Shown: piece by piece, positions 1 through 64,000 of the stretch
Position numbering within the stretch: the first letter of the stretch is position 1
Layout: every line of letters begins with the position of its first letter
Translations under genes and position numbers: made by a program
The notes under the pieces: model-generated
Database searches by the model: none
What the model was told of the DNA's origin: nothing
What the model saw: only the letters and a program-made list of their open reading frames with translations
From: a virus
DNA length: 64,000 nt
Reading direction: 5' to 3' (one strand)
Virus record (IMG/VR): IMGVR_UViG_3300002461_000311
Span: 1-64,000 of that record

Positions 1-36
1 ATTGCCTCGGTTGAGATCGAGTCGGTAGACCGGCAT
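1..36 (-). CDS. 5' end (12 codons, MPVYRLDLNRGN) of another beta-helix tailspike-like paralog running off the window
   Basis: ATG at 36-34, 3 nt after the stop of 40..513. N-terminus resembles MPVYKIDANRGND of the 60593..62176 protein. Confidence 0.4.
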   Translation of the reverse strand, partial: MPVYRLDLNRGN

Positions 37-39
37 CGC

Positions 40-513
40 TTAACCCGGCTGCGACCGCACAACGAACAGCGCCACCCGAGGCGCACCCGTGCCGCCCCAG
101 ACAGCCCAGATCCCATTCGGGCAGAACACGCCGACACCGCCGCCAGGCCCGATCACGTTCTTGTAGCCGACGACGTTGAAGGTGCCGGTCACGATGCCAG
201 GCGCGAGGTTTATCCCTGCCGCGCTCGTCCCTGCGTGCAGATCCAGCGTCGAGCTGGTGCCGGCGGCCGTCACCTGGTAGCCGTAGATCCAGCACGGGCC
301 GGTGATCGCCTGGGCAGCGGCCACGCCCGTGATCTCGACCATCTCGACCATGGCGCCGCCCCAGTTACGCCAAGCCTGGGAGTCCATGCCCGGCTCGATC
401 GCCTGGTTCGCGACATGCGCCGCGCCCTGCGTGACGTCGACCGTCTCGATCTTGGTGTTGTCGATGGCCTTGGTGCCATGCATTACCTGTCCGACTGTCT
501 TCTCGATACTCAT
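40..513 (-). CDS. hypothetical virion/tail-associated protein (157 aa, Gly/Val-rich)
   Basis: ORF abuts the upstream gene (stop 514-516, start 513) inside the late operon. Confidence 0.6.
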   Translation of the reverse strand: MSIEKTVGQVMHGTKAIDNTKIETVDVTQGAAHVANQAIEPGMDSQAWRNWGGAMVEMVEITGVAAAQAITGPCWIYGYQVTAAGTSSTLDLHAGTSAAGINLAPGIVTGTFNVVGYKNVIGPGGGVGVFCPNGIWAVWGGTGAPRVALFVVRSQPG

Positions 514-1674
514 CTATGCCTCCAGCAACAGGAGCGCCGCGACTGCCGCGGCCACGGCCATCTCTTCTTCGTCGACCAGGCCGCGACCGGATGCGATCGC
601 AGCCTGAGATTCTTCGATCAGGTCCTGGACCTGGCGCGCTGCGACGGCCTCGAGGCCCGCCTCGCTCGCGCCGGCCGCCGGCCCGGACTTCTTCGGCGCC
701 TTCGGCTTCGCCGGCTGCGCCACAACGGATGGCTCAGCGTCGTCGCCGCGATCCGTGGGCTTGGGCTCGATCGCCTGGGCGGGCTTGCCGTACAGGACTT
801 GCGAGCGGCGCTTGCGGATCTTCTCGAACGCGTCCTCATCGGGGCCGCCCGAGAACATCTGCTCGTCGAGCCCGACTGCGCCGATCCTGGGCTGGCCCAC
901 CGCGCTGGTCGGGGCGATGCCCGCCAGGGCAATGACCTGGGGCGCCACGACCGTGGGCGTGCCCACCGCAGCGCTCGAGGCGATGCCGGTGAGCCGGATG
1001 CTCCTGCCGATGTGCGGCTGCCCCACGGCCGCCGTGCTCGCCACGCCGGCCAGGCTGAGGCGCAGGTACAGGCCCGGGGCGCCGACCGCGCTGGCAGGCG
1101 CAATGCCGCTCAGAACGAGCGACTGCGTTGCGCCAGAGAGCGACACCACCGCCGAGCCGATCGCGGCCGCGCTCGCAATGCCCGTGAGCGCGATGACCTG
1201 CTCGGCGAGGATCGTCGGCGTGCCGATCGCGGCCGTCGAACCGATCCCACCCAACGCGAGACGCAACCCGACTCGAGGCGAGCCCACGGCCGCCGCACTG
1301 GCGATGCCGCCGGCTACGATCCTCAGCCCCGCACTGGGCGACCCGATCGCGCTCGTCGGCGCAATGCCGGTCAGGACCAGGGTCTGCGGCGCGCTCGCCA
1401 GGCTGACCACGGGCGAGCCGACCGCCGCAGTGCTCGAGATGCCAGCGAGGATGATGTCCTGCTCGACCCGCAGCGTCGGCGTGCCCACGACCGCGCCGGA
1501 GGCGATGCCAGACGCAGCAATCGATAGCTGGATGTTCGGCGAGCCTACGGCCGCCGTGGAGGCGATGGCTCCTACATTGGAGAGGGTGATGCCACCGGAA
1601 GCCGGCGCCTCGAGCGGCAGCGATCCGATCTCAACTTGCGCTCCATCAAAGAAGATCGAGCGATAGCCGCGCAT
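514..1674 (-). CDS. fibre-like protein with ~11 tandem 20-25 aa repeats (core L-x-G-I-A-S-x-A-A-V-G-x-P)
   Basis: Repeats are visible in the translation, with a 4-unit (~87 aa) super-repeat. The start abuts the upstream stop. Confidence 0.75.
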   Translation of the reverse strand: MRGYRSIFFDGAQVEIGSLPLEAPASGGITLSNVGAIASTAAVGSPNIQLSIAASGIASGAVVGTPTLRVEQDIILAGISSTAAVGSPVVSLASAPQTLVLTGIAPTSAIGSPSAGLRIVAGGIASAAAVGSPRVGLRLALGGIGSTAAIGTPTILAEQVIALTGIASAAAIGSAVVSLSGATQSLVLSGIAPASAVGAPGLYLRLSLAGVASTAAVGQPHIGRSIRLTGIASSAAVGTPTVVAPQVIALAGIAPTSAVGQPRIGAVGLDEQMFSGGPDEDAFEKIRKRRSQVLYGKPAQAIEPKPTDRGDDAEPSVVAQPAKPKAPKKSGPAAGASEAGLEAVAARQVQDLIEESQAAIASGRGLVDEEEMAVAAAVAALLLLEA

Positions 1675-2514
1675 CTATCGCTCTTCGATCAGCTCGAGCA
1701 TCAACATGTTGCTGGTAAACGAGGAGCCGCCAGAGCACAGCACGTCCAGGCATGCATCCTTCTCGATCTCGGAGAGCATGCCGCCGAGGATGTGATCGCG
1801 CTCGGGACTTTGCCCTCGGCCCAGCGAGTCCGCGAAGGAGTTGCTGACCCCAGTCGTATCGCACAGCACGGCCAGCGGCTTGAACAGCACCACGCCGAGG
1901 TTGCCTGCCGTGCCCGTTGACGCCAAGAACGTCACGGCCTCCACCGACAGCACGCCCACATCACCATCGGCGAGCGGCATGAGGATGACGGAGTTCAGCG
2001 TCAACGACGCCGGGAAAGCCGTGATCGCCGTGACACGGTTCGGCGTCCCGGCGCTATTGGTGTACCTGGCCGTGACCGTGATGGGCGTTGCGCCGAGGTT
2101 CGCCCACACTTGCAAGCCGATGCACACGCCCACGCCGCTGGTGTGCCGCGTCAGCGCCGCCGTGGGCAGATTGGTGGTCTGCTCGGTCGGAGTCAGCGGC
2201 GTGACGCTGTTGAGCCCGCCCTGATGCGACAGCCGGTCGATCAGCATGTAGCGCCGATTGCCGCTGCCGCCCTGGCTCATGGTCATCGACTTCGACAACC
2301 AATACTTGGCAGCGCCCGTGCGATGAGCGTTGTTGCGCGCCCACAGCCCGCCGACCGTATTGCCGCCCAGGGCGACCGCGACGGTCGGAACGGCGCCGCC
2401 GCCCACCGTGAATTGCGAAGACCACGTATTCCCGTTATGACCTGCGTTGTTGCCCGCCAGGTGTACCGGGGACCGGCGCGCCTCGTTCGTTGCGGCGAAG
2501 CTCGACCAGGCCAT
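1675..2514 (-). CDS. structural protein, paralog B (279 aa)
   Basis: Internal ATG at 2514 overlaps the upstream TGA by 1 nt. Shares ARYTNxxGxPNRVT and ASTGTxGNxGV motifs with 2514..3350. Confidence 0.7.
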   Translation of the reverse strand: MAWSSFAATNEARRSPVHLAGNNAGHNGNTWSSQFTVGGGAVPTVAVALGGNTVGGLWARNNAHRTGAAKYWLSKSMTMSQGGSGNRRYMLIDRLSHQGGLNSVTPLTPTEQTTNLPTAALTRHTSGVGVCIGLQVWANLGATPITVTARYTNSAGTPNRVTAITAFPASLTLNSVILMPLADGDVGVLSVEAVTFLASTGTAGNLGVVLFKPLAVLCDTTGVSNSFADSLGRGQSPERDHILGGMLSEIEKDACLDVLCSGGSSFTSNMLMLELIEER

Positions 2515-3350
2515 CAGGCGTCCACGAACATCGGGGCCACCACGCCCACGGGCGTGTTGGTGGTCCAGGGCAGGACCGCGAACGCGATACACGCATCGGT
2601 GTCCACCTTCTGAATCGGCGGCAGGCCCGACACGAGATCGCGCATGAGCGGACCGCCGTTGCTGGCGCAGAACGCGCTCATCAACGGGCGAACGACCGTC
2701 ACGCCGAAGTTGCCCACCGTTCCGGTAGAGGCCGACAGCGTGGTGCCCTCGACAGATCGCACGCCAGTATCGCCGCTCTGGAGCACCAGCGGGATCATTC
2801 GCTGCGCCTCGCGCAGCCCGGTGTTGCCGATGCTGACTGCCTGCGTCACTCGGTTCGGGTCGCCGTTCTGGTTCGTGTAGCGCGCGGTGATCGTCCGGCT
2901 GGTGGCGCCGATGAGATCGTAGATCTCAATCCAGATCTGATTGCCCACGCCGCCCGTGTTGCGCGTGAGCGTGCCGCCCACCGCTTGCTCGGTGATTGAT
3001 GTGCCGCTCAAGCCGCTCAAGTGGAGCAGTCGGTCGTACATCAGCAACGTGCCCGGGACCAGGTAGCCCTCGATGCCGAGCAACTGGCGCTCCATGCCGC
3101 CCGCTGCGTTGGCCTGGCCGAGCGCGCCCGCGGTCGTTCGCGTCGGCGCGGACACCGCGCCGGGAAATGTCGAGACCGGGTTGTACGTGTTGTTGTAGTT
3201 CCACAGCGAGATCCAGCGACTGGCTATCGCTGGGATGGCTGCGTTGGCCCCGACGCGAGAGTCATACATGCGCCAGATGCGCTCCGGCGCCCCGGAGCTG
3301 CCGCCACTCGCGCGAGACACGAGATCCGATAGGTCGGCTATCGCGCCCAT
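2514..3350 (-). CDS. structural protein, paralog A (278 aa)
   Basis: Same length and motifs as 1675..2514. Start overlaps the upstream stop. Confidence 0.75.
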   Translation of the reverse strand: MGAIADLSDLVSRASGGSSGAPERIWRMYDSRVGANAAIPAIASRWISLWNYNNTYNPVSTFPGAVSAPTRTTAGALGQANAAGGMERQLLGIEGYLVPGTLLMYDRLLHLSGLSGTSITEQAVGGTLTRNTGGVGNQIWIEIYDLIGATSRTITARYTNQNGDPNRVTQAVSIGNTGLREAQRMIPLVLQSGDTGVRSVEGTTLSASTGTVGNFGVTVVRPLMSAFCASNGGPLMRDLVSGLPPIQKVDTDACIAFAVLPWTTNTPVGVVAPMFVDA

Positions 3351-3793
3351 CAGCCACCCTCAACAATGCGATTGCGCGTCTCGGCGGACAGCAGGCCAGC
3401 GCCGTACAACGCATTGACGCCGCCCACCGTCTCCGGATGCACACGGGATACGCTCTGCGCCCGCTCGAAGCGGTACAACCAGGCTTTGATCGCGTAGTTC
3501 TGATCGGCCGCCGCGAGGATCGAGGCGACCTCGGTGTCCGTCATCAGGCGCAGGAAGTCGATGGGCGCGATCACCACGGGCTCACGGTCTTTGCCATCGC
3601 CGAGCCACGTGTCGCGCATCGCCACAAGTTCGGCGATCTGCTCGCTGGTGAGCGTGACGCCGGCCGCCGCCGCCCAGCTCTCGGGACGCAGGTACTGTCC
3701 GCCGTGAACGCCATGGATCACGCCGTCGACCTCGCCGCGGTAGGTGCGCAGATCGACATCCCAGCCGACCGCGCCATTCGCCAGCGAGATCAT
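3350..3793 (-). CDS. hypothetical late protein (147 aa)
   Basis: ATGA-type overlaps on both sides; normal amino-acid composition. Confidence 0.7.
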   Translation of the reverse strand: MISLANGAVGWDVDLRTYRGEVDGVIHGVHGGQYLRPESWAAAAGVTLTSEQIAELVAMRDTWLGDGKDREPVVIAPIDFLRLMTDTEVASILAAADQNYAIKAWLYRFERAQSVSRVHPETVGGVNALYGAGLLSAETRNRIVEGG

Positions 3794-3987
3794 CCGCCGA
3801 TCACCATGCGGCGACGCGTCGGGTCGTTGCGCAGCAGGCTCTCGCGCTGCCGGGCAAGCACGTCGACCTTCGCATTGGCCGCGCGCTTGACCGCCCGCAG
3901 CTCAATGATTTGCTCGTTGATCTTGCGCACCTCATCCTCGGCCGCAACCAGGTCGGCCTCGATCTTTTCCAGACTGTTCATGCTCAC
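3790..3987 (-). CDS. small coiled-coil late protein (65 aa)
   Basis: Translationally coupled; heptad-like charged sequence. Confidence 0.6.
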   Translation of the reverse strand: MSMNSLEKIEADLVAAEDEVRKINEQIIELRAVKRAANAKVDVLARQRESLLRNDPTRRRMVIGG

Positions 3988-4316
3988 TCCTGAATGATGG
4001 TGGGCGTGCCGACCACGGCGCCAGCCCTGACCCCGCCCGGCATGTACCGGCGCAGATCGCTGTTCCAGGCCGCCTCCTTGCGCACCTCATCCATGATCTT
4101 GGGATGATTGCTCAGCGTGAACGGCAGCCCGGCACGCGCGCACATGGCGCCCTCGTGGATGAGCCGATCGGCCTCGGCGTACTCCTGCGCTTGCAGGCCG
4201 GCGCGGCGCAGCGCAATGGCCAGCTCGAGCGCCTCGCGGTGCCCGATCTCCATGAAGGCCCGATCGTCGATGGCGACGAGCACCTTCGGGCCTTCGCTGC
4301 GAACGCGGACCTTCAC
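3984..4316 (-). CDS. hypothetical late protein (110 aa)
   Basis: Coupled ORF in the late operon. Confidence 0.65.
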   Translation of the reverse strand: MKVRVRSEGPKVLVAIDDRAFMEIGHREALELAIALRRAGLQAQEYAEADRLIHEGAMCARAGLPFTLSNHPKIMDEVRKEAAWNSDLRRYMPGGVRAGAVVGTPTIIQE

Positions 4317-4720
4317 AGGGCGAAGATCCTGTTCGAGCCCGAATCGAACTGAATCGTGATGTCGGCGCCGTTGGGCGTGCAGGGCAAGCCCGTCGCCGTG
4401 TCGACCAGCGCGATCAGATCCTTGGTGGCCTCCGTGCCTGGCGTGTCGTTGAAGAACACCAGCGACTCGAACTGGTCACCGCTCACCGTGGCCACCGTGA
4501 TGTCAGCCGCATCGAACACGCCACCCGTGAACGTCTTGCTCGCCAGGGCGCCGGAGGTGAACACCCGGGCCGGGGCAGTGATGTCGTCCAGGAAGTCGTC
4601 GGTCGCCACGTTGGGCGTGTCATCGGCGTGGTCGACGCCGATGATCTTGATCGAGTCATTCAGATTGACGGTCGCCTGGAGCAATTGCTCCTTGAACGAT
4701 GCAAACAGTGCGTTGGGCAT
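4313..4720 (-). CDS. hypothetical virion protein (135 aa, start MPNALF)
   Basis: ATG at 4720 lies one nt after the portal stop and is preceded by a GAGGAAGGA RBS. Confidence 0.7.
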   Translation of the reverse strand: MPNALFASFKEQLLQATVNLNDSIKIIGVDHADDTPNVATDDFLDDITAPARVFTSGALASKTFTGGVFDAADITVATVSGDQFESLVFFNDTPGTEATKDLIALVDTATGLPCTPNGADITIQFDSGSNRIFAL

Positions 4721-4721
4721 G

Positions 4722-7385
4722 CTAGTCCTTCCTCTTCGCGCCGCTCGCACGGCCGCTCTTGTCGCGCTCGATCACGAGCTTGCCTTTGGGGTCATCGACG
4801 AGCTGCGCTCCCTTGAGCTTGCCGTCCGCGCCCCACTCGAATACCACCCTGCCCTGCTTGCCGGCGGGCGGCTGCTTCGCCTCGATCGTCTTGCCGACCT
4901 CGGCGGCGATCTCTTTGCTCGCCTGGTCCGCCACCTTCTGAGCAATGGCGCCGATGTCCAGCGCGGGCGCTGCCGGCTTCTCGACCTTCTCGCGCTTGGC
5001 CTCACGCTGCTCGGCCTTGGTCTCGACGGTGTCGATCTTCTTCAGCAATTCATTGCGCAGTGATTCGAGTTCCTTGCGCATCGACTCGACCACGCCGTCG
5101 CCGGCCGCACTGAGCCGCGCCACATCGCGGTCCTTGTCGGCGTTGATCTCGGCGATCTCCTTGTCGATCTCCTTGGCGCGCACCACGGCGGCCTGAGACT
5201 TGGCGCCAGCCGCCATGGCCGCGTTGACCTTGGCCAGCTCGCCCAGCAGCTTCTGCTCGCGAACGCCCGCGGTCGAGCGCACCGTGAGCACCTCGGCGGT
5301 GAGCTTGTCGATCTGCTCCTGCGCATTGCGCTGGACCTCGGTCAGGCGCTGCTCGTACTCGGAGCGCACGCTCTCGCCGGCCGGATCGGCATCGAACTCG
5401 CGCAGAGCAGCTTGCGCCTCGGCCTTCAACTTCTCGGCCTTGGCCTCGCGCTCCATCAGGTCGGCGAGCACCATGCGCCGCTGGATGTCGGCCTGCTCGG
5501 CCGCAGCCTCGGCCATCTGCTTCTCTTCCTGCGGCGTGCGCGGCTCGCTGATGCCCATCGCCTTGCGCACCGCATCTGCCATCTCGCGACGCTTCTGAAG
5601 CGAGGTGGCCTCGAGGTAGAACGGCGCGATGGCCGCCTGGAGATCCGGCGGCATGCCCTTCATCACCTCGGCCAGCATCGTCAGCTGCTGCTGACGGTAG
5701 CTCGGCGTGCTCGGCACGTCCTCGAGCGCGACCTTGACCTTGGCCTGGCGCACGTCGTTGATGACGACCTTCTGGCCCGTGTTCTCGTTGAGGATGGTCT
5801 TGTTGAGCACGACGGTCTTGCGCCGGCCGGGCTCGCCCACCATGACCTGGACCTCGCTGCCGATGAGATCCTCGTCGATCAGGTCCACCAGGCGCTCGCC
5901 CACCGTGCGCCGGGCGTAGCGGTAGTTGTCGTTGATCTCGGCCAGCGCCGTCGTGCCCTGCTCGACCAGGCTATCGATGGCCACACCTGAGTTCGCACCA
6001 CCGTCACGGCCGAGCAGCGCGTTGAACACCCCGACGACCTCCTGGACGGCCATCTTGCGCTCTTGCAGGAGCTTGAACTGCTGCTCCGACAATTGCAGGT
6101 TGTCGTCGACGACGAACGCATGCTGCTTGTTCGCCCGGTGCGGGTTGAGCGCCACCCAGGCGTCAGCGCGCGCAATCTCTTCGAGCACGTCCTGCACGGA
6201 GTTCGTCTCGAGATCGAGCGCATCAGCATCGGCCTGCACGCGCTTGGCGCCGAGCAGCCAGTACATCTTCTGCACCCGGGCGTTGACCTCGTCCTGGGGG
6301 CTCAGCATCGCCCGGATCAGGCCATACGGCACGCCCGTGAGATCCTCGCGGTAGCCCCAGAACGGGATGTAGGGGAAGTAGTTGCGCCGGCAAGCGCAGT
6401 CATGCAACCGGTGGGGGCCGGCGAAGATCGCCATGCGCATCTTGGAGTACACGGCCTGCTCGGGGCGCACGCGGCGCGTGGCGAGCAGAGCGAGGTGCAT
6501 GCGATTGCGTACGTCCAGCTCGACCGGCGTGCCGTCCGGCATGCGGATCACGTAGCCACGCACCCATTGACGGTACCAGACCTCATAGAGCGCCAGGCGC
6601 TGGCGGTCACTCATGCGCCAGTCATCCAGCTCGTCGAGCGAGGGGCCGCGCTCGTGGTCGAGATCCTGGCGAAGGTGCGCGCTCATCTGCTCAGAGAGCA
6701 GCTCGTACCTGAGCGGGTCGCCGAAGATCGCCTTCAGGATCTCCTTGTGCTTCGGAAAGTAGGCGACGGCCTGGTCGACGTCGTAGAAGCGCTTGCGCAC
6801 CAGGTACGACGACTGGGTGAGCATCGGGTCATCGTCGTGCCAGTCCCAGAAGATCTCGCGCCGATGGACCGACTGGACCCGGTACGGGTAGTCGAACGGG
6901 TTGTTGCGCCGGCTCACCTCGACCCAGCCCAAGCCCGCCTTGATCTGGCCGGCGTAGCCATCGGAGCAAGCGCGATCGGCGCGTGACTCGCGCTCGGCTT
7001 CCATGAGCTTCGCGCTCTTCGCCTCGGCTACATCCTGCCAGCGATCGTCGTCAGCGGTCAGGCGCCAGTCCGAACGTGTCTTCGCCTCCATGCCGAGCAC
7101 GACGTTGATGATCGGCGCGATCACATTGGTGATCAGCGGACCCATGCCCTTGCGGGCCAGCGCTTGCAGCGTGTCGGCGTCGAGCTGGTTGCCGTCGTAG
7201 TAGTCGACGCACCGATCGGCGTGCCGGCGCCACGGCGGCTGGTTGCGGATGTCCTCCATGAACGAGCACAGCGAGCGATAGCTCAAGCCATCGCTGGGGG
7301 CGTAGCCCTTGCGCTCCTGATGATCGAGGACGTCGAGCACACCGCCTGCGGCGATCGTCGGCGCTACTGCGAGCTGCATGTTCAT
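4722..7385 (-). CDS. portal protein with long C-terminal coiled-coil extension
   Basis: 887 aa, immediately downstream of terminase large subunit. The C-terminal ~250 aa are Ala/Glu/Lys coiled coil, reminiscent of a P22-type barrel. Confidence 0.8.
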   Translation of the reverse strand: MNMQLAVAPTIAAGGVLDVLDHQERKGYAPSDGLSYRSLCSFMEDIRNQPPWRRHADRCVDYYDGNQLDADTLQALARKGMGPLITNVIAPIINVVLGMEAKTRSDWRLTADDDRWQDVAEAKSAKLMEAERESRADRACSDGYAGQIKAGLGWVEVSRRNNPFDYPYRVQSVHRREIFWDWHDDDPMLTQSSYLVRKRFYDVDQAVAYFPKHKEILKAIFGDPLRYELLSEQMSAHLRQDLDHERGPSLDELDDWRMSDRQRLALYEVWYRQWVRGYVIRMPDGTPVELDVRNRMHLALLATRRVRPEQAVYSKMRMAIFAGPHRLHDCACRRNYFPYIPFWGYREDLTGVPYGLIRAMLSPQDEVNARVQKMYWLLGAKRVQADADALDLETNSVQDVLEEIARADAWVALNPHRANKQHAFVVDDNLQLSEQQFKLLQERKMAVQEVVGVFNALLGRDGGANSGVAIDSLVEQGTTALAEINDNYRYARRTVGERLVDLIDEDLIGSEVQVMVGEPGRRKTVVLNKTILNENTGQKVVINDVRQAKVKVALEDVPSTPSYRQQQLTMLAEVMKGMPPDLQAAIAPFYLEATSLQKRREMADAVRKAMGISEPRTPQEEKQMAEAAAEQADIQRRMVLADLMEREAKAEKLKAEAQAALREFDADPAGESVRSEYEQRLTEVQRNAQEQIDKLTAEVLTVRSTAGVREQKLLGELAKVNAAMAAGAKSQAAVVRAKEIDKEIAEINADKDRDVARLSAAGDGVVESMRKELESLRNELLKKIDTVETKAEQREAKREKVEKPAAPALDIGAIAQKVADQASKEIAAEVGKTIEAKQPPAGKQGRVVFEWGADGKLKGAQLVDDPKGKLVIERDKSGRASGAKRKD

Positions 7386-7404
7386 TCGGTTCGAGCCCTC
7401 ATCA

Positions 7405-8946
7405 TCACGCCCTCCAATTCGTTGCTCGGCGGTGATTGATCTTGTTCGGCTTAGGCGGCAGCGCAGCGAAGCGCAGCGTCATGATTGCGTAGCGCGTGGC
7501 GCTCATCAGGTCGTCACGCACCTTGACGATCTTGCCGTCCTTGCGGTGGTAGAGCCTGAACTCCTCGAACCAGTCGTTGAGGTGGCTGAACACCTTCAGC
7601 CGGCCGCCGTTCATGCGCTCGAGCATCTCGGAGATGCCGGCCTCGACGCTGGTGAGGCTTGCCCGGGTGTTCGAGTCCTTGCGGTCACCTTCCTCGGGGA
7701 ACTTGGCCATCTCGGGCAGCATCTTGACGCCCAGGTCCCGGTACTGCGAGGCGAGCTTCGGGCCGGCGGCCGTGTCGTTGTTGCCGTCGTGCGGCCAGGC
7801 CATCGGTATCCACTCGCCGCGGCCCTTGATCGCAGCGGCATGCACAGCCGGCGGCTGCTCGCGAAGCCGGTGGACGTCGTACACGTAGACGATGTCGGCG
7901 TCCCGGTCCCAGGCGATCCAGGCCGCAGCAGTCGGGTGATCCCAACCAAAATCCATCGCGGCCAGTCGCGGCCAGTGCGGGGGCAGCGGGAAGGGCTCGC
8001 ACTTGATGATCGATTCTTCCACCGGAAAGATCCTTCCGCTTCCCAGCACCGGCACGCCCTTGGCTCGAGCCTCGCGCTCGTGGGCCGGGTAGCTCGCCGT
8101 GATCTGGGCGCGCTCCTCTGGGGTGTAGTGCTCTGCGTCGTCGATCGTCATCGAGACGACGTGACGGTCGACCTTGCCCGGATCGTCCTCAGCGGGCAGC
8201 AGGAACCGGCAGACCACGTCCGACATGCCCTTGAGCGGGGTGAACGTCATCGCCACCAGGCCGCGGGTCGTGTTCGTGCGCGTCAGCGTCTCGGTGTAGA
8301 CGCCCAGATCGTCGGGCTCCTCGTCGAGCCAGGCGAAGTCGAGCGTCTCGGCCTGGAACTTCTCCCGGCCCTGCTCGTACGCCTTGAAGGTGAGCTGCGA
8401 CTCGCCGGCCTGCACGTCACCGCCGCCGCCATGCTTCACGACCACGGTATCGATCGAGTCGGCCGCACCGCGCCGCATCGAGTGGTCCTTGATCGCATCC
8501 TTCGGGATCATCCCGGTACCGATCGCGTTCGGCCGGCCCATCAGGATGCGCTGCGCACCGTCGCGCGTCAGTTCAAACGAGACCGAGGCCGACCAGGCCA
8601 CGATCGCCTTGTGCCAGACCCGGCCTTCCCACCAGCTTGGGTACCGGCCGGTGAGATGCATCGCCATCTCGGCGCCGGCCGACAAGGTCTTGCCGACCTG
8701 GTTCGCCGCCATGAGCATGCGCTCACGGTACCGAGCGCCGGCCGCGTGGAACTCGCGCTGCTTGGCGTAGGGCCGATAGCCCTCCAGTCGACGCGCGGCG
8801 AGCGCTTGCTCGAGCTTAGTGCGTAGTGCGAGCAGGGTTGCTCGGCTGGACAGATCCAGCTTTCCCTGCGTCAACTGGTTGAGGTGCGCTAGCTGTGAGA
8901 GCTGCATTGAGTCCTTCAAGGAGCGACTTGGTCTCCTCATAGCCAA
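7405..8946 (-). CDS. terL: terminase large subunit (start codon uncertain; overlaps the terS 3' end)
   Basis: Walker-A-like MAANQVGKT; size and position between terS and portal. Confidence 0.88.
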   Translation of the reverse strand: MAMRRPSRSLKDSMQLSQLAHLNQLTQGKLDLSSRATLLALRTKLEQALAARRLEGYRPYAKQREFHAAGARYRERMLMAANQVGKTLSAGAEMAMHLTGRYPSWWEGRVWHKAIVAWSASVSFELTRDGAQRILMGRPNAIGTGMIPKDAIKDHSMRRGAADSIDTVVVKHGGGGDVQAGESQLTFKAYEQGREKFQAETLDFAWLDEEPDDLGVYTETLTRTNTTRGLVAMTFTPLKGMSDVVCRFLLPAEDDPGKVDRHVVSMTIDDAEHYTPEERAQITASYPAHEREARAKGVPVLGSGRIFPVEESIIKCEPFPLPPHWPRLAAMDFGWDHPTAAAWIAWDRDADIVYVYDVHRLREQPPAVHAAAIKGRGEWIPMAWPHDGNNDTAAGPKLASQYRDLGVKMLPEMAKFPEEGDRKDSNTRASLTSVEAGISEMLERMNGGRLKVFSHLNDWFEEFRLYHRKDGKIVKVRDDLMSATRYAIMTLRFAALPPKPNKINHRRATNWRA

Positions 8947-9382
8947 GATCGTCGAACGGCGAGCGCAGGATCTTGGTCACGTTCACGAACATGCCGAACG
9001 CCTCGCGACCGAACAGCTCGAGCGCCTTGTTCGAGGCGGCGAAGTTAGCAATCCATTCACCAGTGGGCTTGCCTTCGCGGTCGTACACGGGCTCGCCAGC
9101 CTTCGCCTTCATGGCGTTGTCCCAGACCTCGCGCAGCACGTCTTCTCTCGTAACCGCAAGTTTCTCAACGGCTTTCGCGGTCGCTGCCTGCTCTTTGCTA
9201 ACATTTTCGGCAATGAGATTAGCAATGCGCTCCTGCACGTCCTTGCGCTTCTCGACCTTGCAGGCAGCGACGTTCGCCGCCTTGGGCGAGTAGCCTGCGG
9301 TCACGTAGGCTGCGGTCTGCGTCGCACCCTTGGCGCGCTCCTGGCAGTACAGCTCGTGGCGGGCGTTCCTCAGCGCGGGCAT
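8816..9382 (-). CDS. terS: terminase small subunit
   Basis: N-terminus MPALRNARHELYCQERAKGATQTAAYVTAGYSPK is typical of the Terminase_2-type small subunit; sits upstream of terL. Confidence 0.8.
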   Translation of the reverse strand: MPALRNARHELYCQERAKGATQTAAYVTAGYSPKAANVAACKVEKRKDVQERIANLIAENVSKEQAATAKAVEKLAVTREDVLREVWDNAMKAKAGEPVYDREGKPTGEWIANFAASNKALELFGREAFGMFVNVTKILRSPFDDLGYEETKSLLEGLNAALTASAPQPVDAGKAGSVQPSNPARTTH

Positions 9383-9660
9383 CAGTGACGAGCCACTCTG
9401 TCCATGCGGCTGGCGCGGAACAAGCCGAGCCGCTCGCGCACAGTGCGCGGGGCTATTGCGCCGCCAAGGTGGTAGCCCTTGCAGAACTGGCAGCGGTAGG
9501 CGCTGACCTTGCCGTCAGCGTTGCGCCGGATGCGTGAGAGCGCCTGGACGGGGTCGTCGAAGCGCTGCTTGGTCTCGCACTGGTTGCGCCGGATCTCTGC
9601 CTGGGCAATGTGCGCCTCCAGGCGGTGGATCACCTCGGACCAGTTGACTCGGGCGGTCAC
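9382..9660 (-). CDS. small Cys-containing protein (92 aa, GTG start)
   Basis: GTGA overlap with the upstream stop and a GGAGGA RBS 9 nt upstream. The longer ORF N-terminus is Arg-rich shadow sequence. Confidence 0.55.
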   Translation of the reverse strand: MTARVNWSEVIHRLEAHIAQAEIRRNQCETKQRFDDPVQALSRIRRNADGKVSAYRCQFCKGYHLGGAIAPRTVRERLGLFRASRMDRVARH

Positions 9661-10073
9661 TTGCCGGGGTCCTCCGGCGAGAGGAACAGACTGGCGAACG
9701 GCTGCTGCTTCATGTAGCCCGCCAGCATCTCGGTGGGGTACTTCGAGTTCGCCAGGTCGAGCCGGGCCTTCAGCGGGTTCATCATGCCCGCGAACCGCTG
9801 CGTGTCCATCGTTCGAGCCCGATCGAGCAGCGCAGCCGCGGCGCGACGCGATCCGGGATCGACCGCGGCCCGACCCATGTCGTCGAAGCCGACCTCGAGC
9901 AGCATGGTGACCCGCAGGACCTGGAGCAGCTCCTTGAGTTCGCCGAGGTTGTCGCCGCGCTCCTCCAGACGGGAGAGCGCTCGATCGATGGACTCGAGCA
10001 CGGGCAACGCAGAGCGCTCGATCGCCCTCCCGACACTGGTCGGAGCAACGAATGGCTCTGCGTGCTCGCTCAC
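9657..10073 (-). CDS. hypothetical protein (138 aa, GTG start tentative)
   Basis: The C-terminal two-thirds have normal composition. The upstream part of the 178-aa ORF is Arg/Pro-rich and was trimmed. Confidence 0.5.
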   Translation of the reverse strand: MSEHAEPFVAPTSVGRAIERSALPVLESIDRALSRLEERGDNLGELKELLQVLRVTMLLEVGFDDMGRAAVDPGSRRAAAALLDRARTMDTQRFAGMMNPLKARLDLANSKYPTEMLAGYMKQQPFASLFLSPEDPGK

Positions 10074-10081
10074 CGGGGCGC

Positions 10082-10417
10082 TCACTGGTCGGTGGGGCGA
10101 TCGGTGTTGGGGTAGTCGCCGGCAGGGCCAGGCACGGCATGCAGCACCGGGGGCGTCTGACCCGCGGCCACGGCCTTCTGGTACGGCATCCACTCGCAGC
10201 GGTGCTCGTTGGTCACGTAGACGTCGCCATTCTGGGCCAGCGGCACGTTCTGCCGGGGGTGGATGGTGCCATCGGCGCCGAACACCGCGAGGTTCACGCA
10301 GTAGTCGTCATGGACAGCCACCACGATCGCAGCCAGCGGCTGGTCGTTGACCTGGGGGAAGGCGTCATCCTTCGCGGGGAAGTACCAGACGATGCGGCCG
10401 GGCGTGGGCTTAATCAT
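10082..10417 (-). CDS. hypothetical protein (111 aa)
   Basis: ATGA-coupled to the upstream gene. Confidence 0.65.
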   Translation of the reverse strand: MIKPTPGRIVWYFPAKDDAFPQVNDQPLAAIVVAVHDDYCVNLAVFGADGTIHPRQNVPLAQNGDVYVTNEHRCEWMPYQKAVAAGQTPPVLHAVPGPAGDYPNTDRPTDQ

Positions 10418-10749
10418 TCCTCAATTCCTTTTGCAGTGTTTGGGTTGGGCACGAAGCGAGTCGGATCGAAGTAGCAGCCGGACATCCCAGCGATGAAGCG
10501 ATGCCCAGGCATGTGGCCGCACTGTCCGTAACCCTGCGGGGGCGCTCGATCACCCTCGGGGAACGAGGCCGGCGATCTGAACGTAGCGCACCGATCACAG
10601 CGGTGATCGGTGAGAGGGTCGTGGATCACGATGCAGTCCGGCATGAAGAACCTGGGGAAGGAGGAGGACAGAGCCTCGACCGAGGGGAGCACTCGGTCGA
10701 GGATGCCCGCCGGGACCACGCTGCACATCGGAGCCGCCCAGAACCTCAA
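10414..10749 (-). CDS. Cys/His-rich hypothetical protein, first gene of this late block (TTG start uncertain)
   Basis: First ORF after the AT-rich divergent intergenic region; no clear RBS. Confidence 0.5.
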   Translation of the reverse strand: MRFWAAPMCSVVPAGILDRVLPSVEALSSSFPRFFMPDCIVIHDPLTDHRCDRCATFRSPASFPEGDRAPPQGYGQCGHMPGHRFIAGMSGCYFDPTRFVPNPNTAKGIEE

Positions 10750-10872
10750 CGAGAAGAGAACTACCCCAAGGTAGCCGACTTAATCGTTAGAGTTCTTATG
10801 GGTGCAAATGCCATTTTGCATGTCTTTTTGGAGATTTCAAGACCTTTGTAAGTTCTTGATTTATTGTGCCAT

Positions 10873-10901
10873 TTGCATTGTTTTATGACTTGTGGCATAA
10901 T
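10873..10901 (+). promoter_or_regulatory. sigma70-like promoter TTGCAT-17-CATAAT for the 10982..17825 operon
   Basis: Hexamers at 10873-10878 and 10896-10901 in a ~230-bp AT-rich gap. A CCATTTGCA motif overlaps the -35. Confidence 0.5.
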
Positions 10902-10981
10902 GTTTCACGTGAATCGCCGCTGACTCGACGGATTCGAGTTGATCGAAAGCCCGCTCCCTGCCGGGCTACGAAAGGAGAAGC

Positions 10982-11254
10982 ATGAGATACGTCATTGAGT
11001 TTGGTGTGCGTGGCGGCGCACACAAAGAGGCTCTACATCTTCCCTCCGCAAAGCTCGCGCAAGACCTGGCCGCGAGCCTCGTCGCAGTCTTCAACGACGA
11101 CACCAGCTCCCCGTCCGCTACGCCGAGCGCTTGGCGCATGACGGCCAACTGCCCGCGTCTGTCGTGGACCTCCAGCACGCACTTCATCAGCGTCTCGAAG
11201 CTCGACGGGGTCGCTCGCGGCCCGGCGTCGGCGCAACTGTGGAGGAAGGGCTAA
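10982..11254 (+). CDS. hypothetical protein (90 aa)
   Basis: Strong AAAGGAGAAG RBS before the ATG; first gene after the promoter. Confidence 0.6.
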   Translation: MRYVIEFGVRGGAHKEALHLPSAKLAQDLAASLVAVFNDDTSSPSATPSAWRMTANCPRLSWTSSTHFISVSKLDGVARGPASAQLWRKG

Positions 11255-11256
11255 CC

Positions 11257-11508
11257 ATGGACCCTCTCGCCTGCCTCATCGCCTGCGACCAGGCCATCAG
11301 CGACCTGGATCTGGACGCCGCCCGCGAGCGCCTGCGCGACTACAGCAACTGGCGTCGCCGCGGCGGCTTCGAGCCGATAGACGTCGCCGGCACCACCAAG
11401 CGGGGCGACGCCTTCGCGACCTGGTGCTGGCATCGCCTCGACGACATCGAGCGCCAGCAGCGGCTGTTCGGTGACCTCCCCTCCTTCCTTCGTCAGCAAG
11501 CGGAGTAG
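11257..11508 (+). CDS. hypothetical protein (83 aa)
   Basis: Internal ATG with a GGAGGAAGGG RBS; the upstream part of the ORF overlaps the previous gene. Confidence 0.6.
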   Translation: MDPLACLIACDQAISDLDLDAARERLRDYSNWRRRGGFEPIDVAGTTKRGDAFATWCWHRLDDIERQQRLFGDLPSFLRQQAE

Positions 11509-11510
11509 CG

Positions 11511-12266
11511 ATGAACCTCCCCCAGCTCATGGAGAACCCGCACGCCCTGTTCGTGGTGAGTCACAGCGGCGGCAAAGACAGCCAGGCGATGATGATCGAG
11601 TTGGTTCGCCTGATCCCGCAAGACCGTCTCCTCGTCGTCCATGCTTCCCTGGGCGACATGGAGTGGCCGGGCGCCCTCGAGCACGCCCAGGAGCAGGCGC
11701 AGGGCGCTGGCGTGCCGTTCATCGTGGCGCGGGCCGCGAAGTCTCTGCTCGACATGGTGGAGCACCGCTTCGCGACCCGCCCCGAGGTCCCCTCGTGGCC
11801 GAGCGCCTCGACCAGGCAATGCACATCGGATCTCAAGCGCGGCCCGATCAAGCGCGAGGTGCGCCGCTACGCCGAAGCTCACGGCTTCGACGTGGTCGTC
11901 GAGTGCATGGGCCTGCGCGCCGAAGAGAGCCCGTCGCGCGCCAAGCGAGCGGCGTTCTCTGCGAACGCACGGGAGACGAACAGCAAGCGCGCCTGGTTCG
12001 AGTGGCTGCCCATCCACGAATGGACCACGGCCGAGGTGTTCGGCGCGATTGCCGAGGCGGGCCAGCAGCCGCACCCAGCGTATGCCGCTGGCAACGATCG
12101 GCTGAGCTGCGTGTTCTGCATCATGGCCAGCCGAGGCGACCTGCGCAACGGCGCCCGCCACAACCCGACCCTGTTCGCGCGCTACGTCGAGACAGAGCGC
12201 CGCACGGGCTACACGATGCACATGAGCCGCACCCCCCTCGAGCAACTCGTTCAACAACCGGAGTAA
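11511..12266 (+). CDS. PP-loop ATP-pyrophosphatase, PAPS-reductase/DndC-like family
   Basis: SHSGGKDS PP-loop motif near the N-terminus; 251 aa. Confidence 0.85.
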   Translation: MNLPQLMENPHALFVVSHSGGKDSQAMMIELVRLIPQDRLLVVHASLGDMEWPGALEHAQEQAQGAGVPFIVARAAKSLLDMVEHRFATRPEVPSWPSASTRQCTSDLKRGPIKREVRRYAEAHGFDVVVECMGLRAEESPSRAKRAAFSANARETNSKRAWFEWLPIHEWTTAEVFGAIAEAGQQPHPAYAAGNDRLSCVFCIMASRGDLRNGARHNPTLFARYVETERRTGYTMHMSRTPLEQLVQQPE

Positions 12267-12270
12267 CGCC

Positions 12271-12639
12271 ATGACCAAGCGCAAGCCCAAGTTCAAGCCG
12301 TTCGACCTCGCCGTCTCATCGCACGAACTCGACTCGCCGATCTGGCGCATCGTCGCCGTTGAAGGCCCTCGCGTGGCCGTCGTCGACGCGATGCTCGAGC
12401 ACAAGCGCAAGCTCGAGCCCTCCTGGACCGACGCCTCGATCTTCCTCAAGCCGCTGCCCTGGCAAGGCTACATGCCCGCCATGCGGCGCTGCCTGGACGA
12501 GCGCAACCCGCAGGACGCCGCCAACCTCATCGCCAGCGTGCCGGCGCCGATGCAGCACCACGCGATGGATGCCGCCCGCACAGTTGGCTTCCGCGTCGAG
12601 TTCTATGTCGACGGCGTGCGGGTGTACCTGCCCTCGTAA
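12271..12639 (+). CDS. hypothetical protein (122 aa)
   Basis: Tightly spaced in the operon. Confidence 0.65.
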   Translation: MTKRKPKFKPFDLAVSSHELDSPIWRIVAVEGPRVAVVDAMLEHKRKLEPSWTDASIFLKPLPWQGYMPAMRRCLDERNPQDAANLIASVPAPMQHHAMDAARTVGFRVEFYVDGVRVYLPS

Positions 12640-12731
12640 AGCGTAACGGCTCCGGCTGCCTCGTGACAGGGGGCAGCCTGGGCAATGACGCCCAACCAGC
12701 CAACCCATCGAAGACCACGAAAGGGATGCAC

Positions 12732-13793
12732 ATGACGATTCGACCCCAGCAACTGAAAACCCTCCTCGCCGCCACGATCGCCGCCGGTGACCCGGTTCTG
12801 ATCAAGGGCAAGCCCGGCGTGGGCAAGACCAGCATCGTCGAGCAGGCCACCGAAGCCAATGGCGCCGACCTCCTGGTGAGCCACCCCGTCACCGCCGACC
12901 CGACCGACGCGAAGGGCCTGCCGTGGAAGGTCGAAGGGCGCGATGAGGCCACCTTCCTCCCCTATGGCGACCTCAACCGCGCGATGAAGGCAACGAAGCC
13001 CCTGGTCTGGTTCCTGGACGACCTCGGGCAAGCGAGCCCCACCGTGCAGGCAGCATTCATGCAGCTATTGCTTGCCAGGCGCATCAACGGCCACGCCCTG
13101 CCCGACTGCGTGACGTTCGTGGCCGCCACCAACCGGCGCGAGGATCGCGCGGGCGTGCAGGGCATCCTCGAGCCGGTGAAGTCGCGCTTCGTCACGATCG
13201 TGGAGCTGGAGGCGAACATCGACGACTGGTCGGAGTGGGCCTACGACAACGACGTCGACCCGCGCGTGATCGCCTTCAACCGACTGCGCCCGGATCTGCT
13301 CTCGAGCACGTGGGCGGCGAGCGCCGACATCGTCAACAACGCGACGCCGCGCACCTGGGCGCACGCGGACAAGATCCTGAAGTACGGGCTCGATGACGAG
13401 CTGCGCGCCATCGCCCTGGCGGGGGCAATCGGCGAGGGCGCGACGGCCGAGTTCCTCGGGTTCCTGCGCCTCCAGGAGAAGGCGCCCGCGATCGAGGAGT
13501 TCCTGCTCCACCCGGACACCGCGCCGCTGATCGATGACCCGGGCGTGTGCTACGCCGTGGTCTCCGGACTGGCGTATCGCTGCGACACGACCACCTTCGC
13601 CGCGATCCGCACCTATGCCGAGCGGATGTACGCCGCAGGCGCCTCGGGCGAGCACGTCGGGCTCGCCGAGTTCGCGGTGCTGCTGATCCGCGACTGCTAC
13701 AAGCGCCACCGGGCGATCACCCAGACCCGGGCCTACACCGAGCTGGTGACGAGCCCGATCGGCAAGGCGATCTTCGAGGCACTCGCTCAGTAG
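12732..13793 (+). CDS. MoxR/CbbQ-type AAA+ ATPase
   Basis: Walker A GKPGVGKTS and Walker B LVWFLDD; AAGGG RBS 6 nt before the ATG at 12732. Confidence 0.85.
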   Translation: MTIRPQQLKTLLAATIAAGDPVLIKGKPGVGKTSIVEQATEANGADLLVSHPVTADPTDAKGLPWKVEGRDEATFLPYGDLNRAMKATKPLVWFLDDLGQASPTVQAAFMQLLLARRINGHALPDCVTFVAATNRREDRAGVQGILEPVKSRFVTIVELEANIDDWSEWAYDNDVDPRVIAFNRLRPDLLSSTWAASADIVNNATPRTWAHADKILKYGLDDELRAIALAGAIGEGATAEFLGFLRLQEKAPAIEEFLLHPDTAPLIDDPGVCYAVVSGLAYRCDTTTFAAIRTYAERMYAAGASGEHVGLAEFAVLLIRDCYKRHRAITQTRAYTELVTSPIGKAIFEALAQ

Positions 13794-13867
13794 CACGGCT
13801 TCAGCCACTGCCCCGCGAGTCGGGGCAGTCACGGGCGCCGTGCCCGAACATGGAAAGGGATCACCCG

Positions 13868-14722
13868 ATGAGCATCTCTACCAAAGCTATGCTGGTGTCG
13901 TTGAACATAAAAAGCTACGCCGCGCGTCGCTACGACCGCAAGGTCAGCCAAGACGTGGCCGATCAGCACCAGGCCGACCACAAGGTCGGACGGTACAACA
14001 AGTGCCTGATCGACCCGAAGGCGGCATCGTTCCTCGCGCTGAGCAAGGCGCGTCAGGCGGCCTACGACTGGCACTACGAGCAGACCCTGCCCTGGGCGCA
14101 GGACGGGGCGCGCGTGCTGCCCTCGACGAATTACTTCGAGTACGCCGAGGTGGCACAGCAGCACAAGCGCCGGTTCGAGCAGGCCGCGACCGACTTCATC
14201 GCCGACTTCCCCGGCCTCCAGGCCGCCGCCAAGCTCGCCCTCAACGGCCTGTACCGCGAGGCCGACTACCCGAGCATCGAGCGGCTGAAGGCGAAGTTCG
14301 CCTTCGAGGTCACCTTCCTGCCCGTGCCCGACGCGCAGGACTGGCGGGTCGATCTCGGCGTCGAGCAGGAGCAGGCCATTCGCGAGCAGATCACGACCCA
14401 GGTCGAGCGCGCAGCGAACGAGGCGATGCGCGACATCTGGCAGCGCCTCTACGACGCCGTGCAACACATGGTCGAGCGTCTGTCGCAGCCGGACGCCGTC
14501 TTCCGGGACTCCCTCATCGGCAACGTGCGCGAGCTGTGCGCGCTGCTGCCTCGGCTCAACCTCACGCAGGACCCGGCCCTCAACGCCATGATCGACGAGG
14601 TGCGCGCCAAGCTCAGCGGCAACGAGCCCCAGCGGCTTCGCGACGACAAGGACAAGCGCTCGCAAGTCGCCGAGCAGGCCCGAGCGCTGGCCGCGCGGAT
14701 GGCCTCGTACATGGGCGCCTGA
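13868..14722 (+). CDS. conserved hypothetical protein (284 aa); I tentatively recall a DUF3150-like family
   Basis: Sits between the AAA+ and vWA genes; family assignment is from memory only. Confidence 0.6.
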   Translation: MSISTKAMLVSLNIKSYAARRYDRKVSQDVADQHQADHKVGRYNKCLIDPKAASFLALSKARQAAYDWHYEQTLPWAQDGARVLPSTNYFEYAEVAQQHKRRFEQAATDFIADFPGLQAAAKLALNGLYREADYPSIERLKAKFAFEVTFLPVPDAQDWRVDLGVEQEQAIREQITTQVERAANEAMRDIWQRLYDAVQHMVERLSQPDAVFRDSLIGNVRELCALLPRLNLTQDPALNAMIDEVRAKLSGNEPQRLRDDKDKRSQVAEQARALAARMASYMGA

Positions 14723-14759
14723 TCCCGATTTCCCCCCTACAACTTCACAGGATCGAGAC

Positions 14760-15992
14760 ATGAACCTCAACGAACGTATTGTCAAAGCCCGCATGGCTCT
14801 GGTATTGCACCAGCCCTTCTTCGGCAGCCTGGCGCTGCGGCTCAAGCCGGTGTGCGTACCCGAGATCGAGACCGCCGGCACGGACGGCAAGATCCTTGCG
14901 TACGCGCCCGACTTCATCAACGGCCTGACCGACGCGCAGCTTCGGTTCCTGATCGCGCACGAGGTCATGCATTGCTCGAACGGGCACATCTGGCGGCGCG
15001 GGCACCGCGACCCCGAGCGCTGGAACATCGCCTGCGACTACGCGATCGACCCGGTGCTCGACCGGGCCAGCACCAACGCCCGGGGCACGCGCGTCATGGA
15101 GCTGCCGCCCGGCGCGCACATCCGGCCCGAGTTCATCGGCATGTCCGCCGAAGACATCTACGAGCAGCTCACGCAGGAGGCCCGGCAGGAGCAGCAGCAA
15201 CGGCAGCAGCAGGGCCAAGGGCAAGGCCAGGGTGAGGGCCAGGACCAAGGCCAGAGCCAGGGAGACGGCGAAGGCGAAGGCCAAGGCAAGCGCCCGCGCA
15301 AGACCTACGGCCAGGTGCTGGACGCCGCCCCCTCCGAGGCGAGCGAGTCCGAGCAGGAATGGAAGCAGGCCACGATCCAGGCGGCACGCATCGCTAAAGC
15401 GCAGGGCCACCTACCCCGTGGGCTCGAGCGCCTGGTCGAGTCGCTGCATCAACCGGCAGTGAATTGGCGTGCGGTGCTGCGCCGGTTCGTGCAACAGCTC
15501 GCCCGGCTCGACTACGCCTGGGCGCGCCCGAACTCGCGCTACACCGCCATGGGCCTCTACCTGCCGACGATCCAGTCCGAGCAGATGCCGCCGATCGTCG
15601 TCGTCTTCGACACCTCGGGCTCGATCGGCGGTGACGAGCTGTCGGCGTTCGATGCCGAGCTGCGCTCGATCGTCGACGAGTGCCGGCCGGAGGCCACGCA
15701 TCTGGTCTTCTGCGACGCCGCCGTCGACGAGCGATCGTGCGTCGAGCTGCTGCCCGACGACCCGATCGCCTACACCCCGACCGGGGGCGGCGGCACGTCG
15801 TTCATTCCCGCCTTCGAGTGGGTCCAGCGCCAGGGCATCGAGCCGGCCTGCCTGATCTACCTGACCGACTGCTACGGCACCTTCCCCGCCCAGGCGCCCG
15901 ATTACCCCGTGCTCTGGGCGAGCACCACCAAGGAGCCCGGCCGCTACCAGCCGCCCTTCGGCGAGTTCGTCTACATCGGGGGCGCGCAATGA
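14760..15992 (+). CDS. zincin-like + vWA (MIDAS) protein, DUF2201-like
   Basis: HEVMH motif in the N-terminal half and VVVFDTSGS (DxSxS MIDAS) in the C-terminal half, joined by a Q/G/E low-complexity linker. Confidence 0.78.
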   Translation: MNLNERIVKARMALVLHQPFFGSLALRLKPVCVPEIETAGTDGKILAYAPDFINGLTDAQLRFLIAHEVMHCSNGHIWRRGHRDPERWNIACDYAIDPVLDRASTNARGTRVMELPPGAHIRPEFIGMSAEDIYEQLTQEARQEQQQRQQQGQGQGQGEGQDQGQSQGDGEGEGQGKRPRKTYGQVLDAAPSEASESEQEWKQATIQAARIAKAQGHLPRGLERLVESLHQPAVNWRAVLRRFVQQLARLDYAWARPNSRYTAMGLYLPTIQSEQMPPIVVVFDTSGSIGGDELSAFDAELRSIVDECRPEATHLVFCDAAVDERSCVELLPDDPIAYTPTGGGGTSFIPAFEWVQRQGIEPACLIYLTDCYGTFPAQAPDYPVLWASTTKEPGRYQPPFGEFVYIGGAQ

Positions 15993-16306
15993 GCAAGCGC
16001 GCCCGCCGCAGGAGAAAGATCAAGGCCGAGACCCGAAGAGAGCGGCTCTGGCGCGAGATTCGGAAGGCGTCGGCGCTCTACGCGCACAACCGGGGGCGTG
16101 CCATGGGCCGGTACACCGGGGTCTGGACCGCGCAGCTCACCGTGGTGAGCAAAGGGTCGGGCACGATCACGCTGCTGGGAAACTTCGGCAGGCTGACCCT
16201 ATCGAGGCAGGAGGCGCTGCTACTCAAGCTGCGCCCCACGCCTTCGCCCGAGGCCCTGTCGGACGCGCTCGACGGATGGCAAGAAGAACCCGTTCTCCCC
16301 TTCTGA
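15989..16306 (+). CDS. hypothetical basic protein (105 aa)
   Basis: ATGA overlap with the upstream stop. Confidence 0.55.
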   Translation: MSKRARRRRKIKAETRRERLWREIRKASALYAHNRGRAMGRYTGVWTAQLTVVSKGSGTITLLGNFGRLTLSRQEALLLKLRPTPSPEALSDALDGWQEEPVLPF

Positions 16307-16313
16307 GGCCGAC

Positions 16314-16595
16314 ATGAGCAACCACGTCAGACGCAAGCGAGTATCCGACCAGCGGTGGGCGATGATCAGCGCCCTCCCGCTGGGCAGCACGCTGTACGCG
16401 AAGGCCGGCTCGGGCCTGGAGCACAGGCACCTGGTTCTGACTGTCGTCAACCACGGCACGAGGACCCAGCGCTTCGTCGTCCTGAGCGACGGCAGACACC
16501 TGTACCGCAGAACGCCCAACGCCCTCGTGGCGCAGGGCATACAGCCCACGCCGCATGCCGGCGTGATCACCAAACTCCTGGAGGCATCCCTATGA
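16314..16595 (+). CDS. hypothetical protein (93 aa)
   Basis: In-operon ORF with a GAGG RBS. Confidence 0.55.
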   Translation: MSNHVRRKRVSDQRWAMISALPLGSTLYAKAGSGLEHRHLVLTVVNHGTRTQRFVVLSDGRHLYRRTPNALVAQGIQPTPHAGVITKLLEASL

Positions 16596-16996
16596 CCAGC
16601 ATTGCCTATCGTGAATGCCGCGAGGCATACTCGGCGCCCATGAGCAAAGACCGCAAAGAGATCTACCTCGGCGAGGGGTTGCGCCGCGCCCTCAAGGGCC
16701 GGCGGGACTCGCTCACCGCGGCCGTGAACAAGATCGCCGATCGCTACCAGGCCATGGTCGAGGCGTCGCTGCCGGAGCTGAGCGCGGCCGAGTGGGCGCT
16801 GCTCGAGGCGGCCCTCAACCACCCCATGGACCGGGCGCCCGAGGCCGCACACATCGCCGGCCTCCCCGCCATCGTTGGCCACGCGTTGAGGCGCACCCCT
16901 GGCGGCCCCGAACTGGCGGCCAAGCTCGCCGGCATGACCCTGTCCGAGCTGGTGGCCGCGGTCGACCACCTCGAGCGCAGCGGCGGCGCGCAATGA
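16592..16996 (+). CDS. hypothetical protein (134 aa)
   Basis: ATGA overlap; normal composition. Confidence 0.6.
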   Translation: MTSIAYRECREAYSAPMSKDRKEIYLGEGLRRALKGRRDSLTAAVNKIADRYQAMVEASLPELSAAEWALLEAALNHPMDRAPEAAHIAGLPAIVGHALRRTPGGPELAAKLAGMTLSELVAAVDHLERSGGAQ

Positions 16997-17250
16997 GTCT
17001 GCCGAGCGGTTTTTTCAACTGGAACAGCGCCCTGCGGGGCGCCTTCCTGAAGGGTGCCGCCGCTTGCCTGGAAGGACAGCCGATCACCGACTGCCCCTAC
17101 CAGGACAAGCGCAAGTACTGCGGCCGGCTCACATGGTCGCGAGCCTTCATGACCGCCTGGAAGAACGGCTGGGCCTACGCCAACGCAGATCGGGCCGATG
17201 CGCTCATCACCATGGAGCACCGGAACACGCTGCTGAGGGCGTACCGATGA
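16993..17250 (+). CDS. Rmf/CrpP-like small protein
   Basis: GAFLKGAAACLEGQPITDCPYQD...WKNGW resembles the ribosome-modulation-factor/CrpP fold signature; ATGA coupling. Confidence 0.6.
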   Translation: MSLPSGFFNWNSALRGAFLKGAAACLEGQPITDCPYQDKRKYCGRLTWSRAFMTAWKNGWAYANADRADALITMEHRNTLLRAYR

Positions 17251-17825
17251 CCGCCCAGCCCACCCCCAACCCGCTCGGCCCCTACACCCTCTACAACTGG
17301 CTCGCGCTGATGGACCCCGGCATGGAGTGCGTGCTCTCTCTCCACGATCGCACGTCTCCCGCGTCGATCTGGTCCGTGAGCCGGCCCGCGCTGAGCGAGC
17401 TGCGGCAAGCCTTCGTCGTTCGTGGGCCGGACGCCGCCGGGCTCATGCTCAAGCGCATGGGGCTGCCGTTTGAGCCTTCTGTCGACGAACTCAGAAGCAT
17501 CTCGCCCAAGAGCAACCCCGCCGGCCACTTCCTCGAGGGCGACGGCGCGTCCATTGCCGCGCTCGAGCGCATGGCCGCGCGGCACGGCTTTGTCGCAATG
17601 CGCAGGCATCAGTCCGTAAGGGGGGGCACCCCGTACTCGGTCACGCTCACAGTGCAAGGGCAACGATGCTGCATCTATGCGCCGGATTCGCATAACAAGG
17701 TGTCCGTCCAGGTCGGCTCCGACGACGCAATGCACGGCACCCCTGCGCCGTGCGCCACGAACTACCCCGACCTCATCCGACAGATGGAGGCGACCGCCCT
17801 GTCCACGATCCTGGGCGGTCTATGA
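17247..17825 (+). CDS. hypothetical protein (192 aa), last gene of the operon
   Basis: ATGA overlap; the 3' end overlaps the 3' end of the convergent Q-like gene by 6 nt. Confidence 0.6.
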   Translation: MTAQPTPNPLGPYTLYNWLALMDPGMECVLSLHDRTSPASIWSVSRPALSELRQAFVVRGPDAAGLMLKRMGLPFEPSVDELRSISPKSNPAGHFLEGDGASIAALERMAARHGFVAMRRHQSVRGGTPYSVTLTVQGQRCCIYAPDSHNKVSVQVGSDDAMHGTPAPCATNYPDLIRQMEATALSTILGGL

Positions 17826-18431
17826 ACGACCGGTGTGCCGGCCCCTGACCGCCCAGGTCAGGGCGCTGGCCACGTCGCGCTCGGCGCGATCGAGCTGCTC
17901 GAGTAGTTGATCGTGCCGCTTGCGCTCGATCATGATGTCCACGACGCGCTTGCGCCGTGCCGCCTGCGCCGCATCGGACGCCTGCTCCCCCAGCCTGGGG
18001 GGCAGCTTGCGGCCCAGCCAGGGCCGCTCTCGGCGCCCCGTACCCAGGCAGACCCCACACACCCGATGATGCCTGGCGGGCGCGCCCTCGACGTGCTGGT
18101 GGCCCACGCCGCCACACGCTCGGCAATGATCGGATAGCCAGTAGTCGAGCACCCGCTTCGACATCGCCGCGAGCTGCTGCTCGGCTCGCCAGCGGTAGCG
18201 CATGTTCAGATGTCGCGCCATGCGCTGGACGGCCTGGAGCATCGCAGGATAGGCCGCCGCCTCGTTGGCGTACTTCAACGCGACAAGAGCATCGCAGAGG
18301 TCGTGCGATCGACTCGCAATCCCCACCGCGATGATCTTGTCCAGGCGGCCGTCGCGCCAGTCGAGCTTTCTCGACGCCATGGCAACGGCCACCTGTTCCA
18401 TCACACTGGGAGCATCCGCTCCGCGTTTCAT
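17820..18431 (-). CDS. lambda-Q-like antiterminator / late regulator candidate
   Basis: Paired CxxCxGxG zinc knuckles (CRACGGVG, CGVCLGTG), as in lambda Q (CRDCHGTG, CGRCKGVG). Last gene of the rightward early operon. Confidence 0.55.
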   Translation of the reverse strand: MKRGADAPSVMEQVAVAMASRKLDWRDGRLDKIIAVGIASRSHDLCDALVALKYANEAAAYPAMLQAVQRMARHLNMRYRWRAEQQLAAMSKRVLDYWLSDHCRACGGVGHQHVEGAPARHHRVCGVCLGTGRRERPWLGRKLPPRLGEQASDAAQAARRKRVVDIMIERKRHDQLLEQLDRAERDVASALTWAVRGRHTGRS

Positions 18432-18935
18432 TTACTTCGACTTTGCCTTCGCCTTGGTCGCGGGCTTGGTTGCCGGCTTCTTCGCGGGGGCCTTCTTTGC
18501 TACTGCCACGGGCTTCTTCGCTGCCATGATGCTCTCCTTGGTAATGCCCGCCTCTGTCGGCCCGGCGGGCGATGGGCCATCCTTGGGCGCGGAACACGCG
18601 ACCCGCAGAACTCTCTCGATCGTGCCGAGTGCTGCCCCGGCACGGACCTGATCCGCGGAGAAGCGCAGCACTTGCCAGCCCAACTCGGCCGCGGCCGCGT
18701 ACTTCTCCAAGTCCTTCTTGTAGCCGCCAATGGTCTGGTGTCTGCTCTTGCCGTTGCCGACCAACCCTTCGACCTCGACCGCGATCTTGCACGGCAGCGC
18801 GAAGTCAAAGCGCCAGTTCCGCTCGGCATGGAAGCGGTGCTCACGGGCAAAGGGGATGGCGCTGGCGCGCAGTTGCAGCGCCAGCGTCTCCTCGCCCACC
18901 GAGGGCGGCCTAGGGATCTTTGTCGGCACCCCCAC
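18432..18935 (-). CDS. PD-(D/E)xK endonuclease (DUF559/Vsr-like) with histone-H1-like Lys/Ala/Pro tail
   Basis: RFDFALP..KIAVEVEG...GWQVLRF core; C-terminus AAKKPVAVAKKAPAKKPATKPATKAKAKSK. Confidence 0.65.
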   Translation of the reverse strand: MGVPTKIPRPPSVGEETLALQLRASAIPFAREHRFHAERNWRFDFALPCKIAVEVEGLVGNGKSRHQTIGGYKKDLEKYAAAAELGWQVLRFSADQVRAGAALGTIERVLRVACSAPKDGPSPAGPTEAGITKESIMAAKKPVAVAKKAPAKKPATKPATKAKAKSK

Positions 18936-19251
18936 CCCCCACGCCGAGCACGCCTTGATGTATCGCCTGGGTGAGCGCCATCAGAGCGTGCATCAATTGA
19001 TCCCCGTGCTGCGCCTCCCACGACTTCGGCGCCGCATGCAGTTGCTCGTGACAGACCCGGCACAGCGGCAGCACCAGACAATCCGGCGCGCGCTTGCCTG
19101 TCCCTCGGAACATCCCAGTGACGTGGTGTGGATCGCTGGCGCCCTGAGCGCCCGCGCACACCACGCACGGCAACGACTTCACCCACGTCAGGTATGGCCG
19201 ACTGCGCCACGCCTCCACATAACCGGCTGCCAGTGCCGATCTGAAAGACAT
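18910..19251 (-). CDS. DUF968-like (HNH-related) protein
   Basis: YLTWVKSLPCVVCG...DPHHV...GKRAPD...LPLCRVCHEQLH pattern. Start set at the third Met. Confidence 0.65.
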   Translation of the reverse strand: MSFRSALAAGYVEAWRSRPYLTWVKSLPCVVCAGAQGASDPHHVTGMFRGTGKRAPDCLVLPLCRVCHEQLHAAPKSWEAQHGDQLMHALMALTQAIHQGVLGVGGGGADKDP

Positions 19252-19401
19252 GCCGCGCGGCACCATGCTTCCGCCGCCCATGCTACGTCCACCTCCACTT
19301 CGCCTTCGACCGATCGATTGCCCCATTGCCTCCTCCGGCGTACGCGAAAAGCTGCACGCGGACTAGGCAATCGGCATGCCATGCACCCGGGGTTTTCCCG
19401 C

Positions 19402-19878
19402 TCATGCGTTTGCCTCTGCCATCAAGGCGGAGTAGGGCTTGCGGATCGCCTCGTGGAAGATCGCCGAGGCCGAGGGGTTCGTGTCGAGATCCCGACGTGT
19501 TTGGATGTCGCACAGCTCGAGCAGGGCTTCGCGTGCGTCAGATTCGTTACGGATCGGGATGCCGTAGCGATTCGCAAGGAACGTGTGGAACGCAGGCTCC
19601 CGGCAGCGCAACACCGCCCACTGGCACAGCGGCCCAGGCCCGGACGGCGCCTTGGGCGCCTCGTCGTCGCCGATCTCCACCAGCACACAGGCGAAGCGGT
19701 GGCCGGCCGTGTTCCCCTTGCGCACGGTCAGCCCGCGGAACACCTCCAGGTCCTCGGAGTTGGGCAGCCAGAACGTGATCGTGGCCCCGCCCGTGTGCGT
19801 CTCCTTCCATCCCGCGAGCATGACTTCGGACTGAAATGTGGGCCGAATCCCTGAGACGCTTTCCACATCGCTGCTCAT
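19402..19878 (-). CDS. hypothetical early protein (158 aa)
   Basis: ATG at 19878 is coupled to the upstream stop; the longer ORF N-terminus is Arg-rich shadow. Confidence 0.6.
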   Translation of the reverse strand: MSSDVESVSGIRPTFQSEVMLAGWKETHTGGATITFWLPNSEDLEVFRGLTVRKGNTAGHRFACVLVEIGDDEAPKAPSGPGPLCQWAVLRCREPAFHTFLANRYGIPIRNESDAREALLELCDIQTRRDLDTNPSASAIFHEAIRKPYSALMAEANA

Positions 19879-20411
19879 CGGTAGGCATCCTCCAACCACA
19901 ACAACGTCGATGATTCGTCGCCGCCTGCCAGCCCCACGGCCTGGGCCACAAGCGAGAGGACGACTGGCAGCCCGCTCGTGGGGCGCTGCGTCACCGGGGC
20001 GCGCTGGCGCAGGAGCTGATCGATCGAGGCCCGCACCCCGGCCGGCATCGCGGACTTCTTGCCTGCCGGGGGCAACTTGGTGACGTGACGTTGCACAGCC
20101 CGCACGCACGCCATGAACTCCGGCAGCGAGGGCGCGTACCGCTGGCAGTCGGTCTTCACCCGCTCCAGGGCGCGCTTCACGTCATCGACATCGCACCGGG
20201 CAAGCTCGGCCGCCCAGACCTTCTGCGCTGCTAGCACGCCGGTATCGCTGCCGGCCGCATCGACCTGGCCCGATCGGAACTTGTCCATCCACTGGTTCCC
20301 GTAGAACCCATGCAGGACGGCGAAGACACGACGCGCCAGGCGCTCGCCGAACTCATCCGACCCGCTCTGCGGTTCCGTGAATGAAGGCCCCATCGTCTGA
20401 ATGCTGCGCAT
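19875..20411 (-). CDS. lambda-P-like replication (helicase-loader) protein
   Basis: ...QKVWAAEL...YAPSLPEFMACVR parallels lambda P ...RQWVLAF...FLPSPGQFVAWCR; directly downstream of the O-like gene. Confidence 0.6.
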   Translation of the reverse strand: MRSIQTMGPSFTEPQSGSDEFGERLARRVFAVLHGFYGNQWMDKFRSGQVDAAGSDTGVLAAQKVWAAELARCDVDDVKRALERVKTDCQRYAPSLPEFMACVRAVQRHVTKLPPAGKKSAMPAGVRASIDQLLRQRAPVTQRPTSGLPVVLSLVAQAVGLAGGDESSTLLWLEDAYR

Positions 20412-21096
20412 GATCTCTCCCGTAGACCGCGTTGAAGAATCCCGACCGATCGTTCTGCGGGCGCCCCCGGCTCTTCAGGGCGAAGAGCCCGGTCCAGCCC
20501 GCCTCCATCGATTGCCTGATGACCTGCGTCGGGTCGTTGCCCTGCGCCTGCAGCTCGGCAAGGAGCTTGAACTGCCGCTGAGCAAGCGGAGGGCGCACCG
20601 GCTTGCGCAGCTCCTTGGATCGGTACCGCAGCCACGCATCCCAGACCTCGCGGTCCAGCCACGCGGGGACGGTTACTGACGGTTCTATGACGGTTCCTGA
20701 TGGTTCGGGTGCAATAGCTGTTGCACCCTTTTCGACGTCAGGTTGCACCCTTTCTGTCGAAAGTTGCACCCTTTCTGACGCCGGGTTGCACCCTTTTTGT
20801 AAGGGTGCAAGATCTGCACCCTTTATCCATTCCGGGTTGATCCGGTACTCGCGCGGCTGTCCGCGCCCACCCTTCTCATGCCCGACCAGGATCAACCAAC
20901 CCTCGGCCTCCATCTGCCTGAGCTGGTACTGCACGGCGCGCTCGGACTGGCGAGTCTTCGCGGCCAGTGCGGCGACGCTCGGGTACACGTGCGTGCCGTC
21001 TTCGTGAGCGTGGTCGGCCAGAGCGAGTGCTAGCAGCATCTCGCTCCCGCCTCGGTGATAGCGATCGAACACAGCGCTCATCACCTTGACGCTCAT
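20353..21096 (-). CDS. replication initiator (lambda-O-like, N-terminal wHTH) carrying the ori iterons
   Basis: HTH-type N-terminus; iteron array lies inside the gene as in lambda O; GGGAGGA RBS. Confidence 0.7.
   Translation of the reverse strand: MSVKVMSAVFDRYHRGGSEMLLALALADHAHEDGTHVYPSVAALAAKTRQSERAVQYQLRQMEAEGWLILVGHEKGGRGQPREYRINPEWIKGADLAPLQKGCNPASERVQLSTERVQPDVEKGATAIAPEPSGTVIEPSVTVPAWLDREVWDAWLRYRSKELRKPVRPPLAQRQFKLLAELQAQGNDPTQVIRQSMEAGWTGLFALKSRGRPQNDRSGFFNAVYGRDHAQHSDDGAFIHGTAERVG
20709..20826. repeat. origin iterons: TGCACCCTTT x5 direct (starts 20722, 20744, 20765, 20787, 20816) plus one inverted copy (20801-20810)
   Basis: Direct reading; the first four are spaced 21-22 bp (two helical turns). 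Confidence 0.8.
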
Positions 21097-21353
21097 CCCT
21101 CATTCCTCCCATCGCCTGCTTCGACGCGCGATGCGAGTCTGCGGATGCGCCCGATGCGTCCGTAGAGGAAATCCTCGAGGATCTGCCGGCCCAGCTCTGC
21201 CGGCGGGATGCCGTGGATGTGGGCGTACGCGCGGAAGTCTTCGCGCATTTGCTCAGAACAGGGGACGTCAATGCGTGCCGTACACTTGCCCAACAGGTCA
21301 GTCACCCCAGACCGAGACTTCAGCCCGGGTTTTGGCCGTCGCTCCCGACTCAT
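21093..21353 (-). CDS. small early regulator candidate (cII position, 86 aa)
   Basis: ATGA-coupled between the cro-like and O-like genes. Confidence 0.55.
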   Translation of the reverse strand: MSRERRPKPGLKSRSGVTDLLGKCTARIDVPCSEQMREDFRAYAHIHGIPPAELGRQILEDFLYGRIGRIRRLASRVEAGDGRNEG

Positions 21354-21598
21354 CCATATCTCCCAGTTTTTGGCCGAGATCGAGCGCGAGCTTTCTTCGC
21401 GACGGCCCGGCGGTTGCGAAGGTCCACGAGCGCCAGGTACAGCTCGGCGTTCGGGCGTTTGCGCTTCCGGTTCAGGAGCCGGCTGATATGACCCTGCGAA
21501 CACTGGATCTCAGCAGCGATCTCCTGCTGGCTCAGGCCGGCGTCAATCAGCCCCGCCAGCAGCAGCTCCACCGGCATCGTGGTAGGTGTGGTCTTCAT
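21350..21598 (-). CDS. cro: Cro-like HTH regulator (82 aa)
   Basis: HTH LSQQEIAAEIQCSQGHISRLLN; divergent from the cI-like gene across the operator region. Confidence 0.7.
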   Translation of the reverse strand: MKTTPTTMPVELLLAGLIDAGLSQQEIAAEIQCSQGHISRLLNRKRKRPNAELYLALVDLRNRRAVAKKARARSRPKTGRYG

Positions 21599-21607
21599 GA
21601 GGTCGGG

Positions 21608-21661
21608 AGTATATGCCTTTCGGCATCCGATTTCAACGCAAGGCATATGCCCGAGAGCGTG
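21608..21661 (-). promoter_or_regulatory. early rightward-type promoter (TTGAAA-17-TATACT, minus strand) with operator ATATGCC-N4-GGCAT in the spacer and a second half-conserved site
   Basis: -10 at 21608-21613 and -35 at 21631-21636 (plus-strand coordinates). Operator sites at 21611-21626 and 21646-21661. Confidence 0.65.
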
Positions 21662-21709
21662 GCGCCCGGGTTGAAAATGCAGGATGCAAGCGAACGCCGG
21701 GAGGGCGCC

Positions 21710-22363
21710 ATGAAAGAATCATTCGGCCAACGCGTGAAGCGCCTGCGCGAAGAGCTTGGCCTCGAGCAGCAACATCTCGCCCAGGCCGTGGGCTGCACCC
21801 AGGGCACGATCTCCAGGATCGAGGGCGGACGCAACAAGACGAGCCGCCTGCTCATGCGCCTGGCCCCTGCGCTCGGGGTGAGTCCGGAGTACCTCGCCAG
21901 CGGCCAAGGCGAGCGATCGGGCGCGAAGCTAACGCTCGTCCCCCAGCCCGAATCGATCCCGGTCATGCCGCTGAGCAAGAAGCGAACGGCCCAAGGCGCG
22001 GGCACGCCGATCGAACAGATCACGCTCTCTCGCGGGTGGGTCAAAGCGAACCTGCCGCTGCTCAGCTCGCCCGCGCACTTGCGCGTGACGACGATGTTCG
22101 GCAACGCGATGTCGCCGACGATCGACAACGGCGATCTGCTGCTGGTCGATACCGGCGTCACTACGCTCCAGCCCGATGCCGTGCTGCTCCTCTCCACGGA
22201 TGGAGACGTGAGTTGCCGGCGCGCGCAGCGGCGCTATGATGACGGATGGACAGTGCGCGCCGACAACCCGGTCTACGAGCCCCAGCACCTCGAGCGCGAG
22301 GCCGACCTGCGCGGGCGCATCATCGGGCGCGTGCTCTACCGGCTGCGCGGCCTGATGCTGTGA
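21710..22363 (+). CDS. cI: CI-like repressor (XRE HTH + S24 LexA-type peptidase)
   Basis: N-terminal HTH (QQHLAQAVGCTQGTISRIEGG) and a C-terminal S24-like domain (GNAMSPTI...). The 5' 208 codons of the long ORF are rejected. Confidence 0.9.
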   Translation: MKESFGQRVKRLREELGLEQQHLAQAVGCTQGTISRIEGGRNKTSRLLMRLAPALGVSPEYLASGQGERSGAKLTLVPQPESIPVMPLSKKRTAQGAGTPIEQITLSRGWVKANLPLLSSPAHLRVTTMFGNAMSPTIDNGDLLLVDTGVTTLQPDAVLLLSTDGDVSCRRAQRRYDDGWTVRADNPVYEPQHLEREADLRGRIIGRVLYRLRGLML

Positions 22364-22671
22364 TGCACTGGCACGATCGGCTGTTGCTGGCCGCCTCGGC
22401 CGCGGCCGTCCTGGTGCTCTGGGTCGTGGGCGGATCGCTGCTGGGTGCCCTCGGCGCCGTCATCCGCTTCTGGCTGTTGTTCATCGCCGCCGCCGCCCTC
22501 CTCGGGCGCCTGCCCTCGGCGCGGCGCATGTCCCCCATCGCCTACTTCAGCTCGGCCGCGGCCATCGCGCTGTGCCTCGAGGTCGGCATCGAGCTGTACC
22601 TGCCCACGGTCGCCCATCTACCCGGCGACGACGGCCCCTGCTACGACAGGCAAGGCCCCCACGACTGCTAG
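22363..22671 (+). CDS. three-TM membrane protein co-transcribed with cI
   Basis: TGATG overlap with the cI stop; hydrophobic segments. Confidence 0.6.
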   Translation: MHWHDRLLLAASAAAVLVLWVVGGSLLGALGAVIRFWLLFIAAAALLGRLPSARRMSPIAYFSSAAAIALCLEVGIELYLPTVAHLPGDDGPCYDRQGPHDC

Positions 22672-22720
22672 TCCCCACGCCTAAGCGCTGACGAGCTTGC
22701 TCGTCGGTGCTCGGTATTGC

Positions 22721-22769
22721 TTGACTTCTCATATGCCCGGCGGCATAATACGCATATCCCTTGCGGCAT
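22721..22769 (+). promoter_or_regulatory. early leftward-type promoter TTGACT-17-CATAAT with operator ATATGCCCGGCGGCAT in the spacer and a second site ATATCCCTTGCGGCAT
   Basis: Hexamers at 22721-22726 and 22744-22749. Operator sites at 22731-22746 and 22754-22769. Confidence 0.7.
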
Positions 22770-22820
22770 GCAGGCGGATCGACAACTGGCCCCGCCGGGC
22801 TTTTGAACGAGGAGTCCCCG

Positions 22821-23045
22821 ATGTTCGACTACAAAGGCACGATTTACCCTGACCAGCCGCGCTCCATCTTCGCACGGCGCACTTCCTGGCAGCGCATCCT
22901 CGCCTACCTGCTGCTCACCATCATCGCCCTGGGCATCGTGGGCGGACTGATCAGCATCGGCGCGCTGATCCACAACGTCACCGACAAGACCCAGCCCATC
23001 AACCGCTCGCAGATCGAGCGTCCGGTGCTGCGGGTCTGCGCGTGA
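22821..23045 (+). CDS. small single-TM protein (74 aa)
   Basis: GGAG RBS; first gene after the promoter. Confidence 0.55.
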   Translation: MFDYKGTIYPDQPRSIFARRTSWQRILAYLLLTIIALGIVGGLISIGALIHNVTDKTQPINRSQIERPVLRVCA

Positions 23046-23212
23046 GCACGCAATCCACCTTGCCCTTCAAGGCCGGCACGCTCGATGAGCTGATCGAGCG
23101 CAAGGCTCAGGAGGCGCACCGGGAGATCAAGCGCCGGGTCGACTGGGCGCGGCGATCCAACGGCCAGCGGCATCGATACGCCCTCCAACGTCTGCGGGAG
23201 TTTTTGAAGTGA
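23042..23212 (+). CDS. small basic protein (56 aa, GTG start); not in the ORF track
   Basis: GTGA overlaps at both ends (23042-23045 and 23209-23212). Confidence 0.4.
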   Translation: MSTQSTLPFKAGTLDELIERKAQEAHREIKRRVDWARRSNGQRHRYALQRLREFLK

Positions 23213-24078
23213 ACGACATCGTCCGATTCGAGCACAAGCCGCTCACGGCAGCCGACCTGCGCGGCCAGGTCAACCTGGTGCAGGAGGTGATGAAGGCCGT
23301 GATGAAGCAGGGCGTCCACTACGGGATCATCCCCGGGTGCGACAAGCCCTCGTTGTGGAAGCCGGGCGCCGAGGTGCTGTGCGCCACCTTCCGCATCGCC
23401 CCCTCGTTCCGGATCGAGGATCTCTCGCGAGAGGGCGCGGCGCGCTACCGCATCACCTGCGTGGGCACCCACCAGTTGAGCGGCGTGGTGCTCGGCGAGG
23501 GGCTCGGCGAATGCACCTCGCATGAGAGCAAGTACAAGTGGCGCAAGGCGTACCAAACCGAGTTCAATCACACGCCCGAGAACCAGCGTCGTATCCGCCA
23601 CGGCTGGGACACCCGCAAGCGCCAGGAATACGAGATCTTGCAGGTCCGCATCGAGCCGGCCGACGTGCTCAACACGATCCTGAAGATGGCGGCGAAGCGG
23701 GCGCTGATCGCGATGACCCTCAACGTCACGGCCGCCTCGGACATCTTCACGCAAGACATCGAGGACCTGTCCGACGAGGTGCGTCACGTCATCACAGGCG
23801 ACGACCCCGGCGCCCAGCAGGGGGGCGATGAGCCCAAGGTCGAGCAGCCCCGCGCCACCCAGGCCAAGGCCGCCACCAAAGACGCGCCGGCTGACGACGA
23901 GCGGGCGGCGCGCAACGCTCAACCGATGGCCGAGGGGCAGTGGCGAATCATCAAAGCCAAGATGGCGCAGCGCAAGCTCACCGATGAGCAACTCGTTGCG
24001 AAGTTCGGGCCGAAAGAGGCGATCACGTTCGGTCAGTTCGCGGCCATCCAGGGATGGATCGACGGAGGGGCGCAGTAA
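23209..24078 (+). CDS. putative single-strand annealing (recombinase) protein
   Basis: Directly upstream of a PD-(D/E)XK exonuclease. The NTILKMAAKRALIAMTLNV...DIFTQDIED segment resembles phage SSAPs; the exact family was not determined. Confidence 0.55.
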   Translation: MNDIVRFEHKPLTAADLRGQVNLVQEVMKAVMKQGVHYGIIPGCDKPSLWKPGAEVLCATFRIAPSFRIEDLSREGAARYRITCVGTHQLSGVVLGEGLGECTSHESKYKWRKAYQTEFNHTPENQRRIRHGWDTRKRQEYEILQVRIEPADVLNTILKMAAKRALIAMTLNVTAASDIFTQDIEDLSDEVRHVITGDDPGAQQGGDEPKVEQPRATQAKAATKDAPADDERAARNAQPMAEGQWRIIKAKMAQRKLTDEQLVAKFGPKEAITFGQFAAIQGWIDGGAQ

Positions 24079-24674
24079 TGCTCGCCTTCGACGAAGCCAC
24101 GCACACGTACACCTACGATGGCCGGCGGGTGCCCAATGTCACGAGCATCATCTCGTCGCTGACCGACTACAGCATGGTTTATCCGGATGTGCTCGAGCGG
24201 GCGCGCCAGCAGGGTGTCGCGGTCCACAAGATGGTGGAGCTGGACACGAGCGGGGAGCTGGAAGAGTTGCCCGAGTGGATGGACTCCTTCTATCGGGCCT
24301 GGCGCAAGTTCGTCGACGAGACCGGGTTCGTCTGCCAGGACTCTGAAGAGCGGGTCTACCACCCCACCCTGCGCTACGCGGGCACGCTGGACCTGGCCGG
24401 GACGCTGACGAACATCAGCGGAAACATGGCGATCATCGACGTCAAGCGCTCGTTCTACGCCGGCCCCGCGATCGGGCTCCAGACCGCGGCCTACCAGGAA
24501 GCCTACAACGCCACGCCCGGACGCCTGCCCGTCAACCAGCGCTACGCGCTGAAGCTCATGGGGACCGGCGAGTACCGGCTCCAAGCGTTCAACGACAAAG
24601 GCGACTTCACCGCCTTTCTTGCAGCACTCACCCTCCACAGATGGAAGGAGAAGCACGGTGTCCAATCTCGCTGA
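24078..24674 (+). CDS. PD-(D/E)XK recombination exonuclease
   Basis: GTLDLAG ... IIDVKR (D...D-x-K) motifs; TAATG coupling. Confidence 0.7.
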   Translation: MLAFDEATHTYTYDGRRVPNVTSIISSLTDYSMVYPDVLERARQQGVAVHKMVELDTSGELEELPEWMDSFYRAWRKFVDETGFVCQDSEERVYHPTLRYAGTLDLAGTLTNISGNMAIIDVKRSFYAGPAIGLQTAAYQEAYNATPGRLPVNQRYALKLMGTGEYRLQAFNDKGDFTAFLAALTLHRWKEKHGVQSR

Positions 24675-25563
24675 CATTCCGGTCAACACACCCACCAATC
24701 CGTTGAGCGTCACGCTGGTGATGACGCCTGAGATCGCCACCCAGTTGCAGCGCGATGCCGGCGCGCTCGAGGTCGCCCAGGCGTACGTGATCGACGGCGC
24801 CGAAATGGCGACGCTCGCCAACGACGAGCTGAAGGCGGTCAAGGACCGGCTCGACAAGCTCGCCGAGCTGAAGGAAGGGTTCCTGCGCCCGGCGCGCGAG
24901 ATCATCGCCAATGCCGAGGCCCTGTTCGACCCGGCCATCAAGGCCAACAAGGCGGCCGAGGCGCACCTCAAGCAGGCGCTGATCGCCTTCCAGGCCGAAG
25001 AGCGCCGCAAGGTCGAGGAGGCGCGGCGTGCGCAGGAAGAGGCCGAGCGCAAGGCGCGCCAGGAGGCTGCCGCCATCGCCGCCAAGGCGCGCGCAGCGGC
25101 CGAAGAGAAGGCCCGGGAGGCGCGGCGCCAGGCGCAGGAGCTTGAGCGCCAGCGCCAGCAGGCCGAGGCCGAGGGCAATGCGCGCGCCGCGGCAGCGGCT
25201 GCCGCAAAGGCCGCCGAAGCCACCGCCAAGGCCGCCGCCGCGATCGAGAACGGGGAAGCCAAGGCGCAGGAGGTCGAGCTGGCGGCTGCCGCATCCGTCG
25301 CCCCGGTCGAGGTCATCGCCCCGACCAAGCTCGCCGGCTTCAGCACGCGAGCGAAGTGGAGCGCGGTGCTCGCGCCCAACGTGAGCAGCGACTACGAGGC
25401 GATCAAGCTGATCGCCGCCGCCATCCCGACGCGCCCGGACCTGGTCGCTTACCTGGCCATCGATTGGAAGGCGGCGAACAAGACCGCCAGCGCGCAGAAG
25501 GCAGTCATGAGCATCCCTGGCTTGATCGCCAAGGAAGAGCAGATCGGAAACTCTCGGAGATAG
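24658..25563 (+). CDS. Ala/Glu-rich coiled-coil protein (GTG start)
   Basis: GGAAGGAG RBS before the GTG at 24658; long AEAK-type coiled coil. Confidence 0.6.
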   Translation: MSNLADIPVNTPTNPLSVTLVMTPEIATQLQRDAGALEVAQAYVIDGAEMATLANDELKAVKDRLDKLAELKEGFLRPAREIIANAEALFDPAIKANKAAEAHLKQALIAFQAEERRKVEEARRAQEEAERKARQEAAAIAAKARAAAEEKAREARRQAQELERQRQQAEAEGNARAAAAAAAKAAEATAKAAAAIENGEAKAQEVELAAAASVAPVEVIAPTKLAGFSTRAKWSAVLAPNVSSDYEAIKLIAAAIPTRPDLVAYLAIDWKAANKTASAQKAVMSIPGLIAKEEQIGNSRR

Positions 25564-25565
25564 CC

Positions 25566-25793
25566 ATGGGTATCGCACTCAAACCCTGCAAGTCCAGCCA
25601 GATCGAAGGATTTGGCTATGACGCCGGCACCCAGACGCTGGCGGTGAAGTTCAAAAGCGGCGACCTCTACCGCTACAGCGGGGTGCCGCCCGAGATCCAC
25701 GAGGAGATGGGCAAGGCCGAGAGCGTGGGCAAGTTCCTCGGCCAGAAGATCAAGGGTGCGTTCGAGTTCGAGCGCGTGACTGAGAAGGACTAG
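25566..25793 (+). CDS. KTSC-domain protein
   Basis: IEGFGYDAGTQTLAVKFKSGDLYRYSGVP...AESVGKF matches the KTSC pattern. Confidence 0.8.
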   Translation: MGIALKPCKSSQIEGFGYDAGTQTLAVKFKSGDLYRYSGVPPEIHEEMGKAESVGKFLGQKIKGAFEFERVTEKD

Positions 25794-25804
25794 GAGGCGT
25801 AGCC

Positions 25805-26005
25805 ATGCAACACGTCGTTCTCGGCTGGGTGGTGAAGGTCGGGCCTTGGGACTCTGCGGCCAAGGAAAAGCCGAAGGTCGCGAGCAAGCGATTCACCGTG
25901 GAGTCGGCCGCGCAGACGTTCGCCGAGCTGCTGCGCAAGGGCACCCCGGACAAGCGGGTCTGGGTGGAGTCCGTCCACGGGCTCGATGACGCGGGGATCT
26001 CATGA
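25805..26005 (+). CDS. hypothetical protein (66 aa)
   Basis: In-operon ORF coupled to the next gene. Confidence 0.5.
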   Translation: MQHVVLGWVVKVGPWDSAAKEKPKVASKRFTVESAAQTFAELLRKGTPDKRVWVESVHGLDDAGIS

Positions 26006-26241
26006 AGTCACAGACCCAGCGCGTACTCGAGCGCCTGCGCCAGGGGCCGCTCACCCACCTCGAGGCCGAGCGCGAGCTGAGCGTCATGCGCCTGGCGGCA
26101 CGCATCAACGAGTTGCGTCGCGAACACCGCATCGAGACGACGATGATTGAAGTCAAGAACCGGGCGGGAGAGATGTGCCGGATCGCCAGCTACTGGCTCC
26201 GGAACGCCACGCCCACAACACGAGAGGACAGTCATGGCTAG
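26002..26241 (+). CDS. winged-helix DNA-binding protein (HTH_39-like)
   Basis: [36 protein letters not shown] pattern. Confidence 0.65.
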
Positions 26242-26749
26242 CGTTAACAAGGTCATCTTGCTAGGCAATTTGGGGCGCGACCCCGAGACCCGCTACATGC
26301 CCAACGGGGAGGCCGTCACCAACATCAGCATCGCGACGAGCGAGCGATGGAAGGACAAGCAGACCGGCGAGCAGCAGGAGAAAACCGAGTGGCATCGAAT
26401 CACGTTCTACCGCCGGCTCGCCGAGATCGCGGGTGAGTACCTGAAGAAGGGCTCCTCGATCTACGTCGAGGGCAAGCTCGAAACGCGCAAGTGGACCGAC
26501 AAGGACGGCAAGGATCGGTACACGACCGAGATCATCGCCAGCGATCTGCGCATGCTGGGCAGCCCGACCAGTCAGGACGAGGGCCGCGGCGAGCCTCGTC
26601 GGGAGGCGCGCCAAGAGCAGCGCCCGGCGCGCTCTGGTGGCGGAAACTACGATCGGCCACCGCCCAAGGCCGGCGCCAGCATCGCCGATCTTGACGATGA
26701 CATCCCCTTTGCCAACCCCTACCGGGGCGTGCGCTGCTATGTCATCTAA
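26234..26749 (+). CDS. ssb: single-stranded DNA-binding protein
   Basis: [30 protein letters not shown]... OB fold, Gly/Pro-rich linker and a DDDIPF motif. The motif is followed by 12 extra residues. Confidence 0.93.
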
Positions 26750-27197
26750 GCGCTGCATCTGTTGCGGAGAGATCAAGGCGATCGACCAGTTCTACGCGCA
26801 CGAAATGATGCGAGACGGACGCCTAAACAAGTGCTCGGCATGCGTGCGAGCGTATCAACGAGAGCGACGGTACGGCCCTGCGCGGGAGCGCATCCACGCT
26901 TATGACAAGCTGCGCTCAGCATCAAGCGAGCGCCGTCAGCTCAACAGGACCGTCACAGCCAGGTATCGGGCGCAGCATCCACGTCGGCGCGCCGCGCAGA
27001 TTGCACTGTGCAATGCCGTGCGGGACAAGCGGGTCGTTCGCTGGCCAGTCTGCGCCCTGCCTGAGTGCGACTGCACGACGGTCGAGGCGCACCACCCTGA
27101 TTACGACGCGCCGCTCGATGTCGTGTGGCTTTGCCCGTCGCACCACAAGGCGGCCCACGCTCTCGCGAGGCGCCCCAGTACAAGGAGCATCGCATGA
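26739..27197 (+). CDS. HNH-type endonuclease (Cys-rich N-terminus)
   Basis: CICCGE...CSAC zinc-ribbon-like N-terminus and C-terminal VEAHHPDY...[11 protein letters not shown]. Confidence 0.65.
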
Positions 27198-27274
27198 TTG
27201 TCGCAGGATTGCTTTGGGTCACGCTGGGGCTTCTCATCGCGATGCTGTTCGGGCTCTTAGCGCAGAACAACTAG
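27194..27274 (+). CDS. 26-aa hydrophobic micro-ORF ([26 protein letters not shown])
   Basis: ATGA overlap with the upstream stop, AAGGAG RBS, single TM helix. Confidence 0.35.
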   Translation: MIVAGLLWVTLGLLIAMLFGLLAQNN

Positions 27275-27353
27275 GCTTCGCTCAGCCGGCGGATGATCAA
27301 CTTCGGTCGATCACACGGCATCGCCGGCTGAGCAACTCACACGGGAGCAAGCA

Positions 27354-27998
27354 ATGGAGATGGTAAACGAGTGCTCGCACGAGCGGTTCCTGACCGACGT
27401 CGCGGGGCACAAGATGCATATCCTGATGGACAACCCGGACTATCGGCACGTGCTCTTCACGCGGCCGGCGTCGAGCGTCTATCGCTTCGGCCTCATCACG
27501 TGGCCGGGCTACCTCTGCTTTTACGGCGACATGGGCAGCTTCGTGTTCACGCGCCTCAAGGATATGTTCGAGTTCTTCCGCGCGGCCGGCATGAACGCCT
27601 GCGACGGCATCAACCCCAGCTACTGGGGCGAGAAGTGCGTGGCCCTCGATCGCGAGGGCATCAGAAAGTACAGCGCCGAGAAGCTCGAGGCGTGGACCAC
27701 GGCGACGCTCAACGAGTGGATAGAGAGCGCACGGGCGGAAGGCGACTTCACCGACGACGATGCGACCGAGCTTTCCGATGCGTTCAACGCAGAGATGGGC
27801 ATCGTTGCCCATGACGGCACCCATGCCGTGATACACGCGCTCTCGGAGTTCCGCTACGTCGTGCGCAATCATCGCTTCGAGGTGAGCGACTACTGGGAGC
27901 TGGCGCCCTCGTTCGAGGATTACACCTATCGCTTCATCTGGTGCTGCCGCGCCATTGCCTGGGGCATCCGGCAGTACGACGACGCACGGCCGGCATGA
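27354..27998 (+). CDS. hypothetical protein (214 aa)
   Basis: GGGAGCAAGCA RBS; normal composition. Confidence 0.7.
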   Translation: MEMVNECSHERFLTDVAGHKMHILMDNPDYRHVLFTRPASSVYRFGLITWPGYLCFYGDMGSFVFTRLKDMFEFFRAAGMNACDGINPSYWGEKCVALDREGIRKYSAEKLEAWTTATLNEWIESARAEGDFTDDDATELSDAFNAEMGIVAHDGTHAVIHALSEFRYVVRNHRFEVSDYWELAPSFEDYTYRFIWCCRAIAWGIRQYDDARPA

Positions 27999-28186
27999 AC
28001 GCCTACGACGTGATCGCGATCCACATGGGCACGCGGGCCGTGCGGATCATTGCCGCCGGCAAGGGTGATCGTGACGCGGAGGCGATCGTCAACATGGCCG
28101 TGGTCCGGCGCGGGCTGAACGAAGAGTTCTTCGTGATGGTGCCCAGCGGGCGGTATGCAGAAGGAGCGACGTATGTCGGGCACTAA
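27995..28186 (+). CDS. hypothetical protein (63 aa)
   Basis: ATGA coupling. Confidence 0.5.
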   Translation: MNAYDVIAIHMGTRAVRIIAAGKGDRDAEAIVNMAVVRRGLNEEFFVMVPSGRYAEGATYVGH

Positions 28187-28427
28187 TCCGCTCAGCGAAG
28201 AGCAGGTAAAGGAGCTGGTCCTGGAGTACCTCTACCCCACGGCCGAGGAACGCCTGGGCGTGGTGTTGCAGGAGGCGGCCAAGATCGCGGCCGAGGGCTA
28301 CCGGACGCAGATCGCGCGCATAGAGCATACCGTGCGACAGCTTGAGGCAGAGGTGCGCAAGCGCGACCAGCAGATCCAGGAACTCAAGCACGAGATCAAG
28401 AAGCTGAGAGACAGGAGGGAGCAATGA
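28173..28427 (+). CDS. coiled-coil protein (84 aa)
   Basis: AGAAGGAG RBS before the ATG at 28173. Confidence 0.55.
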   Translation: MSGTNPLSEEQVKELVLEYLYPTAEERLGVVLQEAAKIAAEGYRTQIARIEHTVRQLEAEVRKRDQQIQELKHEIKKLRDRREQ

Positions 28428-28609
28428 CAGCACGTGAGCGCGTCGAGCGCATCGAGCAGGAATGCTCTGGCGTATGGGGGCAGTCGGGCGTGAGCACCAG
28501 CGACCGGCAGTTCCTCGCCAGCGTCAAGAGCCGCCAGACGCTGTCGGAAAAGCAGGAGAAGTGGCTCAAGGACATCGAGCAACGAGTGTTCGGGGGCGAC
28601 GATGAATGA
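28424..28609 (+). CDS. hypothetical protein (61 aa)
   Basis: ATGA coupling. Confidence 0.5.
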   Translation: MTARERVERIEQECSGVWGQSGVSTSDRQFLASVKSRQTLSEKQEKWLKDIEQRVFGGDDE

Positions 28610-29180
28610 TCGTGAACTCATCAACTACTGCGACATCCACAGCCGAACCGAGCGCGCCCTTTTCCTTGGGGTCCACGTGAATAGGATGATCGAACTCGCC
28701 GGCCACCCGAGCGATTTCGTGCGCGAAGTCCATCCGGCTCAGTGGGTCAGCGTCAAGGAAGAGATGCAGACCTTGTGCCGACTCGCGCGGGAGCGCCTGA
28801 ACCTCAAGGAGCAACCCGCCTTACCTCAACCAATGGAGAAGACAATGACTCAAGCATTCGTAGAATCGTTCAAGGCGTTGCAGGTCGCAATCCACCAGAC
28901 CGCGCGCTCGAAGGGCTTCTGGGACAAGGAGCGCAACCAGGGCGAGATACTCGCGCTCATCCACAGCGAGGTGAGCGAGGCCCTGGAGGCGCTGCGCCAC
29001 GGCAACCCGCCCGACGACAAGGTGCCGCAGTTCAGGGGCGTCGAAGCCGAGCTGGCCGACGTGATTATTCGCATCATGGACATGGCCGAGGGCTGCAACT
29101 ATCGCGTCGCCGAGGCGATCGTCGCCAAGATGGCGATGAACGCAACCCGCGAGCGCATGAACGGCGGCAAGGCGTTCTAA
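28602..29180 (+). CDS. MazG-like NTP pyrophosphohydrolase with ~78-aa N-terminal extension
   Basis: The C-terminal 110 aa (EILALIHSEVSEALEA...ELADVIIRIMD) are MazG-like. An internal GGAGAA RBS plus ATG at ~28847 could also yield MazG alone. Confidence 0.75.
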   Translation: MNDRELINYCDIHSRTERALFLGVHVNRMIELAGHPSDFVREVHPAQWVSVKEEMQTLCRLARERLNLKEQPALPQPMEKTMTQAFVESFKALQVAIHQTARSKGFWDKERNQGEILALIHSEVSEALEALRHGNPPDDKVPQFRGVEAELADVIIRIMDMAEGCNYRVAEAIVAKMAMNATRERMNGGKAF

Positions 29181-29365
29181 TGAACAAGCTCGAAGCGGGT
29201 CGGGACGCCACGGCACTGATGGAGTGCTGGCCGTACGGCGTGCCGACGTCAGTCAAGCGCAAGCCATCGGTCGTACGGCGGCAGATGGACGACGACCGAT
29301 CCGCTCTCGCGACCAAAAAGCGCGAGGAGCTAAAGCGCATGCGAAACCAGGCGAGAAACCCATGA
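29180..29365 (+). CDS. hypothetical protein (61 aa)
   Basis: TAATG coupling. Confidence 0.5.
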   Translation: MNKLEAGRDATALMECWPYGVPTSVKRKPSVVRRQMDDDRSALATKKREELKRMRNQARNP

Positions 29366-29595
29366 CTGTCAGCGCCTACGAGAAGTTCAAGGTCAAGCTG
29401 CTGGGCGCCCCGGAAGCGAGCGGCACCCGCTGCTACCTGCTCCACTCCTGGACGAAGTGGGACCCGTACACGATCGCCTGGGGGCACCCGATGGCACCGA
29501 TGTCGCTGGAGCTTAGGCAGCGGCGCGCCTGTACGCGCTGCGGCCGGGTGCAAGACCAGAAAGTGCAACTGATCACTCAGAAAGGACCGCGATGA
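29362..29595 (+). CDS. hypothetical protein (77 aa)
   Basis: ATGA coupling. Confidence 0.5.
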   Translation: MTVSAYEKFKVKLLGAPEASGTRCYLLHSWTKWDPYTIAWGHPMAPMSLELRQRRACTRCGRVQDQKVQLITQKGPR

Positions 29596-29825
29596 AAGGG
29601 CTAGTCACGCTCGATACGTGGATCGAGATCAACTACGAGGAGCCCCGCCCGTCGATCTACACGGCGCGGCGCTGGGTCAAGAACGGCAACATCACGCCCA
29701 GACCGCAAAAGCATGGACGCAGCTACTACCTGCGCCCGGATGCCCAGTACCGCAAAGTGGCGCCTGGATCGAGAACCCGACTCATCGACGTGCTCCATGG
29801 TCAGACACAGAACCAGCCGGCGTAA
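29592..29825 (+). CDS. xis: lambda-type excisionase
   Basis: VTLDTWIEINYEEPRPSIYTARRWVKNGNITPRPQKHGRSYYL aligns by eye with lambda Xis LTLQEWNARQRRPRSLETVRRWVRECRIFPPPVKDGREYLF. Confidence 0.85.
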   Translation: MKGLVTLDTWIEINYEEPRPSIYTARRWVKNGNITPRPQKHGRSYYLRPDAQYRKVAPGSRTRLIDVLHGQTQNQPA

Positions 29826-30882
29826 GGGCTTGCCGGCCAACCTCTACGAGCGCGGCGGCTACTACTCCTGGCGAGATCCGCGCACAGGCCAGGAGCACGG
29901 CCTGGGCCGCGATCGGCTCGAGGCGATCGATCAGGCGATCGAGGCCAACCATTTCGTGGCCGGCAGCGAGTCGAAGAAGCGCCTGGTGGACACGCTCGGC
30001 GGCAGAGCGCAGACCCTCAACGAGTGGCTGGATGTTTTCGAGGTCGAGCTGGCAGATCGCGAGCACGCCAGCTCCACTCGGGCGGGCTGGCGCAGCCACG
30101 TCAAGGCCGCACGGGGCGCGCTGGGCGAGCGCGTGATCACCCGCATTACCACCCGCGAGGTCGCCGACTTCATCCAGTCGTACATCGCCACCGGAAAGCA
30201 TCGCACGGCGCAGAGCACACGCTCTCACCTGTTCGAGATATTCCGCGCAGCTCACGAGCGTGGGTGGGTGACATCGAACCCCGTCGAGGCGACCAGGCAC
30301 ATCGCCGTCAAGGTGAAGCGCGCCCGGCTGACGATCGAGTCGTTCATCGCGACCTACGAAGCCGCCGGCAAGATCGGTGTTTGGTTGCAGAACGCCATGG
30401 CCCTGGCGATCGTCACCGGGCAGCGCCGCGAGGACATCTCGAACGCCCTCTTCAAGGACGTCCACGACGACGCCTGGTGGTGCCGCCAGGAGAAGACCGG
30501 CACGGGCGTCATGGTGCCCCTGGGGCTGCGCCTGGACGCGCTGGGTTGGAGCGTGGGGGATGTGGTGCGCCGCTGTCGCGACAACGTCGTGAGCCGCTAC
30601 CTGATCCACCACACGCGCCGCCGCACGAAGAGCAACCCGGGCGACCAGGTCTGGAAGGACACGATCTCGCGTCGCTTTACCGTGGCGCTGACGATGGCCG
30701 AAGTGAAGTGGCCGGACGGTCGCACGGCGCCGACCTTCCACGAGATCCGCTCGCTCTCGGAGCGGCTCTACAAGGCGCAGGGCATCGACACCCAGGCCCT
30801 GCTCGGACACAAGGACCCGCGCACCACGGCGAACTACCACGACAGCCGCGGCGCGGAATGGATAAAGGTGCAACTCGGATGA
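29797..30882 (+). CDS. int: lambda-family tyrosine integrase with arm-binding N-domain
   Basis: LPANLYERGGYYSWRDPRTGQEHGLGRDR, TGQRREDI, TFHEIRSLS and LLGHKDPRTTANYHDSRG parallel lambda Int along the full length. Confidence 0.95.
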   Translation: MVRHRTSRRKGLPANLYERGGYYSWRDPRTGQEHGLGRDRLEAIDQAIEANHFVAGSESKKRLVDTLGGRAQTLNEWLDVFEVELADREHASSTRAGWRSHVKAARGALGERVITRITTREVADFIQSYIATGKHRTAQSTRSHLFEIFRAAHERGWVTSNPVEATRHIAVKVKRARLTIESFIATYEAAGKIGVWLQNAMALAIVTGQRREDISNALFKDVHDDAWWCRQEKTGTGVMVPLGLRLDALGWSVGDVVRRCRDNVVSRYLIHHTRRRTKSNPGDQVWKDTISRRFTVALTMAEVKWPDGRTAPTFHEIRSLSERLYKAQGIDTQALLGHKDPRTTANYHDSRGAEWIKVQLG

Positions 30883-31169
30883 TGACGCAAGCAAAAGCCA
30901 GCAAGAAATGGTGCCCGATGGCGCGTGTCGCGATCCACGCCGGCACCGGCGGCGCGGCTGCGAACAGATCCGTCGACCTCGAGATCCAGAAGCACTGCAT
31001 GTGCGTCGGCCCCGACTGTGCGATGTGGCGCTGGTCGGAGAAGTACGCCTACACCGAAACTGCCCGACAGAAGCCGCACGAGAACGGCATGGAGGTGGAG
31101 GTCAAGGTCAGCCCGCCGTCCGCGCGCCTGGGCTACTGCGGGCTCGCTGGCAAGCCGGAGGTGCAATGA
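30879..31169 (+). CDS. Cys-rich small protein (96 aa)
   Basis: ATG overlaps the int stop. Confidence 0.6.
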   Translation: MMTQAKASKKWCPMARVAIHAGTGGAAANRSVDLEIQKHCMCVGPDCAMWRWSEKYAYTETARQKPHENGMEVEVKVSPPSARLGYCGLAGKPEVQ

Positions 31170-31930
31170 GCACATTCGTGAGGAATGCCTTGCGCATCAA
31201 GTACGCCGCGCCGGAGTGGGCGCTGCTTGAGGAGGTTCACAACCGCACAGGCGGTGGCACGCGCTCGGCCGACGCCATCGCGATGAACCTTTGGGAGTCG
31301 AACGCGTTCCGCATCATCGGCTTCGAGATCAAGGTCTCGCGCTCCGACTGGCTACGCGAGTTGAAAGATCCGAGCAAAGCCGATGTCATCGCAGCGTACT
31401 GCGATATGTGGTTCATCGTCGCCACCCCGGACATCGTGAAGGAAGACGAACTGCCGCCGAACTGGGGCCTCCAGGTGCTCAAAGGAAACGGCCTTCATAT
31501 CGTGAAGAAGGCGCCTCTGCTAGAGGACCGCAAGGCGCTCGATCGCCGCTTCGTGGCAGCGATGATTCGGCGCGCCACTCAGGTCGGCGAGGCGCAGATC
31601 AGCGCAGCACTAGCGACGGCCATAGAGAGCGAGCGAAAGCGCGTGGCCGAGCGCGTGCAGTCCGAGGTCGACCGCCGCACAAGGCGAGCAAAGGAGATCG
31701 CGGATCGCCTCGAGGTCGTGAAGGCGGCGACCGGGATCGATCTGTTGAGCTACTCCTTCGATGGCGAGGATGTCAGCCATGCGATTCGTTACGCGCTGGC
31801 CGAGAGACGGGATCTGGTGGGTCGCTACAACGGGCTGCGCAGCCTTCAAAACAAGCTGCGCAGCTTAGATAAGGCGATCGACGAGCTTGGGGAATTGGTG
31901 CCGCAGGAAAGCGAAGCGAGGGCGACGTGA
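31166..31930 (+). CDS. MmcB-like PD-(D/E)XK family protein with C-terminal coiled coil
   Basis: ADAIAMN...IIGFEIKVSRSD...YCDMWFIV pattern; ATGA coupling. Confidence 0.6.
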   Translation: MSTFVRNALRIKYAAPEWALLEEVHNRTGGGTRSADAIAMNLWESNAFRIIGFEIKVSRSDWLRELKDPSKADVIAAYCDMWFIVATPDIVKEDELPPNWGLQVLKGNGLHIVKKAPLLEDRKALDRRFVAAMIRRATQVGEAQISAALATAIESERKRVAERVQSEVDRRTRRAKEIADRLEVVKAATGIDLLSYSFDGEDVSHAIRYALAERRDLVGRYNGLRSLQNKLRSLDKAIDELGELVPQESEARAT

Positions 31931-31965
31931 GCGGCAAGAAAATTAAGATAAGGAGAGATCTAACC

Positions 31966-32094
31966 ATGAGCCCGCATCAAGAGATCGCGCTACAACACCC
32001 CTGCTTCCTCGCCTGCGAGACGGCGCACCCGCGCTTTGCTCACGACCTGAAAGTGGCCTCGCTCGTTCTCACGGTCAACAGCGGCTATGAATGA
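31966..32094 (+). CDS. 42-aa small ORF (not in track)
   Basis: AAGGAGAG RBS; the stop is adjacent to the next ATG at 32095. Confidence 0.3.
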   Translation: MSPHQEIALQHPCFLACETAHPRFAHDLKVASLVLTVNSGYE

Positions 32095-32406
32095 ATGGAG
32101 AAGAACTTCGGCGGGCCGGTCTGGCACGCGAGTATCAGGACGCGCGGAGGGCAGCGAGAAGAGGTTGCGCGTCGCCTTGCCGTGCGCGCCCTGCTGGGCG
32201 TAGGCGATGAGGCGCTCGGAGAGTGGGAAGAGTCTGGGCGATCGGCGTATCACATACGCCGCCGGCTCAGCCTGCGAGAGCAGATCGAGGCCGGGCTCTC
32301 GATGAGAGACGTGCGCGGCACGGACGAGGCGCGCCGTCGAGTGGCTGAACTCGTGCGGGCATTCCCGGCCCTCCATGACTTTGCCATGACGGAGGCACGC
32401 CTGTGA
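32095..32406 (+). CDS. hypothetical protein (103 aa)
   Basis: In-operon ORF. Confidence 0.55.
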   Translation: MEKNFGGPVWHASIRTRGGQREEVARRLAVRALLGVGDEALGEWEESGRSAYHIRRRLSLREQIEAGLSMRDVRGTDEARRRVAELVRAFPALHDFAMTEARL

Positions 32407-32702
32407 GCGCACCCAAGCCCGTGCGGTTCACCTGGTTTCACGCGGTCATGTGTCGGCTGTTCTGCCCCCAGTACCTGGAGAAGATGCCGACGACGGATGA
32501 CAACGAATGGTACGTGGCCGAGACCTACCGGGTGACCTTGTTCGGCCGAGGGAACACAGTGGCATCGGAGTCCGTCCGCGGACGGGTGAACGCATACAAG
32601 CGCGCTCGCTGGCTGGCGTTGATGGCCGACTGGTTCTGGGTGGAGAGCCACCCGGAGGTTGGCGTCAACTGGGGCGTGACCAAGCAGGAGAACGAGTCAT
32701 GA
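32403..32702 (+). CDS. hypothetical protein (99 aa)
   Basis: Overlap coupling. Confidence 0.55.
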   Translation: MSAPKPVRFTWFHAVMCRLFCPQYLEKMPTTDDNEWYVAETYRVTLFGRGNTVASESVRGRVNAYKRARWLALMADWFWVESHPEVGVNWGVTKQENES

Positions 32703-33040
32703 GCGACGAAGAGAAGCTCGAGCCCCTGCCCTGCGGCGCCAAGGGTGTGCGCGAAGACAATTGCGGCGGCGTTCGTTGCATGAACTGCCTGGCGATCTAC
32801 GGCAGCGTGGCGTGCCCCTGTACCGCGCCGAAGCAAGGCGTGCCACAGCGCACGCTCAAGGTGATCAGCCCCACGGGGGTCGAGGCGTTCGCGATCTGGC
32901 AGAAGGTGGATCGCGCATGGGTCTGCACCAGCACCAGCGGCGGCCTGCTCTGGATGCGCAACAACCGGGCCGATGCGGCGGTCGAGTTCATGAAGAAGAA
33001 CGGGTGGAGGTGGGAATGGCTCGAAAAGCAAAGCAACTAA
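32699..33040 (+). CDS. Cys-rich hypothetical protein (113 aa)
   Basis: ATGA coupling. Confidence 0.55.
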   Translation: MSDEEKLEPLPCGAKGVREDNCGGVRCMNCLAIYGSVACPCTAPKQGVPQRTLKVISPTGVEAFAIWQKVDRAWVCTSTSGGLLWMRNNRADAAVEFMKKNGWRWEWLEKQSN

Positions 33041-33351
33041 GGATCGACGATGCGGCGCCCGCCAAAGCGGGGCCGCAACCCATCGCGGTTTCGATCGACG
33101 TGGCGGCGAAGATGCTGAGCGTGAGCAGAACGACTCTCTACCACTTCCTGGACAAGGAAGGCGGCGTGCCGACGTTCCTTGTGGGCAAGCGACGACTGGT
33201 TCGGGTGTCTGCGCTAGAGCAGTTTGCGGTCGCCATGGAGGCGGCGAATAACCAAAGAAACATCGGCGAGGAAATTGAGCAAGGGCTGGGAGAGATTCGC
33301 GCGTGGAACGATGGCGAGAGGCGCCTGAGAACCACGCGAACCAAGAGCTGA
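33016..33351 (+). CDS. HTH (excisionase/MerR-like) DNA-binding protein
   Basis: AVSIDVAAKMLSVSRTTLYHFLDKEGGVPTFLVGKRRLV motif. Confidence 0.6.
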   Translation: MARKAKQLRIDDAAPAKAGPQPIAVSIDVAAKMLSVSRTTLYHFLDKEGGVPTFLVGKRRLVRVSALEQFAVAMEAANNQRNIGEEIEQGLGEIRAWNDGERRLRTTRTKS

Positions 33352-33356
33352 ACCAC

Positions 33357-33440
33357 GGCATGGCATGGCCGGGCTGGGCGGGGCATGGCGCGGCATGGCA
33401 AGGCCGGGCAAGGCAAGGCAAGGGGCTGCTGGTTGCAGCG
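33357..33440. repeat. pentamer-periodic tract (GGCNN)x13 followed by AAGGGGCTGCTGGTTGCAGCG (unit 1)
   Basis: Direct reading: ggcat ggcat ggccg ggctg ggcgg ggcat ggcgc ggcat ggcaa ggccg ggcaa ggcaa ggcaa. Confidence 0.85.
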
Positions 33441-33475
33441 TCAAGCCCATCGGTGACGGTGGGTTTGGCGATGCA

Positions 33476-33580
33476 GGCGGGGCACGGCGTGGCTGGGAAT
33501 GGCAGGGCGTGGCTCGGCACGGCGCGGCGTGGCGCAGCAAGGGGCTGCTGGTGGCAGCGGGTTGGGCGCAATCCCAACCC
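33476..33580. repeat. pentamer-periodic tract (GGCNN)x12 + AAGGGGCTGCTGGTGGCAGCG + 8-bp-stem hairpin GGGTTGGG/CCCAACCC (unit 2)
   Basis: Direct reading; unit 2 starts 119 bp after unit 1 and has the same architecture. Confidence 0.85.
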
Positions 33581-33608
33581 AGTGCCACTAGACCAAAAGG
33601 AGCGATTC

Positions 33609-34184
33609 ATGCATTTGGCGTTTGTTATATCCGGCACCAACCCGCTGATCATGCAGTCTGATCTGCTTGCTGACCCCCTCTCTGAGGGGGCGAAGAAGCT
33701 GAAGACGTTCTCGTCGAAGAAGAGCAAGACCGACGAAGACCATGCGTCGATTGGCGAGATTGAGTTCACGTGGTCCATGTACTATGACGAAGTGATTGGG
33801 CCGTACATCCCTGCGCAGAACGTCGAGCGAGCCCTGCGGGATGCCGCCGCCCTCAGAAAGGCCGGGAAGAATGTGGAGCGCGCCGTCAGCGTGTTCCCAG
33901 ACAGGATTCCATTGCAGTACGACGGCCCAAGAGACCTGGATGCTCTCATTGCAGATCGACGGTTTCACGACCGAAGATCGGTGGTGGTGAACGGGAAGTC
34001 CCGCGTCATGAGAGAGAGGCCAAGGTTCTCGAATTGGCGGCTAGAGTTTGAGGTGCGGATCGACAAGAACATCATCAAGAGCCGTCAGGAGATGGAGTCG
34101 ATCGTCGAGGAGGCCGGGCTCTACATCGGCCTCGGCACCTTCCGCAAGAGGTTTGGGCGATTCACGGTGGAGAGCGTCAAGTGA
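33609..34184 (+). CDS. hypothetical protein (191 aa), lower-GC cargo gene 1
   Basis: AAAGGAG RBS; about 55-58% GC by hand count. Confidence 0.65.
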   Translation: MHLAFVISGTNPLIMQSDLLADPLSEGAKKLKTFSSKKSKTDEDHASIGEIEFTWSMYYDEVIGPYIPAQNVERALRDAAALRKAGKNVERAVSVFPDRIPLQYDGPRDLDALIADRRFHDRRSVVVNGKSRVMRERPRFSNWRLEFEVRIDKNIIKSRQEMESIVEEAGLYIGLGTFRKRFGRFTVESVK

Positions 34185-34681
34185 GTGATGTCAAAAAATT
34201 CCCCATATGGAAGCAGGCCGTTGAAGATTTTGTATCTCAAGACCCCCCGGCCGCCCCTGGGTACATTCTGCATGACCGCTGGCTGCTTGAGCACTTCGAG
34301 ATGAGCAAGCCGACATCAGGGCTCTATGAAGAGATCGCCCGTTTCAACCTTGCGTTCCTGGATAGCAAAACGAAGTTCTTCGCGGCACTACGAGACAACC
34401 ATCAGATTCAGTTTGCCGAAAGAGACGGCGGCGGCTGGCGCTTGCTTCACCCGGCCGAAGTGGCCAGACACTCGATGAGCGAACTGGCAAAGGCAACAAG
34501 GGCGGCAGCGCTGAAGGCCGGCCGCAGGATCAGCAACGTGGACGTGTCGGAGCTAAACGACAGGCAGCAGGCAGAGCTTGCAGACGCCGCCGCCCGCCTC
34601 TCTCGCGTTCGACAAATCGCCAGGAAAGAAACTCGCTTGCCCAGACCCCCGCAGATTTCTGACCGATCGAATGATGGCTAA
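34181..34681 (+). CDS. hypothetical protein (166 aa), lower-GC cargo gene 2
   Basis: GTGA overlap with gene 1. Confidence 0.6.
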   Translation: MSDVKKFPIWKQAVEDFVSQDPPAAPGYILHDRWLLEHFEMSKPTSGLYEEIARFNLAFLDSKTKFFAALRDNHQIQFAERDGGGWRLLHPAEVARHSMSELAKATRAAALKAGRRISNVDVSELNDRQQAELADAAARLSRVRQIARKETRLPRPPQISDRSNDG

Positions 34682-34735
34682 GGTTGCCAATCTACGGCGT
34701 AAGGTTGTCAATACCGACGAACAGAGGCAAGGACA

Positions 34736-34969
34736 GTGATGGCTCAAACGATATTTGGGACCAGCCCGCCCCGGCGGCTTGGGCGCTCGATCGATGTGTG
34801 GTTTGACTCAAGGGATTTCGACCGCTCGAAGAGCGTGGTGTTCTGCTTCCCCACCAACACAGGCACCAGGCAGCTCTTCTCCCTGGAGATAGACCCGATC
34901 AAGGAGACCCCAGCCACGCTGGCCAAGAAGCTCAACGAGCTGGCCTTGCAACTGGCGATGGAGGGGTGA
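34736..34969 (+). CDS. hypothetical protein (77 aa)
   Basis: ORF with a weak RBS. Confidence 0.4.
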   Translation: MMAQTIFGTSPPRRLGRSIDVWFDSRDFDRSKSVVFCFPTNTGTRQLFSLEIDPIKETPATLAKKLNELALQLAMEG

Positions 34970-35026
34970 TGGAGCGCCGAGGCTTCGAGGTCGCCCGCGC
35001 CTACCACAACAGCGCCGCGAGAGCTT

Positions 35027-35106
35027 GCCATAAGGTACCTTGTGGCAAAACTCCGTGGCCACCCCACTGGGTAACCCAGTGGGCAAGCCATTGGGTAACC
35101 CACTGG
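35027..35106. promoter_or_regulatory. cluster of three palindromes (GCCATAAGGTACCTTGTGGC; CCACTGGGTAACCCAGTGG; CCATTGGGTAACCCACTGG) heading a ~490-bp non-coding, lower-GC region
   Basis: Direct reading at 35027-35046, 35064-35082 and 35088-35106. Confidence 0.6.
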
Positions 35107-35456
35107 CAGACGCCAAGGGGAGTCATCGGCTTAGCACGACTGACGACGCGCGGCTTCGCAACAGCTAGCTGCGGCGAATTTACGTGCGGGACGGAGCGCC
35201 ACTTATCGAATGAATTTCGGAATCTTTTCGATACGGCGGCGCAGCAAATTCGTAGAGCAATGAATTGTATGGGGAATTACGGTCGGATTGGGGCTTGCCG
35301 TCTGTTGCCCATGCACACAAAGAGCACCTTGAATTTCTCTTTGTCATTCATGGTGTTGCGACCCAACTCGCCCCCAAAAATAGGGGGCAAAAAACGCCTA
35401 TACCGACCAAAAGGAATCAATGGGTTAGCACATCATTTCGGAATGGGGATTTTGAC

Positions 35457-35753
35457 ATGAACGACGTGGAGATGGTGGAGTTTGAGCGCGCCGGGGAGCT
35501 TATCCGATGGGCTCGGATGCAGGCTGGGGCCAGCCAGAGGGAGGTGGCGCGCGCCATGGGTCTTGGCGACACACAGCAAAAGACGGTGTTTCACTGGGAG
35601 CGTGGAAGTCGCGAACCCCTGGCAAGCAACTTCATCGCCGCTTGCCAGGCGTGCGGGTTCAACGTGGTCCTGCTGCCGATGTCCGAGGAGGAGCTAGCGC
35701 GACTCGACGCTGCGCCAGTTGGCGCAGAAGGTAGCTTGCCGTCACAGGGTTAA
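35457..35753 (+). CDS. XRE-family HTH protein (98 aa)
   Basis: ASQREVARAMGLGDTQQKTVFHWERG helix-turn-helix; the 3' end overlaps the convergent gene. Confidence 0.6.
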   Translation: MNDVEMVEFERAGELIRWARMQAGASQREVARAMGLGDTQQKTVFHWERGSREPLASNFIAACQACGFNVVLLPMSEEELARLDAAPVGAEGSLPSQG

Positions 35754-36357
35754 TGCCGTGGGCGGCGGCGATGGCCTTATACGTCATTCCCATCGTCCGT
35801 TGCTTGGCCATTGCGAGAACGGCCTCCTCCGAGACCTTGTTTCTCGGCCTTGCTCCGGTCTTGAATGTGCCGCGATTCGTTTCCGCTTGTTGTTTCGGCG
35901 TGGCCCATCGACAGTTGCTTGGCTCGTAGTTGCCGTCTGGGTCTATCCGGTCTAGCGTGGTCCCGAGCGGCCTTTCGCCCATGTCGGCCAGGAAGGTTTC
36001 GAAGCTGGACCAGCTTGCGCAAACCGAGATACCGCGGCCGCCGTACCACGTCCACTGAGGGGCCTCTGGGTTCGAACACCGCCTGCGCATTTCTTTCCAG
36101 GATCTGTAGGTCCTGGTGTCCGACATTCCGTGAGTAGTTGATCGGCGAAGCAGGACGTCTCTTGATAGACAGCCGCAGGACTTGGTGTGCCCAGAGCGCA
36201 ACTTGAGCGAGTTTGCCTCGGTTGCCGCGCCGCAGTCGCAGCGGCACACCCATATCTTTCCTGTGCTGGACCGCCTGCTAGACGGAGAAACAACGATGAG
36301 CCGGCCAAAGCGCAGGCCAACCAAATCCAATGCCCTGGTACCATCGCGAGCAGCCAT
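35659..36357 (-). CDS. homing-endonuclease-like protein (Zn-ribbon + HNH_3-related core + HTH), copy 1
   Basis: CRCDCG...SCGC, YRSWKEMRRRCSNP...YGGRGISVC and LDRIDPDGNYEPSNCRWAT motifs; paralog at 43342..43935. Confidence 0.7.
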   Translation of the reverse strand: MAARDGTRALDLVGLRFGRLIVVSPSSRRSSTGKIWVCRCDCGAATEANSLKLRSGHTKSCGCLSRDVLLRRSTTHGMSDTRTYRSWKEMRRRCSNPEAPQWTWYGGRGISVCASWSSFETFLADMGERPLGTTLDRIDPDGNYEPSNCRWATPKQQAETNRGTFKTGARPRNKVSEEAVLAMAKQRTMGMTYKAIAAAHGINPVTASYLLRQLAQRRVALAPPRTSAAGPR

Positions 36358-36385
36358 TTAACCTCTCTCACAGGTTGTTTGGTCA

Positions 36386-36415
36386 GGTAAAGGGGCGTTG
36401 GCGCGCCCCTTTACC
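36386..36415 (-). terminator. 12-bp perfect-stem hairpin after the lysis cassette (no U-tract)
   Basis: GGTAAAGGGGCG-ttggcg-CGCCCCTTTACC. Confidence 0.35.
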
Positions 36416-36417
36416 GA

Positions 36418-36849
36418 TTATAGTTGAAGACGTCTCGTCTTTTCCCAGGACCGCAGGCCAGCGAGGCCCAGCATCCCAAGCACAAGCTCCATGAGGTTGT
36501 CGCCAACGAGCGGGGGCAACTGGCCGGATATCTCCATCACACCAGCGGCGGCCAGCCATGTCAGCGCCGGGTGAATAATAAAGTTCCAGGCCAGCCCGAA
36601 CGCGCAGATATACCCAATCGAAGGCCGCCAAGACGAGGCGAACCAGTTGCCGCTTGCCGCCTCCGCGCGGTTAACATCGATCTGGCCGATTGCTACGCGC
36701 ACCTGTTGCTCAAATGCAGCCATCTCATTGGCCTGGGCCAGCTTGAACAACTCGACCTCGGCCTGAGCTTTTTTCTCCGGGTCAGGAAACAAGCGCTCGA
36801 TGATTGATCGGCCCATCTCAATCATAGGACCTACAAGCAGGGGATTCAC
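36418..36849 (-). CDS. 3-TM holin-like protein (GTA_holin_3TM/DUF3154-like)
   Basis: FPDPEKKAQAEVEL...NWFASSWRPSIGYICAFGLAWNF pattern; overlaps the endolysin stop. Confidence 0.65.
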   Translation of the reverse strand: MNPLLVGPMIEMGRSIIERLFPDPEKKAQAEVELFKLAQANEMAAFEQQVRVAIGQIDVNRAEAASGNWFASSWRPSIGYICAFGLAWNFIIHPALTWLAAAGVMEISGQLPPLVGDNLMELVLGMLGLAGLRSWEKTRRLQL

Positions 36850-37367
36850 GCCGTCACCCGCAAGGCCGTTTCGACCTTGTCGAACAGGCGCCCGAACCAG
36901 CCGGCGTCCTGCGAGTCGCGGGCGGGGTCTCGCGCAAAGAGCCGGGCGCGATCGACGAACACCAGGCGTAGCACATCGCGCGTCGAGCGGCTGCTCAGCG
37001 CCGCCAGGGTCTTTGGGCCGATCACCCCGTCCGGGAGCGCGCCCACGGCCCGCTGGAGCGCGCGGGCGGCGCGCGGTACGCCGCTGTTGTAGGCGTAGTC
37101 GAAGAGGAACTCGTCGAGAGGCTGCCCGAGCTGGTCGGCCCGGATCGGGTCCCAGTAGTCTTGTCTCGCGATCTCGCGCGCCTGCTCGATCGTCAAGTTC
37201 CTGATGTCCAGATGCGGGTATTGCGCGGCCGAGACCCCGTACTTCGATCCCTTCAGCTCGCCAACACCGACCTTTCCGCCCGTCCAGTTGCCACGATCGT
37301 TCGGGTCCAGGGAGAGCACGCCCTCGTGCAGCTTCAGTCGTTTGAAAACATCGTCGAATCGGTCCAT
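36846..37367 (-). CDS. endolysin (GH108-type muramidase + PG_binding_3)
   Basis: LHEGVLSLDPNDRGNWTGG...YGVS N-terminal signature and a C-terminal peptidoglycan-binding-like part. Confidence 0.8.
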   Translation of the reverse strand: MDRFDDVFKRLKLHEGVLSLDPNDRGNWTGGKVGVGELKGSKYGVSAAQYPHLDIRNLTIEQAREIARQDYWDPIRADQLGQPLDEFLFDYAYNSGVPRAARALQRAVGALPDGVIGPKTLAALSSRSTRDVLRLVFVDRARLFARDPARDSQDAGWFGRLFDKVETALRVTA

Positions 37368-37368
37368 G

Positions 37369-37746
37369 TCACCACCATCCCAAAGATTTGCCTACACTGA
37401 CGACCGCGGCGAACGTCGCCACTGTGCCGACGATCGTCGCCTTCGCCCACTTGGCCAGACTGCACATCGCGTCCAGGTGGTTGTCTAGCCGCTCTGCGGT
37501 GACCAGCAGCCCTGGTCGCCCGAATTGGTTCTCTTTGGTGCGAGAGAAGATCACCTCATCGAACCGATCGATCTTGCGCGACACCTCGTCGACACCGCTC
37601 TTCGCCTCGGCCGCCGCCGCCTGAATCTCGGCCGCCGCCGCTCGCGTCTCGGATGTCATCGCCTCCAGTATTGCTACCCGCTCTACCAAGTTATCCACCC
37701 TTTCCTCGAGGCTCGCGCCTACTCTGCAAACCTTGATATCGCTCAC
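37369..37746 (-). CDS. coiled-coil protein with C-terminal TM anchor (125 aa, GTG start)
   Basis: GGAGGTGAC RBS before the GTG at 37746; C-terminus ATIVGTVATFAAVVSVGKSLGWW. Confidence 0.55.
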   Translation of the reverse strand: MSDIKVCRVGASLEERVDNLVERVAILEAMTSETRAAAAEIQAAAAEAKSGVDEVSRKIDRFDEVIFSRTKENQFGRPGLLVTAERLDNHLDAMCSLAKWAKATIVGTVATFAAVVSVGKSLGWW

Positions 37747-37747
37747 G

Positions 37748-38035
37748 TCACCTCCACACGATTGACCAGGCGCCTTCATGCGCGAGCATGACCAAGCGCG
37801 TGAAGAATGCATATGACAGGTAAGTCGACACCAACAGCACGGCCAGACCGGCGACCGTGAAGCACGTGTACTTGATGATCGAGAGCGCGAGGATCGCGCC
37901 GGGGCTCATGCCTTTGCCCATGAGAATGGCATCGCGAGCGCACTCGCCGTAGCCGGCGAGGGCTTGCAGGACGATGCACAAGCCTATCCCGGCCAGCAGC
38001 AGAATCGCATCGCTGGCCAGGAGTTCCCATTGCAT
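37748..38035 (-). CDS. small multi-TM membrane protein (holin/antiholin candidate, 95 aa)
   Basis: ATG immediately after the giant-gene stop; hydrophobic. Confidence 0.6.
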   Translation of the reverse strand: MQWELLASDAILLLAGIGLCIVLQALAGYGECARDAILMGKGMSPGAILALSIIKYTCFTVAGLAVLLVSTYLSYAFFTRLVMLAHEGAWSIVWR

Positions 38036-41000
38036 CTACTGACCCATCCGCTCCGCGAACTCGCGCTCGATGTCGCGACGCCGGGTAACCTGGCGATCGA
38101 GCCGGGCGTTGAACTCCTCGTCGGAGATGCCGCGACGCTGGCGCTCGCGCCGAGCGGCGCCGATCTTCTGGGAGATCTCGCGCAGCGCCTCATCGCGCTG
38201 GCGGGCAAGGTTCACCCGGCCGGCATCCGCCGGGTAGGAGCCCAGCTTCACGCCAAAGGCCGAGGACAGCGCCTGCGGCAGGTTGCGCTCGCGCCCGAAG
38301 GCGTCGGTCTCGCCGGTACCGGCGGCCTGAATGGCCTTCCAAGAGTAGGTCTGGAAGAGCCCGCGTTGCATCGCGATCGAGTCGGCCGCGTAGCCCACCG
38401 GGTTGGGTAGCGGAAGGTTGGGCATGAGGAACTTGGCGATGTGGTCCATCACCTTCGTCGCGCCCTCGCCGAAGGTGTCGGTCTTGCCGACGATGTCCTT
38501 GCCGGTGAACTGGCTGCGGTTGGAGATCAGCTCGATCATGAGCGCCATCGGGCCGCCCACAGTCATCCACGGCGGCACCGGGATCGCGCTCTTCGAGCCG
38601 TTGAGGTCCATGATGTCGCCACCGGGAATCCAGCGACGCACGTCGAGGAAGACCGGGCTGTCGTTGGCGTCGTTCCAGGGCATGCGAAGGAGCCTCGGGA
38701 ACACCAGCAGCGTGCGCCCAGAGCGCTCGTCGGGCAGTAGCGCCCGCTCCTCCTCCTCGTCGCCGGCCGCGCCCAGCATGCCGTAGGCGAGCGCGTTGAG
38801 CGCATACCCCACGGACAGGTACTTCACCATCTTCCACGGGGTCTTGGTCATCGCGTCGATCAGGATCGGCACGATCCGGTAGGTGAACGCGATGAACGGG
38901 AGCGGGCCGCGGCGCAGGGCCTGAATCCAGGGGGCGTTGATGGAGTAGTCGAGGAACGCCTTGCGGGCGAGCTGCCCCGCCTCGCGGTCAGTCTTGCCGG
39001 CGGCGGTCTCCTTCATGAACTTCGCCAGGCGGAAGACGGCGTCCTCTTGCCGATAGAGGTCGATCATCGCCTTGAAGGGGGCAGCGCCCATCTTGCCCAG
39101 GCGCTTGGCCGTCGAGGTGCTCGCCAGGGCGACGAGCGCCTGCTTGAGGCTGCTGCCGCGCGCCAGGTGGATCGCCTGGATCAGGGACAGGTTCTGCGCC
39201 ACGGTGTCGCGCTCGGACTCCAACTGCTTGAGGATCGGCTCGATCACGTCCTGGCGCATCTCGATGGCAGCGAAGCTGCCGCCCTCGGACCCCGAGTCGT
39301 AGAAGCGCTCCATCATGGCCGAGGCAGCTTCGTCGCCGCGCTTGGCGTCGATGATCGTCACCAGGGCGGCGCGCAGATCCTCCGGCCCCAGGTTGGCCAG
39401 GTCGGCCATGACGACGTTGGCCATCACGTTGTTGGTGTGAACGGCCGGGCTGAGCGCCGTCTTGCTGATCTTCCAGGCGGTCAGAAGATCGTCCCACAGC
39501 CGCCACACGGCCGAGGCGCTGCGGAAGTTCACCGTCGCGCGAATGTCGTTCCAGATGTGCCCAGGAATGAATTGTCCAGCGAGGAGCCCGTACTTCTTGA
39601 GCTTCGTGCCGTAGGCGTTGGTCTTGGGAACTTCCACCCATTCGTTGTCAGCATAGGCGCGCAGGGTCGTCTTCGAGTCGGACGCCTCGGAGATCTTGCC
39701 GCCCGCCGCGATCACCTCCTCCTCGGTCGCCTTGCCGTACTCGGTGCCGACCCACTTGAGGAACTTCGCCGTCTCGATGTCCTGGATGGACGCGAGGGCG
39801 GTGCGTGCGAAGGCGTAGCGGATCTCCTCGATCTCGCCCAGGCGCTCGCGCTCGGGCTTGGAGAGATCGCGCCACATGCCGACGTTGCCATTCTTCTCGA
39901 ACCAGCGCGCCTCCCACACCCCGTCGTTGCGCCAGCCGGCGTGCTTCGCCGGGATGGGCTCGCCCTCTTTGACGTACGCCACGCGCTTGAGCTTGCCCAG
40001 CTCGCCTTCGGCGCCCGGGTCGCGAAGCTCCATGCGCACGTACTTGTCGCCCTTCTGAACACCAGGCAGCCGATCGCCGCTGATGTCGTGACGCAGGCCG
40101 CGTCCCCGATAGGTCTCTGCCCGGATGGCCTTCGCCTTGCGGTTGGCCGACACGAAGGCTGCGCCCTCGACCTCGTGCTTCTGGTAGGAGCGATGCAGGT
40201 ACGCCATCTTGTTGCGCCCGTACGACTCCTCGGAGAGCAGCCCCAGCTCGACAGCATCGCGCCCGAGCTGGTCGATCTGCTCCTTCATCGCCGCGAGAGT
40301 GGCGCGCGAGTCCGCCGGCAGGATCGCCATCATCTGGCGCTCCGCGTCGGTGTCGGGTTTCTCCTGCATCCAGAGGTAGGCGACGCGAGACTCGGCCATG
40401 CTCAGGCTGCCGATCTGGTCGATCATCGCCTTGGACTTGCGCAAGTGCGCATTGACGCGCCGCTCGCGCTCGTCTCGCTCGGAGAGGTAGGGCTCAGGCA
40501 GACCGTAGTCGGCAACGATGCCGTGCGCGATCTGCTGGCGGATGGCGCCGCCCTTGAACCAAGCGGCGGTCGCGCTCGAGACGCGATCGGCGAGCCGGCC
40601 CGTCACCTTGGCGACCGGGGCGAGCGGGAACCGCAGCGCGGCATCCGTTGCCCGGTTGATCGCCTGCGCTGCTTTGGTGACTGGGGCGACGGCCTTGGTC
40701 GCCATCCGCGTTGCGGCGAGCGCCGGCGCCCTCGATGCTTCGATGGCCTCGTCTACAACATCGAGCGCAACGCCAATCGGCTTGAGCGCGGCATCGAGTG
40801 TGCTCGCAACAGTCCGCGCGACTATGCCCGGCTGGTACTCTTGCTCGGCTCGAACGCCGCGATCTCCGCTCGCGACGTCAAGCCCTGGGCGCGCGCTGCG
40901 CGAATAGAGGATAGCTTGGTTCGCAGTGTCGCCTCGGGCCAACATGCCGGGAGAAAGGTGTTTTGAAGATACGCCTCGCTTTCCTCTAGCCCCGGAGGCC

Positions 41001-44000
41001 AAGAGCGATTGCGTAACAATTCCTCGTAGGATAGTTGCGTACCCGCTTCCCGAATCTCGCCCGGCGTCAGTGGCGGCAACGTCGTTTGCCCACTGCTGGA
41101 CTGTTCGCTTGTCGTCTCCACGAGGCACCCTCCACTCGAATTGTGAGGACTCGAAATTATAGCGGGCGGACTTTATTTCGTCTATGGATTGAAGGACATT
41201 CGCATAGGAATCGTAGATCAAAAGACCGAGATTGTAGCGGTCATCGTCGCCGTACTGATCCTCCACTTCTCGCCAGGCATGCTCGACCGATTGGTTCCAC
41301 GAGGGCCTCATCCATTTCGTCGTGCCAAGTCGCAGCGCCGCGCTCATCATCTGGTCGTTGCGACGGATGGCGGCAATCGGCGACACCGCCGCCGGGTCGC
41401 CGATAAAGGTCATCTCATTGTTGGCGGCATACTGCATGGCAACTTGATAGATGGCGCTACCAAGGCCGCTTTCCCGGATGTCGGATGTATCGACCCAGAC
41501 CGTTCGATCGGCGTCGCTTTGGCTAATCAGGCCGCGGATCACGCGGCCACGCCCATCCTTGCCGAGATTGATCGAGAAGGAGTCGTCGCTGAAGTCGTGG
41601 ATGTCGGAGCGGTGGACTAAAGAGCGGTCGCTTTTCTGAATACGCATCCCGAGCGCGATTTCGGTAATCGTCTTCGCGTTCGACCGCCCATAACGAAACG
41701 CTCTTGCGTCGTCCGAGATCTTCAGCCAGGCATCGGCCATGTCCATCAGCCGCCCGGGGGACGGGCGCCCCCCCTCTCCAGGACGCGCAGCACGAGAAAA
41801 CAGAGCCTTCAATGCAGAAGGCCCAGCTTTTTGCTGGGCCTTCGCGGATGCTGCCGGGTTTACTCCAACTCGTCTAGGCGGGGGAATCGGCCGGTCGCGA
41901 TGATTGCCTTTCCCTTCTTCACCTGCTCCGGCGTCAGTTCCGGAATGTCCCCGTTGCGAAACAGCGGGTGATCCGGCTTGAAAGGCCTCCCCTCCTCGAT
42001 CGCCTGCTTGACGAGCCTGTAGTCCTCTTCTCGGGGAAGATACTGCTGTATCCACCACCAAGGAACTGGATCGCCGAATTTTTCCGCGTAGTCCGCGTAA
42101 AGCCTGGCCAAGTCGGTTCCACGGAGTCTTTGAGATGTCGTCGATGAGTCGGAAGGCATGGGGCAACTCCTGCATCATGAGTTCGCGGTTCGTAGTGTAC
42201 GCCCTCACGAGTTGAGCGAAAAGCTCGCGTCGGATTTGGCCGGCCGTCATGGCCTCCCAGTATCCAGTGGCCAGCGGATATTTGAAAAGTTCACTCAACG
42301 GGCCGGTTTCGGCGTCCCAGACAAAAAACACCTCTCGGGCCACCTCGCCGCTCACCTCAATCTTGTCGCCGCTCTTCGTGAGCGCGAATGCGGGATGGAT
42401 CTCCGACAGAAAGCTGCCGTCCTTCTGCTTATCTAAAGCATGACCGAGTTCGTGCGCGATCGTTCCGATGAGGCGCTGCGAGTTGTTGATCGCACGCGGG
42501 ACGCCAGGTGGACCAGCCACATCTTCGTGGACGGTTATGCCATCAAATATGCTCCAGTACGCCCCGTCAATGCCGCCTCGACCCACCATGGCGTCGTCAT
42601 GCACACCCCAGATGATAACGGACTTGGCAGCCCTTTCAAGAATTGGCGAGGCGCGAAGCGTGTCATTGAGAGCTGACGCGATGTTCGCGCGCAGATCTGC
42701 GTGGATGGTACGGTCTAGTCGCCACCTCATCCAGGTCGGGAGCTTTTTATCGCGCCCAGGATCAATGCCGTCGTCCACCCCTACATGCAGGCGTCCATTG
42801 CGATCTTCGCCGACAAACTGAAACAACAACTGCTGGTCGCCGGCTGGGCGACTTAGATCGCCGCGTTGCAGCCACAGCTTGAATGCGTCTACGGTTGGGA
42901 AGGAGGCGATCGATCGAATCCGCTTCTCCCACCCGGCCTCGTATTCGTCTAGGTAGGCGGAGCGAGCCTCTTCCAGGGAGGGGAAGCCCATCATTACCTT
43001 CGCCTCGTCGTGCCTTCCGCTGGGGTTGTTTTGATCAACCACGAACACTGGGCCGTTGTAGTCAAGCGGCATGCCTGGCCTGAGAAAAACATCCACGGCA
43101 TCGCCGTCCTTACCGATGAAGCCGCCTCTGATGTAGCCGTAGTGCGACTTCATCGAGCGCGACCATCGCCTTCCGCCTGCGTCTACGCCAGAGCGGGTAG
43201 ACCCTGCCGGATTCTCGACCGAGATCGACAGTCCGCGCACCACTACCTGGCCGACCTTGTAATTGCCCTGCTTTTTCTGCGCCTCAGTAGGCTCCGGCAA
43301 ATCGTTGGCAGGGGACGTTGCGGCTTGGTGCGCGCCAACGTCTACCGTTGCGCCCGGAGATCCCCGCCTATCAGCGCCCGCTCTATCGGCAAGCCCCGAC
43401 GAATCCTCTCTCGAAGCGTTCGCACTTTCACGCCCAAGCGCCTTGCCCACTTCGGCAGCGTCATCGACTCCCCGTTTAGTGTCAGCATCGCGCTGTCTCG
43501 ACGATCCAGACGTTTCGTATCGAGTTCTCGCCCCGCCCTCGCCCGCCGGTAAAGAGTCTGCGCTGGTTTGCCCAACGCCCTTGCCGCTTCGGCCACCGTC
43601 AGTTGGTGGCCGCCCACCATTACTCGGTGACAATACCGACGATTGGCCGCCTGCTGCTGCCTGGTCGCCCATCGACAGTTGCCTGGCTCGTAGTTGCCGT
43701 CTGGGTCTATCCGATCCAACGTCAACCCCGGGCTCTGCTTTGGCCCGATGTCGCTGAGAAAACGCTCGAAGCTGTGCAGCCAAAGAGGACTGATCGTCAC
43801 GCCCCGCGCCCCGTAGTATTTGAAGTCTGGGCTCTTCGGGTTGAGGCAGCGACGCTTCATGTGCTGCCACGCTTGGTACTCTGCTTTGTACTGGCTTCTG
43901 GGTCCTGGGCTCTTTGCCATCGCTTGTCCTACCATTGGCGCGACCGCGCGACCTTGCTTGGACCTCGAGAGCGGCGTATTTGTTCTCGGTCGGCTGGGGC

Positions 44001-47000
44001 TTATCGTTCTTGGGGGAGGTGGCCGCCTCGTGGGCGGCAGCGTCTACGCTTGCTCGGGCTTCTTGGGCGCCTTCTTCTGCTCGGCGGCCTTCGGCTTCGG
44101 CAAAGCGCCGAAAAAGGTCTGCCCAACGACCCAGGACTGCTGGTAGATTGGGTCGTCCTCCTTCGCGTAAGGAATCCCGAAGAAGTCGTCCTTCTGGGTC
44201 TGCTTGCCAGTCATGGTACGGGTATCCTGTTTCGGCGCCGACAGCGACATAGGACTTCACTTTAGCAGGAAGGTTTCCGCCCTGCACGAGCTTCGTCACC
44301 CCCGCCGCGAACTCCTGGTCGCTCATGACGAACGGCATGCCGTCGTCACCCCTAAAGTTCATGAGCACGATCTCGCGATCGTTCAGGCGGGTGAGCCCCA
44401 TGCCATCGTTCACGTCTCGGCGAACAGCAGCATAAACAGCGCGCAGCTCAGCGTCACCAACATTCGCATCGAAGCTGATCTTCACGCCCTTGGTCGCGCC
44501 GGGGTCGCGCGCAAGCGCGGGGTCGGCGCGGAAGAACGGCACCGCATCCTGACGAAAGACGTACATCCATCCGCGCGCCACGCGCTCCACCACATCGCGG
44601 TCGGCGCGCACCGTGGCAACGGCGTTCGGCGCCACTTGGTTCTCGTAGGCCCCCGCCCCGCCCACAACCTCGAATTGCGAGGGCCTCAGACCGAATGCCC
44701 TGAAATAGACGTCCGGACCACCCTTGCCGAAGACGGCCTTGAGGGCGTTGTCCTGGTAGCGCTGGAGTTCTTCGAGGCTCAGGTTTGCCACCGCCTGGCC
44801 AATCCGTAGCTGCGTCGAGGGGCGCGTCTCTGCCGTGATGGTGGCGCCGGGGCGGCGCCCACGAGACTTCAGGATGTTGCGCACGCTCGCGTCAAAGGCG
44901 CCCGAGTTGCCGAGCGAAGACTTCACGTGCGTCGGCTCGAACGGCATCAGGTGCAGCGTGCCGGGATAGACGCCTTGCATGCCTATGCCGAAGGGGCCGC
45001 GAGCGCGCGGGCCGAACGCCATGTCGGCGTCCATGATGATGCCGTCGTAACCGAGCGCCTCGACCGCCTGGCGAATGATTTCCCCAGGCGACACCAGTTC
45101 GCCGTTGCTGTCATACGCCTCGGAGAGTCCGCTGCGCACCAGGGCCGCGGCGTCGTACGCGCTCTTGCCCTCCGGATCGCTCAGTAGATCAGTAAGCGCC
45201 TCGGAGGCATCGGCATCGTAGGTGGATGCCACGTCGCGGATGGCGTTCGCGAAATCGACGAGCGTGCCGCCCTCGCTGACGATGTCCTCGCCGTCCTCGC
45301 TATACTCAATCTCAGAGGTGAGCTGCAAGCCGCTCGGGCGCATGTCGAACGGGTTCTTCATCTTCACCCAGAGGGGCATGATCAACCCCTTGGAGTCGCC
45401 AGCCACCGCCGCCCTCGCGGATTGCGCGACGGCCTTCTCGAAGAGCAGGTCGCGCACGGTCTCTTTCTGCGCATCGGTCAGCTCGCCATAGTCGAGATCC
45501 GCAAGCGCAACCCCCAGCTCCTCTGCCGCGCGGCGCGCGTCCTCCGGGTTCTTGTCGAGGTGATCGGCCATCGCTTCGTCGAGCGCGAAACTGTCGTCGC
45601 GCCATGCATCGGCGAGCTGCTCTTTGGAGCGCTCGATGCGACCGGTCAGGTCCGGCCCCTCGCCCGCGTAGTTGATGCTCGCGTCGTCGCGCGAGGTCGT
45701 CACATAGAAGCCGTTGCCCAGCCAGCCTTCGGCGGTGCCGGCCCGGGGCGCCGTGTCGATCTCCTGAATGTTCGAGTGCGTCGTGCCGTGGAAGGCTTCA
45801 AACACTGCTGGCCCGCCCTCGTAGTCCTCCGTCTGCTCGGCGCGAACCACGGGCATGCCCTCGGACCAGCGCTTGAAGGCATCGGTGTCGATCTGATCGG
45901 GCGGCGGGACGAACTGCTCCTGGCGAGCAGCGGCACCGCGGGACTTGAGGGCCTCCATGTCGCGCTTCACGCCCGAGGCGGCCGGCGTCGGGCTCGCCGA
46001 CTCGGACTTGACCCAGTCGGCCGTAGCCTGAGCGAGCGCCTTGCGGGCCGCGTCGAGATCCTTGATGTACTGAGCGGACTCCAGGCCGGGCCGGCCGAGA
46101 CCGAGCTTCGAGCGGATCACATCCAGGGTCAGCATCACCGCGTCGCGGATCTTCATCACCATGGAGCGATCGAGCCCCTTCAGCACCTGGCGCCAGAACT
46201 CGGGCTCGTTCATCCGATCGCCGAGCATGTCGGCCATCAGCTCCTCGGTGACCAGATCCTCGGAGGCGCGCGCCTTCGGGTTGTCGGTCTCCTCCTGGAT
46301 GGCGGCGTCGAGCCACGCGCGATAGCGCGCGGTGTCGCGCATCAACGGCGCCATCCGGGCGACCAGCGTGCGGTAGACGGCGCCGTTGGAGCGGCGCAGC
46401 GAGTGCAACAACTCGTGGCCAATGATGGCCAGGTGGGAGCGGGTCGCGTCCGCGTTGATGTAGATCGTCGACGGGTCGCTCGGGATGATGAATCCCTGGG
46501 CCTGGTCTTCGGGCTTTACGGGCTTGGCGTACCGGAAGAAGACGACGCGTCGCTTGAAGATGTCTCGGGCGACTCGCAGTCCTGCTGCAACATCAGCGGA
46601 AGCAGGCACCTCAGCCTCGGTCGCGAGACGGGCGAGCCCTCCGGTGGCGGCGGTGACGCGCACCCCTTCGTTGGGTCGGGGTGCGTCGCCCCGGCGCCAC
46701 ATGGGCGGGGTGTCGTCGGTACCGGTGGCTTCGGTGTCATTGAGCGTTCCCTCTCGCAGGGCCTTGCGATACTCGGTCGCGCGGCGGGTGAGGCGCCACG
46801 CGCCGCTCGGCGTAGGATAGCCGAAGCCCAGCTCGATCGCGCGGCGGCGCTCGGACTGGTTGAGCCGCTCGCCCTTGAACAGGCGCTCGGCCCAGTTCTG
46901 ATCGTTGGCGCTCGGGGCCTGCTCGCGCAGAGCAGTGCGCCGCGCCAGCTCGCCGGCCGCGCGCTCTTGCGCTTGCTTGGCGCCTTTCCTGGCAACGAAT

Positions 47001-48793
47001 CGCAGGGTGTTGTCGTTCAGATCGCGCGGGTCGTTGCCCAGCACCTTGCGCTGAGCGTCCTCCAGATCTCGGTCGGCCTGCTCCTTGGGCGTCTTGCGGA
47101 ACTGGTTTGGATTGATCCCGGCCTGCTCGAGCGCGAGCCCCAGCGGCGAGGTGAGCGGCGGGGCACCCATATCCACGCCCGCCGACACGGCATCGGCGAC
47201 CGCCACCGAGAGATCGCGCTGGCGCTGCGACTCCTGGGCGAGCATCTCCAGCTCACGATCCCGCTGCGCTTCGCGCTCGCGTTCCGCAAGGTCAAGCGCT
47301 GCCCGGGCCTGGTCGGACACGCGCGGCGGACGCGGGGCGATCGTCTGCCCCGGGGTCGCGCTCGGCGCCGGAGCGGCCATGCCGGTCGCCTCCGCAAGCG
47401 CCTGGCGCGCGCCGGCAGCGTCGTAGGGGATGGCATCCGCCGCGGACGCCGGCTGCGCCTGCGGCTCTGCTGGCGGGCTTGCCGGGGAGAAATCGACCCC
47501 TTCGTCGCCCGGCTCGCGCCAGGTCGTCGTGGCCTCGATCTCGCGGCGCTCACGCTCCTGGTTGGCGCGATCCTGCGCTTCGATGCGCGCCATCTCGGCC
47601 TGCTCGCGATCGTACGGGATGGTTTCCAGGCCGGAGGCGCCGGCGCCAGTCGTGGTCCCGGGCTCTTCGGTGCCGAGGACATCACCGGCCGGAATGGGCG
47701 CGTTCTCGGGCGCGGGCGCTTCTGCGCTTCGACCGAAGATCGCGTTCTGTCCGGCGCCCTGCACCGAGCCGATGGCGAGGCCGCCCAGGCCCTCGTTGAG
47801 GGCGCCCTGGGTGAGCGGACGCTCCGGGTCGACCGCGCGCATGGCGACGTTCTCGCCGACCTTGGAGAGGTAGCTTTGCGGGAACTCCTCGAGCAGGCCC
47901 TCGCTCACAGCGCCCGTGGCCGCGCGGCGCGCGAGCCCGCCGGCCTGGCCGGCAATGGCCTTGGCCAGCGCCCGGTCACCCAGGCCGCCGAACACGCCCG
48001 TCGCCACGCCCGCCAGCACCATCGCCCGGCTCTTCACGTCCCGGATGATCTGGTCTTTTGCCGCCTCGTAGGTGAGCCCCTCGAACATCAGCGACTTGAT
48101 GACCTCGGAGTCGCGAAGCTGGGCGTCCGGAATGCGGCGGATCTCCTCCTCGACGTTCTGCGCCGCCCCGCCGGCCGCGAACGCCGCCTCGGTGCTGCGG
48201 CCCGCCATCATGGCCGTGCGTGCAGCCGCCTTCCCGGCGGCCACCTTGTCGCCAGTCTTCTCGAGCGCAGTCTTGTAGGCCGAGCGCGCCAACACCTGGG
48301 CCGGCGCCATCGACAAGATCTGCTCGGGCAGCGACTCTGCGATGCCCCGCGTGTAGGTGCGCCAGTCGGACCAGGCATCGCCGAACGTGCCGGCCTCCTC
48401 ATCCCACCATTGCTTGCGCCCTGCCGCCTGGAATCCGGGCGAGTAGCTCTGCTCGAGCCCCTCGGCCGCCCCTTTCAGGGCCTCCTTGGTACGGTCGCCA
48501 CCCATCGCCGGGCGCACGATCCTGGCTGCGCGTTCGATCATCCCCAGGCCGGGGATGTGCTCGACCACCGGGCGGATGACCTCGTCGAGCGAAGCGGGCG
48601 CCCGCAGCGCGCCACGGGCAAGGCCCACGCCCACGTCTTTGACCGTCTCGATGGCCGAATCGAGGAAGGACGACTCTTTCCCCTCGTCGAAGGACATCGG
48701 CGCCGGAGCCGGAGCCGACCAGTTGCGCTCCCAGGGCTTGCGCTCCTCGGATGCGCCCGTCTGCCCAGACCAGTTACGCTCCCATGGTTTCAC
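38036..48793 (-). CDS. giant multidomain virion (polyvalent/ejection-type) protein, ~3585 aa
   Basis: Uninterrupted ORF; the likely start is GTG at 48793 (GTGA coupling, GGGAGG RBS), and the track start is 48808. Contains two HExxH zincin motifs (HELLH, HELGH), an ART-like FHGT..GNGFYVT segment, a pyrophosphatase-like GKDGDAVDVF segment and a TM-containing C-terminal ~900 aa. Frame anomalies at 40.8-44.3 kb are described in the findings. Confidence 0.75.
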   Translation of the reverse strand: MKPWERNWSGQTGASEERKPWERNWSAPAPAPMSFDEGKESSFLDSAIETVKDVGVGLARGALRAPASLDEVIRPVVEHIPGLGMIERAARIVRPAMGGDRTKEALKGAAEGLEQSYSPGFQAAGRKQWWDEEAGTFGDAWSDWRTYTRGIAESLPEQILSMAPAQVLARSAYKTALEKTGDKVAAGKAAARTAMMAGRSTEAAFAAGGAAQNVEEEIRRIPDAQLRDSEVIKSLMFEGLTYEAAKDQIIRDVKSRAMVLAGVATGVFGGLGDRALAKAIAGQAGGLARRAATGAVSEGLLEEFPQSYLSKVGENVAMRAVDPERPLTQGALNEGLGGLAIGSVQGAGQNAIFGRSAEAPAPENAPIPAGDVLGTEEPGTTTGAGASGLETIPYDREQAEMARIEAQDRANQERERREIEATTTWREPGDEGVDFSPASPPAEPQAQPASAADAIPYDAAGARQALAEATGMAAPAPSATPGQTIAPRPPRVSDQARAALDLAEREREAQRDRELEMLAQESQRQRDLSVAVADAVSAGVDMGAPPLTSPLGLALEQAGINPNQFRKTPKEQADRDLEDAQRKVLGNDPRDLNDNTLRFVARKGAKQAQERAAGELARRTALREQAPSANDQNWAERLFKGERLNQSERRRAIELGFGYPTPSGAWRLTRRATEYRKALREGTLNDTEATGTDDTPPMWRRGDAPRPNEGVRVTAATGGLARLATEAEVPASADVAAGLRVARDIFKRRVVFFRYAKPVKPEDQAQGFIIPSDPSTIYINADATRSHLAIIGHELLHSLRRSNGAVYRTLVARMAPLMRDTARYRAWLDAAIQEETDNPKARASEDLVTEELMADMLGDRMNEPEFWRQVLKGLDRSMVMKIRDAVMLTLDVIRSKLGLGRPGLESAQYIKDLDAARKALAQATADWVKSESASPTPAASGVKRDMEALKSRGAAARQEQFVPPPDQIDTDAFKRWSEGMPVVRAEQTEDYEGGPAVFEAFHGTTHSNIQEIDTAPRAGTAEGWLGNGFYVTTSRDDASINYAGEGPDLTGRIERSKEQLADAWRDDSFALDEAMADHLDKNPEDARRAAEELGVALADLDYGELTDAQKETVRDLLFEKAVAQSARAAVAGDSKGLIMPLWVKMKNPFDMRPSGLQLTSEIEYSEDGEDIVSEGGTLVDFANAIRDVASTYDADASEALTDLLSDPEGKSAYDAAALVRSGLSEAYDSNGELVSPGEIIRQAVEALGYDGIIMDADMAFGPRARGPFGIGMQGVYPGTLHLMPFEPTHVKSSLGNSGAFDASVRNILKSRGRRPGATITAETRPSTQLRIGQAVANLSLEELQRYQDNALKAVFGKGGPDVYFRAFGLRPSQFEVVGGAGAYENQVAPNAVATVRADRDVVERVARGWMYVFRQDAVPFFRADPALARDPGATKGVKISFDANVGDAELRAVYAAVRRDVNDGMGLTRLNDREIVLMNFRGDDGMPFVMSDQEFAAGVTKLVQGGNLPAKVKSYVAVGAETGYPYHDWQADPEGRLLRDSLREGGRPNLPAVLGRWADLFRRFAEAEGRRAEEGAQEARASVDAAAHEAATSPKNDKPQPTENKYAALEVQARSRGRANGRTSDGKEPRTQKPVQSRVPSVAAHEASLPQPEEPRLQILRGAGRDDQSSLAAQLRAFSQRHRAKAEPGVDVGSDRPRRQLRARQLSMGDQAAAGGQSSVLSPSNGGRPPTDGGRSGKGVGQTSADSLPAGEGGARTRYETSGSSRQRDADTKRGVDDAAEVGKALGRESANASREDSSGLADRAGADRRGSPGATVDVGAHQAATSPANDLPEPTEAQKKQGNYKVGQVVVRGLSISVENPAGSTRSGVDAGGRRWSRSMKSHYGYIRGGFIGKDGDAVDVFLRPGMPLDYNGPVFVVDQNNPSGRHDEAKVMMGFPSLEEARSAYLDEYEAGWEKRIRSIASFPTVDAFKLWLQRGDLSRPAGDQQLLFQFVGEDRNGRLHVGVDDGIDPGRDKKLPTWMRWRLDRTIHADLRANIASALNDTLRASPILERAAKSVIIWGVHDDAMVGRGGIDGAYWSIFDGITVHEDVAGPPGVPRAINNSQRLIGTIAHELGHALDKQKDGSFLSEIHPAFALTKSGDKIEVSGEVAREVFFVWDAETGPLSELFKYPLATGYWEAMTAGQIRRELFAQLVRAYTTNRELMMQELPHAFRLIDDISKTPWNRLGQALRGLRGKIRRSSSLVVDTAVSSPRRGLQARQAGDRGGEAFQAGSPAVSQRGHSGTDAGAGEEGKGNHRDRPIPPPRRVGVNPAASAKAQQKAGPSALKALFSRAARPGEGGRPSPGRLMDMADAWLKISDDARAFRYGRSNAKTITEIALGMRIQKSDRSLVHRSDIHDFSDDSFSINLGKDGRGRVIRGLISQSDADRTVWVDTSDIRESGLGSAIYQVAMQYAANNEMTFIGDPAAVSPIAAIRRNDQMMSAALRLGTTKWMRPSWNQSVEHAWREVEDQYGDDDRYNLGLLIYDSYANVLQSIDEIKSARYNFESSQFEWRVPRGDDKRTVQQWANDVAATDAGRDSGSGYATILRGIVTQSLLASGARGKRGVSSKHLSPGMLARGDTANQAILYSRSARPGLDVASGDRGVRAEQEYQPGIVARTVASTLDAALKPIGVALDVVDEAIEASRAPALAATRMATKAVAPVTKAAQAINRATDAALRFPLAPVAKVTGRLADRVSSATAAWFKGGAIRQQIAHGIVADYGLPEPYLSERDERERRVNAHLRKSKAMIDQIGSLSMAESRVAYLWMQEKPDTDAERQMMAILPADSRATLAAMKEQIDQLGRDAVELGLLSEESYGRNKMAYLHRSYQKHEVEGAAFVSANRKAKAIRAETYRGRGLRHDISGDRLPGVQKGDKYVRMELRDPGAEGELGKLKRVAYVKEGEPIPAKHAGWRNDGVWEARWFEKNGNVGMWRDLSKPERERLGEIEEIRYAFARTALASIQDIETAKFLKWVGTEYGKATEEEVIAAGGKISEASDSKTTLRAYADNEWVEVPKTNAYGTKLKKYGLLAGQFIPGHIWNDIRATVNFRSASAVWRLWDDLLTAWKISKTALSPAVHTNNVMANVVMADLANLGPEDLRAALVTIIDAKRGDEAASAMMERFYDSGSEGGSFAAIEMRQDVIEPILKQLESERDTVAQNLSLIQAIHLARGSSLKQALVALASTSTAKRLGKMGAAPFKAMIDLYRQEDAVFRLAKFMKETAAGKTDREAGQLARKAFLDYSINAPWIQALRRGPLPFIAFTYRIVPILIDAMTKTPWKMVKYLSVGYALNALAYGMLGAAGDEEEERALLPDERSGRTLLVFPRLLRMPWNDANDSPVFLDVRRWIPGGDIMDLNGSKSAIPVPPWMTVGGPMALMIELISNRSQFTGKDIVGKTDTFGEGATKVMDHIAKFLMPNLPLPNPVGYAADSIAMQRGLFQTYSWKAIQAAGTGETDAFGRERNLPQALSSAFGVKLGSYPADAGRVNLARQRDEALREISQKIGAARRERQRRGISDEEFNARLDRQVTRRRDIEREFAERMGQ
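40822..41121 (-). CDS. +1-frame ORF nested in the giant gene (99 codons, GTG); weak coding evidence
   Basis: Protein-like composition (LTPGEIREAGTQLSYEELLRN...), but third-position GC does not discriminate it from frame 0. Confidence 0.2.
   Translation of the reverse strand: METTSEQSSSGQTTLPPLTPGEIREAGTQLSYEELLRNRSWPPGLEESEAYLQNTFLPACWPEATLRTKLSSIRAARAQGLTSRAEIAAFEPSKSTSRA
41815..41841 (-). terminator. 11-bp-stem hairpin GAAGGCCCAGC-N5-GCTGGGCCTTC inside the giant ORF, 19 nt after the +1-frame stop at 41860
   Basis: Direct reading; no clean U-tract. Confidence 0.4.
41860..42159 (-). CDS. +1-frame coding segment nested in the giant gene (99 codons; ...DLARLYADYAEKFGDPVPWWWIQQYLPREEDY...)
   Basis: Third-position GC is ~76% in the +1 frame from codon 15 onward, against my rough estimate of ~40% in frame 0. 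Balanced Trp/Lys/Glu composition; ends TAA then a hairpin. Confidence 0.5.
   Translation of the reverse strand: MPSDSSTTSQRLRGTDLARLYADYAEKFGDPVPWWWIQQYLPREEDYRLVKQAIEEGRPFKPDHPLFRNGDIPELTPEQVKKGKAIIATGRFPRLDELE
43280..44046 (-). mobile_element. endonuclease-gene cassette bounded by ~62-bp imperfect direct repeats (44046-43985 and 43344-43283)
   Basis: Both repeats start TAGACG and are 44/62 identical by hand alignment. In frame 0 both encode VDxxAHxAATSPxNDxPxPTE. Confidence 0.45.
43342..43935 (-). CDS. homing-endonuclease-like protein (HNH_3-related core + 2 HTH), copy 2, nested in the +1 frame of the giant gene
   Basis: About 50% aa identity to copy 1 across YxxWxxMxxRCxNP...YGxRG...LDRIDPDGNYEPxNCRWAT. 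AGGA RBS before the second ATG (43920). Confidence 0.72.
   Translation of the reverse strand: MVGQAMAKSPGPRSQYKAEYQAWQHMKRRCLNPKSPDFKYYGARGVTISPLWLHSFERFLSDIGPKQSPGLTLDRIDPDGNYEPGNCRWATRQQQAANRRYCHRVMVGGHQLTVAEAARALGKPAQTLYRRARAGRELDTKRLDRRDSAMLTLNGESMTLPKWARRLGVKVRTLRERIRRGLPIERALIGGDLRAQR
44044..44250 (-). CDS. +1-frame coding segment nested in the giant gene (68 codons; ...KQTQKDDFFGIPYAKEDDPIYQQSWVVGQTFFGALPKPKAAEQKKAPKKPEQA)
   Basis: Third-position GC is 57/68 (84%) in the +1 frame versus 28/68 (41%) in frame 0 by hand count. Ends TAG. Confidence 0.45.
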   Translation of the reverse strand: MSLSAPKQDTRTMTGKQTQKDDFFGIPYAKEDDPIYQQSWVVGQTFFGALPKPKAAEQKKAPKKPEQA

Positions 48794-50310
48794 CGTGCCG
48801 CCTCCCACGAGCTGGGCGAGTTCGGGTCGCCACCCTTGAATCGGAAGCCATCGACGACGCCACCCACCACCGGGCCGCCGGCTGACCTGGGATTGCGATT
48901 GCCGATCGGCTCCAGGCCGGGGGCGCCGCGGATCTGCTTGGTCTCGGCCCCCAATGCGGCGGTGACGCGGGCCGCTTCGGCCTTGCTCAGCTTGGTAGCC
49001 GGCAGGAGGCGACGCACATCGTCAGCGCTCCATCCGCCCTCTTCCACCATGCGGCGGACGAACGCCGCCAGCGCCTTGTTCTTCGTCTCATCGCGATAGT
49101 TGCCTTTCTCTGACGCGCTCAGCGCCGAGCGCAGCGTCTCATCGAGCGACACGGCCCGGTCGCGGAACTCGTAGTAGACGGTCTCGAACGCGGTCTCGGG
49201 GTTGGAACCGCTGCGGATGCGCTCGCCCAGCGCGCTCTTCATCGCCGGCAGCAAGGTCATCATGCCGTTGACGTTGAACTTCGCATCCTCCTTGGCCTGC
49301 TCACCCTCGAGCAGGCGCCGGTACCCGAGCGCGCCCTTCTCGATCAGATCGTTGACGTCCTTGGGCTTGAGCCCGCCGCCGCTGGTTTCGCGGCGAAGGT
49401 TCAGGGTGGCGTTCCGGTAGCTCTGGATCGCGTCGATCTCTGCCTTCTTGAGTTTCTCGTTTGCCTGGTTGTGCCGCACCGTCTCTGCCTGGGCCGCCTC
49501 CCGGGTCGCAACCTCGCGCTTCTTCAGCCCGACGTTCGGGTCCTTGTCCCACTCCCAGAGCTTCTGGGCGCGGGCGCGCGATTGCTGGTAGTCGATCTCC
49601 ATCGACTTGGTCGGGTCAGACATCATGGCGATGTGACTCTCCAGCTCCTGCTCGGTCATCGTCTTCGGGATGCGCTGCCCGTTGTACTCGAAGACCATGG
49701 CGTAGGCGCGCTCGCCCTTCTCGTTGGTCGTCGGCTTGAACGATGCCGGGTCGATCTTGCCGCCGTCGCCCCAGAGGTTGTTGTAGACATCGACCACGCC
49801 GGACGCGTCGCCCGTGGTCTTGAGCCGAGCGTAGGCATCGCCCGCCGTGCGCTTGCGCAGATCCGCGCGCATGGCCGCAGCGCGCTGGAGATGCTGGTCA
49901 GCCAGATCGATCCGGCCGCGCGCCGCGTAGGCATTCGCCATGGCCTCGGCCGCCGCCGCAGCCGCGCCCTCGCGACCGAACCGGCTCGGTGTACCGGGGC
50001 GCGCCGCCTGCTCGAGCGCCTCCTCGGGCGGGCGCTCGAAGAGATCGCCATCATCCCCAGCCGATGGGCCGGGCATCGCGGGCGCCGCCGGCCCGCCCAT
50101 GGCGCGCTCGAACGCAGTTCGACCCGCTTCGCGCGCCTCGTTGTTCAGGCGCTCGATGTCGTCGGCCGTGCGCTTCTCGCGCTCGGAGCGATCCCGCTCG
50201 AACTCGAAGCGTTGCTTGTCCCGATCGTCGCGCTCCTGCTTCGAGCGACGATCGACCGCCGTCTGATACCCAGCAATGCCTCCAGAGAGGAACGCCCCGA
50301 GTCGACTCAT
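48790..50310 (-). CDS. internal virion / ejection-associated protein (506 aa)
   Basis: Charged coiled-coil-rich protein immediately upstream of the giant gene and coupled to it. Confidence 0.7.
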   Translation of the reverse strand: MSRLGAFLSGGIAGYQTAVDRRSKQERDDRDKQRFEFERDRSEREKRTADDIERLNNEAREAGRTAFERAMGGPAAPAMPGPSAGDDGDLFERPPEEALEQAARPGTPSRFGREGAAAAAAEAMANAYAARGRIDLADQHLQRAAAMRADLRKRTAGDAYARLKTTGDASGVVDVYNNLWGDGGKIDPASFKPTTNEKGERAYAMVFEYNGQRIPKTMTEQELESHIAMMSDPTKSMEIDYQQSRARAQKLWEWDKDPNVGLKKREVATREAAQAETVRHNQANEKLKKAEIDAIQSYRNATLNLRRETSGGGLKPKDVNDLIEKGALGYRRLLEGEQAKEDAKFNVNGMMTLLPAMKSALGERIRSGSNPETAFETVYYEFRDRAVSLDETLRSALSASEKGNYRDETKNKALAAFVRRMVEEGGWSADDVRRLLPATKLSKAEAARVTAALGAETKQIRGAPGLEPIGNRNPRSAGGPVVGGVVDGFRFKGGDPNSPSSWEAAR

Positions 50311-51503
50311 GCAGCCACCCTCCGCGGTTCGGTGTCACGTTTCGCAGCGCGCTTGATCGGCGCCAGGCCAGCGCCCTCCTCGAGCTTCTTCACCTTGCGG
50401 GCGAGCGCCTGGAGGCCGGCCATCGTGAGGCCATTCATGGTCACAGGATCGATGGACGTACCGCCGGGGGCCGCCTCCTCGCCGAACACGGCGTTCACGT
50501 CCTGCGCATAGGGGCCGATGTGCTGGCCGCCGTCTGCCGCCCCGTCCTTGTACTTCCAGGACTCGACCGGAATCTCGGTCAGGCCATCAAGGATCAGGTT
50601 GGCGTCGACCGGCTCCTTGTCTTCCTTCTCGTTCTCGTCGGAGAGCCAGGTCGAGATCAGGGCGCTGCCCGCCTTGGAGCCCGCGAACTGCCCGGCAATG
50701 TTGCCCAGCGCACCGAACATGCCGTTGCTCGACTGTTGCGATGCGTTGTAGCCCGCCATCTGATTGGCATACGCCTGGTTCATGATGTTGCCGGCCTGGC
50801 CGATGCCCGAGAGCCCGGCCTGGGTGAAGGGCAGCGAGCTTGCCGCACCGCGAATGCCGGAGTCCGCTACCCCGAGCTGGTTCTGCACGGCCGAGTTGCC
50901 CGCGGTGAGCCCCACTTGCGTGGAGGAGACCTGGTTCGCCGGCAGGTTGCGACCGAGCTGGGCGGCGTTGAGCTTGCGCGCCACGCCCGCGTCCTGCACC
51001 GCGCGTCGCGCATTGTTCATCGCCGCCGACTCATCGGCCGCGCTCACGAGCCCCATCTTGTAGTCTTGCCGCGAGATCTCGTCCGCGCTGACGGGGCCGA
51101 AGCGTCCGGCCGTGCGCGCCCCCGACTGGCGTTGGCGATCGTAGGCGCCGCGCACTTCGGAGCCCGCGCGCTGCGCCTCGGCCTCCTGGCGCTGCGGACT
51201 GTCGTACTCCTGCGCGTCCTTGACGATGTCACGCTCCAGGGGGCGGAACGTGTCGAACATATACTGGGTATAGTTGTCGGCGAGCGCCTCGTTCTTTCGA
51301 GACGACTCAATCTGCTGCTCGATGACAGGAGCAAGGAGCCTCCGATCGCCCAGCTCGCGCTGCTTCTGGTACTCGAGCTGCTCGCGCCCGAGCTGAACCT
51401 GCTCGAGGCCGACTCGCTCGGACGCCTGTGCCACGGGGCCGTAGTCCGGCGGCGGCGGCGCCTTGCTGCCCCCGCCGAAAATCGCGTCAACCAGTCCGCC
51501 CAT
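50307..51503 (-). CDS. virion protein with C-terminal S74-type intramolecular chaperone-like domain
   Basis: C-terminus LSDENEKEDKEPVD...IPVESWKYKDG...HIGPYAQDV...TMNGLTMAGLQALARKVKKLE resembles the endosialidase chaperone domain. Confidence 0.65.
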   Translation of the reverse strand: MGGLVDAIFGGGSKAPPPPDYGPVAQASERVGLEQVQLGREQLEYQKQRELGDRRLLAPVIEQQIESSRKNEALADNYTQYMFDTFRPLERDIVKDAQEYDSPQRQEAEAQRAGSEVRGAYDRQRQSGARTAGRFGPVSADEISRQDYKMGLVSAADESAAMNNARRAVQDAGVARKLNAAQLGRNLPANQVSSTQVGLTAGNSAVQNQLGVADSGIRGAASSLPFTQAGLSGIGQAGNIMNQAYANQMAGYNASQQSSNGMFGALGNIAGQFAGSKAGSALISTWLSDENEKEDKEPVDANLILDGLTEIPVESWKYKDGAADGGQHIGPYAQDVNAVFGEEAAPGGTSIDPVTMNGLTMAGLQALARKVKKLEEGAGLAPIKRAAKRDTEPRRVAA

Positions 51504-51930
51504 GCTCTCGTCTCCTTGAAAACCACATCAGCTCACGTCGTACGCGGTAGACGCGCACATTTTCATCCTGGCGCTTGAGGACCGCGCCACACCTCACGAC
51601 GAAGTAGCGCGCTGCGTCGTCGTGCGCGTCGACCCAAGCCTCGAGTTCCCCGCCGTTCTTGAGCGCGTCGCGCAAAACCCGCTCCAAGTCACGCAGCCAG
51701 CGCCCCTTCGCCCAGGGATGAATGGCCACGTGAATGCGCCCCTGCCCCAATGCGATCACGCCCGCCACGCCGCCATCGAGCACCACGGCATGCAGCCAGA
51801 AGCGGCTCTTCGCCCAGGCGATGAACTGCTCGCGCGTCCACCCATGCTTGTCGGCGATCAGCTTCGCCTCGCGCGAGTGCAGGTCGAACCACAGCCCCGC
51901 AAGAGCATCTCTTTCTGCCGCGGCAAGCAT
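51487..51930 (-). CDS. hypothetical protein (147 aa), possibly GNAT-like
   Basis: ORF in the operon; the acetyltransferase resemblance is weak. Confidence 0.5.
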   Translation of the reverse strand: MLAAAERDALAGLWFDLHSREAKLIADKHGWTREQFIAWAKSRFWLHAVVLDGGVAGVIALGQGRIHVAIHPWAKGRWLRDLERVLRDALKNGGELEAWVDAHDDAARYFVVRCGAVLKRQDENVRVYRVRRELMWFSRRREHGRTG

Positions 51931-52127
51931 CAGTCTTGCAGCGTCGCGATGATCTCGTTGATCTTGGCAGCGATCTCGGCCGTGCTCGCCGTTGAGGCGA
52001 GGGGCGAGATGCGCCCGCCCAGTCGGCCGGTGATGGCCTTGAGCTGCTGGCGCACAGCGGCGTCGAACGCCTGACGATTGTGCAAGCTGGCCGTCGCCGG
52101 CACGCTCGGGATCTCGAGCTTCTTCAT
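51930..52127 (-). CDS. small virion-module protein (65 aa)
   Basis: Internal ATG with ATGA overlap to the upstream stop; the longer ORF N-terminus is shadow. Confidence 0.5.
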   Translation of the reverse strand: MKKLEIPSVPATASLHNRQAFDAAVRQQLKAITGRLGGRISPLASTASTAEIAAKINEIIATLQD

Positions 52128-54139
52128 GCCGCGGCGAGCCCCTTCATCGTCTCGGCCACCGTGATGCTGCGCACGATCACGTTCGCGCTCACCCGGATGG
52201 CAAAGTTGTCGGCCTTGTACCCGGCCGGCAGGCGAAACGCCTTCTGCGACTTCACCTGGGTGGTGAACTTCGCCTCGTTGTCCGCGTAGAGCGTGAATCC
52301 GATGTAGTCGAACACCAGCGGCGGCGGCGTCTGGATGGCGTCCCCAGCCAAGGCGTGCGCGCACAAGGCGGAAGCCCCCAGCGCGCCACCGGAGTTGCCG
52401 CCCGAGATGAGCGCCGCGTTCAACGCCACGACCGCGTCATACGCCGCCTGAGCCGCGGCCTTCTCCTCGCTTGTCATGGCCGAATCGAAGTCGATCTTGG
52501 CTGCGCCCAAGTTGATGGGTGTTGGCAGCTTGTACTCCTTCGACAGCCAGTCGCTCACGTAGCGCATGCCGATGTCGGCGTCCCACTGGTAGATCGTCTG
52601 GCCGAGGGCGAGGTACAGCTCGCCGTTTCGAGGATCGGCGTACATCGCCGAGGGCGCGGCCGAGGCGATCGACAACTGCGCCCGCTCGGCGAAGTCGAAG
52701 GTCAGCATCTGGGTCTCGGAGTTCAGCGGCGTGAACGCCACGTAGTAGCGGCCCTGGTGCGTGGCTGCGAACATGCTCGTCGGGTTGAGCGGACTCCACT
52801 CGTCTTTGGTGTAGAGCAGACGCGCCGGGCGCTGCGGCCCGGAGGCGGTCAGCAAGACCGGGCCACTGGCGCCGACGTACGCCGTGCCCACGCCCACCCC
52901 GCGCACCGAGCGCTTGGACAGGCAATGCATGTCCTCGACCTCGAAGCGCTCCATCGAGATCGACGAAGGGTCGGCCACGGTGGCCACGTAGGGAAAGCCC
53001 TCGGTGGCGACCCCGATGTTGGTGCCGAATGCGCCGATGCCGACAATCTGAAAGTCGCACGTCTTGCTGTTGTCCGCCGGCCAGGCGTGCGGCTGGAGCG
53101 GCTCCGACACCCGGATGACGTTGCCATCGAAGCCTGCCAAGCTGCCGTTGGCGAGCACGCACAGTCCGCGCATGCCGACCGGCGGCATCTCGTAGTCGGC
53201 CGACACCAGCGACCCCGTGGGCACGGTGTTGCCCGCGACGTTCGTGCTCGTCGTGGCCACCGGCACGTTGGCCACCAGCTCATAGGCGCCCGTCGTCGCG
53301 TTGCTCCAGTAGACGTTCTTCGTCATTCCGGAGACGTTGTGCGGCGCTAAGCGCGTCGCCGTGCCGGTCTGATCGGTGATCGTGCCCGGGTCGTCCATGG
53401 CGATCGTGATCGTCGTCGATCCAGCCACCGATCGCACGGGCCAGGTCGCGTTGAGCGATGTCGGCGCCAGGCCGGTGATCGCAATGTTCTCGCCCTTGCG
53501 CAGGCCGAAGTTCGTGCTGACCGTGAGGGTCAGTACCCCGCCCAGCCAGGAGGCGGCCGAGATGGTGTAGCTATTCGGTGGCGCGGCGTCCATGCTGGCC
53601 ACCGTCCAGGTGCCATCCGTTCTGCCGGCGGTCGAAGTCGAGGGCGGCGAGGGTTGCGACTCTTCGCCGTACTGCGTGACGAAGGTGTAGATGAACGCCC
53701 GGTTGATCACCGAGCCCGACCCGCCGCCGTGACTCACCGAAGGGGCGGTGATCGGGCGCGTCACGCCGAGCACGAAGAAGTTCTTCGGGTAGTCGTTGCC
53801 CAAGCCCGAGATCGCCTGCGCCAACACGGTCATGCGAGGTTCGCCGTCGCCCGTGTAGTAGACGCGCTGGAGCACGTCGCCGGCCACCGGCCCGCGCACG
53901 GCGTCGACATCGTCGCTCCAGGTGAGCCAATACTCGCCGCCCGCATCCTCGAGGCGCATCATCGTCTTGATGTCGCCAGGCTTGGTCACCGACTTGATCT
54001 GGAGCGGGCGGCGCAGCGCCACGATGTCGCCCGTGGTGAGCTTCACGTTGACCGCGCTCTGGGCGAAGTGGTCCTGAATGAGGTGCCGGGCCGTGCGAGG
54101 AACCATGCCGCCCATGGCGGTGATGCGAGCCGCAAACAT
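52124..54139 (-). CDS. tail tubular-B / nozzle-like protein (671 aa)
   Basis: Size, position and the FIYTFVTQYGEESQPSPPS motif are typical of podoviral nozzle proteins (from memory). Confidence 0.55.
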   Translation of the reverse strand: MFAARITAMGGMVPRTARHLIQDHFAQSAVNVKLTTGDIVALRRPLQIKSVTKPGDIKTMMRLEDAGGEYWLTWSDDVDAVRGPVAGDVLQRVYYTGDGEPRMTVLAQAISGLGNDYPKNFFVLGVTRPITAPSVSHGGGSGSVINRAFIYTFVTQYGEESQPSPPSTSTAGRTDGTWTVASMDAAPPNSYTISAASWLGGVLTLTVSTNFGLRKGENIAITGLAPTSLNATWPVRSVAGSTTITIAMDDPGTITDQTGTATRLAPHNVSGMTKNVYWSNATTGAYELVANVPVATTSTNVAGNTVPTGSLVSADYEMPPVGMRGLCVLANGSLAGFDGNVIRVSEPLQPHAWPADNSKTCDFQIVGIGAFGTNIGVATEGFPYVATVADPSSISMERFEVEDMHCLSKRSVRGVGVGTAYVGASGPVLLTASGPQRPARLLYTKDEWSPLNPTSMFAATHQGRYYVAFTPLNSETQMLTFDFAERAQLSIASAAPSAMYADPRNGELYLALGQTIYQWDADIGMRYVSDWLSKEYKLPTPINLGAAKIDFDSAMTSEEKAAAQAAYDAVVALNAALISGGNSGGALGASALCAHALAGDAIQTPPPLVFDYIGFTLYADNEAKFTTQVKSQKAFRLPAGYKADNFAIRVSANVIVRSITVAETMKGLAAA

Positions 54140-54468
54140 CAGCGACGCCCGCTCGATCTCACGTCGACGGCCTTCATCTCCTCGACCATTCGTTGCTGCG
54201 AGACGCCGGCCACCTGGGCCACGGCCGCCACCAGGCGCTGCAACATCGGGTCGCGCGAAAGACGCTCGTCCACCTCGTCGACCGCGGACACGACCGTGCC
54301 CGGATTGTGCGCGGCGATCACGGCCTCGATCGCTGCGCGCTGCGCTGGGGGGCAGTCTTCCAGGAAGCGCACGCCCTCGCGGGTCCAGGCACAGCGCGCG
54401 TTCTCGATGCCTGCGCGCCGAAGTTCGAGCCCGAAGGTCTCGCCGATGGGTGTCATGATCCAGCTCAT
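54139..54468 (-). CDS. hypothetical tail-module protein (109 aa)
   Basis: Coupled ORF. Confidence 0.6.
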   Translation of the reverse strand: MSWIMTPIGETFGLELRRAGIENARCAWTREGVRFLEDCPPAQRAAIEAVIAAHNPGTVVSAVDEVDERLSRDPMLQRLVAAVAQVAGVSQQRMVEEMKAVDVRSSGRR

Positions 54469-55964
54469 AACCCGCTGCCTCCCGTTTGATAGGACAGCCC
54501 GCAGTAGCCGCTCAACACCGTGGGGTTGGTCCCACCGATGTGACCGGTCAGCAGCGTGACGTAGTTGAAGCCATCGACCGCCGCATGAAACGCATTGTGC
54601 GCGACTTGGTTGGTGTAGCCCTCGCCGTGAGGTGACGAGCCGATGCCAACGATGCCCGATGGGGATGACGTGCTATTGAGCCCAATGCCCGCGTAGATCG
54701 TGGCCGTGCCGGCGGTCGCCTCGAGACCTGCCGTGGTTCCCGTGACATAGACGGCCTCGCCCGCCCAAAGCAGCATCCGGCATTGCAGCGCAGCCGTCAG
54801 CTCACCCCAAGGAGCGTAGCCCAAGATCAAGTCAGCACCACCGAGAACCATGCGCCCAGCAATGCCGCGATCGTTGTAGAACGAGCGCACGTACCGGAAC
54901 CCGTTCTCGTCAGCGAACTGGGTAGACGGGTTCATGTATACCTGACCCACCAGCACCGCGCCTGAGTCGGTGTTGTGGATGACATTGCCGTAATTGCTAT
55001 CTCGAACGTGCATGCCAGCGCTCAGCCTGAGCACGACGGCGCTGCCATTCCACTCGGCGTAAACGTAGTAGCGCGTGCCGACCACAGGTGAGCCGCCCTC
55101 CTTGAGCGCGGCTGAGTTGCTCACCGTCACCCCGGCGTGCGGGATCTCGCGCCACGAGCCGGCGATGAAGATGTGCCGGCCGCCGCGGCGCACCAGGGCA
55201 ATGGACGTGGCGCCCACAAAGACCAGCTCGCACTGGCCGAATTGGTTGGCGAAGCTCCCGGCGGCGAGAGCGGTCTGCAACGACGGTTGATGCAATACCG
55301 CTCGCCATTCGGCGTTCGAGTCGTGCTCCTTGCGGAACACGAAGACGTCCCCGTCGCCGATCACCAGGTTCGCCGCGCCCGGCAGAATCAGGTTCGTCGC
55401 GTTGTGCGTGAGGCTCAGCGACCCGCCCGTGATAGAGAAGCGCAACGTCATCTGCGTGCCGGCAGGCAGACTCGCGCCGCCCAGGCTCGCGATGGCCGTC
55501 GTCCCCGCGCCGTGCGTGATCGTCAGGTAGTTGCCTGTCGCGGCGCCCAGATCGATGCTCGAGGCCGAGGCGATGCTGCTGCCCCGGTCTTCTCGCAGCA
55601 CACCCACCACGCCGAGTCCATCGGTGAAGACGGGGTTCTCGCCCTTCTGCGCCATGCCCTCCATGGACGATCGCGTCAGCCGCATCTCGAAGAGCGCGCC
55701 GGCCGACCAGGTCAGCGCGGTGGTGCCCTGCTGGCCGCGGGCGATCGTCAATGACGACGAGGAGACCGCGTGCGCCGTGATCCTGACGATCTCGTGGTTG
55801 CCCAGGACATCGCGCAGCACACCCCACGCCCAGTCGGGCGCGGTGACCGTGGCGAACTCTGGGGCGTCCGGCGCCTGGATCGTGATCGTCACGTCCCCGG
55901 GCGCGATCCCCGAGGCCAGCGTGGAGATCGCGAGATTGCTGAACTTCTCTTGTGGCATGGTCAT
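54465..55964 (-). CDS. tail fibre / receptor-binding-like protein (499 aa)
   Basis: Gly/Ser/Thr/Ala-rich beta-type composition within the tail module. Confidence 0.6.
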   Translation of the reverse strand: MTMPQEKFSNLAISTLASGIAPGDVTITIQAPDAPEFATVTAPDWAWGVLRDVLGNHEIVRITAHAVSSSSLTIARGQQGTTALTWSAGALFEMRLTRSSMEGMAQKGENPVFTDGLGVVGVLREDRGSSIASASSIDLGAATGNYLTITHGAGTTAIASLGGASLPAGTQMTLRFSITGGSLSLTHNATNLILPGAANLVIGDGDVFVFRKEHDSNAEWRAVLHQPSLQTALAAGSFANQFGQCELVFVGATSIALVRRGGRHIFIAGSWREIPHAGVTVSNSAALKEGGSPVVGTRYYVYAEWNGSAVVLRLSAGMHVRDSNYGNVIHNTDSGAVLVGQVYMNPSTQFADENGFRYVRSFYNDRGIAGRMVLGGADLILGYAPWGELTAALQCRMLLWAGEAVYVTGTTAGLEATAGTATIYAGIGLNSTSSPSGIVGIGSSPHGEGYTNQVAHNAFHAAVDGFNYVTLLTGHIGGTNPTVLSGYCGLSYQTGGSGL

Positions 55965-56605
55965 TCAATCCCGTGGCTGGTTCGGGTGCGCAGGGGCTTG
56001 CGGGTGAACGCCTTGGCAAGCGCCCCGCTCGCGCGCCCCGCGCCCATGAAGAACTCGCGCATGTGGTAGGTGGCGAGGTCCAGGTTCGTGTAGGTCTTCT
56101 TGGGCGAGATCATCGCTTGCCACTTCGCCCCGTGAGCGATCGTGGCGCGGTACTGCCGCCAGATGATGTCGTCCACCCCGGTGGCGTCGCCCGCCGGCTT
56201 GACCGCGACCTTCAGCACGAGCCCGCCCGTGAGGCTCGCCTGCGGCACCAGCACGAGCCGGATGGTCTCGGCGTCGTCCTGGGTGTAGTAGCTCACGTCG
56301 CCCTGCTCCGTGCGCCAGTCCGCGCGCCAGGCATCCAGCTCAGCCGGCGCGCCGGGCACGATCTCGCGGCCAGCGTACTCAGCGCGCGTGACGACGACCG
56401 GGTCCAGACCCGCGCCTGGTACCAGGGCGTAGCTCGGGGTGGCCGCCACCACATTGATGGCTGGGTGATCCACGACCCACACGCGCGAGTGCTCGCAGAA
56501 CATGATGGCCGCCTCGCGGATGTAGTGATCCGCAGCCGCACCCGCCGGGAGCCCGGGCAGATCCGGGAGCACCCAGTCGTAGAAGTCCGACCAGAGCTTG
56601 CTCAT
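55961..56605 (-). CDS. virion structural protein (adaptor / tail tubular-A candidate, 214 aa)
   Basis: Position between the head-completion and tail genes. Confidence 0.5.
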   Translation of the reverse strand: MSKLWSDFYDWVLPDLPGLPAGAAADHYIREAAIMFCEHSRVWVVDHPAINVVAATPSYALVPGAGLDPVVVTRAEYAGREIVPGAPAELDAWRADWRTEQGDVSYYTQDDAETIRLVLVPQASLTGGLVLKVAVKPAGDATGVDDIIWRQYRATIAHGAKWQAMISPKKTYTNLDLATYHMREFFMGAGRASGALAKAFTRKPLRTRTSHGIE

Positions 56606-56931
56606 GCGGGCACGACTCCACCGAAGGCGTTCATGTAGGCCGCAGCCCGACCGCTGTTGACGTGCTCATCGTCCTTGCCCTCGCAGCGCGCCGTCGCGTA
56701 GTCAGCAATCACCTGGACGTAGGCGTCCGGTAGGGGGAAGGGCGAGCCCGCCGTCATCGCCAACGAAGGCGGCGAGTCGAGCTGGCCGATGAACAGATCC
56801 GGGCGCCCGCGATAGGCGCCCAGCAGCCCGTGGACCACGTGGCGAAGAATGGTGGCGTCCGGGTAGCGCGTGGCGGCGTCGTCGTTGAGCGGCTCGCGCG
56901 CCAGGTCGATCACGTCCTGGAGGGTCGCCAT
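56602..56931 (-). CDS. head-tail connector-like protein (109 aa)
   Basis: Position and size only. Confidence 0.5.
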   Translation of the reverse strand: MATLQDVIDLAREPLNDDAATRYPDATILRHVVHGLLGAYRGRPDLFIGQLDSPPSLAMTAGSPFPLPDAYVQVIADYATARCEGKDDEHVNSGRAAAYMNAFGGVVPA

Positions 56932-56934
56932 CGC

Positions 56935-57312
56935 TTAGAACGCGCCCATCAGTTGCACCACCCGGCGCTGCATCTGCGGCAGGGTGATGTCAGGGGCGAA
57001 GCGCTCGTTGAAGTTCATCAACGCATAGCGCTCGAGCGCATCGCGCGAGAGGTTGTCGACGCGGATGGCCGGCGGCGTCTCGTCGAGCGGACGGCGAATG
57101 TACGCCGGCACCTTGGGCGCAGGCACCAACGGGTCCTTGCGCTTGGCCTTGGCCGGGCGCGCGTCCTGCCAGGTGTCGTCGTAGCGCACGAGCTGCTCGG
57201 CCAGCTCCCAGGGGACCTGCCTGACTTCGCCCGTGCTCCACCAGCCCGAGCCGCAGTTGCTGTCTTCGTAGCGCTCGCTCGGGCCGATGTATTGGATTGG
57301 AATAATCTTCAA
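56935..57312 (-). CDS. hypothetical structural protein (125 aa, TTG start)
   Basis: Only the C-terminal part of the 316-aa ORF is protein-like. GAGGAA RBS before the TTG at 57312. Confidence 0.45.
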   Translation of the reverse strand: MKIIPIQYIGPSERYEDSNCGSGWWSTGEVRQVPWELAEQLVRYDDTWQDARPAKAKRKDPLVPAPKVPAYIRRPLDETPPAIRVDNLSRDALERYALMNFNERFAPDITLPQMQRRVVQLMGAF

Positions 57313-57371
57313 TGGGGATTCCTCGGTGAAGCCGCCCCGAAGGGCGGCTGTGCTGCAACTCAGGCGCCGAG

Positions 57372-57824
57372 TTACCGGACGCCGACTGCCCGACCCAGGA
57401 CGTTCACCGACAGCAGACCCGTAGCCGGCGTGGTGACCGCGCTGTTGATCAGGATGTCGAGGAAGACGTCGAACTCGAGCTTCAGGGGTTGGAAGCGCAT
57501 CAACCATGCGCCGTTCTGGATCGCCGCGAACGGCGCCGTCAGCGTTGCCCCACCGCTGAAGTAGTTGTTGTTGGCCGCCGGGCCGTCCGCGGCGTTGACC
57601 GGAGTGAATCCGAACACCGCGTTGCCGCCCGAGGCGCACAGCGCCGGGCAGGCATAGCCGATGGCGAGCACTTCGAGTCCCGCCTGGAGGATGCCCATGC
57701 GGAAGATGTCGGCGTTCGCCCAGGTGTTCGGGACGTTCAAACTGAACCCGATGCCGATGAGATCGCCATAGGCGCTCATGTGGCGCTGACGGCTCATGAG
57801 GTCTGCTGCGTTGAAGGTAGGCAT
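57372..57824 (-). CDS. capsid-associated protein (decoration candidate, 150 aa)
   Basis: Immediately downstream of the major capsid gene. Confidence 0.6.
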   Translation of the reverse strand: MPTFNAADLMSRQRHMSAYGDLIGIGFSLNVPNTWANADIFRMGILQAGLEVLAIGYACPALCASGGNAVFGFTPVNAADGPAANNNYFSGGATLTAPFAAIQNGAWLMRFQPLKLEFDVFLDILINSAVTTPATGLLSVNVLGRAVGVR

Positions 57825-57861
57825 TGCTGTTTCCTTTTCGTGAGAAGTGGGTGCGCGAGCA

Positions 57862-57877
57862 GGCGGCCGAAGCCGCC
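57862..57877 (-). promoter_or_regulatory. GGCGGC-UUCG-GCCGCC hairpin just after the major capsid stop
   Basis: Direct reading; no U-tract. Confidence 0.3.
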
Positions 57878-57885
57878 CAGCTCAC

Positions 57886-59181
57886 TTAGCCGACAGTGAC
57901 GTCCAGCGCCATGACGCCCAGGTCGGTCGGCTCGTTGTTGCCCGCCCCGTCCGCGACGTTGAAGCGCACCTTGGTCTTGCCGTTCATGCACTCGCCCATG
58001 GCCTCGTAGTTGCGGTCCCAGTTGTAGGTCCGCTCCTTGAAGGTCGTGTAGTAGTCGGTCGCGGCGTTGCGGCCGTACACGTTGGCAAGCGCCTGAGCGC
58101 CCAGGAGCAGGCAGCGCTCCACCACGCGGCTGGTGTTGACCGTCGCGCCGGTTTCGGTACCGGCATAACGGTTGGCGACGGCCACGTAGTTGTAGGCGTT
58201 GTCGCCCGCCTCGAAGCCCGCGACGCTCGCCCCCACGAAGCGGATCGAGCGCGGCATCTTGCGAACGAGAATGCCGTTCCACATCCCCACCTCGCCGCGG
58301 AACAAGGGGTGCTTGCTGCCGTGGCTCGCCCGGTTGAAGGCGTTCTGCTGGAAGCTGCGGATGTTGCCGTTGGCGGTGGTGTCCTGGATCAGGTCCGCAA
58401 ACGCACGCGGCCCCACCAGCAGCATCCACATCGGCTCGTCTTCGGCCGCAGGATCGTCGGGGATCTTGATCTGCTGGAGGCCGAACTCGAGGTCATCGAG
58501 GATCTCGCGCAACTGGTCGATGTGCGAGAGCTTGAGCGTGTCGCCCGAGCCCAGCGAAGCCGTTTGCAGGCCACCCTGAGTCAGGTTCGCGCCGTTGACG
58601 ACGTAGTGCCGGTTGTAGGTCGGCGCCCGCACCGTGTTCACCATGATGCTGGCGAAGTCCGAGTCGGTTGCCTTCGGCACCACCCAATCGATTCCCGCCT
58701 GGGCGCCACGTGCGCCGGCCAGGTGAACCAGCGCCTGCTGGACCTCGAGGCGCGGGAAGTAGCCCATCAGGGTGGCCATGGCCACGCCACGCAGGCTGTG
58801 CTTGGTGCGCTGCTGGGCCATCTTGCCGCCGGCATCGACGACCTTGGTGGTCAGGTCGATCTTGGCGTCCATGCTGGACCAGGTGAGCTTCTCGCCCTTG
58901 CCTTCGGCGTTGACGTCGCCGATCAGGGGCTTGCCGCCGATGATGTTGAACAGATCCATGGAGATGGCATCGCCCTGGGTCTTCGACAGATCGGTGACGC
59001 GCACGACCGGCATGTCGGGGCTGGTCTGCCCCTTGAGCTTCGCTTCGGCGGCGGCCTGCTTCGGTGCCGGGCCGGTCATGTTCTTGAGCAGGGTGTTCGC
59101 GCGCTGGGTGCCCGCGAACATGGCCACGCTGAACTCTTTGACGGTCAGCGAGGAACTGGAAGGAACGGAAGTTTGAGCCAT
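57886..59181 (-). CDS. major capsid protein (N4-gp56/DUF4043-like)
   Basis: 431 aa following the scaffold gene. VVRVTDLSKTQGDAISMDLFNIIGGKPLIGDVNAEGKGEKL matches the family signature as I recall it. Confidence 0.85.
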   Translation of the reverse strand: MAQTSVPSSSSLTVKEFSVAMFAGTQRANTLLKNMTGPAPKQAAAEAKLKGQTSPDMPVVRVTDLSKTQGDAISMDLFNIIGGKPLIGDVNAEGKGEKLTWSSMDAKIDLTTKVVDAGGKMAQQRTKHSLRGVAMATLMGYFPRLEVQQALVHLAGARGAQAGIDWVVPKATDSDFASIMVNTVRAPTYNRHYVVNGANLTQGGLQTASLGSGDTLKLSHIDQLREILDDLEFGLQQIKIPDDPAAEDEPMWMLLVGPRAFADLIQDTTANGNIRSFQQNAFNRASHGSKHPLFRGEVGMWNGILVRKMPRSIRFVGASVAGFEAGDNAYNYVAVANRYAGTETGATVNTSRVVERCLLLGAQALANVYGRNAATDYYTTFKERTYNWDRNYEAMGECMNGKTKVRFNVADGAGNNEPTDLGVMALDVTVG

Positions 59182-59256
59182 TGCTCACTCCTTGAGATAG
59201 ATTGCTGTGAGCCGCCTGGACGGCGGCGCTCAAGGGGGTTGCCGGTGACGGAGGGC

Positions 59257-60315
59257 TTATCCGAACTGCGAGAGGACCTGATCCATGGGGACACCACGGT
59301 CGAGCTGGGCGGCGATCTTCTCCTCCAGCTCATTGACGGTCATGTCCTCGAATCGACGGTCGTCGCGATTCGGCGAGACGCCACCCGGAAGATCCGAAAG
59401 GGTGAAGGACTGATCCTTCTCCTTCGGCGGCTTCACTTCGGCGCGCTCTTTTGCATCACCTGTACCGCTACTGCTTTTGCTGGATGACCCCTGGGGCCGA
59501 TACGTCTCGGGGAGGTCGGTCTTGCCGTATGTCACATGCATCGCCTTCACGACGCGCTCGAATCGATCGTCGACCGACATGCCGCGATTGGCAGGGTCTT
59601 CTCTCAGGAGCTTGTCGATCTGGGCCGCTCGGTTGAACGTCTCCGCGTCCTCGTTCTGCCAGTAGCGCAGGTAGGGGTTGCGGTCGATCGCCTGTTGAAC
59701 GGCATCGGCGGCCGTGTTCACGCGCTCATCGCGGGTGACGGCCACTTCCTGGCTCAGCTCGTTGACCTTGCTCTGGAGAGCGTTGATCGTCTGAGCCATC
59801 GGCTTGAGCAGATCGCGCAGAGCCGGTACCTCTTCGGTCAGCTCTTCGAGCTGAGCGAGCAGATCCTGGGTCGTCTCCCCAGTCTCACGCTTGTCGGCCT
59901 CGGTCTGAGTGCCGGCCTGCGCTCGCCTGAGTTGCTCTTCCAGGGCCTTGGCCCGCTCGGTCGCTTCCTGCGCCACGCGCTCAGCATCGGCGCGTGCTCT
60001 GCGGTCAGCCTCGAGCACTGCATACGGAATGACATGCTTGCCATCCTTGGCCAGCACGCCCTCTGGTCTTTCCTCCTTGGCGCCGGACGTATCGCCTTCG
60101 GTCGGCGTCGTGGTGGTCGTGTCGCCTTCGGGGTTGGGGTTGGAATTGCCCTCGCCCTGAGCGTCATCGCCCTGCCCTTTGCCTGCCGTATCGTCCTGCC
60201 CGTCAACCACACCTTCCGCGCCCAGCACGAGCTTGGCTATCTCGTCCGGATCGGTCGGCATGTCTTCGGGGTTGTGGAGGTAGTCATCCAGTGTTCTTGC
60301 TGTTGCGGTTGTCAT
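59257..60315 (-). CDS. scaffolding protein
   Basis: Acidic coiled-coil 352-aa protein directly upstream of the capsid gene. Confidence 0.75.
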   Translation of the reverse strand: MTTATARTLDDYLHNPEDMPTDPDEIAKLVLGAEGVVDGQDDTAGKGQGDDAQGEGNSNPNPEGDTTTTTPTEGDTSGAKEERPEGVLAKDGKHVIPYAVLEADRRARADAERVAQEATERAKALEEQLRRAQAGTQTEADKRETGETTQDLLAQLEELTEEVPALRDLLKPMAQTINALQSKVNELSQEVAVTRDERVNTAADAVQQAIDRNPYLRYWQNEDAETFNRAAQIDKLLREDPANRGMSVDDRFERVVKAMHVTYGKTDLPETYRPQGSSSKSSSGTGDAKERAEVKPPKEKDQSFTLSDLPGGVSPNRDDRRFEDMTVNELEEKIAAQLDRGVPMDQVLSQFG

Positions 60316-60340
60316 AGTTCCTCTATCGCTCGGAGTGCGG

Positions 60341-60371
60341 AAACAAAAAAGCCCGAGGGGCTCTCGGGCTT
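60341..60371 (-). terminator. intrinsic terminator AGCCCGAG-N5-CTCGGGCT + TTTTTGTTT (minus strand)
   Basis: 8-bp GC stem at 60351-60371 with a T-run at 60350-60341 on the minus strand. Confidence 0.7.
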
Positions 60372-60428
60372 TGGGGTGTCAGAACCTCTGACGTGGCTGC
60401 TGGTATCGCCCAGCAGGGGCGTAAGCTG

Positions 60429-60596
60429 TTAGCGCCTGCGCGCCTCTTCCCTCGGCACGATGCTCAGCACGCGCAGGGGCTCGACGCGAGGTCTGATCGC
60501 GGAGCCGAATGCCGCAGCAATCGATTGAGAGATGATGGAGGGGCGCAGGTACGTCACCTCGACGGTGCGCGCTGAGAGTGCTGGGTGCATGGTCAT
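60429..60596 (-). CDS. 55-aa small ORF (not in track)
   Basis: ATGA overlap with the stop of 60593..62176. Confidence 0.3.
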   Translation of the reverse strand: MTMHPALSARTVEVTYLRPSIISQSIAAAFGSAIRPRVEPLRVLSIVPREEARRR

Positions 60597-62176
60597 GCCC
60601 TTATCAATGCCACCGGCCGCGGCGGCTCATAGGCGTACGCCCCGATGTCTGCCGGCACGCGCTGCGGCTGGCCGTTCATGTGGCGCACGCCTGGGATGAA
60701 TTGGCCGGCACCGATGAGGGGAGACCCCGGCAGAAGCCGACCGGATGCGTCGATAAGCGGAGCACCGCTCACTGTTCCGGTAGGCGTGATCGGCGAAGCC
60801 GCCGCTTGATATGTCTCTGCAAGCGCACGGAAGCCGTACTCGGCGTTGTTGGCGATCGTGCCGGTAGCCGCAGACCCAAGCTCGATCGCGGCGTTTGCAG
60901 GAGCGGACGGATGCTTCGTGAACAAGTTATTGCGCAGATCAACAGCAAAGTCCCGGTACGTCCACCAGCCGATACCACCCATTTGCACGGGGCCGCTAGG
61001 TGGTACAGGAGCGCCCGCGTTGATGATGGTGTTGTTGTAGGCTCGGTGATTAGTGGCTCCAGCGCCCGACCAGTCATCCAACTTCATCGCGGCAAAGCAG
61101 TTCAGGACCACATTGCCCATCCACGTCGAGCGCCGGCCGCTGTTGTCCTCAAACGCGCAATGCGAGTCGGTCACCAGGTTGCCAGCGATGACCGCTCTGT
61201 CCGATCCAATTTCCGTGTATATCGCGCACCCATCCTGCTGGTGGTGGATGGTGCCGTACCTTGCCCCACGATGCCGGTTACCCGTTACCAGCGTCCACGC
61301 CTGGCGAGTCTGCAGGTACACCTGGCCTTGCGGGTATCCTCGATTGCCGCCGCTGAAATCGTTGTTGCGAATGGTGAGCGAGCCGAGCAGCACGTTAGAT
61401 GCGTTGTACGTGGCAATGTGCGAGCTTTGGCTTTCGTTGAACTTGCTGTCATACACTTCGATCGTGCAGTTGGAGCCGGTGTCCGGGTAGAACGACAGCG
61501 CCACAGTTGCATCATCTGCCTCGATGTCCCGGAATATCAGAGTTCGAGGAAGGTCCGACGTGTAGTAGTTGGCGAGCCCAGCGCCGTCGCAGATATGGAG
61601 CTTCTCGACGATGAGGAAGCGCGCATAGCCGTTGCACGCGAAAGTCTTTGACGAGTGACCGAACTCGACTGAGCCGTAGTAGTGAACCGGGTTGATGCCT
61701 GGGGGCGAGTAGATGTAAAGCCTTGTGCCTGACTCCAGCCACGTGCGGTCTATCTTTAGGTCCTTCATGGTCGAAAGCGCAGCCTCCATGCGCAGACCGT
61801 CCATACCGCCCAGGCGCACAAAGCAATGCCAGTTCAGCGCTGCTGCGGACATACCCACGGCATCGAAGTACCAGCCGTCAGCATCGGATGCGAAATCGCC
61901 CGCGACAAGAGTGCGGCGCAGCGAGATGCGCGGCTTGTAGAGCGAAGCCCCCGCAGGGTCGTAGCTGGTGATCAGCACTGGCGCTGCCCTGGTGCCCGCA
62001 GTGTTGTACGCCATCGACACGCGGTTCGTGGGGCGGAACCACGAATCGCTCGCCAGGGCTATGACGTCGCCTGAAACGGGCGTGAATGACCCAAGGCGCG
62101 ACAAGTTCTGCCAGGGCGCAGTGATGCCATCGTTGGCGTCATTGCCCCGGTTGGCGTCGATCTTGTAGACAGGCAT
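60593..62176 (-). CDS. right-handed beta-helix (pectate-lyase-fold) tailspike/depolymerase-like protein 1
   Basis: NN-rich beta-helix repeats (IRNNDFSG, AGNLV, MGNVV, YNNTI). Conserved C-terminus PGSPLIGAG..IPGVRHMNG....PADIGAYAY. Confidence 0.75.
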   Translation of the reverse strand: MPVYKIDANRGNDANDGITAPWQNLSRLGSFTPVSGDVIALASDSWFRPTNRVSMAYNTAGTRAAPVLITSYDPAGASLYKPRISLRRTLVAGDFASDADGWYFDAVGMSAAALNWHCFVRLGGMDGLRMEAALSTMKDLKIDRTWLESGTRLYIYSPPGINPVHYYGSVEFGHSSKTFACNGYARFLIVEKLHICDGAGLANYYTSDLPRTLIFRDIEADDATVALSFYPDTGSNCTIEVYDSKFNESQSSHIATYNASNVLLGSLTIRNNDFSGGNRGYPQGQVYLQTRQAWTLVTGNRHRGARYGTIHHQQDGCAIYTEIGSDRAVIAGNLVTDSHCAFEDNSGRRSTWMGNVVLNCFAAMKLDDWSGAGATNHRAYNNTIINAGAPVPPSGPVQMGGIGWWTYRDFAVDLRNNLFTKHPSAPANAAIELGSAATGTIANNAEYGFRALAETYQAAASPITPTGTVSGAPLIDASGRLLPGSPLIGAGQFIPGVRHMNGQPQRVPADIGAYAYEPPRPVALIRA

Positions 62177-63771
62177 TACGCAACCCTCCGAACCCGCGGC
62201 GCAGGGTGATACCGATACGCCCCGATGTCGGCGTACGGCCGCAGACGACGGCCACCCATGTGGACGGCATCGGCGATGTGGATGCCCGCAGCAATGCAGG
62301 GGGAGCCTGGGCGAAGGCGGAAGTCTGGCGTCAGCATTGCGTCAGTGCCGACGATGCTGTTTGCGCCCTGCGAGATCCCGACATAGGGGGTCGTCGACCC
62401 GAATATGCCGCTGTAGTTCTCGTCCATCCCAGGGTTCGATCCAATGGAGTACCCGATCGGGCAGTCGACGAGCAGGTTGTTGCGGCAGATCTGGGTTCCT
62501 GCCATGACGATGCTGCCGATCTTCGTGATCCCGATCTCGCACCGCACGAGCGTGTTGTTGATGAGCCTGTTCCCGGTCTCAATAGCGCTGCCGTAGCTGG
62601 CGCCTCGGTAGCAGTCGACCGCCAGATTGCCCATGAAGGTCGCATTGGTGGCCTCCCAGAAAGAGAGCGCCGTGCCGCTGTTGGTGATCCCCGTCGACAC
62701 CAGATCGCTGATCCGGTTGCCCCACGCAGCACCGCCAATGGTCAGGTTGTCGAGGAAGATGCCGTTGCCGTCGATCGGGAAGCCGCCTTGGTACGAGGCC
62801 AGCGGCGTGCCGCTGCGCACGCCCTTGATGTCGTTGTCCCAGATCAACGGGTAGATGTTCTTCGCCGTCTGGATGCCGGCGCCCTGGACGAGCACGTCTT
62901 CGACCCGATTTTTGTAGCACTTCGGCCCACGGAAGCCGCTGAAGCTGATGCCGCCCGGCAGGCCGAACGAGCCACCAGGGCGCGTGCCGTTGCGCCTGGA
63001 CGTGTTGCGACGAATGGTGAGCGCGGACGAGTAGACCACCGGATGCAGCGCCGGATCGATGCTGCCCATGCGCACCCAGATCCCGCCGCCACAGCCCTCC
63101 ACGAGGTTGTCCTCAATGACGAGGCCATCAAACACAGCCGTGTCCCACGCCGCCGTTTCCACGGTGATTCGTAGGCCCGAGTCCGGCGTGCCGATGATGC
63201 GGTTGCGCCGAATGAACCAGTTCTGCGGCGTGGCTCCGACCCCAGAGATCAGGTACGCGATGCCGCGACCGCTGCTGCCAGGCGTCCCGCCGATGCTATG
63301 GATGTAGTTGTCTTCGATGTAGACGCCGCTGAACGAAAAGCCGCCGCCGAACGCAAGCGCCGACGTGACGCCGGCCCCAGTTACTTCGCACCGACGCACT
63401 GCCTGATGCGTGGGCGCCTCAAAGACCAGCGCAGAGCCGGCCGCGCCCGTCCTGCGGACTAGCAGGTCGTGGAACTCGGTGTAGTTGCGGGCGCAGTAGA
63501 AGAACGCTCCATCCAGGTCGACGCCGCCTCGCGCATACTCGCTCGCCCCAGAGATGATGACAGGAGCAGCGGCCGATGACGCGCCGTGCGCCCCGACGTT
63601 GAAGCTGCCTCCCGATCTGGGGAACATGCCGTGCAAGACGAGCGTATCCCCGCCGACGACGCCCGCGCCGCCCCACACGATCGAGGTCCAGCCCTGCCAT
63701 GCGTTAGCATAGGTGGTCCCGTTGTTGGAGCCGCCGTGCGATGCGTCAGGACGTGCGTGCCAGATTGCCAT
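62176..63771 (-). CDS. beta-helix tailspike/depolymerase-like protein 2
   Basis: Same repeat type and C-terminal motif (PGSPCIAAG..IADAVHMGG....YADIGAYRY); TAATG coupling at both ends. Confidence 0.75.
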   Translation of the reverse strand: MAIWHARPDASHGGSNNGTTYANAWQGWTSIVWGGAGVVGGDTLVLHGMFPRSGGSFNVGAHGASSAAAPVIISGASEYARGGVDLDGAFFYCARNYTEFHDLLVRRTGAAGSALVFEAPTHQAVRRCEVTGAGVTSALAFGGGFSFSGVYIEDNYIHSIGGTPGSSGRGIAYLISGVGATPQNWFIRRNRIIGTPDSGLRITVETAAWDTAVFDGLVIEDNLVEGCGGGIWVRMGSIDPALHPVVYSSALTIRRNTSRRNGTRPGGSFGLPGGISFSGFRGPKCYKNRVEDVLVQGAGIQTAKNIYPLIWDNDIKGVRSGTPLASYQGGFPIDGNGIFLDNLTIGGAAWGNRISDLVSTGITNSGTALSFWEATNATFMGNLAVDCYRGASYGSAIETGNRLINNTLVRCEIGITKIGSIVMAGTQICRNNLLVDCPIGYSIGSNPGMDENYSGIFGSTTPYVGISQGANSIVGTDAMLTPDFRLRPGSPCIAAGIHIADAVHMGGRRLRPYADIGAYRYHPAPRVRRVA

Positions 63772-64000
63772 TATCCCGCCACCTCCCGAGGCTCGACGTA
63801 CCCAAAGGCCCCGATGTCAGCAGGCATCCGCATGGGCATGCCACCCATGTGACGGACGCCTGGGATGTAGACGCCCGCGCCACGGCAAGGGGAGTCGGGG
63901 AGAAGGCGGTAGGCGCTAGTCAAGCGCGGATCGGCGGGAATGGTCTCGGTGACAGCCGGAGAAACTGCCGCGCCGTTATAGGCCGCAGCCGCAGTGCCGA
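63771..64000 (-). CDS. 3' end of beta-helix tailspike-like protein 3 (5' end beyond the window)
   Basis: Hand translation ends ...PDSPCRGAGVYIPGVRHMGGMPMRMPADIGAFGYVEPREVAG*, the same C-terminal motif. Confidence 0.6.
   Translation of the reverse strand, partial: GTAAAAYNGAAVSPAVTETIPADPRLTSAYRLLPDSPCRGAGVYIPGVRHMGGMPMRMPADIGAFGYVEPREVAG

Follow-up and report, generated by a model that had tools for sequence, protein, structure and literature searches.

A +1-frame ORF, its TAA stop codon and a perfect 11-bp hairpin lie within a giant polyvalent virion-protein gene on the minus strand of a 64,000-nucleotide viral sequence (positions 1 to 64,000 of IMG/VR record IMGVR_UViG_3300002461_000311, hereafter the window), and this stretch is probably the 3' end of a cassette that was acquired by horizontal transfer and now forms part of the giant gene. 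The most likely reading of the sequence is that an effector domain and a putative immunity gene were captured together and that the stop codon of the former was lost. The cassette would span approximately 42790–41741, comprising a frame-0 HExxH domain, a small +1-frame partner gene and a terminator-type hairpin, and would have taken the place of the short segment between InPase and LPD37 in relatives. An earlier note on this DNA had taken the ORF, stop codon and hairpin as marking where a formerly separate gene ended; all three are present, and the interpretation is upheld by four outside loci with the same gene order and by relatives of the giant gene that are without the whole block. Coordinates of the features are given in Table 1.

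Table 1. Features of the giant ORF and of the embedded block (window positions)
Feature	Position	Strand	Remarks
Giant polyvalent virion-protein ORF	38036..48808	minus	3590 codons from GTG 48808 (ORF list and translation)
Two InPase N-terminal motif copies	43283..44047	minus	~75% DNA identity; bracket the HNH insertion
Second nested gene, HNH homing endonuclease	43342..43935	minus	197 aa, HTH tail; same +1 frame
HExxH (zincin-like) domain, frame 0	42113..42790	minus	HELGH at 42454-42440
AGGAG Shine-Dalgarno-like motif	42167..42171	minus	7 nt upstream of ATG 42159
Nested small gene, +1 frame	41860..42159	minus	99 codons from ATG 42159 or 83 from TTG 42111
Frame-0 codon CGA	42113..42115	minus	Site of the stop in outside HExxH proteins; candidate former TGA stop
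Frame-0 read-through segment	41741..42112	minus	aa 2233-2356; crosses small gene, hairpin and former intergenic spacer
Perfect 11-bp hairpin GAAGGCCCAGC-AAAAA-GCTGGGCCTTC	41817..41843	minus	16 nt past TAA
Alternative weaker hairpin, 8 pairs	41793..41824	minus	Shares GGGCCTTC arm, then TGTTTTCT
LPD37 domain	40997..41740	minus	Pfam LPD37 at 4e-37

The giant ORF, its relatives and its assemblies

The public gene call for the giant ORF starts at 48793 and gives a product of 3585 aa, which is the only product in the public annotation for the contig, nested genes not being listed. Pfam matches were obtained to ART-PolyVal, InPase and LPD37 and PHROGs matches to DarB-like proteins, and the adjoining genes encode internal-virion, tail-fibre and endolysin proteins; the ORF thus encodes a single polypeptide with several effector-type domains and lies among virion genes, as is characteristic of polyvalent proteins. 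Phage_Mu_F was not found in the giant ORF by Pfam search. Single giant ORFs are present in relatives L004 (3502 aa), L018 (3491 aa) and L019 (3147 aa), and all three carry LPD37 and the C-terminus within the one ORF. In L004 and L018 InPase is followed by a short segment and then by LPD37, with no small gene, HNH gene or HExxH block between them. A GC3 that is lower in the central region of the giant ORF than on either side is also in keeping with insertion. The giant gene gave no megablast match in phages and the conserved C-terminus no tblastn match in GenBank phages and PLSDB plasmids, and a search for a close variant carrying the cassette found none, all other cassette-bearing contigs being 100% identical.

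A sequencing or assembly artefact, such as a chimeric join or a base error leading to a lost stop codon or a changed frame, would fit the metagenome-assembly source of the sequence and a central region of 3.6 kb in which GC3 is below that of the flanks. The exact 3585-aa product is, however, present on three contigs from separate assemblies and therefore does not reflect an assembly error, and the DNA is 100% identical over 14.7–20.5 kb between independent assemblies from different runs. In addition, the +1 offset corresponds to the natural stop-N-start geometry seen in outside locus L001, for which no frameshift is needed, and a chimera would rarely leave a frame of 3590 codons open. An artefact as the source of the arrangement is hardly credible.

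An apparent third +1 'tail' at 44217–44040 was not accepted as a gene, since in this stretch frame 0 is homologous to L004, the equivalent linker of L004 has the same odd composition and no family hits were obtained. Further nested-ORF candidates in L004 (4653–4835, p=0.17) and L005 (63–224) were not upheld.

The small +1-frame gene and its outside homologs

Coding signal passes from frame 0 to the +1 frame, as the earlier note had proposed. From 42148 to 41900 it is the +1 frame that shows the GC pattern typical of coding DNA, with GC2 lowest and GC3 highest (GC of 0.72, 0.65 and 0.37 at frame-0 positions 1, 2 and 3). The small gene contains a family-homologous core at 42108–41971 and terminates at TAA 41862–41860 with the C-terminus ...RLDELE. 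An exhaustive phmmer search with the +1 peptide identified a stand-alone 58-aa protein, P0002, which is 42–45% identical and aligns from its own Met. P0002 and small ORFs at loci L007, L008 and L011 make up a protein family that has no name yet. Profiles built from these four outside homologs only, with the window sequence left out, were searched against 1065 six-frame segments of the window and gave the +1 ORF as sole match (E=1.4e-11 and 4.6e-10), the runner-up having E=3. The +1 ORF is unbroken over 83–99 codons and retains all of the family-conserved residues, the core being ..EYADKFGE.(V/F)P.(W/F)...E....(I/V)K.AI..G.P.. in sequence. The small gene is therefore a member of this family.

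Wider searches were negative: a word-indexed protein search with the +1 peptide gave no match, GenBank phages and PLSDB plasmids yielded no tblastn match to this peptide or to the small protein of L008, and no relative of the family was confirmed in two metagenome scans. The small protein matched no annotated family in Pfam or PHROGs. A PDB profile search returned noise only and no solved structure, and an AF2 model generated from a two-sequence alignment was of too low a quality for comparison of folds (pLDDT 64).

At the outside loci the small gene is a separate gene of 52–60 aa with its own ATG, which in L001/2/3, L007, L008/9 and L011 lies 1–10 nt past the stop of a MuF-HExxH gene. The upstream proteins score 33–51 bits for Pfam Phage_Mu_F (cut-off 29.6) and carry a C-terminal HExxH domain, and a hairpin with a T-run follows the small gene in L001, L008/L009 and L011. 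HExxH domain, small gene and hairpin follow one another in the same order in the window. Judged from the sequences, the order of the block is that of the true 3' ends of MuF-HExxH genes at four independent outside loci.

Two potential start codons are available to the small gene. TTG 42111 stands exactly where L008 and L011 have ATG and gives an N-terminus of the same length as theirs, with a weak, SD-like GGA before it. ATG 42159 is preceded by AGGAG, and genuine genes of the window have GGAGG or AGGAG at 6–8 nt upstream of the start; such a motif accompanies 22 of 896 minus-strand ATGs (2.5%). From the poor codon bias of the first 14 codons after the +1 ATG it had been argued that independent initiation does not occur there. 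The bias is indeed poor, but this is because these codons still belong to the last part of the HExxH domain in frame 0, and with a TTG at the family start and an AGGAG-preceded ATG 42159 the case against independent initiation therefore fails.

The same earlier description had treated the +1 stretch as a '+1-frame tail', implying a programmed +1 frameshift near 42110 that would yield a truncated protein ending in ...RLDELE beside the full-length product. The handover of coding signal from frame 0 to +1 within a few codons fits such a model, and decoding of CGA may be slow where the host genome is rich in G+C, which would also count in its favour. The homologs of the +1 peptide are, however, separate genes with their own ATG, beginning past a real stop at offsets of +1, +2, +2 and +1 relative to the upstream frame, and this variability therefore indicates that there is no conserved frameshift. 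Inspection of ...CCG TGG AAC CGA CTT... (42125–42105) revealed no slippery or re-pairing site, and the N-terminus from TTG 42111 equals those of L008 and L011 in length. A programmed frameshift is thus very improbable. The +1 stretch thus appears, on present sequence comparisons, to be an independent small gene and not a frameshifted tail, and it would be expressed from a start of its own.

The HExxH domain, the read-through segment and the hairpins

The HExxH domain occupies aa 2007–2232 of the 3590 encoded in frame 0; it is not C-terminal and no stop follows it. A counterpart is absent from L004 and L018. When the last ~43 residues of the domain were compared with the C-terminal ends of outside MuF-HExxH proteins by hhalign, a weak but collinear match at the C-terminal end of the domain was obtained (P=2.3e-4, probability 32–44%), compared with P=0.43 and 0.5 for slices used as controls. 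The window domain was not detected by HMMER with profiles made from the outside HExxH domains, and the data are only suggestive of homology between the two. The domain alone gave no match in a word-indexed search or by tblastn against GenBank phages and PLSDB plasmids, and a word-indexed search with a 660-aa frame-0 stretch gave no find among the 8000 candidates listed.

The frame-0 HExxH domain ends at approximately 42116 and the small-family core starts at 42108. Between them, CGA (42115–42113) is followed by a single nucleotide (c, 42112) and then by TTG, so that the junction of the window is 'AAC CGA c TTG', to be compared with 'GTG TAA c ATG' in L001. The outside proteins end 10–13 residues past PKSY(K/E)I, and the CGA is the 11th codon past PHAFRL in the window. 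A change from TGA to CGA may thus have been the fusing event, a conjecture drawn from the geometry of the junction. As the HExxH domain has no stop, ribosomes in frame 0 would translate the small gene in its -1 frame and go on across the hairpin and the old spacer, and the product would contain a linker of ~124 residues, probably disordered, followed by LPD37 and the conserved C-terminal ~1230 residues.

The translation confirms that frame 0 runs on past the hairpin (...ALKALFSRAARPG...MDMADAW), as had been reported. Across the small gene frame 0 contains 0 stops where 3–4 are expected, and was stop-free in 0.5–1.7% of synonymous-codon shuffles (p=0.005–0.017). The open frame is non-random, although these p-values alone are modest and survivorship of a lucky insertion fits as well as ongoing selection. 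Residues R, G, S, A and P make up 63% of the read-through segment and hydrophobic residues 15%, compared with 36–42% and 29–33%, respectively, in the flanking domains, and aa 2233–2356 are predicted to form a disordered linker. Homology to relatives restarts exactly at Met 41740 (MADAW...), the BLASTP HSP with L004 starting from window aa 2357. Neither this Met nor Met 41746 has a convincing SD.

The 11-bp hairpin is present behind the TAA as first described, at a distance of 16 nt and not 19, a trivial discrepancy. Perfect hairpins with a stem of at least 11 bp number three in the 64 kb, compared with 0.1 expected from shuffles, and the local fold at the main hairpin has z=-3.5. Its stem-loop is G+C-rich as in an intrinsic terminator, but the sequence right after the stem, CTGCATTG, contains no adjacent T-run and the immediate U-run of such terminators is lacking. 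A scan for terminator-like structures flagged only the weaker overlapping hairpin with TGTTTTCT, and this alternative and the 11-bp hairpin are mutually exclusive. T-runs are present both at the terminators of the outside loci and at the phage's own terminator (60372–60348). No second copy of the hairpin 27-mer was found in the window or IMG/VR, and Rfam gave no match around the flagged region.

These structures, together with the exact restart of homology at a Met codon, could mean that two cistrons exist, the hairpin terminating transcription or the message being split, with LPD37 and the C-terminus made from Met 41746 or 41740 and the continuous ORF a by-product of high G+C content. The strong hairpin, the alternative hairpin with TGTTTTCT just upstream of these codons and off-frame stop-free runs of 200–300 codons in GC-rich L004 are in keeping with this. 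Frame 0 is nonetheless without stops, which obliges every ribosome translating a full-length message to continue, and its openness is unlikely given codon usage, across the small gene as given above and across the nested HNH gene (p=0.002). The lack of an SD at the LPD37 Met codons, the lack of a T-run adjacent to the main hairpin and the internal position of LPD37 and the C-terminus within one giant ORF in L004, L018 and L019 also speak against two cistrons, which we consider improbable.

Alternatively, the cassette may have been captured as described while the +1 gene and hairpin are now inert, with the giant frame-0 protein as sole product and the ORF intact because the event was recent; this is unlikely, yet the most serious of the alternatives. 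The SD-like GGA at TTG 42111 is weak, the translational coupling of the outside loci would have been lost together with the upstream stop, and the main hairpin differs from the outside terminators and that of the phage in having no T-run, all of which would suit a fossil gene. On the other hand, every family-conserved residue has been kept in an ORF without interruption, the canonical AGGAG 7 nt before ATG 42159 resembles those of the phage's genuine genes, and loss of a partner or inhibitor would be costly if the HExxH domain needs one. In the preferred reading of a captured cassette whose small gene remains active, expression would be by internal initiation at AGGAG-ATG 42159 or TTG 42111, and the hairpin would be a largely disarmed terminator melted by translating ribosomes. 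The small protein may then inhibit the HExxH domain or confer immunity to it, an immunity role being suggested by the position of its gene.

Comparison with known systems and the nested HNH gene

In MuF polymorphic toxins the MuF domain is N-terminal, the effector domain is C-terminal and a small putative immunity ORF (<150 aa) lies directly downstream (Jamet et al. 2017, PMC5576092). The outside small genes have this arrangement, lying directly after MuF proteins with a C-terminal HExxH (metallopeptidase-type) extension and usually followed by a terminator, and the 83–99-codon ORF of the window is likewise small and directly past an effector domain. In contrast, the giant ORF is without a MuF domain, its HExxH domain is neither C-terminal nor followed by a stop, and the ORF that contains the small gene, in another frame, runs ~1230 codons further.

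For polyvalent proteins, in-frame domain shuffling has been described and processing of the polypeptides by zincin-like peptidase domains proposed (Iyer, Burroughs, Anand, de Souza, Aravind 2017, PMC5512222); that paper has 0 mentions of frameshifts, of homing endonucleases or of genes that are nested or overlap. The giant ORF, a multi-effector protein (ART-PolyVal, InPase, HExxH, LPD37) encoded among virion genes, conforms to this group, as do its relatives, in which the C-terminal scaffold is conserved and the payload modules vary. It differs in carrying two complete out-of-frame genes, the DNA of which doubles as linker. The locus suggests a cruder route for growth of giant virion proteins than in-frame shuffling, in which the host frame reads across embedded genes. 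More generally, we tentatively suggest that polyvalent giants grow by capture of whole cassettes, that selection holds the host frame open, that nested genes remain functional through internal initiation and that the small protein restrains the HExxH peptidase until ejection into a new host. If so, the locus would offer a testable case of dual-use DNA (nested gene and linker) arising from recent capture and not from long co-evolution, and the small proteins would form a new family associated with HExxH effector domains, with peptidase inhibition or immunity as their candidate role. Other giant phage proteins might similarly conceal, in long low-complexity 'linkers', genes that annotation pipelines miss.

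Rz1 of phage lambda, located within Rz, is an out-of-frame nested gene. In phage Ms6 a second endolysin is embedded in-frame (PMC3111421). As in these examples, the small gene has its own start and is entirely contained in a larger gene of the same orientation. They are co-evolved pairs in which both frames are structured, whereas the nested genes of the window appear to be recent imports and their host-frame reading is low-complexity filler.

The second nested gene lies 1.2 kb upstream of the small gene and encodes an HNH endonuclease that matches phrog_3377 (E=3.5e-52) within the phrog_3377/374 family and is 47% identical to a free-standing HNH protein encoded at 35659–36357. It is absent from L004, L018 and L019. 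Across this gene 5 stops are expected in frame 0, and the frame was stop-free in 0.2% of synonymous shuffles; here too the read-through product resembles a linker in composition. Homing endonucleases can split phage genes ('genes in pieces'), an example being mobE in nrdA of Aeromonas phage Aeh1. The HNH gene at 43935–43342 is similar in that an endonuclease gene lies inside a phage coding region, but the classic host gene becomes two separately translated pieces whereas in the window the frame stays open and encodes a single chain. The insertion is bracketed by two copies of the InPase N-terminal motif, VDAAAHEAATSPKNDKPQPTE at 44047–43985 and VDVGAHQAATSPANDLPEPTE at 43345–43283, a motif that is present in single copy in relatives.

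The small gene and its relatives

The gene-end signature that an earlier note had described within the giant ORF (a +1-frame ORF, its TAA and an 11-bp-stem hairpin) was borne out by the ORF itself, its G+C pattern and the rarity of the hairpin. A codon-position G+C plot displayed a coding-type pattern in the +1 frame between about 42148 and 41900, where frame 0, the reading frame of the giant ORF, had G+C of 0.72/0.65/0.37 at positions 1/2/3. Perfect hairpins with stems of at least 11 bp numbered only three in 64 kb, where shuffled sequence would give 0.1, and the one here lies 16 nt beyond the small-gene TAA rather than the 19 nt first reported. A weaker hairpin overlaps it, followed by TGTTTTCT. 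No T-run adjoins the perfect hairpin; T-runs are present at the phage's own terminator (60372-60348) and at hairpins of outside loci with small-gene homologs.

Principal features of the window and giant ORFs of three relatives
Feature	Coordinates	Strand	Details
Giant ORF	48808..38036	-	3590 codons
Nested HNH homing endonuclease	43935..43342	-	+1 frame, as small gene; 1.2 kb upstream of it
Small-gene ORF	42159..41860	-	+1 frame; 99 codons; ends ...RLDELE-TAA
Perfect hairpin	41843-41817	-	GAAGGCCCAGC-AAAAA-GCTGGGCCTTC
L004 giant ORF			3502 aa, single ORF; InPase-LPD37 interval ~90 aa of unrelated sequence
L018 giant ORF			3491 aa, single ORF; InPase-LPD37 interval ~150 aa of unrelated sequence
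L019 giant ORF			3147 aa, single ORF; homology to InPase and LPD37 undetected

The +1 peptide matched no Pfam or PHROG family, and word-indexed protein searches were empty. An exhaustive phmmer search of 1.8 billion representatives yielded one real relative, P0002, a complete 58-aa protein that is 42-47% identical and whose alignment begins at its own Met. When profiles of outside members only were used, segment 41863-42174 (-) was the sole match among 1065 six-frame segments of the window (E=1.4e-11 with a two-sequence and 4.6e-10 with a four-sequence profile; next best match E=3), which points to an independent small gene rather than a frameshifted tail. Viral contigs (L001-L003, L007, L008/L009, L011) carried P0002 and additional members, all in one context: the upstream gene matched Pfam Phage_Mu_F above threshold and ended in a HExxH domain (...TEAFAEM..NPE.LE.IK.YLPKSYEI..EM....-stop), and the small gene began 1-10 nt past its stop, with a hairpin and T-run 3' of it in L001, L008/L009 and L011. 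Offsets relative to the upstream genes were +1, +2, +2 and +1, a variability indicating that no frameshift is conserved; with homologs that are separate genes, the initial description as a +1-frame tail was abandoned. Of two candidate starts, ATG 42159 has AGGAG 7 nt upstream, as in genuine genes of the phage (an AGGAG-like motif precedes only 22 of the 896 minus-strand ATGs), and TTG 42111 gives MARLYA-DYAEKFG, an N-terminus just as long as those of L008 and L011.

The HExxH domain and a candidate stop loss

Directly before the small gene, frame 0 encodes a HExxH domain (HELGH at 42454-42440 (-)), for which a weak relationship to the outside HExxH domains is suggested. HMMER profiles of the latter did not detect it; pairwise BLASTP gave E=0.026 around the HExxH motif, and hhalign aligned its last ~43 residues with the outside domains (P=2.3e-4, probability 44%; two control slices, P=0.43 and 0.5), the ends reading YW..ELFAQ..N.E..LPHAFRLI in the window and YW..EAFAE..NPE..FPKSYKI outside. 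Past PKSY(K/E)I, the outside proteins run for 10-13 residues before their stop. Counting on from the end of PHAFRL, the 11th codon in the window is CGA (42115-42113); a single base separates it from TTG, the same arrangement as the TAA-c-ATG of L001. A TGA-to-CGA stop loss at this codon is an attractive, if unproven, reading.

The outside loci fit the layout of MuF polymorphic toxins. The window does not qualify as such a locus, having no MuF domain and an effector domain that is not C-terminal; its block most plausibly derives from a MuF toxin-type cassette. An effector, its partner gene and a terminator would have been captured together, the cassette would have lost its stop, and the giant frame would now run across it, perhaps while the small gene is still expressed internally. 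We regard this structural and evolutionary account as probable, whilst continued expression of the small gene is judged an even matter and a role for its product as an inhibitor or immunity partner is proposed tentatively. The locus is more interesting than a simple linker, and its arrangement varies on two known kinds, polyvalent proteins and toxin-immunity cassettes.

The giant gene, its possibly imported centre and probable read-through

Matches of the giant ORF to ART-PolyVal, InPase and LPD37 (Pfam) and to DarB-like families (PHROGs), together with neighbouring genes for tail fibre, internal virion proteins, endolysin and holin, indicate a temperate phage whose giant ORF encodes a polyvalent virion protein. 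This agrees with the polyvalent-protein concept, for which polypeptide processing by zincin-like peptidases has been proposed (PMC5512222); nested or overlapping genes, homing endonucleases and frameshifts are unmentioned there, and a literature search found no account of cassettes of this kind lying out of frame inside polyvalent proteins. The window corresponds to ENA contig ERZ922821 k127_41225 from an activated-carbon metagenome, and a further contig (L012) was 100% identical. The public gene call is one 3585-aa product. Other runs, assembled separately, contain this exact product and identical DNA, which makes an assembly artefact unlikely.

Among the relatives L004, L018 and L019 the ~870-aa C-terminus was conserved and payload domains were variable; neither the small gene nor any HNH gene was present in their fetched loci. 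Homology to L004 ended at aa 2006 (nt 42791) and picked up at aa 2357 (nt 41740, MADAW), which marks the block 42790-41741 (HExxH domain, small gene and hairpin) as lineage-specific, an insertion or replacement within a continuous ORF. GC3 was 0.6-0.75 in the central ~3.6 kb of the giant ORF versus ~0.9 in its flanks, suggesting import of this whole part (~44400-40800, spanning HNH, InPase, the HExxH block and the start of LPD37) from a lower-GC relative, possibly along with the endonuclease gene. In L004, a stretch of ~250 nt within the ART-like domain region (giant-ORF nt 4440-4680, locus ~6500-6740) may be a recent import: G+C is about 0.48 at every codon position, in a gene otherwise 65% GC.

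Frame 0 continues past the small gene and hairpin into ...MDMADAW. With the small-protein sequence and codon usage held fixed, it was stop-free in 0.5-1.7% of synonymous shuffles (3-3.8 stops expected). Residues 2233-2356 are 63% R/G/S/A/P and 15% hydrophobic, against 36-42% and 29-33% in the flanking domains; if translated, this stretch should form a disordered linker. No convincing SD precedes the Met codons at the LPD37 start. The open frame, linker composition, lack of an SD at LPD37 and lack of a T-run at the hairpin together favour one long polypeptide with the cassette tail as linker, with some termination or internal initiation possible.

The nested HNH ORF matched phrog_3377 (E=3.5e-52) and was 47% identical over the catalytic core to a free-standing HNH gene at 35659-36357 (-), which has the same PHROG families and is found a short way downstream of the lysis genes. 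The nested gene is bracketed at 44047-43985 and 43345-43283 by two diverged copies (~75% DNA identity) of the InPase N-terminal motif, single in relatives. Frame 0 is open across it although 5 stops are expected (p=0.002). Chance poorly explains a host frame that stays open across both of two nested out-of-frame genes.

Other candidate ORFs and sites

A third apparent +1 tail (...DDFFGIPYAKEDDPIYQQSWVVGQTFF...PEQA-stop; 44217-44040 (-)) with a +1-type GC pattern is probably spurious: at this position frame 0 shows homology to L004, whose equivalent E/A/G/R-rich linker has the same odd composition. An antisense 1225-codon ORF opposite the giant gene (45422-49099 (+)) was dismissed as a shadow ORF, common in coding DNA of high GC3, and does not count as evidence of a gene. 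In L004, homology to the N-terminal region of the window ends after a HExxH-type domain; at that point frame 0 becomes R/G/S/A/P-rich and the +1 frame (4653-4835) holds a plausible 60-aa protein (MRPPMDQSDNHAPEALVNEEFKAMWAKVDEERRAKGL...) that may be another nested small gene, its open-frame test not being significant (p=0.17) and family searches giving no matches. At the end of a Burkholderiales MAG contig (L005, 1-300), an SD-led 53-aa ORF (63-224, AGGAGGtaacgtaaATG) overlaps, in a different frame, the 5' part of a long ORF; farther on, the long ORF carries a distinct HExxH module (LLLHELGVHH) and, after it, the conserved C-terminus.

Elsewhere in the window, TTGCACCCTT(T) recurs at least five times within ~90 nt (20740-20830), in direct and inverted orientation, and the cluster looks like a putative protein-binding-site array, operator or origin-like. 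Three near-perfect palindromes of 16-17 nt (e.g. TTGCCATAAGGTACCTTGTGGCAA) lie within 150 nt at 35025-35178, apparently intergenic and adjoining regulatory and lysogeny genes.
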